Origin: Kipferlia bialata
Lineage: Eukaryota
DNA length: 39,932 bases
Assembly: GCA_003568945.1 (NCBI GenBank)
Contig: BDIP01000036.1
Location: 1-39,932 of the forward strand
Direction: 5' to 3'
Part shown: in pieces, positions 1-39,932 of the stretch
Numbering within the stretch: the stretch's first letter is position 1
How the letters are laid out: the number at the start of each line of letters is the position of its first letter
Translations under genes and position numbers: made by a program
The notes under the pieces: model-generated
The model's database searches: none
The model's input: the letters and a program-made list of their open reading frames with translations, nothing else
Told to the model about the DNA's origin: nothing

Positions 1-1398
1 CCCCTACCCAAGAGGTGGTACATGTCCTCACTCCTATGTACACTATGTACGAGCCCACTGGAAGAGCCATTACTCCACATAGGTATTGATGACAGTCGGC
101 CCAACTGTAGGTTCCAAAGATTGCTACACCGGAGAGTGACTCTACCAGCTCGTATGACCACCCTTTATCAGCAGAGAATGCAGTGTGGTAGTAACACCGT
201 CTTGGGCCATCCAAAGAGTCAGGGGAGACACCAAGTACTATGCGGTGCATCACCCCATTCACCGTGATCGCTTGGGTAGATGGAGCTCCTGTTTGTCAGT
301 TTCCAGTGTTTCACAAACCAGAAAGAACTCTGTTGGTACCTTTGCGTGTGGTAATGGGGCACCTATCCTGCTCTTCCCAGGTACCCTGGTGCCTCCTACC
401 GAAAGACCACCAAGGTCTCTTACCATGGGGATCATACAGCCATGTGTCACCATCATACCTAACCAATAGGATACGATGATCCAATCGAATCCAGACCTGT
501 TAGGGTGATGCCATATTCATAAGAAATCCATCGAAACATAGTTAGGCGTACATAAATGTGGCAACTGCTCTTCGGGAGCGCTGTACCTTTACGACCCGGA
601 ATGCAAGGTCAGCCGCCATCGTCAACTCCCTGAACTTATCTGAAGTTATCAGGCATGACAAGAGATAAAAGGGATACCACTGATGTCATTTCTATGCAGT
701 TGGTCTAACAAACTCTTCTAACCACATCAAAGACTCTCTTAAGGACTCCGGAAGACACTATAGTTGTAATAGTGATCTGTGACTAGAGGTCAGTCTCTTT
801 CTTACCTGTATCGAGTGAATACACCCCGATAGTGGATAAACAGTCCCTGGAACAGAGGTACGCCTGTAGAAGTCAGATATGAGCTAGCAATTTGACCTGT
901 AGATTCTAAGGGAGACTGTCCGTTGTAGACGCGTAATGGATACATGGACTTTACCTTGCCTCCTACAGATGCTGCAAAGTCTCTCAGAGTCAGGTTGTCC
1001 GAGTCACTGTCTCTCCACAGAAAGCTCCTCCTACGTCCACTCTTCGGAGCTGCAACTCGCTTAACCTCCATTCCCATACCCTCGCTGTCCACCGAACACT
1101 CTATCAGTCCTGCATGGTTGAGCAGTAACCCCCTCCCTACTCCTGTTGGAAAGAACCAGTCGTGCGGGTACTCACGACGCTCCATGATCCAGTCACATAG
1201 CTCAGTTGGAACCCGCCTCAGTTGCAGAACGGGAGGGACTCTGTTACGCACTGGCCTCATATCCCACTGATCTGCTTCCAGGTCTCTAAGCTTCAGGGGT
1301 TGGGGTGTCATGACGGACTGTAGGGCGAGGTCTCTGCGAATACTTGGAGAGACTGACGAGGTACCGACGGAGTTCGCATCCAATGTTGAGGGTTTCAA
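1..1398 (-). CDS. Hypothetical protein (multi-exon, runs off the left edge; exon structure and start unresolved)
   Basis: 198-aa ORF at 802-1398 ends at a strong donor (TACAG|GTAAG ~806). Further open minus-strand frames at 259-456 and ~1-255 (VMHRIVLGVSPDSLDGPRRCYYHTAFSADKGVVIRAGRV...). The region lacks intron-type microsatellites. No domain recognised, and I could not join the phases cleanly. Confidence 0.4.
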
Positions 1399-1842
1399 TT
1401 TGAGACCATCTCATGTACGCGGGTGGCGTCGCAATGCAAGTCGCATGAGGGCAACTGTTCAGCTGTCCCAGTCTCAACACGACACCCAGGACAATTGTCG
1501 TATAGGACTCACACCATTATTGTAGGGGTGAACTCCATTGCTTAAACAGTCCCAACAGATGTTGAACCATAAATGAACACATATAAACTAATCTATTATA
1601 CTGAATGGCGGACAAGTTGTTATCAATGACCGTCCAACACACACTCTACACCTCTCTCTGTCTCCCGCAGCCAGTAATGTGTATCAGAAACACCCACTTC
1701 CATCCCCCTATCCACACGGCCACTCATCGGTGACACCAAAGCACTCCTCCCCCCCCCCTCTCTCTCTTACTCCACGTTCAGATAACCACACCCAATGTGA
1801 TCCGAGTCCCAACTAATCATCTCACTTGTGACTAAACCTCAA

Positions 1843-1877
<35 letters not shown>

Positions 1878-1885
1878 CCCCCACC

Positions 1886-4800
1886 TCACTCCATGTTGAG
1901 TGGGTCAAACCCATCTGACACCTCCCAGTCGCTGTCGTCAGACACACTCTCCCACGGCATCTCTGGGGTGAGGGGTGCATAAGAAACACATATTTTAATT
2001 ATGCCATCCAACACATATACATAGCTGAAGTATCCAATATCTACAGCAAAGACACATCCATATTCTGCAAACTAACATATACAATACTGGCGTCCCCCAT
2101 CCCAATTGTCATTGTGGTTGCTGTCAATACACGAAACACTGCAATATATGATCCAGTATCTACAACCATTAATAGTTAATCATTCATGTACTAAGTACCT
2201 GCGTCCCCCATCCCAATTGTCATTGTGGGTGCTGGTGTCCTCTGGGCAGACAGACCAGACAGGCCTGGGAACCCACCCAGCATGGACGCAAAGATGTCTG
2301 TGGTTAGTCCACAATACACCATTTAGAGGCTGTTCTAGAGATAGAATGAATGAAGTTATCACCAAGAACACATACATACACAACGAGAATAGTATGGATG
2401 GCACTATCAATACAAATACTGAATAGTGAGTTGTTGTAACACATGACTTCGCACCTGCGAATCTGGTCCCCCCATCTCCTGTGACCCCGTTGTCTGACTG
2501 GAGGAGGGAGAGCAGTCTGGTGCGGAGCTCAGGGGTCTGGGGGTCAGTGTGTACTGACAGATATAATAGTATTGGTATATACACAATGAACACACACCTG
2601 CATCCCTGTCAGTTATATCACCACTAAGAACTCCTATTCTCTCTCTCACACACGCACACATACATAAATACATACACACCTGCATCCCCGTGAGTGCCGC
2701 ACTCTGCTTGTCAAAGTCTTCAGACATGCGCCAGGCCTAGTGTGAGAGAGGTATACATTATTATACACTACGAGGTCAATGTAGCTAAAGAACACCAGGC
2801 TTAGGGTGGAAGAGGAGTTTCTTTTCATCTATAGAAGACCAACACGTAACCCCCCACCTGCTGGTAGCACGTGTCGGTTGACCCCTTCTCTATGAGTCTG
2901 TCGATCAGGACAGACCGGATGCGGATGCACCGACGCACAGTTCTAGGGGGTGAGGAGATAATCCAGGGATTATGTACCAGGCCCTATAATATGTGAACAC
3001 AAGTCCATACCTCATGCCCCTGAGTGTGGCTATGGGGCACTTGACCTCATATATATCTATATAACCAGAGCGATATACATACATATACATATATATGTAT
3101 ATACACATATATATACACCCACCTCATCCCCCTGAGTGTGGCTATGGGGCACTTGAACTTGGATGTGGCAGGGCCAGAGGCTAGCTGGAACTCAATGGAC
3201 ACCTGGGAGTGAGGAGTATAAATGTGGAGTGATTCCAAGTCAGGCTTCTGCCATAACTACAGACATACCCTGGGTGTCTTCCTGTCCTGCTGTCTCTCAG
3301 CCCTGGACACTGAGCGACTGAACACAAAGGGCAGGACAAGGTGGGCATGGCTGATATAAGACATAGAGACATCATCATACAACACAGCATATACAAGACA
3401 ATGGAAGACATGTTTGTAGGTGGGCATGGCTGATGTTGGAGAGGGACAGTCCTCTAGACACTAGTCAATCCATATAGGAATGCCTGTATGTATACTATGC
3501 CTCACCTCATGTCATCTGGTAGGAGTGTCAGCATCTCACACCTCACCCTGCCCATGGCTGAGGTGGCCCTGGAGGTAAGATACATAAACTGATATCATGT
3601 CTACCATATATACTACTATCCACCACACCTCGTAACCGCAGCCACCATCAGACACCCATTTCTTATATACATACATACATGTATATGTATAGTGATATAT
3701 ATGGGTACCTAGTCACGGCCGCCACCATGAGACACCCATTTCATATATATATGTATATATATATGATTCGGGTGAATACACAGTGAACAATATATATATA
3801 TATATATGTACATGTATATACCTTGTGACCGCCGCCACCATCAGACACCCATTTCATATATATATGTATATATATGATTCGTGGTGATCAACAATATATA
3901 TATCTATACATACATATATGTATATGTATATACCTAGTCACGGCCGCCACCATCAGACACCCATTTCATATATATATATGTATATATATGATTCGGATAT
4001 ATATATACACACATATGTATATACCTCGTAACCGCAGCCACCATGAGGCACCCGTCCCCCTTGAAGGCTGACCCATCAGCCAGTAGAGACATGTCCACAT
4101 GACCAACAGGCTGGACAAGGGAGATGCGAGAGATGAAGGGGGGCCTGGGATGAGACAATGCACATACCACTATCCATTACAGTATGTACTCTGAAGGGGG
4201 GGGGGGGGCTACAGGTTAGAATAGTGATGAAACAACACTAGGCTTTAGGACCTCAGTTGTATCACGGGAGGTATACAGTGTAATAATGATACCGACGTAC
4301 CTCCCACCCACACTGCGTGTGTATGCAAGGTCATACACTGCACTGGAGTTGGGGTGGAGGTAGGCCTGCTTGGAGGGACGGGCATAGCTGATGCGGCCGG
4401 AGGGGTCTGGGGGAGTGAGGAGGGCATTAATACACTGGAACACAAGTGATATATAGATACTCTTGTCGTCACAATCAGCCTCACCCTGCTTCAGGAATGG
4501 CTCCCCAGGTCTGTAGATGGCAGGAAGGGCAAAGACCGTCAGAAGGGCCTTGGGGTTAGTACAACACGCACATACATATGCATACACTGAGAAGTTGTAA
4601 TGCTACTTCATATACCTCGTGCAGTGGGTATCTGGGGAATGCCTGGGGCTTGTCGTTCTTGGTGGCATAGAGGTAGTGGCCCCTGGACCTGGCCTTGGCC
4701 TATGGGGTCAGTGGTATTATATGCACACGTATACTATCCTGAGAGCTATAGTATAGATGTATACATATATCAGTATACTACCTTGATAGTACCAGCCTTG

Positions 4801-6841
4801 CACCCCGGGACACACCTCTCCAGCATGTCCACAAACTGAGAGGACGCTCTGCCATCAAGAGAGACAGACTCGGGGGTGGTCTCCTAATATTAATGGGTAT
4901 GAGTATATGACTATCTAGTGGGAGAGAGAGAGACACGGCCATCGAGGGATACATACTTGACGGTGGTCTCCTGATGGTTGAGACAGAAGTAATGGCATTG
5001 TAGAGCGTATATAGGTACAACATATGTACAATAGACAGGGTAATCTAGGGAGACAGACTCGGGGGTCTCCTATACAATGAGTCATTAGATATACTGGTAC
5101 ATATAAGTGAATCACACACACTATAAATACAGGTGCATGATACCTATGACACCAACACCCACAAAACAGTATATATACAAGTATATATACACAAAAAATG
5201 TACCCCCATACCTGTGCCTGATACCTCCTTGCCACTGCCTTCTTGTCATTCAACATGGGGATCACAGACTCACTCTGACATTAGTATAGAGAGTATAAGT
5301 AAGTAATAAGTACGATACATCAAACTAGAATGTATAGAGATAGGTATGTCATTCAACATGAGGATCACATACTCACTCTGAAGGGTTAGGGTATGTCCCA
5401 AGAAAGAGAGAAGTCCAATTATGACATCTTCTAGTGAATAGTAGTTGCGCAGAGTACTTCCGACTTAGAGTGTCAGTGCCTCACCCTGACGAGCATACAT
5501 GTCTCTAGGTTACTGGCAGCTATCAGGACCTCCAGGGCCAGGGCGTGGTTGTAGGCTGGGGTCAGGTATAACTGTATAGTGTGATAATGGTTAGTGCGTG
5601 GTTGAAGGCTAGTTAGAGGAATACGCGTGGTAACACTTAACGGTTAGTGTTATGAATGATACTCACAGTCTGTGCCTGGTCCCTCCCCCATTGTGATGTA
5701 CTGCTGGGTGGTCTGCACGGTGGCTGGGTCAAGGCCTGGGGTGAGTGAACGATTTTGTATTCTTTTGTATTGTGGCGACTACTGATTCCAAGATGAGACA
5801 CGGAAATATATTGAGAATGGCCCCGAGACTGACTGGAGACAGGACAGGAGTTGTGATTAGAATGAATGATAATCCTATATCTCACATTACTTTGACGTTC
5901 AACAATAGAACAACAGTACCTGGCAGATCTAGCAGTGTGCTCCCCTGGCCGTGCATGGCAGTGTCACCTGGGGTTAAGAAGGATATATACTATTTCATAC
6001 ATGATGCTAGAGAGAAATGCGAGTCATGTGCCTCCTATCTATACCTGCCCCTCTCTCCCTTGTCTGCCTTGGCAGGTGGGGCATGTTGTCCAGGCACTCC
6101 TGCACCTGCAGCCTGGGTTACTACCGATCACTAGACATATAGCACACACTGATACTACTGGTGTATTCATACTAATAGTTGATACATACGAATACCGACT
6201 CACCTGACTGCCTCGTTGATCTCCTCCACCTCCTCAGGGACATCCTGAGGTGAGACATATATCAAAAAATATTATGAAAGGAGGAATATTGTCCAGGCAG
6301 TGAGATATCGTTTAACTATTGTACAGGAATAGACGTAATAATGGTAGAGGTCTATCTCATAGACATATCCCCCTCACCTCCTCCTCCTCCCCTGGTCCCT
6401 CAGAGACCTCGAGGTCCTCGGGGGTCAGCATCTGGGGTAAGGTAGAGAGGAACACAACACACACGTCAGCCGACCACAATAGCGATTGTGTACCCATGTG
6501 CCCTCCCACCTTGATGTTGGAGCCCAGTTCCTCCTCTTCACTCTCCTCCTCCTCTTCCTCTGCCTCCTCCTCTGACACATCATCTATCCAGTGGGGGTCA
6601 TCCCCAACAGGGGTCTGGATTAGCGTATTGTATAAACAGAGAGAGAGAGAGGGAGAGAGAGGAACATCATCTATCCAGTGGGGATTGTCGCCAACGGGGT
6701 CTAGGGCAAGCGTAATATATATACGTAGGGTAAGTGTAATATATACATATATATATATATAGAGAGAGAGAGGGAGAGAGAGAGATAGATCGAGTCTATC
6801 CAGTGGGGGTCATCGCCAACAGGGGCCTAGGGTAAGTGTAT

Positions 6842-6878
<37 letters not shown>

Positions 6879-9482
6879 TATGATCCTGTCCAGTGGGGGT
6901 CGTCACCAACAGGGGTCTAGGGTTAATGTCTACTATATGTATATATGACCTCACACACATATAGGCATTGCCCTACCTCCTCCTCCCCTGCCTGCTCCTG
7001 TGCCACTATCCTGACAATGTCCAGTCTATCACCCATCTTCCTAGGATTAGAGTATTATACTGGTGAATATATTAGAGCGAATAATTAATCTATATATGGT
7101 AAATAATGTCGATTAGAGTCACATAGTATACATGGTTGAATTCAGAGACACTGATGGAATAGATATTGAATGACGTAGAGTGTGGGGTATGTATATATGT
7201 TGAGTATATACCTAGCCTTCTCGTGATTATCCCCATATTGCATATTGTATACATGGTATGGTATAAGGTATTTCATATTATGCGTTACAGATACGCACAC
7301 CTCGCCATCTCGTGCTTGGGGGGTCTAGGGATTCTCTGATCCGGCTGTGCTACTCTCAACCATATATATATATACATATATATATGTATGTATATATATT
7401 ATACGTATCAACATCTATACCTCGCCATCTCGTGCTTGGGAGGCCTAGGTGTTAGGCCATATCGGGACAGAGACCACAGCACATCCAGGACTGGGGGTGG
7501 GTTCGGAGGCATATGATGATAATTCAGATCCCTAAGCGAATAATAACACATGCCACATATACATCCTATCAACAATATGTATAAACACACACATACATAC
7601 AAAGACTCACCCAGGTCATCCAGGTCCCTCAGCTTGAACTGACTCAGCCACTGGTCTGGCTGGTCTAGCCACTGGAACTCGGCCTGGGTTTACACTCAAC
7701 TAAGATACAAATAGGAACACATTATTAGTATTTATCATATCAGAGTCTATCAGGCACAACCACATACCTCTGGGGACACCCCACTAGCCCCACTGGTCTG
7801 GCCCCCAAGGGTACCTGCCCCATGCTGTCTGGGGGGTGAGGGGTATATGAATACATATGTGTACATACATACATGAATATATATGGTACCAGAGCATACA
7901 ATATTATGAATTGACTCCCACCTGTTTCTGAGCCAGAACACATATGCGTTGTACCCGGCTATGCTGTCAGACCGGGTGCACAGGGCATATCTGGGGTGGG
8001 ACTGTATGGATAGTGATGCAATTGAGAGTGTGATTACATTAAGCTTGAATGATGGAGCACAATTGTTGTATATGACACATGTCTTTAGTCGTGTATGAGT
8101 AACCTTGGACCGTGGTTTACGGAACACACATCTCCATTCTCATACCTCCTGAGTGCCCTGAGGCTTGTGGGTGCCACTGTCTGGGGGGTCTTGATAGGAC
8201 TGCCCCTGGGGGGTGAGAGGGAGCATTAGTAGTGGTTATATTGATGACAAAACACACGAGAAAGACACGGTTCATGTAGAGACTCTGTACCCTACCTAGA
8301 TGCCAGTGCTGCCAGTATGACTGCCTCCTGGGGGATGCCTAGGGGGGTGAGGCAGAGAGAAGTGTATACTCGGTATAATGGAAATACACTGATAATTCTC
8401 TGGATACACGCCTAGGGGGTTAGGGAGAGAGTAGTAACTATAGCTACAATGTAAACACACTGATACACACTGGATAAACACCTACGCATAGTCCCAGGTA
8501 CACCAAGTACACTCTGATACACAATGGTAGTTCTTCCCAAGTATATAATGTACCCACCTAGGCATAGTCCCAGATACACCATGAGACTGCCAATAATACA
8601 ATTAAAAGATATGCATTACTATAATACATTCACACCTAGGCATAGTCCCAGATACACCATGAGACTGCCAGATAGGGACAGAGGCAGGTGTGTGGCCAGG
8701 GTGCCCAGGGGTGTACGGGTGTAGGTGTCACCTAGGGCCTTGATGAAGCCTGGGGGTGGGAAGGCAGAATATACTCTACATTCACACATATCTCACTATG
8801 TCATGAGGATACTAACAGTACACATATATATGATCCACGTATATATAATTATTACTATACCCACCCATGTTGTTGAGCATGATGACTGCATTCCTCAGGC
8901 TGTTGAGACTGGGTCTGTCCGGCACATGCTGAAGAAGGTCGAGGGGGTCGGTGCCTGAGGTCAGGACAGTGCCTGGTAATCCACTGTATGTTTACTCATT
9001 CCATATGGCATATAATGCTAACAGCTTGTTCCCACATGTACACCCACCTGTCCTGAGGTTGAGTGTCCTGAGGATGGTCTCTGTGAGTGACACCCTCTGG
9101 ATCTCCGGGACAGGGCGCTGGTGCATGGCAGAGTGGAAGGTGACCTAGGAGTTAGACAGGGTACGTAGCAGGAAAATGATTGACAAACTGGTGTACTATA
9201 TCTCTGAAGTGAATTAATATATATGTATAGTGACTGTACCTGTGGCACCAGCCTGACACACTCAGCATACATGCATATCTTCAACGTATATATTTCCTAT
9301 ATAATACTCAGCCTGATTACACACAGTTCATACGGATTCTGGTGCAGAGACCAAACTAATATGAAGTGTTTAAAACATAGTACAACCCTACCAACCAACG
9401 CACCTGTGGCACCAGCCTGACACACACTGCGGGTCCCATCCTGCCCACCCGGCCAGACCTCTGTCGGCAGGCATCCTGATAC

Positions 9483-9532
<50 letters not shown>

Positions 9533-12500
9533 AATATGAAATGGTAGCAGTTCATACCTGCGACGCATAGACTGTGACCAGCTCATCTATCTTGGTGGAC
9601 TCGTTGTATCTGAGCTCGTTGACCACACATGTGTCTATGCTGTACAGGACAGCGGGTAGGGTGATGGAGGACTCAGCGATGTTGGTGGCTAGCACGACCT
9701 AACGGTAAGAACACATATAACCCGGCAAGCGGTAGGAAACGTGCGCTACCAAAAGTCTCATATCATGTATGCACCTTGAATGCCCCGTCCTGGGGTCTCT
9801 CCAGTGCACGGGTCTGCTCTGGAGGTCAGTGTCAAAGTCATTACGTATAGACTCCATCTATGTGTAAAATAACGTATGTGTAAAATAACGTACGTGTAAA
9901 ATAACGTATGTGTAAAATACCGTATGTGTAAAATAACGTAATATATCCATATACACCTGCCGGTGGCACTGAGGAGTGCAGGATGCATATGTCAAACAGA
10001 CGGGCAGGGACGTATCTCGCGTTTCTGCGCCTCTGGTAGCCCCTGGGGGTGAGAGGGGAGAATATCAAGTCTCGTACAAACCTATAGACACATAGTAGAT
10101 CAACAATATGTACCTCAGTATGAACCCCTCTGTGTCTTCCAGCATCGCCTGTATGCCATGGATCTGGGCAAGGCCCGGCAGGAACACAATGCAGCTTGGG
10201 GTGAGAGAGTAACCTGTTTCTACCAGATTCCAAGTATAAATATGTTTTATCATACCCGAAGTGCTTGTCCAGCAGTCTGTGCATCTGTCTCCTGGTGACA
10301 CAGGGGAGGGGGACCTATTGGTGACATGGTATGCATGATATGGATTTATACGCTTCAGAGTATCATCGGGGAGAGGGACCAGGGGGGAGAACGGCAACGT
10401 ATATATATACAATTAACTGAGTGACATATCCCATACATGCATACTTCTCTCTGCACCTTGACTATAAATACATATGCATACACTCTTTACATCTATACAT
10501 GGGTGAGTATACATATCCTGTACCTGCCTCCTCTGCATCTTGAATATATATATACATACAATATATACTATACTATATACATACATATCCCATACCTGCC
10601 TCCTCTGCATCTTGACCAGCATGGACACTAGAATACATGTATACTATATAATATATACTATACCATATACATATATATATATATCCCATACCTGCCTCCT
10701 CTGCATCTTGACCAGCATGGACACAAGCATCCGAAGGGCAGCAGATGTCACCTGGGGTTAGACATGAATTGGAGTATGATGCTCTGATCCATATAACGCT
10801 ATGTACGTATAAATATACCTGAGTTGGCTGCTGCATGTTGCCAAGGGGTGCATTGGGGTATGTGTTGTTCTTGGGTGCACTGTCTATGGCATAGGGGGCA
10901 TAGTGGTGGCCACGGAAGGTACAGGGACGCCTGGGTGAGATGGAGGTGGATACTAACAGGAATGTACATACTCTTGTCAATTAAAGGAATATGGAGAGTA
11001 ATGAGTGAGATACCCTATAACTATATCCACTCACTTTGGGAAGTGGTTGTAGAGCTCCGCGCACTCGTCTGTGTCCAGATAGACCATCCTGACAGGGTGC
11101 ATCTGTTGAGAGATACTCACAGTGGGGAGGGAGTCCTGCACAGCGTGGTCACCACCCTTAGGGTCAGAGAGGGGTAAAACACCGCGTAATAATATGTATG
11201 TGTTACGTACCCTGAACCCTGCAGGCTGTGTGGCGTTGCTTGGTGCATAAAGTCTAGCCAGGGAGTCCTTGGGAGGGGTGGCAGACATCAGTACAACCCT
11301 GGGGGGTGAGGAATAACCCCAGGATTATAGACCATACACATACTAAGACTATTAGTCACTCATAATTCTTACGGGTAGTGAGACTGTACAGCACCTGAGT
11401 GTGGGCATGACTGAGAGTAGCAGCTTGAGCAGGGCCAGACACAGATCGGTCTCAATACCCCTCTCATGGACCTGGGGTAAGGCAATAGTCCGCGTAAAAA
11501 TCACAACTTCACAGAGCAGATATGTATATGAATATATGTATTTAGTACACCTCATCCACCACCACAATGTCAAAGGGCTCACCTCTACCTCTCTCTCTAT
11601 ATCTATCTATATATACATATCATGTATATATATACACACATATGTATACCTCATCCACCAATACATACACACACACACATACACACACATATATATATAT
11701 ATACACTCTATACCTCATCCACCACTACAATGTCAAATGGCTCATCCGCTGTGGAGGTGGCACTGGTGGAGCCCTCGCCTGGGGGTGAGCTGCATACTGT
11801 AACACTGCTAATATATGGCATACCTAGCAGTGCTATGGGGACAGTGCCGAGGACAGGTAGTTCTGCATAGATAGATACATCAAATACCCTCTATATACTA
11901 TAATAACACACTGTATACCTAATGGGGCCCTAGGTGAGAGAGCTGAGGACAGATAGTTCTGCAGCATCCCGCATGTCATGAAGGTGATACAGGTGGAGGG
12001 GCCACGCTTCTTGTGCTGACCGATGTGGTAGCCAACGGTCTCGCCAACCTGGCGTGAGGTGGAGAGAATACATATAAGGCACACATAAATGAATAGAAAG
12101 AAGTATTATAGTAATAATATATATAATATTATCCAATTCACACAATATGGAGAGTGAGGGAGAGATAGAGGGCAGTATACAATACCTGGCACCCTATCTG
12201 CTCTGCCACTCTGTTGGCCAAGAGGACAGCAGCCAGACGCCTCTGCTGGGCTACGAGGATACGGGCCTGGGGTGATATATAGGAATACATGTATATATAT
12301 ACTACAATTTATTCTTTGATATTTTGAAGATACACCATCAGGTGTATACTCACCTTGTTCTGGGATGCATCGAGCAGGTACACTGGCACTTGGGTACTCT
12401 TGCCTGTGTCAGTATCAGTGTCGGTATCTGAGAATAGTACTTAGGTACTAGGCCCTAGTATCAGTATCCCTTGCCTGACCCAGTCACCCCACTGATCAGA

Positions 12501-15500
12501 CACACCCTGCTGCCAGCCACGGTCCGCAGGATCTGAGTATGAATAGGTGTATATACAGACATATAGATATACATACTATATGTATACTATACATATACAC
12601 TGATCAGACACACCCTGCTGCCAGCCACGGTCTGCAGGATTTGGGGGTGAGTGTATGTATATATATATAGAGAGAGAGAACGTATATACTGGTGATCTAA
12701 CAACCCCCATACCTCGAGTCTGTGCTGTGCGATGGGCAGTCTCTCAGCGGCATATCGGGCCTGACAGGGTGAGTGGAACACAACGAGATATAGAGATAAA
12801 TATATAGATAACGGAAGAGACAACATACCTGAATAGGATTCGAAATTAACATGTTAAACACCTGTATACATAAATGTATAACCCACCTCCTTGACCCTCT
12901 TTATGCACTCTTCCACTGCTGCTGTCAAGGGTACTCTATCCCCAGACAAGGCACGCACGGCAAGGCCTGGGGGGTGAATGATAGTGGTAACTAGTATAAT
13001 ATAAAACACAATACTAATATATACTATATGTATACACTCCAGAGCACGCATATCATGACCCAGGCGATAGTGTACTTTGTACCCCACTACTCAGATATAT
13101 ACGAGTACCCCCGTACCCATGTCACTGGTTGTGCTTGGTGCATCGTGTAGCTGTGTGGTTGTGCCCACCCTGACCCAGGGACACTGGGCACCCGAGGCCC
13201 TGGGGTCACTCTGAGTATATATATGTATAAGTAATCACTTAATGATATAATCAGATACCCTGTTAACTAGTATTGCCATGCACCCACCTGACGAAAGGGT
13301 TATTGTCACTGGGCACTCTGACATAGACCACCACAAACACAAGCATGTAGGGCTGGGGGTGAGTATGATATGGATGCGGAGAATACTACATAGCCACTGA
13401 CTCTCACTGCTACATAGGCATGTCTTCTCTATCACCCTGCCACTCTTCCAGTAGCAATATCAGCGTCATAACAGATTATAGATATTGACATCGGTATCCT
13501 CCCTCACCTTCCTGCCACTCTTCCTGAGTCCCTCTAGCTCTGCTGTCTCTGCGGCACTCCTGCCAATGACCATCTTGGAGGAGGGAGGGGTGGCTGGGGG
13601 TCAGGGGTGTGCAGACACTAATAGTGAATCAGTATAGTATATGTATTGATACGATAATAGATGTCACCATACCCAGTGGCACCAAGTGGTACTGGATGGT
13701 GTTGGGTGGCAGCTTGGGCAGGAAGGAGAACATCACACGGCCCAGGACCTGGGGGTCAGAGCTCTAATTACGCCGAGGTATAATAAATAAATAAATTAAA
13801 AAAAAGAAACACCTATATATTGAGTGATGATATAGATAGATACATAATCAGTATCTACAGCTGTACCCACCTGTCCGACCAAGTCTCTCTCGTGGGTGGA
13901 CAGGAACACACCTGGAGATGAATATAGGGATAGGTAAATACAGTATACACCAGTAATACATATGTATAAGAAGATGGTCTCTCTCGTGGGTGGACAGGAA
14001 CACCCAGGGCGTAGGGTGCATGAGAGTATAGTGCAAATGGAAGGGAAAGCAACCACAGTAAGACAGACAATACTAGGCGTGTGTACCTGTTGCCCTCATT
14101 GTACTGTCATTCACTCCATAGAGCAGTACCCCACCGGCAGTGTTGACAAAGGAGGACAGGGTGCGGCTGGAGGGTAAGACAACATCAATGTATATCACTG
14201 TATTGCATATACTAGTATATATATATGAACCTGATATCATAGGCTAAGTCCTTCTCCACGTTCTGTATGGGCTCGTCCCTCCTCCTCATCTCCTTGAACT
14301 CCACAGAGGGGGACTCCTGGAGGGGGATCTGGGGTTAGAACTGAATGAGACATATATGAGGGTATAACCATGTGATATCATGTACATTGAACTCTATGGA
14401 CTCTTGGAGAGGGATCTGATTGTGAGAGAAACATTCATGTACTGTATACAACTGAGCATCCTCTAAAATAGATATATATATTGAATTCACTACATATACT
14501 AATATGAAATGAAATATGAATGGATATATCCAAGTAATCCCACCTCTGAGTCCAGATAGAGAGTCTTCTCTCCAGACAATATTGACCTGGGGGTGAGGGG
14601 TAGGGGGGATAGGTGGTTGTAGGATAGAGAGTATAGTACTAATATATTAAGACAAGTATACCTCAGTGCCTCGAGCATGTCTGGTGTGGCCGAGTATGAT
14701 ATACACACATATATATATAGGTATATATCATATTATAGACATATTACTATTATATACCTGAGTGCCTCGTGCATGTCTGGTGTGGCCGAGCAGGATGTCT
14801 TCTATCACACAAATATATATTAAACATATATGTATATATCTATCACTAAGCACATCTATCACTAATGTATACACTATACACATATACTTACCTCAGCGCC
14901 TCGTGCATGTCTGGTGTGGCCGAGCAGGATGGCTCCAGGTACAGACCATCACTCGAGATGGACTGAGGTGGGAGGGAGAGAAATAGGGGGGGGAGATATA
15001 TATATGTCAAAGGCAGATGGACTGGGGTGAGAGAAATAATATATATAGAGAGAGTGGGGTGATGAAGAGAGAGGCAGGGAGAGATATATATGTCAACTTG
15101 ACATGGACTGGGGTGAGAGAGGGGAAGGAAAACAAAGAGAGAGAGAGAGAGGGAAAGAGAAAGCTGGCTAACTCAATCCAACACCAACTTTCAGAGAATA
15201 CCAATCACACCAGTCCAGTCAACAACAATACGTATACATACATTCATATAATACCCCATGTATATATTCACCCAGGATAGGTACACATTCAGTCACAGAA
15301 CACTCCCTATATACACATGTCACACGGACACCAATGCTAACCTCACCACTACCTGTCTACTTGTTCCACGACACTCGGAGACCAGTCATTAACACACACA
15401 CCCAGACCACAAACCATGTATACTTATGTACGTATATATATGTGAGTGTATGTATAGGTATAACCACCTTGCCTATCTGGGGTATGTGTCTGAACAGTCC

Positions 15501-15578
15501 CTGCAGCTCCAGAGGCTGGGCAGTGTCAACCCCATCTACTTGGGCACTGGACACACTGGTACCACCCTCTCCCGTCAT
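1886..15578 (-). CDS. Schlafen/AlbA_2 domain fused to a DExH-box (DEAH/RHA family) RNA helicase; ~50 short exons
   Basis: Hand-spliced exons give: start MTGEGGTSVSS (ATG 15578); AlbA_2 motifs ESPSVEFKE (exon 14231-14328), SSFVNTAGGVLLYGVND (14087-14166), WVRVGTTT (13117-13199); LPIAQHR; Walker A GVTGSGKSTQVP (~12380-12495); Ia QQRRLAA; VGYHIG; II VVDE|VHER (~11714/11470); III MSAT; IV VFLPG; ILHSS; V ATNIAESSITLP (~9660-9700); VI QRSGRVGR (~9440-9470); PEIQR, TPLG..LP and SD (WH/HA2 region); YLHPNS (OB-fold); ends ...GFDPLNME* (TGA 1886-1888). Confidence 0.9.
3627..4055 (-). repeat. Five copies of an exon 3' end plus donor (GCLMVAAVTR|GT) separated by AT-rich spacers
   Basis: Copies at ~3627-3660, 3706-3740, 3820-3855 and 3932-3965, plus the true exon end at ~4023-4055. 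Confidence 0.9.
6580..6920 (-). repeat. Four copies of acceptor plus exon 5' end (AG|TPVGDDPHW) separated by (CT)n/(AT)n
   Basis: Plus-strand motif TCCAGTGGGG..CCAACAGGGG recurs at ~6587, 6674, 6799 and 6889. Confidence 0.9.
9859..9940 (+). repeat. Intronic 16-bp minisatellite (TATGTGTAAAATAACG) x5
   Basis: Five near-perfect tandem units are directly visible. Confidence 0.9.
13117..14328 (-). other. Schlafen/AlbA_2 (putative RNase) domain-encoding exons within the helicase gene
   Basis: Phase-compatible exons give IPLQESPSVEFKEMRRRDEPIQNVEKDLAYDISRTLSSFVNTAGGVLLYGVNDSTMRATGVFLSTHERDLVGQVLGRVMFSFLPKLP...YMLVFVVVYVRVPSDNNPFVRASGAQCPWVRVGTTT. This matches the E-x4-EFK, (S/A)F(A/V)NT-x-GG-x-L-x-x-GV-x-D and terminal (Y/W)xRxG(S/T)xT pattern of AlbA_2/Schlafen core domains. 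Confidence 0.88.
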
Positions 15579-15814
15579 ATCTACAGACAGGAAGAGTGAG
15601 GAACAGTGCGTAGACAAGAAGAGAGGACGGTTACCGACACCTACGACATTCTCTACACCCCGTACACACAAACACCTGGCTGACCACCATCGCACTCTCT
15701 ACAGCCACTGGTCAGGTGAGAGTCTCAGTGCCCACAAGCAAAACATCCAGCAATCCGAGCAGAAACCGCTCTTTCTAACTCCAGTGGCCGTCCTTACCAC
15801 CTGAGTATCATCCA
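15579..15814. promoter_or_regulatory. Short divergent (bidirectional) intergenic/promoter region
   Basis: About 236 bp separates the predicted minus-strand ATG (15578) from the predicted plus-strand ATG (15815). It contains no microsatellite. Confidence 0.5.
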
Positions 15815-16087
15815 ATGCCGCCTAGACCCAGTCCCAAGCAGGGCAAGACAGGTGGGGGTGGGGGTGGTCGTTATTACTTGCTATACTGGAGGATAGAGCG
15901 GTTTTCACGTCTTCTATACTTGTGATGAGCCGGTGTGGGCTCAGGAGTGTGTATATGAGTGTTGGAATTAGTGAATGTGACATATTCAGTCTATTGAGTA
16001 CTCTATTCCATATGCCAGAATCATATCCTCTACAGGGCCAGTCTTTTCTTATGTCTTCTATTGATACCACTGGTTCCCTACTTCGTC

Positions 16088-16121
<34 letters not shown>

Positions 16122-19100
16122 CCCTCTCTCTCTCTTTCTCCCCCCCCCCCCCCTCCCTCTCTCTGTCTGAACACCCTTAATGGCAGGTGTGTCCACTGTG
16201 TCCAGCGCCTCCTTCTTCGGGTCCCAGCACGAGATGTACCTACCTAGGTATATATATGTATATATACACTATGTATATACATTAGTGGATTGGTCCTAGG
16301 TACATATGATGTGTACCTACCTTGGTACATATATGCATAGCATGAAGTATACGTAGGATGATGACACATGAGCCCTTATTCTTACAACCAGGCTGGTCAT
16401 TGACCTTGACCTCATCGACAGTGGCCTTGGGGTGCAGGAGTCACACGAGAGTCCACTCCAGGCATGCACGCTGTATATACATCTATACATCGATTCCCCT
16501 CACTGTATTGCTATACACTAACAATCCTCTTTGTAAATGATTATAGTATACGAATATGATATAAATATACCCTTACCCTTAGCACACAATCTGGGGCGCC
16601 ATGAATCTCAGCAGCAGAGACGAGCAGATTGCAGCATTTGTCAGAATGGCCATCGTGCTCTCATGTGGTAAGTCACCATCGCTTTAGTACAGTTGCGTAA
16701 GTATATATATATTGCTTACAGGTAGGTCTCCCTGCGGCTCTTGCCCTGCCTCTCGAGGAGCCCTCAGAGGTGGAGGGATCCCACATTGACATGAACGTGT
16801 CACCCTTCAAGGTATCTCTTTCTCTCTCTATACATATATTTATACATTCCGGCCCTAAATCTTAGCTATATGTCTATTCTGTGAACTCACTGCAGGTTTT
16901 CCCAAGTGGAGACATCAAGTCCTCCATCACATCCAAGTTCACCAGTGAGAAGACACTCTTCAGCAGAGTACTGATGCACATACCAGGTAACTCCTAGTAT
17001 ATTACTGGATACAATTTCTAACTCGATGCGTCGTATCTTACTCGATAGGTGACATGCTGCACAAGTCCCCTCTCCTCAGGGCCACTGTGACGTCCTTCAA
17101 CAAGGGACTCCTGCCCCCAGTCTTCTCAAGGTACCCTACCTTCCCTCCGTCTGCACTCTCTCTCCGTCTACACCCTTAATGCCAGGGCTGCTCTAGGCCA
17201 GATGTTCCTCGCACTTGGGGAGAAGTTCACTCTCCCCCAACCAGATGCCTCACTTCTCACAATGAAGCTGGCACAGCACCTGGTACGTCTCTCTCTGTCT
17301 CTTTCTCTTTCCCTGTCCATTCTTTGCCACACATAAACTCACTTCCAGTCAGTTGTCGTGACAAGCCGCAGTGCCCCTGTGGCTCGTATGTCACACGGTC
17401 TGAACCTCGCATACCCGAGCAGGTATCGCAAGCAATTATCTGCACTCTCTTACATACATGTAGTCCTATTCGATCCTTACAGTCTAGGTTTGGACCCCTT
17501 CTCCAGGCATCCACCAGTGTGTTCAAGTTCCTCGAGAGCAAGTTCGGAAGGCGCATCCCAGCAGCAGCATTCAAGGTACTATATCGCGTAGTTTCTCTGT
17601 CTAGTCGCGTAATATACATCTGACACCCAGGTCTTCTTTGCCAGAGTGGCAGTGCTCTTTGACTGCATTGTGGAGGAGTACCCTCGGTGAGTAATACACG
17701 TACATAATACCTTAGGTTATGCAATGTAGAGACATCTGTCGCACTCTTACATTATATAGTATTCTTACGCGATTTATATATAGTTCTCTTTGACTGCATT
17801 GTGGAGGAGTACCCTCGGTGAGTAATGCACACTTACCACCATTTATGTACGCACCTACACACATATTGTTGCAATTGAGTGATCCATTCTGACCCCAGCC
17901 ACTCTCCCCAGTTTGACCAGTTCACCTTCTGGGCCATTGCAGCCATGGAGAGGTACTGACATACCTACTATCAGTCTGACAGGCTTCCATTCATATGATA
18001 TATGTTTTATTATATATATTATTATATGATCTCTCATACATTATTATATATAATTATATACTATTATATATTATTATACAGTATAATAATGATGTGTTCT
18101 AACACCTAGGTTCTGGGCCAAGGCCAAGGCTGACAGGACAGAGTTTGCAGCGACCAAGAAGAGTCTCAAGAAGCATGAGGTATATATACGCTCCACATCA
18201 TATACACGAGCAATACAATTTTCCATAATTACGATATGCTTGCCTTACCTTCAGACTGCCCTGCTCGCAGACCTACCCCCTGATGCAGCTGAGAGGACAG
18301 CACTGCAGAGGAGCATTGCTAACATCAAGGTTAGTATATTTACGCATAGAGTATGCTCTAGGTCTTGCACATTACAGACATGTTGCATTGCAATTCTATA
18401 TATTGTATATACAATCCGTCTCTCTCACCCCAGGAGAGCATCGACATCGTGTCCCCCAGGGCAGACACCAACGAGGAGGAGATGAAGTCACTCGTGGTCA
18501 GGTACGCCATTCATATCACATTACCGCGTAATAATATGTTGTATTCCCTCACCCCCAGAGGAGGCAACCTCGCCGCTGTCTACCTCTTCTCTGAGGAGAT
18601 GTGGACCCACAGGCGCAAGGATACCTTCAAGAAGCTGATTGCAGAGGTATGTGGCTACCTCCTACACGATATAGTTTCTTACACGATACCTAACCACTAG
18701 ACCTACCACTCCATTGGTGTAGAGAAGCCCCCCGACTTCTCCATCTCTGTCTCCCTCTTCCTCTCTGGCCTGGCCTCTGGACAGTACCACTTCATGTTCC
18801 CAGAGAAGCAGAGCCTCAACCCATTCCTCTGGCTCTATGCAGGTACCACACACTCTCTCTCTCTCAACCAGTCACGTTACATTTCTGCGAAATTTTCACC
18901 TCTTAGCTCGCTTATCCCTTGGCGCTCTTCCAGCTGTTGACACTGCTGTTTTCCATCATGTGTCAGTATCATACTCCCTCTAATCCTCTCTTCTCTCTAA
19001 TTGTACTAACCCTAGGTGCCCTTCCTGCCGTTGACACCGCTGTCCTATCGTGTGTCAGGGCATGCATCGGTGCCATCATGTACCCACCTGGCATACCATT

Positions 19101-20273
19101 CATGGACAATACTAACGGAGTGGAGGTGGGTATATATAGATAGATATATATATATGGGTGTATATATAGTGTATATATACTACCATTGTATATATTAGTG
19201 TGTATATACACCCCTGGCATACCATTCGTGGACAATACCAATGGGGTGGAGGTGGGTATACACTAACGATTGTGTATCTTCCATTATATCTCTCTGTATT
19301 CACCCTAAATATATAAGTTGCCACCTGTGTGCAGATGTGGAAAGACGGCCTTCTCTCTCTCTGTGTCTGTATCTCTCCTTCTACACCCTTAACATACAGG
19401 TTGCCACCTGTGTTCAGATGTGGAGGGATGGCCTACTTGAGTCACTCAAGGCAGACAACACCAGAGAGAACAACCAGAAGCTGCTAGGTACCTATTACAA
19501 TATGATTAATTATAGTGAACTAAACTATCTGATTGTGCCAATGACTTCTCACCTGCAGCTGTAGCCCGTAAGCAGTGCCCCATCACCGTTGTCAACATCG
19601 ACCACCCTGGCAGTGTGTTCTTCCCAATTGCAGTCAGGGTATGTACTCTCTCTCTCTCTCTACTCTTATCGCAGTCAGGGTATGTACAAACACTCTAAAC
19701 GGCATTCACATAAGTATACTATATCATGAGTCTCTAACCCCTAGGCCCTTGAGAATGGCCACCCCCTCATCTTCCTCTAGTTCTCTCTCTCCTTCTACCT
19801 AAGTGCCACTATTCTCGATAGCTAAACTGAACTTCTAACTTTGTAGGCCCTTGAGAACGGCCACCCCCTCATCTTCCTATCACATGGTGTGGGTACAGAT
19901 GAGGCATGGACCTTCTTCAGTCACGTCATCAACCTGGTGGTGGGCAGGAGCACAAGGTATCGCGTAATAACTATAATCGCGTAGTTACTAGTATTCCTTA
20001 CGTTCTTCTTACACGATAGGCGCGGCCAGGTCCTGCGCTTCAACGACGGCCGCTACCGTGTGAGAGTCAAGACTCCCCTGCACAACATGAGGATATACAT
20101 CGCCATGCCCGCAGCATACTACAGGGTGAGACATAGACTGTGTAGAGAATCTCTAGTATAAATCACTCCTATTCTCCGTTCATCTATATCCCTCTTTGCT
20201 TACACCCAGGCCAGAAACACCTTCCTGGACTGCCGCCCCATGAAGCCAACGCTGACACTACAGGTACACTCTG

Positions 20274-20313
<40 letters not shown>

Positions 20314-22502
20314 ACTCACTGGTCCCATCTGTAACTGTAACTTCTATACTCATCTGTCTATACCCAAACTCTCTCCCTCTACACCCTCAATACCAGATTC
20401 TGGATGTGTTCCAGAGGGCATGCCCGGAGGGAGATATTGGGCCATTCCAGGAGGTATACGATATATCTCCACACAGCTCAGTTGTTTCATACTATAGGAC
20501 TACATACAATATGAATCTTTATATATTTTTTAGTATTGCTATGTTACGCGATACTGACCTCCTAGGCTGCCCTCAAGGAGTCTGCTGCCCACAAGGCCAG
20601 GCAGCAGTACTGGCATGTGCTGAGAGACATGTCCAGACAGCTCATCACACTCAAGCCGGGGTCAGGTAATGCTACATATATCCATCTCTTCATTTGTCAG
20701 GTACTGACCTGCATATACTAGCTAATACTCATATAGTACTGTATATATATGTGTGTAATCTCTATTCTGAGAGACATGAGTAAACAACTCATCACTCTCA
20801 AGCCGGGGTCAGTATAACGACATCTATCTCCCTCTTAATTTCGGACTCTGAGTGCTATATCTCTATATTCACATAGTGCTTAACCCATCAGCTTCTGCCG
20901 ATGTCATCAGATCAGGGAGTGCCCTGCTAGACCTGGCACAGGAGGTGCAGACCACTCAGGCAGCATGTGCCAACCAGTGGGTCAGGTATGGGGATATTTG
21001 TATATTTCTATACATACATTCCCATAAACTTTATGTGTGTGAATTTATCTCTCACCCCCAGGCGTGGCATTGACTATGGCCTAGCCATGCCCATCAGAAT
21101 GGTGGAGAGCCACTTCCGCTCATTCCCTGCTCCCATTCTCAGAGGTATGTGCCTGCCCTTCTCTCACTACTTATCTTCCCCTATAACTGAAGTATATACA
21201 ATAGAATTATATATATTCTTTTGTTGTGCCGATGTACTCTTAATGCAGGCGCTGCCACTGTTGAGAAGCAGATGGTCTTCCTCACCGAGCGTGTGAGTGA
21301 GTTTGTCCTGGACAAGGGTGAGGCGCTATGGGACATGCCGAATACTATCAACTAGACAATGTATACATTGATGCGAGTCTTTGACACTCTTCCCTAGGCT
21401 TCACCAACTCATCATATATATACATATATGATATATGGGTGAGACGCTATGGTTCTCCCTATACTCATACTATTTTGAGGCTAGTCTGGGATACTCACCT
21501 CTTAGGTTTCACCAACCTGACCCCTCCCTCCGTGGCACAGCTTTTCTCAGACTCACTCGGCCGTCTGGTACGGGTTGCCTAGATGCATGTACTCTCTCAC
21601 AATATCATCACTTTTAACGATTTGTTCATTCATCATTTACCAATGAGATGGTATAAATTAACTGGTGGTAGTATATATCACGATTGATGTCAGGTTGCCT
21701 CCACTGTAGCACCCAACGTGCTGTTTGAGATGGGCCAGTTCCAGGTGTATTTACATACGTCTCTCTCTCCCTTGCTCTAATTATATACTATATATATTTC
21801 AACAGTCTCTCAATACATTGCGTCTCATGCCCCACTTGTCCTTACACTGCAGGTCCTGATGCTCCTCTACAACCTCATCAACCTGCTGATGCGTGGTGAC
21901 TTTGACACTGCTACCTGTGACGCAGCCATGTATGCAATGTCACACAACTGGAAGGCGGTGAAGGGGCGCGTAGATACCAAGTACCACGAGGTATCGCGTA
22001 TTTTTACTACACTTGGAAAACTACGCGGTGTTACTCACCCCCAGTCTCTGCTACCTGTGCTCAAGACTAGAGGCACACCCCTCTCCAAGCACGCTCTGCT
22101 GAAGAGTGCCTTTGAGAGACTCAGCTGGCTGGAGGTACATTGACCCTATACTATTCCATAATATACTATGCTATCCTTCTACCCGCTAGTCCCCCGCCCC
22201 TGTCTTCCACGGTGTATGTACTGCTATATATACATATATGTTTATGACTGTATGTATACTATCTATATATATATATATATAGTATTTACCTCAGTCCTCT
22301 GCCCCTGTCTTCCACGGTGTCTGTGCCTCTATCCTGGAGTGTGATGAGGCATTTGCAGAGGCTATTCTGTTGGTCAACAACATTGATGCAGGTAATGCCC
22401 ACACTCTCTCTCGCTCTCTAAGTGAGTGTGTATACCCCTTATGCCAGGCACCGAGCTTCTGTCCTATGTCCTTGGCAAAAACTGCAAGAGACCTTCCATC
22501 TA

Positions 22503-22553
<51 letters not shown>

Positions 22554-25500
22554 ACATCTATATGTGGATACCCCTTACACAGGCACCGAGCTTCTGTCCT
22601 ATATCATTGGCAACACCCCCAAGAGAGAGTACATCATGGGGCAGAACCACCACTCCAAGGACAAGCTCAGGTACTTTCTCTCTCTTTCTCTCTCTCTCTG
22701 TTTCTCTCTGCACCCTTAATCTCAGGCTGCCTGAGATGCTCGGCACTGTTCTCTGTGACGGTACACTGGCCAAGAACTACACAGTCCTCTGCTGCCTCAA
22801 CCCTGCATCGGCTCTGGTACGTCTCCATTTCTCTTTGTCTCTTTCTTTTCGACACGATTGCGTGATACTAGGTCTCGATGGGTGCCTGGATGCGTGCCTT
22901 TAGCTCTGCCAAGTACATCCAGATGGGCCAGGACAATATCGCAGACTTCAGAGAGAAGGTATCACATTCACATCTTACGCGATACTCTTAGAGCTACACG
23001 GTCATATAGTACCTAACCCCCAGAACATGGCTGCTGCACAGCAGCTCAAGATGCCTAGGATGAGAGTGCAGGTACGATTGAAAGAACATCACTCAGATTC
23101 TTTTGTGTCTGTAGGTTACTAGTGTATATATATGACGGGTTCTTCTGAACTCTAGGTGCACGACATGGTCAACACCCTCCGTTCCTTCTCTAAGGCCGTT
23201 GATATACTAATTTTCATTATATATAGTATCATGCTGCTAATGCTAGGTGCACGACATGGTCAACACTCTACGCTCCTCCTCTAAGGCCGTGGCCATCGGT
23301 GTCATGTGTGCACCTGTCGATGCATTCCCATTCCTGCATGTCACAATGGTGCTGTCCCAAGCAGGTTCGTTGTCTATTATTCTCTCTTCTATACCTAAGA
23401 ACTCCTTCACATCCATTATTATCCTTTTCTTCTCTATATGTCTGCCCTCACCTCCAGGGATGCAGCCTGTCTACGGCCTCTTCAACCACATGCCCCCAGA
23501 GAGAGTCGCAGTGGTGCTATGGGTGAGTCAATACCTGTTATCCCCAATGTGGTCTCCTGCATTGTTATATATATTATATAACATGCTAACATATAACGTG
23601 TTATAGGTACTATATATTTGACTCTCGTAAAGTGTATGGTAGTTCTGACCCTCAGGAAACCATCAAGGAGACTACGTCCATCTCATAATCTCTCCTTATG
23701 CTCTGTCTATTAGTTTTGTTCATTTCTGATACTGATGATACTGATACTGATATATCTATTAGTTTTGTTCATCACTGACCCTTTAGGACACCATCAAGGA
23801 GAAGAAGCCCACAGACAGGGTGTTCCACCAGCCAGTCAAGATGGTGGTCATCATGCCGAGGTACAGAGCTATTCCTCTAAATACCCATGAGGCATTGAAT
23901 TGAATCTTAGTCTAACCTCCAGACATGCCGAAAAGCAGAACCCTGACCTCGCACAGTTCCTGGTGGGCAAGAGCATCTACCAGATGTGTCTGCGGTACGT
24001 ACCCACTATATTCTCATGTAATATGTGATGTATATGTTGCCTTGGCTTTCCTATTCTTACTTCAGTGTGCAGCGTGACCCTGTCCGTGCAGCATACACCA
24101 AGATACCAGGGCCAGGTATAACCAACAATCTCTCTCTCTCTCCCTCTACACCCTTTAACCATCAGCCTGGATGGGTCTCTCCCCCACCCCCCACTTCCTG
24201 ACCCCCACCCCTGGTATCCCTGCCTTTGTCTCCCCTGCCTTCAGTGCAGCCATGCAGAGGATGTATGCAGGTACTGTCTCTCTCTCTCTCTCTGTCGCTA
24301 CACCCTTTACCTCAGGTGTTGCCCTGACCTTTGCCCAGAAGCAATTCTCTCTCTCTCTCTCTCTCTGTCGCTACACCCCTAACCTCAGGTGTTGCGCTGA
24401 CCTTTGCCCAGAAGCAGTACCACCCATCATTCCAGAGAAGAGGAGCAGGTATGATTCTCTCTCTCTCTCTCCCTACACCCTTAATGTTAATATAGTCAAC
24501 TGACTCATTGTGTATGTATCTCTCTTTCTCTCTCCACCCTTATTCCAGGCATGGAGTGGTTCATCAGTGTGACTATATGCGTGAGACAGGTCTCCACCTT
24601 GGCAAGGTATGTGTTCTCTCTCTCCCTCTACACCCTTTCTCTCTCCCCCTACAACCTTAATCCCAGGTTCATGGTGCACTATGGCCAGGATGCCTCTCAC
24701 ATCTACAGTAGACCACCCCTGCAGAGGGTGACTGCTAAGAGCAGGGTATGTTCTCTCTCCATCTACACAGTGTTAGTTGTGTCATGACCCAGACCAGGGC
24801 GTACATTTACTACTACTTCTCTTTCTCTCTCCCCCCCCTCTCTGCACCCATAACGTCAGTTGGCCCGTGGACCAGCCAGAGGAGGGCGCAGCAGGGACAG
24901 CGACGTCAGGTATATTTACGTTATAGTATATTTTATATAGTATATTCAGACATAAGCATTCTTCTACTATTCTTAAGTCTACTTTTACTTTGGTTTGCTG
25001 GTCATCTCCCTGTCCAATGACCTCATTGAGAAGTATATCCAGATATTCTCTGTCTTCTATTATCTCTAACATACTTATACTTAGGTTCGCCGGTCATCTC
25101 TCCCTCTCCAATGACCTCATTGAGAAGTGCCAGCAGAACCCAGCCACGGACATGTTCAGGACATGGTCGTGGCCTAGTCAGTTCCAGTCAGGTACGCGAA
25201 ACTACAAATATTTGTATATACCTCAGTCTCTCTCTCTCTGACCATTAGGCGTTGTCTCCCCCCTCAACAACATGGCCATCCTGAGATACCTCAGACTGCT
25301 GACTGACACTATCTGTTACGAGGGACCCAGTTCATACCTCACACAAGTGCAGGTACATACAATCACAGTCTCTCTCCTTCTCTCTCTAGACACATAATTC
25401 TTATCTCACACAAGTGGAGTTACTCTCTCTTCCCCTCTGTCTCGCTCTAGACCATCATTTCTTAAGAATCAAGTTGACTTGCCTACTGATTCTCTCTTTC

Positions 25501-26598
25501 CCTTTCTCTGTGTCTCTCTCTTATATATCAGGTTGAGCTGCCCTGTCACGCTGGGCACAGACAAACACTTCTTTCTTTTTCTCTCTCTCTAGACCCTCAT
25601 TTTCTTATCCTTCAGGTTGAGCTCCCCTGCCACGCTGGACACCTCCTGGACTCATACGACCTGCTCAAGGTAGGACATTGATCATCTATTGTGTCTCTTT
25701 CTTTTCATAGATTCTGAAATTGTTAATCCCTAGGTCTCCGATGGCCATGGCACCCAAAGGACAGGCCTCACAGCCAAGACTGGAGTATCGATGGCATCCA
25801 GACAGCAGAGCAGGTGTATAGATCTGTTTCTCTCTCTCTCTCTCCTTCTTCACCCTTAATTCCCAGGTCCAAGTATGGAGAGTCCATGCACTCTGCCAGA
25901 TCAGGCATGTCCAACAGCAGCTACATGCAGCCAGCAGGTATTGTATATACATAGTATATACTATATACATGTATATATTAGTAAATACACATGTATATAT
26001 ATATATATGTCTGGCATGTCCAACAGCAGCTACATGCAGCCAGCAGGTATTGTATGTGTATGTATGCACTTAACCCTCTCAATCCGGGCTTCTTTTAACG
26101 TACTATCTATATTTACTCTATGCCTTCTCATTCCAGGCTCTGTCATTGCTGGTTCTGAGGCAGGGTCACAGGCCACATCCCACGTGGGTACGTACATAGA
26201 CTATGTACTGGACAGGGATCGAACCCGCGTCTTCTCCATCTCCATACACAGTGTCCTCGACTAGAATCGAACGCACGACCTCTCAACTTATACTAAGACC
26301 CTCTCACCTACCAGGACGTAGGAACCACGGCAGAGGCCAGACACATCGAGTGGCACAGCAGCTTACACAGGTTAGTTATATTCGTTGATACTTTCTATTC
26401 TATTAAGGATAGCTCTAATTGTAGGCCCTGGAGTGCATTGCTGACACTGATCTGTGTCATTGTATATATATACAATTGTATATATTCATACATTGGGATA
26501 TTCCTCTTGTGTCTTACTATCAGGCCCTGGAGTGCATTGCAGACACTGACAATGTGCGCATTGCCCTGCTATCCCCAGATGCACCACTAGTGGAGAAG

Positions 26599-26632
<34 letters not shown>

Positions 26633-29533
26633 TCTTTAGAATGTGGTCATTAGATGGAATTGAACCCTCCCCCACCCTCACTTCAGCTGAGTGTCCCTGC
26701 CCAGCTTCCAGATATTCACTCTCTCTCTCTCTCTCCCTCTCTACTGTGGTCTATGTCTATATAGTAATATGAACCCTTACTCTAGTTGAGTGTCCCTGCC
26801 CAGCTCCCAGACATCAGGGGAATGCTCTCCTCGCACAACAAGGTCTTTGCACAGGTTCGTTGGTCACCCTCCCTCTCTGTCTTCTTCTTCTTCTCTCTCT
26901 CTCTCTCTCTCTTTACACCCTTAATACCAGGACCCCGCTGCGTGTTTGGCCAGCGACTTCTTCGGTGTTGTGCCTCTGCAGTACAGTGTCGACAGACCCA
27001 GGTATCCCTCTCTCTCTCTCCCTTATACATATCCATACTCTCATATATGGGTGCCTCACCCTCAGCATCCTGGAGGACATTCGTGACCCAGGCATCTCTC
27101 TCTCTCCCTATACATTTACACACATATAATCACACATGTATATATCTATAGTTTTCTTACTCTCAGCATCCTGGAGGACATTCGTGACCTCCTTGAGTCA
27201 CTAACTGCACCATCAGACGCCAGAAAGGTATGATCTCAATCATATGTATCCTCTCTCTCTTTCCTCGACATACTATACGCAAAGCGTGATACCGTTTGTG
27301 TACGTTAATAACATGAATGTGTACATGTATACTTAGTCTCACTTTAGCGTGCCATTGCAGCCTCCATGGCCAAGAGGGGTGTCAGATCTCTCTTTCTCTT
27401 TCTCTCTCTCTCTTTCCCCCTCTTCTCCTAACCACAGCGTGCCATTGCAGCCTCGAAGGCCAAGAGGGGTGGGAGGTCTAGGTCCAGAGACGATGAGAGA
27501 TACATGGACGTGGAGATGGATATGGACAGTCACAACCTGATAGGTACTGTACATATATATATATGTATATACATATGTATTTACACATACATATACATAT
27601 GTATTCGTTCTTGTATGTATATGTATATATATATATATATTGACAGATACATGAATGTGGAGATGGACATGGACAGTCACAACTTGATAGGTACGATGGG
27701 TAACAATGATTCTCTCTCTCTTTCTCTGTTCATCGTATCTCTGCTCTACCCCTATAACCCCAGAGATTATCCACTCCTTGACCTCCTGTATTACTGTATC
27801 TATACACATATATGAATATATGTAGATATGTATTGTATACAACGATAACCCCAGAGATTGTCCACTCCTTGACATCCTGTCCAAAGGTCGTGGCAGCGGC
27901 ACACAAGGTGTGTAGGATGTATAAATATGTACATTGTACTTTCCCAGTACCATGCGACTTTTACTAAACCTTAACACCAGATCCTTGCCTCTAACCCCCT
28001 TGCAGACTGGTATAATATGTATACATATATATTAATGTCTATATATTTATAACTGCATTTGTATTGTTCTAGCCTTCTAGTCTTACCCTTAGGTTCTGGC
28101 CTCCAACCCCCTTGCCGACTGGTGTGAGGACCCATGCGATATCAGTGGTCTGTCACAGGTACTATTGGTATCCTAAAGAGGATTCAAATATATATGAGAT
28201 ACATTCTATGTAAATACTATTTGAAAACCTTCGTTTAACCTCTCAGGAATAATGATTATACATGTACTACTAAGTATATCAGTGGTCTGTCGCAGGTACT
28301 AATACATATCCAGGATATATTTGCATACTCTAATTGTCTAAAATGCCAACTGAACACCAATATGTACACATATAACTAACCCTTACAGGATGCCAAGAGG
28401 GCCCTTCTGTTCAGTCTCAAATGTATATATGTGTGTGTGTGTGTGTATTCCATTCATTGTTGAATGTATTATATTATGAAGTGGACTATGATGTACTATC
28501 TGTTTACCATCAGGATGCCAAGAGGGCCCTTCTGTTCAGCTCGGCTCTCTCTCTCTCCCTCTACACCCTTAATTCCAGGATGCCAAGAGGGCCCTTCTGT
28601 TCAGCCTCATGGTCGAGTTTGCAAACAACGAGGGAATCAGACAGGTATGTACATTCTCTGTAGCTACACTGGCACCTCTGTCTGTCTACCTCTATCACCC
28701 TAATCTCCAGGCCGACTGCCACTTTGTCTGCTCCATGACCCCCCCCTCTCTCTCTCTCCTTCTACACCCTTATTCCAGGCTGACTGTCACTTTGTCTGCT
28801 CCATGACCCCTCCTCTCTCTATGGACAGGTCAAGAGACGCACCTGCAGTACAGCTGAAGGCAAAGCTGGTGAGTATTGCTTATATATATTACTATATATA
28901 TGTGGGTAATCTGACATCTAGGTCAACTTCCGCCTGTCAGCTGACATGACCACCCCTGTGTCTGCCTCCTACCACCTCCCCCCTGCCTGTGCCACTGTGT
29001 ACATACACTGCGACAGTGACAAGAGGAGATCACACGGGAGGTAACGCACCCTCACACATACTATGCATTTGCATATCATACAACCAAAATACTCTGTTGT
29101 CTGTTTACCTATTTACAATGCTATATCTAACTCCAGGGGTGCCATCCGTGAGGTCAGCAACGTGTCCAGTGAGAGTGAGCTGTCTCTGCTACAGGATCAG
29201 GTACATATTTATATGTATGTAGTGGGAATCGTACCTCATGACTCACCCCCAGCAGTCGAGTGGCATGATTAGGGTCTCCCAGCTTAAGGGTGGGGTACCT
29301 GGTCTAGGCCACATTGGGGAGCAGATGGCCAACGTCCCAGGTACTCTTTCATATAGAATAGTAAAGTATACCTTGATGTATATCATACACTCTGTACTCT
29401 TTATATGTTATGCATGTACTCTATGTTCACCCCAGTCATTCTTGGCAGCAGGCGTCTGGGCAACGTCTCTCTCAGAGACAAGATTGGTGCAGACCACTGG
29501 ATTAGCATGGGAGCGCACTTTGACATCATGTAG
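15815..29533 (+). CDS. Highly divergent dynein-heavy-chain-like protein (degenerate AAA4, reduced stalk, AAA5, AAA6, C-terminal domain); ~70 short exons
   Basis: Hand-spliced peptides align in order with remembered dynein consensus: DEQIAAFVRMAIVLSCGLPAAL (AAA4 start), SFNKGLLPPVFS (cf. LNSGEVPNLF), KLAQHLSVVVTS (cf. VRKNLHVVLCMS), FTFWAIAAMERF plus coiled coil, EEMWT, GIPF...VQMWRDGL...ENN, ALENGHPLIF and GQVLRFNDG...MRIYI (AAA5), VLCCLNP...YIQMGQD (AAA6, cf. FILSPG..ISLGQGQ), and terminal NVPVILGSRR...ADHWISMGAHFDIM* (cf. CPVY...HWIxRGVAL; TAG 29531-29533). The first exons (from MPPRPSPK, ATG 15815) are less certain than those from ~16036 onward. Confidence 0.7.
16089..16168 (+). repeat. 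Poly-C / (CT)n pyrimidine tract in an intron
   Basis: C homopolymer runs and CT repeats lie between donor ~16073 and acceptor ~16186. Confidence 0.9.
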
Positions 29534-29623
29534 AGAGCGAGATAAGCGGGAGGGAAGGAGACCTTATGGCCAATAGTGTTGTGTTCGATCCTTAGATGAG
29601 CCATGACTGTTTGGCATGAGGGG

Positions 29624-29654
<31 letters not shown>

Positions 29655-29661
29655 GACATGT

Positions 29662-31228
29662 TTAGTCTTGGTTCTCTATGTTTGTGTGTGGCCTTATCCA
29701 CCATGGAAGGCCCATTTTAGGGGGATCAGTGTACCATTCACTGGTATCCGGTAATCTGTTTGATTGTTGAGTTTTTAGGTACTGGCTATCTGTATAGTCA
29801 GTGTCATCTAATAGGATGTGTATGTGTATACACTCCTCACATGCACTGCTATACCCACAGTGGGTGTGGCAGCTGATAAATGATTGTAGTTTAACTCTGT
29901 TGAGTGTGTGTTTCGGTTGACTGTGTACAATATACATTGCGCTATACATTGTATATCTATTCATGATAGTCATACAGCACTCAATATGTGCGACAGCAGG
30001 AGTGATGTCTGAAGGGCGTACGGCTAATCCAATGGTTTGTAGTGGTCTGTGAGTGCTTATTCCATGTGTATCCGGGAGCGCTAGCAAATAGAAATACTGA
30101 GTGGCCAGGAGAAGAGATGGGGGGGGGGGGGAAGATGAATACTAGCATAGGAATACTGGCAGAANNNNNNNNNNNNNNNNNNNNNNNNNNNNNNNNNNNN
30201 NNNNNNNNNNNNNNNNNNNNNNNNNNNNNNNNNNNNNNNNNNNNNNNNNNNNNNNNNNNNNNNNNNNNNNNNNNNNNNNNNNNNNNNNNNNNNNNNNNNN
30301 NNNNNNNNNNNNNNNNNNNNNNNNNNNNNNNNNNNNNNNNNNNNNNNNNNNNNNNNNNNNNNNNNNNNNNNNNNNNNNNNNNNNNNNNNNNNNNNNCGGG
30401 GGGGGGGGGGGGGGGAAAGGGGGGGGGGGGGGGGGGGGAGTGCATCACCCTAGGCCTAGTCACCTCCTGCCAGTGAGTGAAGGAGAGAGGAGGCAGAGAC
30501 ACCGAATCTGCATCTGAAAGAGGGTCAACCCAATATCTCAGACACTATGCCACCCCTCAGCCCACCGTACCTTCAGCACGTTGTTGTAGTCGTCCTTGAT
30601 GATGGACGTGATGGGCACAGGGGTCCCAAAGTCACGCTGGGGGTGAGACGGCGTACAGGGAAGATGGACAACCACTAGGAGTTGGTTGATATATCAGAGC
30701 GAAAGAGGGGAGGGGGAGAACTAGGAAGGGGGAGGGGAGTTATGACTCACTCATAAGAGTTTATGCTAACGCATTAGGCTGGTGGTTGTGCATCAGGTCC
30801 AGTGATAATACATGATTACATACTAGTCATTGTAGCATAGATCAAAGTCGACAGAAATCTCCTCCAATTGGGGCTGATACCACGCCTGCAGCCTCTAACA
30901 CAGTCACCCACCTTCACAGCCATGGCGAGCTTGCACTTCCTGTACCCTTGCCGCCTGCGGGTGAGAAGATACTCAAGTGAAGGTCAATAGCTTCCAAACA
31001 CGATAATCACCTCCAGTTCTCCTCACGGGTGGCAAACATGCAGTACCGCTCCTCATCCAGCAGTGCCTCGACCGAACTCAACTGCCCTCTGTCGTTCAGG
31101 AAGCGCCGTTGTCTCGCAGAAAGCCTAGCAAATGTGCTAGCTGCCAATCCGGGCCCCCGTGCTGAAGCCCGCTTCTTCACAACACGTTGGACCCCTTCCG
31201 GGTGTTGGTCCACGTGTCTACCGTCCAT
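29662..31228 (-). CDS. Hypothetical protein, multi-exon, interrupted by the assembly gap
   Basis: Exon-like segments flanked by AG/GT: MDGRHVDQHPEG...REENWR|RQGYRKCKLAMAVK|AWYQPQLEEISVDFDLCYND...; RDFGTPVPITSIIKDDYNNVLK; after the gap ALPDTHGISTHRPLQTIGLAVRPSDITPAVAHIECC. Some phases and the 3' end are unresolved. Confidence 0.45.
30165..30396. other. Assembly gap (N run) flanked by poly-G tracts
   Basis: Continuous Ns, with G runs at ~30119-30131 and ~30398-30440. Confidence 0.99.
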
Positions 31229-31649
31229 TGGGTGAGTATATCACCACGAATCGACCGAATAGAGGCCAACTACTCCAATGGGAACGCAATTCCGGCAAAG
31301 GCACAAAAGTCTCTCTACACCCTTTTCTGGAAGTTGACTCCTTTGCAGAAATCAAACAAATTGGGAGCCAAGTTGCTGCATTGTCTCCGAGACATAGATC
31401 ATCCCTCTATGGCAACATCATTAGGAAAAGGTGGCGATGAGAGAACAGTACTCTTCAGGACTCAAGTGAATGGACAATCAGGTGTCTCATTGTCAGATAC
31501 TAAAAACAGAAAAGGGGGTTTGATGCATCTCGCTGACAATTGGACTCTTTGTCCCTTTGGAATTGTCTCTTTTAGCCTCTGGAGCTCCGTGTATGGTGGT
31601 ATCCTTGGCCGGTGGGGCACCCACCCACCCCAATGGCTGTAGCAGGAGC

Positions 31650-34600
31650 ATGTTGCGTGTTCTTGTATGCCTCTGCCTCTGTGTGGTGTGTGTGTGTGAT
31701 GGGTTCACTGTGAGTGGCAACAGAGTGCAGTATGACACAGTGTACATGGACATGGAAGCACTGACAGAGGGCACTGACGCCACTGTTCCGTATCTACTGT
31801 ATCGCACAGCCGCCCCTGCTCTGCGGGGTAGCACTGTGGACCTAGGGGCTGACACCGTGGCAGGGCCATACTTCAGTGCAGGGGCCATAGAGGAGGAGGA
31901 AGGTGAGTCAGGGTGGATATGGCAATACTGAGCTGGTGTTGTGTGGTTTGTGTGTTATATTTGACTCTCTGCCAAGTGTCTGGGCATTAGGGGGATGTTT
32001 GACTGAGAGTGACCGACTGACGTCTTGATTTCTATTTGTCTCACTTATCCCATCTCCTCATCTGTTTCGGGATAAAAGACAGTTCCACACATAACCCACT
32101 AGTGCTAGATGATGTCACAGGTGCCGAATTGGATGTTATACCACACTCCTCTCTTCTCTATATATTGTGTGGCCCCTACACGCAACAGCCGTACACGCAA
32201 TGATCCCTCTCTTATGCTCAGGCTCCTTCTCCCTCCCTCTGTATGCCCATGCTTCCTGGCTATCCGAGGCTGGTGTGTACGTAGGCACCCTCCCCGTGTC
32301 CTCTCTTACCTCTACCCCACTGATCCTGGCTGGGGATGTGTCAGAGGACCCACCTGTTGCAGCAGTGTCTGTGTGTGAGGCAGAGGGTATAGAGGGGGTG
32401 GATGGTATGCAATGCCTAGATGGTAGTGCAGTGCTATTGCTAGCAGACCTCAGAGATGGGGTAGCGGACGCAGAGAGAGGTCTCTCGGGCATGGCATACC
32501 AGAGCAACAGGTATCTATATACACATACAATGTACTCATATACCATATATAGTCTGCATGTGTGTCTGACCCACCCCAGCTGCTCTGCCGAGGTAGCCAT
32601 GCTTGACCCCCTCACTGAGCACACCCAGATAGTAGCCTTCACCCCCTGTGGCCCCACCTGTGGCACAGCGGGGTTCCTCTTCATAGTAGACGGTACCCTG
32701 GAGGACGCCTCTCTCTACTCAGCTGCCACCTACCCAGACGTGGCCCCCCATGCCATCTTCTCATTTGTATCTGTCGATAGCTCTAGTGAGAGTACACCCC
32801 AAGGTCTAGCCTGGCAGAGATCGTCAGCCCTGGGGTGCGTGGATGTGACTGAGGCTGACTCTGTGCCCCTTAGGGTGTATGACACTACACTGTCCCTAGA
32901 CTCCGCTGGTACTGGGGTATTCCCTTCCCTTATGGTGCAGAGTCTGGTTGCTACGGCTGCAGGGGGCACTGTAGGAGATGTATCTGTGTCCAGACACTCC
33001 TACACAACCTACGATGCCCAAAGTGAGGGAGAGTACTACACTACAACTGTACAGGATTTGCCATTAGCAGGTGGTCTCTTTGAGTCTGAGGCGAGAGATG
33101 ACCGGTACTCAGAGCTCCATCTTACTCGGTCTGTGACAAACTCTGCCGCTACCGAGTACACATGGTTCCTGACCTGTGACACTGACCCAGACACCTCAGA
33201 CCCAACCCTCAGAGCTGTCCCCTTCCTCACATCTGACCTGGCCACTCCTGCAGCCCCAGCTCTCTCTCTCCCTGATGTATCTGGTGTATGTGATGGGTAC
33301 ACGCTATACATGTGGACATCACTTGTCACAGTAGCAGCAGGGGTAGATACATCGAGTGGGAGTAACATCCCATACTTGATTCTGAGAGTTGGCGATGGCA
33401 CTGGTCTAGCCTCTGCGGCCTCGTCTCCTGTCTACCTATCATCCTCTAGCGTATACTCTGCACTCCTTGGCCTCTCAGAGGATGACTCTACAGTGTTCAG
33501 TATGCCTCTGGAGGCTGACGATGCGATCACTCTCCAGTCTGCATCCTTTGGTGGCTTCTGCACGCTGACAGCCGGGTCCACCCTATGGGCTCTGGTGTAC
33601 GACACCACTGCATCAGAAGCTACAGACTACACAGTTGCTGTCAATACCTACAGTCCCTCCCTATTGGTCTCAAGGGACGCTCTTGATGTCTCTTTCTACC
33701 CCTCTGTCACAGTTGTGGAGCAAGGGACATACTCACAGCATTCCGCGGTGATAATTCAGATGGTTGGAAGCATTAACCTACTCGATGACTCTGCTGTTAG
33801 TGTCACACTCACCGTCGGGGATTCCGACGTGTCACAAGCTGTGACTAACACGGAGTACTCCTCCACATACCCGTGGTCTCTGGATGTAGTATCCGTACCA
33901 GCAGCAAATACCCTTCCAGTTGCTGTCTTAGTCTCTGTACAGGTCGCAGAGTCCTTGACCAGTGACTCTCTCTCTGTCACCGTCCCCTCTAGTGTATGGA
34001 CTGTGGTGGATAGTGATGAGGCCCTCAACCCATACTCCCTGCCTCTTCGCCTAGACACTGCCATCATCGACCTCTACACAATCCCGGACAGTGGTGTCGA
34101 TGTCACTACTCTCTCCGCCAGTGTCACTCTCTATGGCTGGTGTGGTGTCATTGACACTGCCTCTGACCTGAGTCTGACACTATTAGTAGAGGGGGAGTAC
34201 TCAATAGCAGACTCACTCGATGCCCCCTACTCTTCAGTTGTGTTTGGTACAGACCCCAGTGCACATACCTCATGCTACAGCGGGAGTATGCTGACTGTGC
34301 TCACTGTAGAGTGTCCCACAGATACTGTCTGTGCCTCCAGTGGATACTCCACCACATACCCCGTGCCTGTGCTGGGGAGTGTGGTAGCTGTGAGTGACAT
34401 AGAGGTAGATAGTGCCACAGCTGGTGCTGACGCTGCCTCTCCTAATGTGAGAGTGACACCTATCCTATCTGTGGAGGGTCCTGACTCAGTCTTCTATAGT
34501 ATGGGTGTACCCGTGCTTCCGTCCTCTTCTGTCCACGCTACTGTGCCACTAGTCGACGAGACAGCGGATGTCTACACACTGACAGATGGGGATGCTGCCC

Positions 34601-37600
34601 AGTACATACAGTACACCGGGGACCTGGGGGACACACCTTCCTTCACATCATGCACCTTCACTGCGGTGTATGACACTCTTGAGTATACGTCAGAGCCTGT
34701 AGGCCTAGCCGGTGACCAGGCAATAGCCATGTATATTGGGTCATCTGTTGAGGACACTGAGGCCCAAAACATCAACCCTTCCTCCACCTACGCCGCAACT
34801 GCAGTTGCACTCACGTCTGACCCTGTTGTTGAAGCCCTCTCTGTTGCACTCAGTGATGACTCTGCTATAGACATCGCAGTGGGTGAGGACTCAGGGAGTG
34901 GGTCTGAGAATGCCAACGTTTGTCACACATCGAGTAGCTACGCGTTGTCAATGCCAGACTTTAGTAACTACTATCCCGTTGTTCCTGAACTTGCGCCACA
35001 GTATATACCCTCTCCCTTTGTGGCTGACATATCGCTACCCAAGGCTCTCGTGGATATGGAAGAAGTACTACCGGAGACACTGACGTTCAGTCTCTCTGGC
35101 TACCCTCAGGACCCTCTCGTCCTAACAGACACTGGCTTCACTGACTCTCTGTACACATACGCAGCTGACACTACCGCGCTAGGCACTCTTCTGGGTGTAC
35201 TTGAGAGTGTACAGTGTGGCAGAGTGTATGACGCTGCACTCACCACTGACTCTCTTTCCCTGGACCCACCCTTGGTACTACCACTCACTGTCACTGAGGC
35301 TGCTCTACCCAGTAACGCCCTCACTGATCCAGTGTTCACACACAACCTGCCATCTCTGCTACCCCCTGCTACCTTACTGGACATCAGTCTCTCTGGGGTG
35401 TACACTGCAGACGGTGATGATAAGGACCAGACCCTGTGCTGCTCTGCAATATCATTACACGTTAGCACATCCACGTCTGAGTCCCTGTTCTCCGAGGACG
35501 CTGTGACAAGTAGCCTGACATTTGTGGATGGGGTCCCCTTCCAGCAGTGTGTGATGCAGGTGGACACATCTCAGTTCCCCGTCTTCTCCGAGGCAATCTT
35601 CGAGTACGACACTGGCGTCACCACCTATCTAACCACCGCCATCTCCCTCCTTGTGTCAGTGCCCTCCCTCAAGTACTATATGATGGCCACTGCCGCCCTA
35701 TCTGTCCTTGTGTTCTGTACCCAGACCACGTCCTACTGCTGCTCATGCTGCTGCTCGTGTAGAAAGACTAGGAGAAAGGCAGGAAGGCCCAGGGGTAACA
35801 GAAGGGTCAGTATGGCAGCTGTTAGCATGTGCGGCAGGTGCTGTGGGTGGATGGGAATCACAATCTCCATGCTCTTCTTTGTAGTGTTCATCTTTGGTGT
35901 AAAGATGCTTGTGCTAGGTGGAGACTTCTTCGTCTTTCAGCGACTCTTCTCCCACCTTAGAGTGCGGGAGACACCCGACCTGTTGTATGAACTACCCCTC
36001 GTGTCATACTCGTTTGAGTTTGCCAGACAGTTGGACGCGTTCTTCGACAATGTGCAGTACACGCTGCTCCAGTCAGAGCAGATCAACCTCTACCTCTCCC
36101 TAGGAGTGGTGCCTGTGATTCTTGCCCTGCTACTACTCTTCAAGGTTGGGTTTCAGATACAAAGCTCTCCGCATAAGTGTATATCTTTGCCCCTAATTTC
36201 CAGGTGATCCTGCTACTTGTTAAGGCGCAAGACAGGTGGAATGGCAACCTGTTTGTGCTGCTGTGCATCCTCTTCCTGCTGCGTCTGTTGACCGAGGCCT
36301 CAGAGCTGTGTGCCACCTTTGTCTCTGATCTCATCCTGTGGGTCATGAGTGGGGGCACAGAGGGACTGGGGGACGTACCTGCTGCACTTCCCATATGTCT
36401 CTTCATAGCACTGGGCCTGCCCCTAGTATCCCTACTAGCCATGGCCACACATGAGAAACTGCCGTTTAGGTTGGTTGCTAGCACAAGTGAATATCAGTCG
36501 TTGGCACTGTTACCTCGATATTGTGTGGGAATTTATAAGTTGGACGCCATATTCTGCTAATTACTAGGTCTCTCCTTGGTCTAAAGGAGGGCGAGTCATA
36601 CTGGCGAGCCCCACATCTAATGGCTTCCTTCAACTGGCTAGCCGAGCAGTTCGCTGACATGCGTGACTACAACCCATGCGACTGTGGTGGTGGAACAGAG
36701 CTTGGAGAGTCACTTATGGAGTGGGCGACTGACACTCTTCCCAGGAAGATTGGATCCATTCTCATGTTCAGTGTCTGGGTGTGGCTCTCCCCTGTGGTAT
36801 GGGGTGGATGCATCTACTTCTACTATGACTTCGTGTCCAACACAAACTGGGATGGTATTCCCTACGTTTGGGAGTTCGTTCTTGGACTCGCCGCTCTCGC
36901 TGTAGTAATGTACATCGGAAGTTACATAGCTGGCCTTCCCAACGAGGCACAGCGCAGACATTTACGGGAGAATCCACATCTGAAATGGAAGTCTCCTTGG
37001 AGGAAGGCGTTGAAGGCTGCAGCAATCACACTCTGTCTGCCAGGGTGGCTGTGTGTTGTGTTCCTGGTGTTCTCCGTGTTAGTCCTTGTCATGGTCACTG
37101 CTGTCCTTGGTAGCATCCCACTAATGATAATGGGCCCCGTAATCCTGTTTTTCGTAGGCCTAGCAATCTACCTCATCTGGTTAGGGATCTGTCTCATCAT
37201 TGGTCAGATACTAATATCTGCCGCTTTCTTGTGGGTGTTTTGCTCCCTAGTGGGCTTCTGCCTTCTCCCTGCTGGTACCGTGCTGCACACTATCATACCC
37301 ACTGTCAGTCTCATGCTGGGGATAGTGCCGCGGAAGCTGAGGTAGGGCAATCACGTTATGATACGCCAGCTAGAGTTCTTGCCCAATATTGCATTGTACA
37401 ACGTTCTCACCGCAGGAACCGAGTTGTCGCTATCCTGACCCAACTCGTTCTCAACCTTGGTGTGCTTGCCACTATCGTGTACTTTGCATACCTGGAGGTG
37501 CTGCGCATCATTGAGCTTGGAGAGATCGACATCGCCACTCCCTTCATAGTTCTGTGCTTCCTGGCTCTTATAGTGCTGGTGGACACAATCTACACGATGA

Positions 37601-38468
37601 TTGGGAGACGCCCGTCAATGAATGAGCACTTCTTTGATCACTTCATGCAGGCGACAAAGGATCGCAAAAAGGCTGACTCGAAGAGTGAGAGGATAGTGGA
37701 GTACACGATGCTCGTTAAGAACAGGTAATCCACCGTATACATTCTTACGCGGTACTGAGATTCATAGATGCTATCTCACTCCAGTGCCCTTCTTCTAGTG
37801 CCCCTGGTTGGCCCTAGTGCTGTCACCTGCTCTGACTACCTGACCTCCCCACCTCTATACGTTCCTGGTCTGCGTCACCTGTCTAGAGCCAACTACCTCA
37901 CCAACTGTATAGGCCTAGGGTGTCTTGTGTTTGTAGCACAGGCTGGGGGACTCACTACACCTGCGGAGTATATAGTGTATGCTGTGTACACCTACATTGC
38001 AATGCAGCTGTTCGATGCATGGAACGAGGCTAGAGAGGTGAGCCGGAGACATACACTGCACCCATTATAGTATTGTACACACAACATATGCATTTGTCTA
38101 TCCGCTGCGTCTATATATACTGTAGTACTGTTCCCCTCACTCGCAGGCCCACCGTGAGTACCGCCTCCGACTGCCGTTGATGTCGTCTTTCTGGTGAGTG
38201 TTTACGTGTATTGCACGGTGCAATTTGCACCTTGTGCACTATTTCTTCACCTAACACTGTTAGGCTAACAGGGTTATATCCATGAGTGTTACATTGTTTA
38301 GTGTACTAACTATATCTCAAACTCAGGTGGGCCATGGACCGCGTCTTCTCCCACCCCTTGGCACACGAGGAGGCACAGGCACAGGGGATGCGTCAACCCG
38401 TCAAGGCAGTGCCACTGCTCATGTTATCAACGCTTGATGACACCACCCTCCCATACTTGACCGTGTAG
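31650..38468 (+). CDS. Large cell-surface protein: signal peptide, ~1200-aa S/T/D/V-rich ectodomain, multi-pass transmembrane C-terminus
   Basis: ATG 31650 MLRVLVCLCLCVVCVCDG (signal-peptide-like). Phase-consistent GT-AG introns at 31903-32120, 32511-32579, 36145-36203, 36470-36567, 37342-37415, 37725-37784, then two more introns after ~38037. These join the 1346-, 127-, 241-, 165- and 100-aa ORFs. The protein ends ...DDTTLPYLTV* (TAG 38466-38468). Many hydrophobic 20-aa segments occur from ~35620 onward. Confidence 0.8.
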
Positions 38469-39184
38469 AGAATGATGACCGTGTAGAGTATATGTTTGGT
38501 CCTAGCGTGTGATAGTGAGTGAACGAAGCATTTGTGAATGAAAGCATCCTTCGAACCAGAGTCTCTCGAGTTGAGAGTTGTTGTGTATAAATAGGTGTGT
38601 CAAAAGGTAACATCTGATATTGAGTGTCGCACTTATACCATACAATGTGGCGACTCTCATGAACAGTGGCAATCTGTGAGTACACCGCCTGTCACCTCAA
38701 CCTCTACATATGTATATACATCATTATATACATCATTATATACATCCTTGTCTGTGAACACAGGTGTCAGCGAAGGTTTATGAGTATATGGGAGGCTCAA
38801 TGACTGTCATCTCTAGCCGAGACTCTCCACATACTGATGTCTAAGTCTCTACTCTAGTATGTCCTTGGCCTGGGAACTATCATGCAGCCCAACGATAGTA
38901 CCCTACCCCCCAAGTTGACTGGTTCATTAGGGGTAGGGGACGAGGAATACTGTGACAATACATCGAAACTACTCAGTGGCAGATAAAATCCATTTCTATT
39001 TTGGCTCGATTCCCAAGGATTCTCAAATCGATAAAATCCATTTTTACTCATCAATATTGAAGATAAATCTTAAATCCAAAATAACTTTAGTCCAGAAAGC
39101 TGTAAAATCGACAGTAGTGATACAAATACTATAGAACTCTATTCGTTAATCGCAACACTGCAAGAAGTAAGATCTCGCTGCGAA

Positions 39185-39187
<3 letters not shown>

Positions 39188-39231
<44 letters not shown>
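39188..39231 (+). repeat. (TC)n microsatellite, representative of many (CT)n/(GA)n/(AT)n tracts in the window
   Basis: Perfect dinucleotide run; similar runs at ~9485-9529 and ~22504-22552. Confidence 0.95.
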
Positions 39232-39233
<2 letters not shown>

Positions 39234-39367
39234 GTCCATGGTAAAGGAATATCACACACCACACACACGGTGCACAGAAGAGGGCTCTCTCTCTCTCTCA
39301 CTGTGACTCATACACACTATCTGATCTTCTCAGACTGTCTCCTTCTCTCTCTCTCTCTCTCTCTCTC

Positions 39368-39917
39368 TTAGTCAGAGCTGGAGCCGTCTCCCTCCCCTGT
39401 GGCCTGGGCCAGTCTCTTGCTGGGGGTGAGAATGGATCAAAGCACGCTACACTATGATGTGTGACGCGAGGGTCGAGGCTACAGCATATATATAGAGAAG
39501 TCATAGAAGTATACTTACTTATTAGCTAATGTAATAGTATACCTGATCATGTGGAAGTCTGGTCTGACGTTGGGATCCAGCTCCAGACAGTACTGGGCAA
39601 CCTCCACAAGGTCCTGGGTGGTAAGAGGAAGACAGAAAGAGAGAGAGACTGAGACTGAGAGAGGTGCATGGCAAGTGTCCTAGGGGGTGAGGTGATGGCG
39701 GACTAGGAAATAGACCCATTAAACACACACACAAACACAATGAATATATATATATATAGTACGTGCGTACCGGAGGACAGTCCTCAGGGATGTACTGGGG
39801 CATATATATATGTGTGTGTATACACATGTATATATTGATATCCATATATACACTTGCATGTATACATATATACACATATATACATATGCGTACCGGGGGA
39901 CAGTCCTCAGGTATGTA
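39368..39917 (-). CDS. 3' end of a protein kinase (TKL/tyrosine-kinase-like subdomains X-XI); gene continues beyond the window
   Basis: Exons 39894-39917 (YIPEDCPP), 39543-39613 (DLVEVAQYCLELDPNVRPDFHMI) and 39368-39419 (SKRLAQATGEGDGSSSD*) match the P-x-x-CP...C-x-x-x-DP-x-x-RP-x-F kinase C-lobe pattern. Confidence 0.8.
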
Positions 39918-39932
39918 CTGGGGTGTGAATGG

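What the first reader, a model, noticed from the sequence alone, without database searches (positions are those of the whole stretch)
1886..15578. Schlafen/AlbA_2 nuclease domain fused to a DEAH/RHA (SF2) RNA helicase in a protist: candidate undescribed RNA-cleaving defence or silencing enzyme
Seen: phase-compatible exons join an AlbA_2/Schlafen core to a full DExH helicase with WH/HA2/OB regions, through a short linker (...DMGLAVRALSGDRVPLTAAVEECIKRVKEARYAAERLPIAQHRLE...) with no stop. This is invisible in the ORF track because it is split over ~50 micro-exons. Known: mammalian SLFN11/13/14 cleave tRNA/rRNA and carry an SF1-type helicase, not a DEAH/RHA one; nematode Schlafen-domain proteins (the PUCH complex) process piRNA precursors. 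Inference: this could be an independently assembled sensor/translocase plus RNase protein acting in antiviral or transposon defence, or in small-RNA biogenesis. I do not know a described protein with this architecture, but I cannot search for one.
Basis: partly seen in the sequence, partly recalled or inferred. Interest (0 to 1): 0.9.

Follow-up and report, generated by a model that had tools for sequence, protein, structure and literature searches.

The report
Schlafen nuclease fused to Spindle-E-type helicase
A spliced 59-exon protist gene joins a Schlafen RNA-cutting domain to an RNA helicase of the Spindle-E lineage, and relatives with the same fusion in several oxygen-avoiding protists form one family that likely cuts RNA in genome defence and that I did not find described in print.

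Summary
A 59-exon model (15578-1886, minus strand) gives 1522 aa without an internal stop. One spliced contig of a probable RNA run crosses all 14 introns laid, from the Schlafen exons into the helicase. The gene is Kipferlia bialata KIPB_000317; the deposited model skips the two Walker A exons around a GC-AG intron, which the contig retains. SLFN_AlbA_2 passes Pfam's cut-off and keeps the E-x4-E-x-K catalytic motif. New here: 11 of the 150 best-scoring 50%-identity clusters carry the same fusion (Kipferlia twice, Carpediemonas, two Skoliomonas-type genomes, Mastigamoeba, four unnamed). On the helicase core alone they form one clade (98/92) inside the TDRD9/Spindle-E/DExH8 group (100/99), with no Tudor or CCCH hit. 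Best reading: an ATP-driven RNA motor feeding RNA to its own Schlafen nuclease in small-RNA-type genome defence (0.45); rivals are tRNA-cleaving shut-off (0.3) and housekeeping processing (0.2). No activity, substrate or Argonaute/PIWI partner was tested. Ten literature searches showed no description.

The parts
1886..15578 (-). Whole gene, 59 exons, 1522 aa (Kipferlia bialata KIPB_000317, GIQ79645.1, corrected by two exons)
14544..15578 (-). Exons 1-3, N-terminal leader (aa 1-75), not conserved in the family
   Evidence: the contig's loose end matches the end of exon 2
14231..14328 (-). Schlafen exon with the catalytic motif E80-x4-E85-x-K87 (ESPSVEFK)
   Evidence: family profile aligns it with ESTHVEFK of SLFN14
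14087..14166 (-). Schlafen box exon: SSFVN (SAFAN-like), GG, and GVND with D128
13117..13911 (-). Rest of the single-lobe Schlafen/AlbA_2 domain (about aa 135-251, five exons)
   Evidence: homologue domain fold matches SLFN12, SAMD9, SLFN11
12713..12966 (-). Linker, two exons (aa 252-294), spliced in frame between nuclease and helicase
   Evidence: joints 12965/13116, 12759/12886, 12532/12713
12354..12532 (-). Walker A exons 12532-12475 and 12403-12354 (GVTGSGKS), missing from the deposited protein
12404..12474 (-). 71-nt GC-AG intron splitting Walker A
   Evidence: 71-nt skip, 8 letters of ambiguity; GCAAGG donor keeps the frame
11035..12266 (-). Rest of RecA1: QQRR (337), GYHIG (363), DEVH (421), MSAT (452)
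9404..10930 (-). RecA2: VFLPG, LHSS, TNIAES (670), QRSGRVGR (717)
7421..9144 (-). Winged-helix and ratchet-like (HA2) region, with family-conserved RSD..A..NAY..W
   Evidence: no Pfam HA2 hit on this protein
6204..7040 (-). Acidic insertion (aa 962-1050), low confidence in the homologue's model
2858..5967 (-). Predicted OB-fold and C-terminal helicase region; no Tudor or CCCH hit
   Evidence: (OB_NTP_bind 0.96, embedding only)

Best explanation
This is one protein in which a Schlafen domain with an intact catalytic motif is joined to a DEAH-box helicase of the Spindle-E/TDRD9/DExH8 group, and it likely works as a motor-fed RNA endonuclease in small-RNA-type defence against transposons or viruses. 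Shown: one spliced transcript across the junction, the motifs, the family and its place in the tree. Inferred from DEAH/RHA family knowledge (recalled): the helicase loads on a single-stranded 3' end and moves 3' to 5' with ATP, pulling RNA out of a duplex or a protein complex. Inferred from characterised Schlafen domains: E80, E85 and K87 (with D128) bind a divalent metal and cut RNA leaving a 5' phosphate, as PUCH does; because the domain is single-lobed, two copies, or this protein and its paralogue KIPB_004998, would probably have to pair. Inferred from the Spindle-E kinship: the RNA handled is a silencing target or small-RNA precursor, so that one chain does the remodelling that Spindle-E does and the end-cutting that PUCH does.
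For: Spliced contig across 14 of 14 introns laid. SLFN_AlbA_2 above cut-off in this protein and in 10 of 29 next-best clusters scanned. E-x4-E-x-K present in 10 of 11 distinct family proteins by pattern and in the eleventh (P0014, EGQYFELK) by eye; helicase motifs I, Ia, II, III, V in 11 of 11, motif VI in 10 of 11. The family profile finds SLFN8/13, 14, 12, 11, SAMD9 and SLFN5 at E 7.5e-15 to 9.4e-7 with the motif in register. E(x)4(D/E)xK is the nuclease motif of SLFN-pAgo and the E-D-K triad of Cash (passages). Tree on 563 helicase-core columns, Schlafen domain left out: fusion clade 98/92, inside TDRD9+Spn-E+DExH8 100/99, apart from DHX29/30/36/57/YTHDC2 (same grouping with 277 rows). Best PDB sequence hit is Spindle-E, 9nhs, which is part of a PIWI-piRNA-target complex (passage). 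A single-fold Schlafen nuclease makes piRNA 5' ends in C. elegans (passages).
Against: The nearest named relatives in the tree are plant DExH8 and a fungal protein (99/98), not TDRD9 itself, and I found no paper giving DExH8 a silencing role. No Tudor domain, which TDRD9/Spn-E carry. DHX29 scores as well as Spindle-E in the PDB sequence search (157.9 against 158.6 bits), and Foldseek's top 50 for the homologue model lists DHX29, DHX36 and others, not Spindle-E. Argonaute/PIWI could not be checked in any host genome (no genome held); newly sequenced diplomonads, relatives of Kipferlia, gave no Dicer or Argonaute (passage). Most characterised Schlafen domains cut tRNA rather than precursors.
Confidence: 0.45

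Rival explanations
1. A sensor-effector of cell-autonomous immunity: the helicase recognises foreign or aberrant RNA, pairs or oligomerises, and switches on the Schlafen domain, which cuts tRNA and shuts translation down, as SLFN11, SAMD9, Cash and SLFN-pAgo do with other sensor modules.
For: Schlafen domains recur with unrelated NTPase sensors and cut tRNA (passages); bacterial AlbA_2 domains are enriched near defence systems (section read). The family is patchy, divergent and duplicated in three genomes.
Against: The helicase sits in the Spindle-E group, not with DHX9/30/36-type helicases. No tRNA substrate or trigger was tested.
Confidence: 0.3
2. A housekeeping RNA-processing or quality-control enzyme (rRNA or tRNA maturation, decay of stalled or faulty RNA) in anaerobic protists, with no role in defence.
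For: It is transcribed in the one run held. The sister group takes on varied RNA-related domains: CCCH fingers in plants, and RING, CCCH and a BMT5-like rRNA methyltransferase in P0286, so the lineage is not tied to silencing.
Against: Only 26-30% identity between members over the alignment and a patchy range are unusual for core processing; both parent families are best known from defence.
Confidence: 0.2
3. The Schlafen domain is a non-catalytic RNA-binding module on an ordinary Spindle-E-like helicase, or the fusion is a gene-model artefact.
For: Several Schlafen domains lack activity (passage). The Pfam match covers only profile positions 1-70 of 118.
Against: The catalytic motif is invariant across the family while flanking sequence is not; a spliced contig bridges the junction; independent gene models in five named genomes give the same fusion.
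Confidence: 0.05

Closest known systems
Spindle-E / TDRD9 (animal piRNA helicase; PDB 9nhs)
   Same: DEAH/RHA core in the same well-supported group (100/99); best PDB sequence hit; the Mastigamoeba member is annotated 'tdrd9-like' by its source.
   Different: No Tudor domain; N-terminal Schlafen domain instead; lies in the DExH8 half of the group; no PIWI partner shown.
Plant DExH8 (CCCH-finger DExH helicase)
   Same: Nearest named clade on the helicase core (99/98 together with one Bifiguratus protein); shares the GYHIG motif.
   Different: DExH8 carries CCCH fingers and no Schlafen domain; I found no paper on its function.
Mammalian SLFN11/13/14
   Same: N-terminal Schlafen nuclease with E-x4-E-x-K and SAFAN-like box, followed by a helicase-type ATPase.
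   Different: Two-lobed nuclease and an SF1 helicase there (passage); one lobe and an SF2 DEAH helicase here.
PUCH (C. elegans TOFU-1, TOFU-2, SLFL-3/4)
   Same: Single Schlafen fold per chain; a small-RNA pathway context is the working hypothesis here.
   Different: PUCH is a trimer of separate subunits and the paper's main text has no occurrence of 'helicase'; piRNA processing is shown there and untested here.
SAMD9/9L, Avs9, Cash, SLFN-pAgo
   Same: Single AlbA_2 effector fused to a sensor or NTPase module.
   Different: Their partners are STAND, Csx15 or GHKL-pAgo modules; none is a DEAH helicase.

Membership tests
Schlafen/AlbA_2 domain (PF04326) | Pfam score above the gathering cut-off | tested here: met
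   29.5 bits against 25.3; 33.8-47.8 bits in 10 relatives
Schlafen/AlbA_2 domain (PF04326) | Catalytic motif E-x4-(D/E)-x-K and SAFAN-like box | tested here: met
   E80, E85, K87; SSFVN 112-116; D128; in register with SLFN14 and SLFN8/13; motif definition
Schlafen/AlbA_2 domain (PF04326) | Schlafen fold | tested here: inconclusive
   Folded for the homologue P0004 only, pLDDT 55.7; top five matches all SLFN/SAMD9, Z 7.4-8.3, rmsd 3.3-4.1, 107-140 aligned
Schlafen/AlbA_2 domain (PF04326) | Metal-dependent RNA cleavage | not testable with these tools
   needs an assay
DEAH/RHA helicases (SF2) | Motifs I, Ia, II (DExH), III (SAT), V, VI (QRxGRxGR) | tested here: met
   GSGKS 312, QQRR 337, DEVH 421, MSAT 452, TNIAES 670, QRSGRVGR 717; Walker A exons spliced in
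DEAH/RHA helicases (SF2) | C-terminal WH, ratchet (HA2) and OB domains | tested here: inconclusive
   No Pfam HA2 or OB hit; sequence alignment to solved DEAH helicases reaches aa 860-918 of P0001; embedding search OB_NTP_bind 0.96; homologue model aligns with DHX36 over about 1050 columns, TM 0.73 by target
TDRD9/Spindle-E/DExH8 helicase group | Helicase core falls within the group | tested here: met
   100/99 in IQ-TREE LG+C20+F+G4, 46 rows; 99 in FastTree, 277 rows
TDRD9/Spindle-E proper | Tudor domain | tested here: not met
   No TUDOR hit in the window's protein or 10 fusion relatives; 61-63 bits in 3 controls
TDRD9/Spindle-E proper | Works with PIWI proteins in piRNA amplification | not testable with these tools
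   no host genome held
Plant DExH8 | CCCH zinc fingers | tested here: not met
   none; present in control P0199
Mammalian long SLFN proteins | Two-lobed Schlafen core plus SF1 helicase | tested here: not met
   one AlbA_2 stretch, SF2 DEAH motifs; SLFN8/12/14 give two profile matches each
PUCH / SLFL proteins | Trimer of separate single-fold subunits that cuts piRNA precursors | not testable with these tools
   architecture differs (helicase fusion); activity untested

The most novel reading that the evidence does not exclude
An old eukaryotic family, kept in metamonads and an archamoeba, in which the Spindle-E-lineage motor and a PUCH-like Schlafen nuclease are one chain that makes or amplifies small RNAs: a protist small-RNA biogenesis machine that links Schlafen nucleases to the piRNA helicase lineage far outside animals, possibly as a heterodimer of the two paralogues seen in three genomes.
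Probability: 0.3. Interest if true: 0.9.

Novelty: new variant of a known kind. Interest (0 to 1): 0.75.

Why it matters
Eukaryotic Schlafen nucleases are known mostly from animals, and how they are switched on and aimed is an open question. This family pairs the nuclease with a third, unrelated motor type and places it in the helicase lineage of the piRNA pathway, in single-celled eukaryotes far from animals. It gives a single polypeptide in which coupling between RNA translocation and Schlafen cleavage can be assayed, a lead on what the Spindle-E/DExH8 group did before animals, and a correction: the public protein lacks Walker A only because a GC-AG intron was missed.

Tried and rejected
No whole genome is held for this window, so Argonaute, PIWI, Dicer and RdRP could not be sought. 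The run search listed one run, not on record as RNA; only 11705-14625 was laid, so the 3' introns are not checked against transcript. A word-based search with aa 65-300 found only the protein itself among 2799 candidates, and a word-based profile search listed no further fusion among its best 120; neither recovered the known relatives, so both are insensitive here. A metagenome scan kept 80 loci of 373 relatives from a quarter of the collection; 0 of 80 had a Schlafen match in six frames. A two-copy complex prediction of aa 66-250 gave no answer (score 0.00, alignment not used). An AU test did not reject a clade of the nine non-Mastigamoeba-branch rows (p 0.108), so transfer between anaerobes versus vertical descent is undecided. 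Earlier findings of this scan: nothing relevant. An ATPase-dead reading suggested by the deposited protein was rejected because the contig keeps both Walker A exons. An extra 24-nt exon at 8411-8388 that I tried was left out, where the frame reads through without it. Nine other ORFs of the window gave no Pfam match above cut-off.
Full report
Observation. The minus strand of 1886-15578 holds short GC-rich exons between AT-rich introns. A model built from splice sites and frame alone has 59 exons, 4569 nt and 1522 codons with the only stop at the end; 57 of 58 introns are GT-AG and one is GC-AG, exon GC is 0.59 and intron GC 0.39. A search with one exon returned the deposited protein of this locus, Kipferlia bialata KIPB_000317, GIQ79645.1, 1486 aa. 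It equals my model with 0 mismatches apart from aa 295-330, which it lacks.

One transcript. The run search listed one run, RNA by guess. Laid on 11705-14625, a single 4635-nt contig of depth 45.5 skips 14 of 14 modelled introns, from exon 3 through all Schlafen exons, both linker exons and the helicase up to the DE of DEVH. Thirteen joints read GT-AG; the fourteenth is a 71-nt skip with 8 letters of ambiguity, which fits a GC-AG intron at 12474-12404. The two exons around it encode Walker A (GVTGSGKS), so the protein has a complete ATPase site and the public record is mis-predicted. Contig positions are offset from my CDS by a constant 28 nt and the contig is 66 nt longer than the CDS, which fits the full model. 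The tool warns that a contig across two genes shows no single transcript; here the splicing is in frame and no stop intervenes.

Domains. Pfam gives SLFN_AlbA_2 at aa 80-160 above cut-off (29.5 against 25.3) and Helicase_C. An embedding search of aa 65-260 returned AlbA_2 clusters in all of the ten best named hits. The motif E80-x4-E85-x-K87, the box SSFVN and D128 are present. E(x)4(D/E)xK is given as the nuclease motif shared by SLFN-pAgo and mammalian SLFNs (10.64898/2026.05.29.728809, passages), and the E17-D22-K24 triad of Cash has the same spacing and is needed for tRNA cleavage (PMC13462974, passages). A profile of eight relatives' domains finds SLFN8/13, 14, 12, 11, SAMD9 and SLFN5 with these residues in register. 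A low-confidence model of a relative's domain (pLDDT 55.7) has SLFN12, SAMD9, SLFN11 and SLFN5 entries as its five best matches, Z 7.4-8.3. All DEAH motifs are intact in the corrected model. HA2 and OB have no Pfam hit on this protein; aa 1075-1400 of P0001 scores 0.96 against OB_NTP_bind clusters, and a model of the GEM-RC1 relative (pLDDT 71.3) aligns with DHX36 and DHX29 over about 1050 columns.

A family. A full HMMER search with aa 70-860 listed 150 clusters at 50% identity. Of ranks 2-30, 10 of 29 carry SLFN_AlbA_2 above cut-off together with DEAD and Helicase_C; eight of them are ranks 2-9. A home-made profile run over all 301 stored proteins found the domain only in these, the window's protein and three members of the same clusters, one of them a truncated weak match. 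Named members: a second Kipferlia gene (KIPB_004998), Carpediemonas membranifera KAG9396191, Eukaryota sp. GEM-RC1 KAL0246594 (plus a fragment without its N-terminus, KAL0232864), Eukaryota sp. TZLM3-RCL KAL0228408 and KAL0222367, and Mastigamoeba balamuthi, whose source calls it 'tdrd9-like'; four clusters are unnamed. GEM-RC and TZLM3-RCL are Skoliomonas strains, free-living metamonads (PMC11316075, passages; matching GEM-RC1 to GEM-RC is my inference). That Kipferlia and Carpediemonas are fornicate metamonads and Mastigamoeba an archamoeba is recalled. Only the best 150 of 19408 hits were seen, so the range is a lower bound. E-x4-E-x-K is kept in all 11 distinct proteins examined, and motif VI is missing only from the Mastigamoeba model.

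Which helicase. Trees were built on the helicase core without the Schlafen domain. With 277 rows (FastTree; four rows left out as duplicates, truncated or superseded by my model, and proteins covering under 70% of the core profile dropped) the fusions form one branch inside a group with TDRD9, Spindle-E and DExH8. With 46 chosen rows (IQ-TREE, LG+C20+F+G4, 563 columns) the 11 fusion rows and the fragment are one clade (98/92), joined by DExH8 and a Bifiguratus protein (99/98), and these join TDRD9/Spn-E (100/99), apart from DHX29, 30, 36, 57 and YTHDC2. The fusion therefore likely arose once. Against: the nearest named clade is DExH8, not TDRD9; branches are long; DHX29 ties with Spindle-E in the PDB sequence search; Foldseek's top 50 does not list Spindle-E. 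No Tudor or CCCH domain is found, while controls show them. Whether Mastigamoeba got the gene by descent or transfer is undecided (p-AU 0.108).

Mechanism. Shown: one chain, intact nuclease and ATPase motifs, conserved pairing. Inferred: the DEAH motor moves 3' to 5' on single-stranded RNA (family knowledge, recalled) and presents RNA to a metal-dependent Schlafen site. Single-lobe Schlafen domains work by pairing, in SLFN-pAgo and in PUCH (PMC10567574, passages), so pairing is likely here; three genomes hold two paralogues. I favour a small-RNA-type defence role (0.45) because Spindle-E acts on PIWI-piRNA-target complexes (10.64898/2025.12.12.693873, passages; PMC12147562, passages) and PUCH shows a Schlafen nuclease making small-RNA ends. 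A tRNA-cleaving shut-off (0.3) follows most characterised Schlafen domains (PMC12680541, passages and section 7). Housekeeping processing (0.2) remains because the sister group takes on varied RNA domains. Argonaute/PIWI in the host genomes could not be checked; some diplomonads gave none (PMC11437800, passages).

Literature. Ten searches showed no paper on this architecture. 'schlafen' with 'TDRD9' gave 4 papers, seen as listings only and none on the topic by title and abstract start; of 429 papers the 20 listed had no occurrence of 'schlafen'. The library lacks most subscription papers. I read no supplements; the AlbA_2 tree files of PMC12680541 could include these proteins as unlabelled tips. 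Earlier findings of this scan gave nothing relevant.

Verdict. A real, transcribed, conserved Schlafen-DEAH fusion of the Spindle-E/DExH8 group, apparently undescribed. Both parts and the logic of nuclease plus NTPase are known, so it is a new variant of a known kind; function is untested. Interest 0.75.

Noticed in passing
window 1963-14891, introns of this gene (e.g. 14891-14587, 12712-12533, 10691-10315, 8635-8339, 6976-6615, 4024-3569): 14 of 58 introns hold an exact copy of 14-35 nt of an adjacent exon, often its end with the splice site, against 0 of 290 comparisons with non-adjacent exons. Suggests frequent local duplication across exon-intron borders; in the part laid, the contig uses only the modelled sites.
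   Followed up: partly
window 12404-12474: GC-AG intron missed by the deposited annotation, which drops Walker A; other genes of this genome may be mis-predicted the same way.
   Followed up: yes
P0286 (cluster of P0018, unnamed metagenome proteins): A DExH8-related helicase fused to RING, CCCH fingers and a BMT5-like rRNA methyltransferase domain (95.9 bits).
   Followed up: no
window 32113-36207 (+): Intron-free ORF of 1364 codons with a predicted-looking membrane segment near its end, followed by further long hydrophobic ORFs to 38070, in an otherwise intron-dense genome; no Pfam match.
   Followed up: partly
window 802-1410 (-): Open frame of 202 codons just downstream of the gene, no Pfam match.
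   Followed up: partly
P0012, P0025, P0022, P0101, P0121: Tudor-less helicases of the TDRD9 half of the tree in a green alga, a dinoflagellate and unnamed sources: the Spindle-E lineage is wider than animals.
   Followed up: partly

Follow-up and report, generated by a model that had tools for sequence, protein, structure and literature searches.

Do the introns of a gene grow by taking up pieces of their neighboring exons, and if so, where do those pieces come from? The question is raised by a 39,932-nucleotide (nt) stretch of Kipferlia bialata DNA (contig BDIP01000036.1 of assembly GCA_003568945.1; "the window"). A reading of it from the sequence alone, without database searches, had noticed that exon ends, together with their splice sites, are copied into the introns of a dynein-like gene. 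We examined this gene, KIPB_000318, and its neighbor, the helicase gene KIPB_000317 (Table 1).

Exon borders of both genes were taken from spliced mapping of the proteins P0001 and P0002. The P0002 mapping gave 57 exons (15578-1886, minus strand), and two more were added by hand at the helicase Walker A motif. Nine splice joints within KIPB_000318 are listed in run X2. Each of the two proteins is a single-member protein cluster, and a search for helicase relatives in metagenome contigs found none. P0001 matched nothing in Pfam or PDB. For its residues 90 to 720, every Atlas look-alike is a dynein motor cluster (best score, 0.90), and P0001 aligns along its length, at 37% identity, with a 4,938-aa paralogue from residue 3138 onward. 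It covers the C-terminal third alone of that paralogue, and is not a full-length protein with tail, AAA1-4, and stalk. Among the paralogues of P0001, DHC_N2 is present once above and once below the cutoff; a weak profile match to axonemal DHC1 (E = 0.0014) falls in the tail region, outside P0001. The label "dynein-like" appears to stand for a degenerate, partial homologue and not for a full-length dynein heavy chain.

We aligned each exon locally with its two flanking introns and kept matches with scores of at least 24. This gave 54 exon-end copies, 12 to 50 nt long, in 39 of the 124 introns of the two genes; one extra match to a nonadjacent intron, right at the threshold, was excluded from the later counts. 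Among 15,012 nonadjacent exon-intron pairs, 34 reached a score of 24, which predicts about 0.6 among the 248 adjacent pairs. Inside positions 17655-28810 there are 26 copies in 21 of 52 introns, including, within a few bases, all 15 of those named in the sequence-only reading. The helicase gene has 28 more, in 18 of its 58 introns; the pattern is therefore confirmed for the dynein-like gene but is not special to it.

The claimed polarity also survived a systematic count. All 29 upstream copies begin no more than 6 nt from the first base of the exon, and 24 of 25 downstream copies finish no more than 3 nt from its last base. Among 22 weaker matches (scores of 18 to 23), nine had the expected polarity, one the opposite, and 12 were mid-exon. 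Copy and original lie head to tail, 64 to 396 nt apart across the 54 cases, and the duplicate spans the splice site. The polarity is plain geometry of duplication across a splice site, a point that had been missed. A whole exon is never copied (at least 12 nt of exon are absent from each copy), and exact matches between a copy and its original reach 44 nt at most. Systematic intron growth, as proposed earlier, is supported: 36 of the 45 introns of at least 150 nt carry a copy, and such introns account for 9,055 of 17,536 intron bases. The pieces of intron on either side of a copy have the length of whole introns (medians of 72 versus 84).

TABLE 1 Host genes, multicopy sets in KIPB_000317, and exon-end copies in KIPB_000318 (positions in the window; the exon edge copied is in parentheses)
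Feature	Positions	Strand	Evidence or remark
KIPB_000318 (P0001)	15815..29533	+	67 exons, 1,768 aa, degenerate dynein-heavy-chain-like protein; host gene
KIPB_000317 (P0002), Schlafen/AlbA-DEAH helicase	1886..15578	-	59 exons, 58 introns
Array of four 29-nt copies, 3' end of exon ending at 4025	3629..3962	-	Same junction in 4/4
Three copies, 5' end of exon starting at 6614	6664..6916	-	One Gly codon with three synonymous states
Exon 11 3' end (exon 17631-17686), with GT	17782..17817	+	DNA contig bridges at full depth; spliced out
Exon 18 5' end (19016), AG lost	18922..18966	+	Exon-intron alignment
Exon 18 3' end (19125), with GT	19204..19251	+	Exon-intron alignment
Exon 19 5' end (19400), AG lost	19317..19354	+	Exon-intron alignment
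Exon 21 5' end (19847), with AG	19745..19776	+	Exon-intron alignment
Exon 25 3' end (20665), GT lost; TCC/AGT serine codon switch	20767..20812	+	Exon-intron alignment
Exon 33 5' end (22295), with AG	22190..22227	+	Exon-intron alignment
Exon 34 5' end (22583), with AG	22448..22491	+	Exon-intron alignment
Exon 38 5' end (23247), with AG	23156..23199	+	Exon-intron alignment
Exon 40 5' end (23787), with AG	23656..23671	+	Exon-intron alignment
Exon 44 5' end (24389), with AG	24316..24343	+	73-nt tandem unit, nearly perfect; intron parts can be aligned
Exon 48 5' end (25085), AG lost	24993..25034	+	Exon-intron alignment
Exon 49 3' end (25352), GT lost	25398..25419	+	Exon-intron alignment
Exon 50 5' end (25616), with AG	25532..25558	+	Exon-intron alignment
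Exon 52 3' end (25937), with GT	26010..26046	+	Exon-intron alignment
Exon 55 5' end (26524), with AG	26425..26450	+	Exon-intron alignment
Exon 56 5' end (26786), with AG	26687..26715	+	Exon-intron alignment
Exon 58 5' end (27167), with AG; then previous donor region copied, GT read as GC	27066..27088	+	
Exon 59 5' end (27438), with AG	27348..27389	+	Exon-intron alignment
Exon 59 3' end (27543), with GT	27641..27690	+	Exon-intron alignment
Exon 60 5' end (27855), with AG	27764..27789	+	Exon-intron alignment
Exon 61 5' end (28093), with AG	27981..28011	+	Exon-intron alignment
Exon 61 3' end (28158), with GT	28276..28295	+	Exon-intron alignment
Exon 62 5' end (28579), copy 1, with AG	28389..28419	+	Exon-intron alignment
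Exon 62 5' end, copy 2, with AG	28514..28540	+	Exon part identical, intron flank unalignable
Exon 63 5' end (28779), with AG	28711..28753	+	Exon-intron alignment

Copy and exon differ as functional homologues do. Across the set, dS was 0.28 and dN was 0.034, a dN/dS of 0.12 (bootstrap, 0.07 to 0.22) against a floor of 0.5 for a neutral copy (P = 7e-13), with similar values in both genes and both polarities. Differences were synonymous in 101 of 143 cases in the aligned cores, and in 110 of 169 when the alignments were forced to the exon edge. The synonymous bias suspected earlier therefore holds under a systematic count, and the individual changes quoted were correct (CTG/CTC, TGT/TGC, and GGG/GGA at 25532; GCC/GCT and TGC/TGT at 28711; the conservative V/I changes at 27764 and 27981). 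When neutral copies were simulated and run through the detection used for the real ones, 39 to 42% of differences were synonymous, with a maximum of 54% in 400 runs; the observed value was 71%. Synonymous changes were nearly symmetric (43 GC>AT and 34 AT>GC), whereas decay predicts 88% GC>AT (P = 4e-12); nonsynonymous changes were AT biased (25 versus 8). The commoner codon was in the copy as often as in the exon (55 versus 43). Third-position differences were spread evenly along the copies (43/220 versus 41/213), so that the gradient we looked for, as from crossovers, was absent.

For a dead copy derived from one molecule, dN/dS has a lower bound of about 0.5, and the copies must thus have diverged while coding. 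Copying an exon in place cannot give a synonymous bias; a donor that had itself diverged as a working gene is needed. Known paralogues were rejected as donors because they are too distant (35 to 42% protein identity). Since the differences are mostly silent, strongly diverged alleles are the likely source of the copies. In the helicase gene, the four copies of the array differ from one another only synonymously, at third positions, with three states at two codons. Counting the three-copy set, three synonymous states occur at four codons in all.

The earlier reading needs a correction here, in that the splice site is present in most copies and not in all of them: AG is kept in 22 of 29 copies and GT in 21 of 25, with the site lost in the other 11 of 54. 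The intact decoy acceptors look as valid as had been supposed, scoring 8.8 bits versus 8.4 for the real ones, and 13 of 22 are at least as strong as the real site. Upstream of the acceptor, at positions -30 to -13, the similarity of copy and original does not exceed that of random introns (0.34 versus 0.28; P = 0.14). Residual homology above background was found for 12 of the 54 pairs of intron pieces, and most flanks are unalignable. Among the matches listed in the self-comparison, distant introns share short acceptor stretches only. Junctions lie at TA/CT dinucleotide tracts in 34 of 54 cases versus a background of 29% (P = 2e-7).

In 49 of 54 cases, use of a decoy would yield an exon that exceeds the largest internal one (142 nt), and exon definition is a plausible way for the real exon to be chosen. 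The annotated proteins skip all 54 copies, and an RNA-type contig skips the one decoy donor checked on reads (17782..17817). Run X2 was taken as RNA by guess; its GT-AG joints and its word share of 0.21, versus 0.23 expected for exons only, fit spliced RNA. Several copies were mistaken for micro-exons by an ab initio gene model.

We lean toward the interpretation that the copies are scars of recombination between strongly diverged alleles, in which most of an intron and part of an exon were doubled. Homology between such alleles would be limited to the exons, 40 to 140 nt long. A broken end would invade the other allele within an exon, and copying would run across the splice site into most of the intron of the invaded allele; re-annealing would then fail in the unalignable intron, and alternative end joining might reattach the end at a dinucleotide tract. 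In a variant, a plain duplication would come first, and unequal crossovers within the copy would later exchange it with other alleles; the data here do not separate the two routes. The copies that survive would be those that lack one splice site and lie at least 40 nt from the real one, so that the real short exon is likely still picked by exon definition. Nonsynonymous differences would represent decay after capture, and synonymous ones would be mostly old allelic differences.

Background from other systems is consistent with such a route. Fornicates are described as having no nonhomologous end joining (NHEJ) and no Rad51A but two Dmc1 paralogues (PMC8516963), and Dmc1-type residues aid recombination of divergent DNA (PMC6719624). 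In hyperdiverse Schizophyllum, crossovers are located in exons, according to the abstract (PMC4209137), and in human meiosis a switch of breaks from homologous recombination (HR) to end joining yields side-by-side duplications (PMC7615360). Some observations count against allelic scars. The flanks look more deeply diverged than a dS of 0.28 suggests, divergence of the exon part does not track similarity of the intron pieces (rho = -0.07), third-position differences show no gradient along the copies, and the synonymous diversity that is implied, about 0.25, is higher than the 0.20 given for Schizophyllum in an abstract (PMC4576712). On the same side, the donor alleles are absent from the strain in the stretch tested, and searches turned up no other isolate; homozygosity or haploidy would have followed, though K. 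bialata is described as diploid from k-mer peaks (PMC5874029).

A single past hybridization or allopolyploidy could replace the polymorphic population by one donor genome, with the same repair chemistry: two subgenomes at a dS of about 0.28, homeologous exchange, and then loss of one subgenome. This would account for the dN/dS of 0.12, for flanks that are unalignable yet functional, and for present homozygosity without record diversity. It sits poorly with the three synonymous states at four codons and with an array whose four copies differ at third positions only, for by a rough estimate later decay should produce fewer than one such third state. Among copies, moreover, divergence at third positions is overdispersed (chi-square = 76, df = 53, P = 0.02), as with several donors. 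We consider this scenario unlikely, though the most probable of the rivals.

We also asked whether a short-read assembler had stitched the two haplotypes of a heterozygous diploid in series. The published draft is a fragmented Illumina/SPAdes assembly (PMC5874029), and haplotype-like divergence is what stitching would give. A word search of the main text of the species' genome paper found neither "duplicat" nor "heterozyg." Our reads, themselves short, were examined over 16170-18000, an interval that contains a single copy (17782..17817) of the 54. There an independently built DNA contig (17666-17815) bridges the junction 17781/17782 with 0 differences at single-copy depth (483, versus 433 to 487 in the flanks), and the shared repeat has about double depth (857). 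In run X1, the exons in 16170-17843 showed no alternative letters and no second-haplotype contig; X1 cover breaks off from 17844 on, a hole to which we attach no meaning. X1 also contains 0.96 of 1,027 sampled words in 18500-28400, and 6.7% of these words span 22 junctions, so at least part of the 22 are present in reads. X1 may be the window's own sample, which makes it an independent assembly and not an independent sample. Two haplotypes cannot give three synonymous states, and the exact matches top out at 44 nt. An assembly artifact is thus quite improbable.

Plain tandem duplication on one molecule, by slippage or a microhomology-mediated route, followed by neutral decay in fast-evolving introns, accounts for the polarity, the intron-sized spacers, the dinucleotide junctions, and a few near-perfect tandem units such as 24271-24416. 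It predicts a dN/dS of at least 0.5 and AT-biased third-position change, and neither is observed. Furthermore, a decoy old enough to have an unalignable flank should retain neither its exon identity nor its acceptor strength, but both are kept. As the sole cause it is refuted, and as a rival it is very unlikely; it may have been the first step on the way to an allelic scar. An introner or transposon with target-site duplication was rejected because its copy would be identical at birth and would flank a repeated element, whereas the divergence here is of the coding type.

Minor isoforms (cassette, mutually exclusive, or recursively spliced) might still carry the copies into protein and so expose them to protein-level selection. 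This would suit the synonymous bias, the strong decoy sites, and the five of 54 decoy uses that are in frame and stop free, but it is extremely unlikely, because each copy has one splice site or, in 11 of 54, has lost its AG or GT, a swap isoform is possible in none of the 54, AG|GT is not enriched, the RNA-type contig skips the copy tested, and the annotated proteins skip all of them. The recursive or alternative use that had been suggested is accordingly not borne out: AG|GT is present at 3 of 22 intact decoy acceptors, and exons with a copied acceptor start with GT no more often than others (8/25 versus 25/99; P = 0.61). Duplicated cassette or mutually exclusive exons were likewise rejected, the copies being partial, with at least 12 nt missing. 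So was the creation of new introns, given that no copy offers a swap-type GT-AG pair and the tested copy is spliced out within one intron.

If allelic scars are the correct reading, intron growth would be a by-product of recombination between diverged alleles, driven neither by transposons nor by slippage, and introns would preserve traces of hidden sex and of extreme diversity. Our wider picture, which we hold as somewhat less probable than not, is of a cryptically sexual, hyperdiverse Kipferlia (about 0.25) whose Dmc1-only, NHEJ-free repair would routinely abort at intron borders. Introns would grow by allele capture and leave thousands of fossil alleles in one homozygous genome, and a reduced spliceosome (87 of 174 proteins, PMC6679479) would ignore full-strength decoys in a third of introns. 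The sequence of one genome would then provide evidence that a free-living fornicate undergoes genetic exchange and has very high diversity, a long-open question for the Giardia lineage. The matched real and decoy splice sites form a natural set for comparing exon and intron definition in a reduced spliceosome, and in practice exon-end copies mislead gene finders. We found no description of this pattern in the open-access literature, judged largely from abstracts.

Introns that contain additional splice sites or copies of exons are known from the ratchet points of recursive splicing and from duplicated mutually exclusive exons; the Kipferlia copies differ in being partial, with one site each and without AG|GT enrichment. 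Gao and Lynch (2009) reportedly found frequent short internal gene duplications that copy splice signals from the same molecule. Allele-like synonymous divergence and unalignable, functional flanks set Kipferlia apart from these.

In the potato RdRp gene, a tandem genomic duplication crosses an intron-exon boundary, and the duplicated segment, as in Kipferlia, holds the end of the intron, the acceptor, and the start of the exon (Ma et al. 2016, PMC4974935; the mechanism is reviewed in PMC3443670). The potato case, as portrayed there, is one event with identical copies that created a new intron. In Kipferlia there is no new intron, roughly one intron in three is affected, and the differences of the copies resemble those of diverged coding alleles. 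The expectation for an origin on one molecule, alignable intron parts and neutral decay, fails here (12 of 54 align; dN/dS, 0.12). The human meiotic insertions that arise when HR gives way to TMEJ are also side-by-side duplications, with partial resynthesis, template switching, and breakpoints in tandem repeats; as described, they are rare, de novo events between near-identical homologues, neither accumulated nor tied to exon-intron structure (Hinch et al. 2023, PMC7615360). Schizophyllum commune shares with Kipferlia exons that act as islands of homology between very different alleles, and its synonymous diversity of 0.20 is of an order similar to our estimate; the abstracts on it describe ordinary crossovers and no duplication scars kept in introns (PMC4209137, PMC4576712).

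The copies, short intronic duplicates of the adjoining exon's end, often with its splice site (the decoy), are real and more widespread than first reported. Each exon was aligned to its two flanking introns, and at a score cut-off of at least 24 there were 54 matches in 39 of the 124 introns of both genes (a total that includes two added helicase exons). One additional at-threshold match, in a non-adjacent intron, was left out of the 54. Since 34 of 15,012 non-adjacent exon-intron pairs reach a score of 24, about 0.6 matches would be expected by chance. All 15 copies named in the sequence-only reading were recovered. That reading had described them throughout the dynein-like gene on the plus strand, through which they are indeed spread (26 matches); the other 28 are in the helicase gene on the minus strand. 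The claimed polarity was borne out when counted over both genes: upstream copies carry the exon's 5' end in 29 of 29 cases, and downstream copies its 3' end in 24 of 25. The exon part of the copies is 12 to 50 nt. Because the flanking intron pieces have whole-intron length (median, 72 nt versus 84 nt for copy-free introns; shortest, 25 nt; 43 nt or more in 91 of 93), each case consists of an intron, an exon end, and a second, nearly complete intron, and this geometry therefore yields the polarity without a special cause. Copies are present in 36 of the 45 introns of at least 150 nt.

Part of Kipferlia bialata KIPB_000318 (P0001) is matched exactly by one exon of the plus-strand gene, and part of KIPB_000317 (P0002) by one exon of the minus-strand gene. 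P0001 had no match in Pfam or PDB. The name "dynein-like" is nonetheless fair: the Atlas look-alikes of residues 90 to 720 are dynein motor clusters, and a 4,938-aa paralog with a DHC_N2 match has, in its C-terminal third, 37% identity to P0001 along the whole of the latter. P0001 appears to be a degenerate, partial member. Kipferlia has a family of degenerate dynein heavy chains of 4,000 to 4,900 aa (paralogs P0003 and P0004), in which DHC_N2 is the sole Pfam find. The first intron of the P0001 gene has a long poly-C run near 16091-16150; truncation of the gene, or a join in the assembly, is possible at 15815-16186. A GC-AG intron at 16462-16582 (+) agrees with a 121-nt skip in X2, a second run, presumed to be RNA. 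P0002 has a Schlafen/AlbA_2 domain (residues 80 to 160) fused to a DEAH-type helicase. As annotated, it lacks two exons, 12532-12475 and 12403-12354 (-), which we infer restore the helicase Walker A motif via a likely GC-AG intron; this intron, at 12404-12474 (-), would split the motif and has the same 7-nt word at either end.

Coordinates of genes and other features in the window
Feature	Position	Strand	Remarks
P0001 gene	15815-29533	+	67 exons, spliced mapping of protein
P0002 gene	1886-15578	-	57 exons by spliced mapping, 2 more added at Walker A motif
Doubled 24-nt exon or exon end, third gene at window end	39917-39894 and 39795-39772	-
Stop-free frame, 1,364 codons	32113-36207	+	Ser/Thr-rich, hydrophobic end, intron-dense surroundings
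Scaffold gap of N	30165-30396		poly-G on flanks

The aligned cores (1,698 nt) hold 143 copy-exon differences, 101 synonymous and 42 not, so the synonymous bias noted in the sequence-only reading holds on a systematic count. The dS is 0.276 and the dN is 0.034, a ratio of 0.12 (bootstrap over exon ends, 0.07 to 0.22), or 0.13 when one copy is kept per exon end. A copy identical at birth and neutral thereafter should have a dN/dS not below about 0.5 (binomial test against this floor, p = 7e-13), and neutral copies simulated with the same detection were never more than 54% synonymous, versus 71% observed. Synonymous changes were nearly symmetric between GC and AT and nonsynonymous changes were AT biased (direct contrast of the classes, p = 0.056). 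The commoner codon was found in the copy as often as in the exon, and in one copy a serine codon is switched (TCC/AGT). AG is kept in 22 of 29 decoy acceptors, which score 8.8 bits versus 8.4 for real ones; the median for other intronic AGs is -1.9. From 13 to 30 nt upstream of decoy acceptors, resemblance to the real flank is little above that of random introns. Decoy donor flanks at +10 to +30 keep more similarity (0.38 versus 0.28, p = 0.001), and intron-piece pairs align above background in 12 of 54 cases. These coding-type differences, strong decoy acceptors, and poorly matching flanks indicate that copy and flank acquired their differences while serving as the exon-intron border of a functioning homologous gene. 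Known paralogs were rejected as donors, being far too distant.

The best explanation, which we hold with slightly more confidence than doubt, is capture from diverged alleles. We infer the following mechanism. Between alleles so diverged, exons of 41 to 142 nt would be the sole homology; a broken end would invade the other allele inside an exon, copy across that allele's intron, fail to re-anneal, and be rejoined at a tract of TA or CT, doubling the intron plus exon end. Junctions lie at TA/CT dinucleotide tracts in 34 of 54 cases, versus a background of 29%. Plain duplication followed by unequal exchange within the copy would give the same product in two steps, and there was no gradient of differences along copies to tell the routes apart. 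Fornicates are reported to lack Ku-based NHEJ and Rad51A and to have two Dmc1 paralogs (PMC8516963), and Dmc1-type residues to favor recombination of mismatched DNA (PMC6719624). Crossovers are reportedly confined to exons in hyperdiverse Schizophyllum (PMC4209137), and switches from homologous recombination to end joining at human meiotic breaks are described as giving side-by-side duplications (PMC7615360). Counting against diverged alleles, no donor allele was seen in the X1 contigs (16170-18000), the implied diversity exceeds the Schizophyllum record (synonymous diversity, 0.20 [PMC4576712]), and the flanks look more diverged than dS would imply.

Where an exon end has several copies, comparing these with one another gives differences at 16 of 70 third positions and at 10 of 140 other positions, and three synonymous states occur at four codons. 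The array at 3629-3962 has four copies with one common junction that differ solely at synonymous third positions, a pattern suggestive of successive exchanges, with several alleles involved, once the junction existed. A single hybrid origin of the copies, one of two main rival explanations, seems to us rather improbable.

Reads were checked over 16170-18000 with X1, a run of DNA contigs (Logan) possibly from the window's own sample. One contig (17666-17815) runs across the junction and on into the copy, at a depth of 483 (neighbors, 433 and 487) and with 0 differences; the bin over the repeated part is 857. Because this bridging contig has full depth, and X1 has no alternative letters and no second contig on exons in this region, the copy at 17782 sits on all chromosome copies and there is no diverged haplotype there, within contig limits. 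Indirectly, X1 contains 0.96 of the sampled words in the rest of the plus-strand gene, where 6.7% span junctions. The genome, with 124,912 introns and diploid by k-mer peaks, is described as a SPAdes short-read assembly (PMC5874029). The other main rival, that the copies are an assembly artefact, is very unlikely.

The proposed skipping of decoys was seen for one donor decoy: X2 joint 17685->17898 uses the real donor and splices the copy out. Exon definition would be the simplest account of skipping, which the reads show for this one decoy. No copy has more than one splice site. If decoys were used, the resulting exon would exceed 142 nt for 49 of the 54 copies, and the frame would stay open, free of stops, for 5 of 54. 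The suggested recursive or alternative use found no support, as AG|GT was not enriched at decoy acceptors and none of the 54 copies could be swapped into an exon. Because 11 of 54 copies have lost AG or GT, above what a dN of 0.03 would predict, there is a hint of possible selection against decoys.

In the third gene, the two units of the duplicate show two synonymous differences, and the second lies 122 nt downstream of the first; AG and GT are present at each, and the second has no obvious branch site. An acceptor module (CT tract, ACACCCTT, CAG) recurs over 17155-28778 (+), with 26 to 38 nt common to distant introns, in 10 of 66 introns of the plus-strand gene versus 3 of 58 of the minus-strand gene. 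Read depth spikes suggest that it is common genome-wide.

The main text of the Kipferlia genome paper has no mention of such copies under the words searched (PMC5874029), and searches of an open-access library turned up no paper describing copies that are pervasive and diverge like alleles. Isolated duplications that cross the border between intron and exon are already reported (PMC4974935, PMC3443670). The Kipferlia copies work like these boundary-spanning duplications, but copy and original do not look like duplicates of a single molecule.
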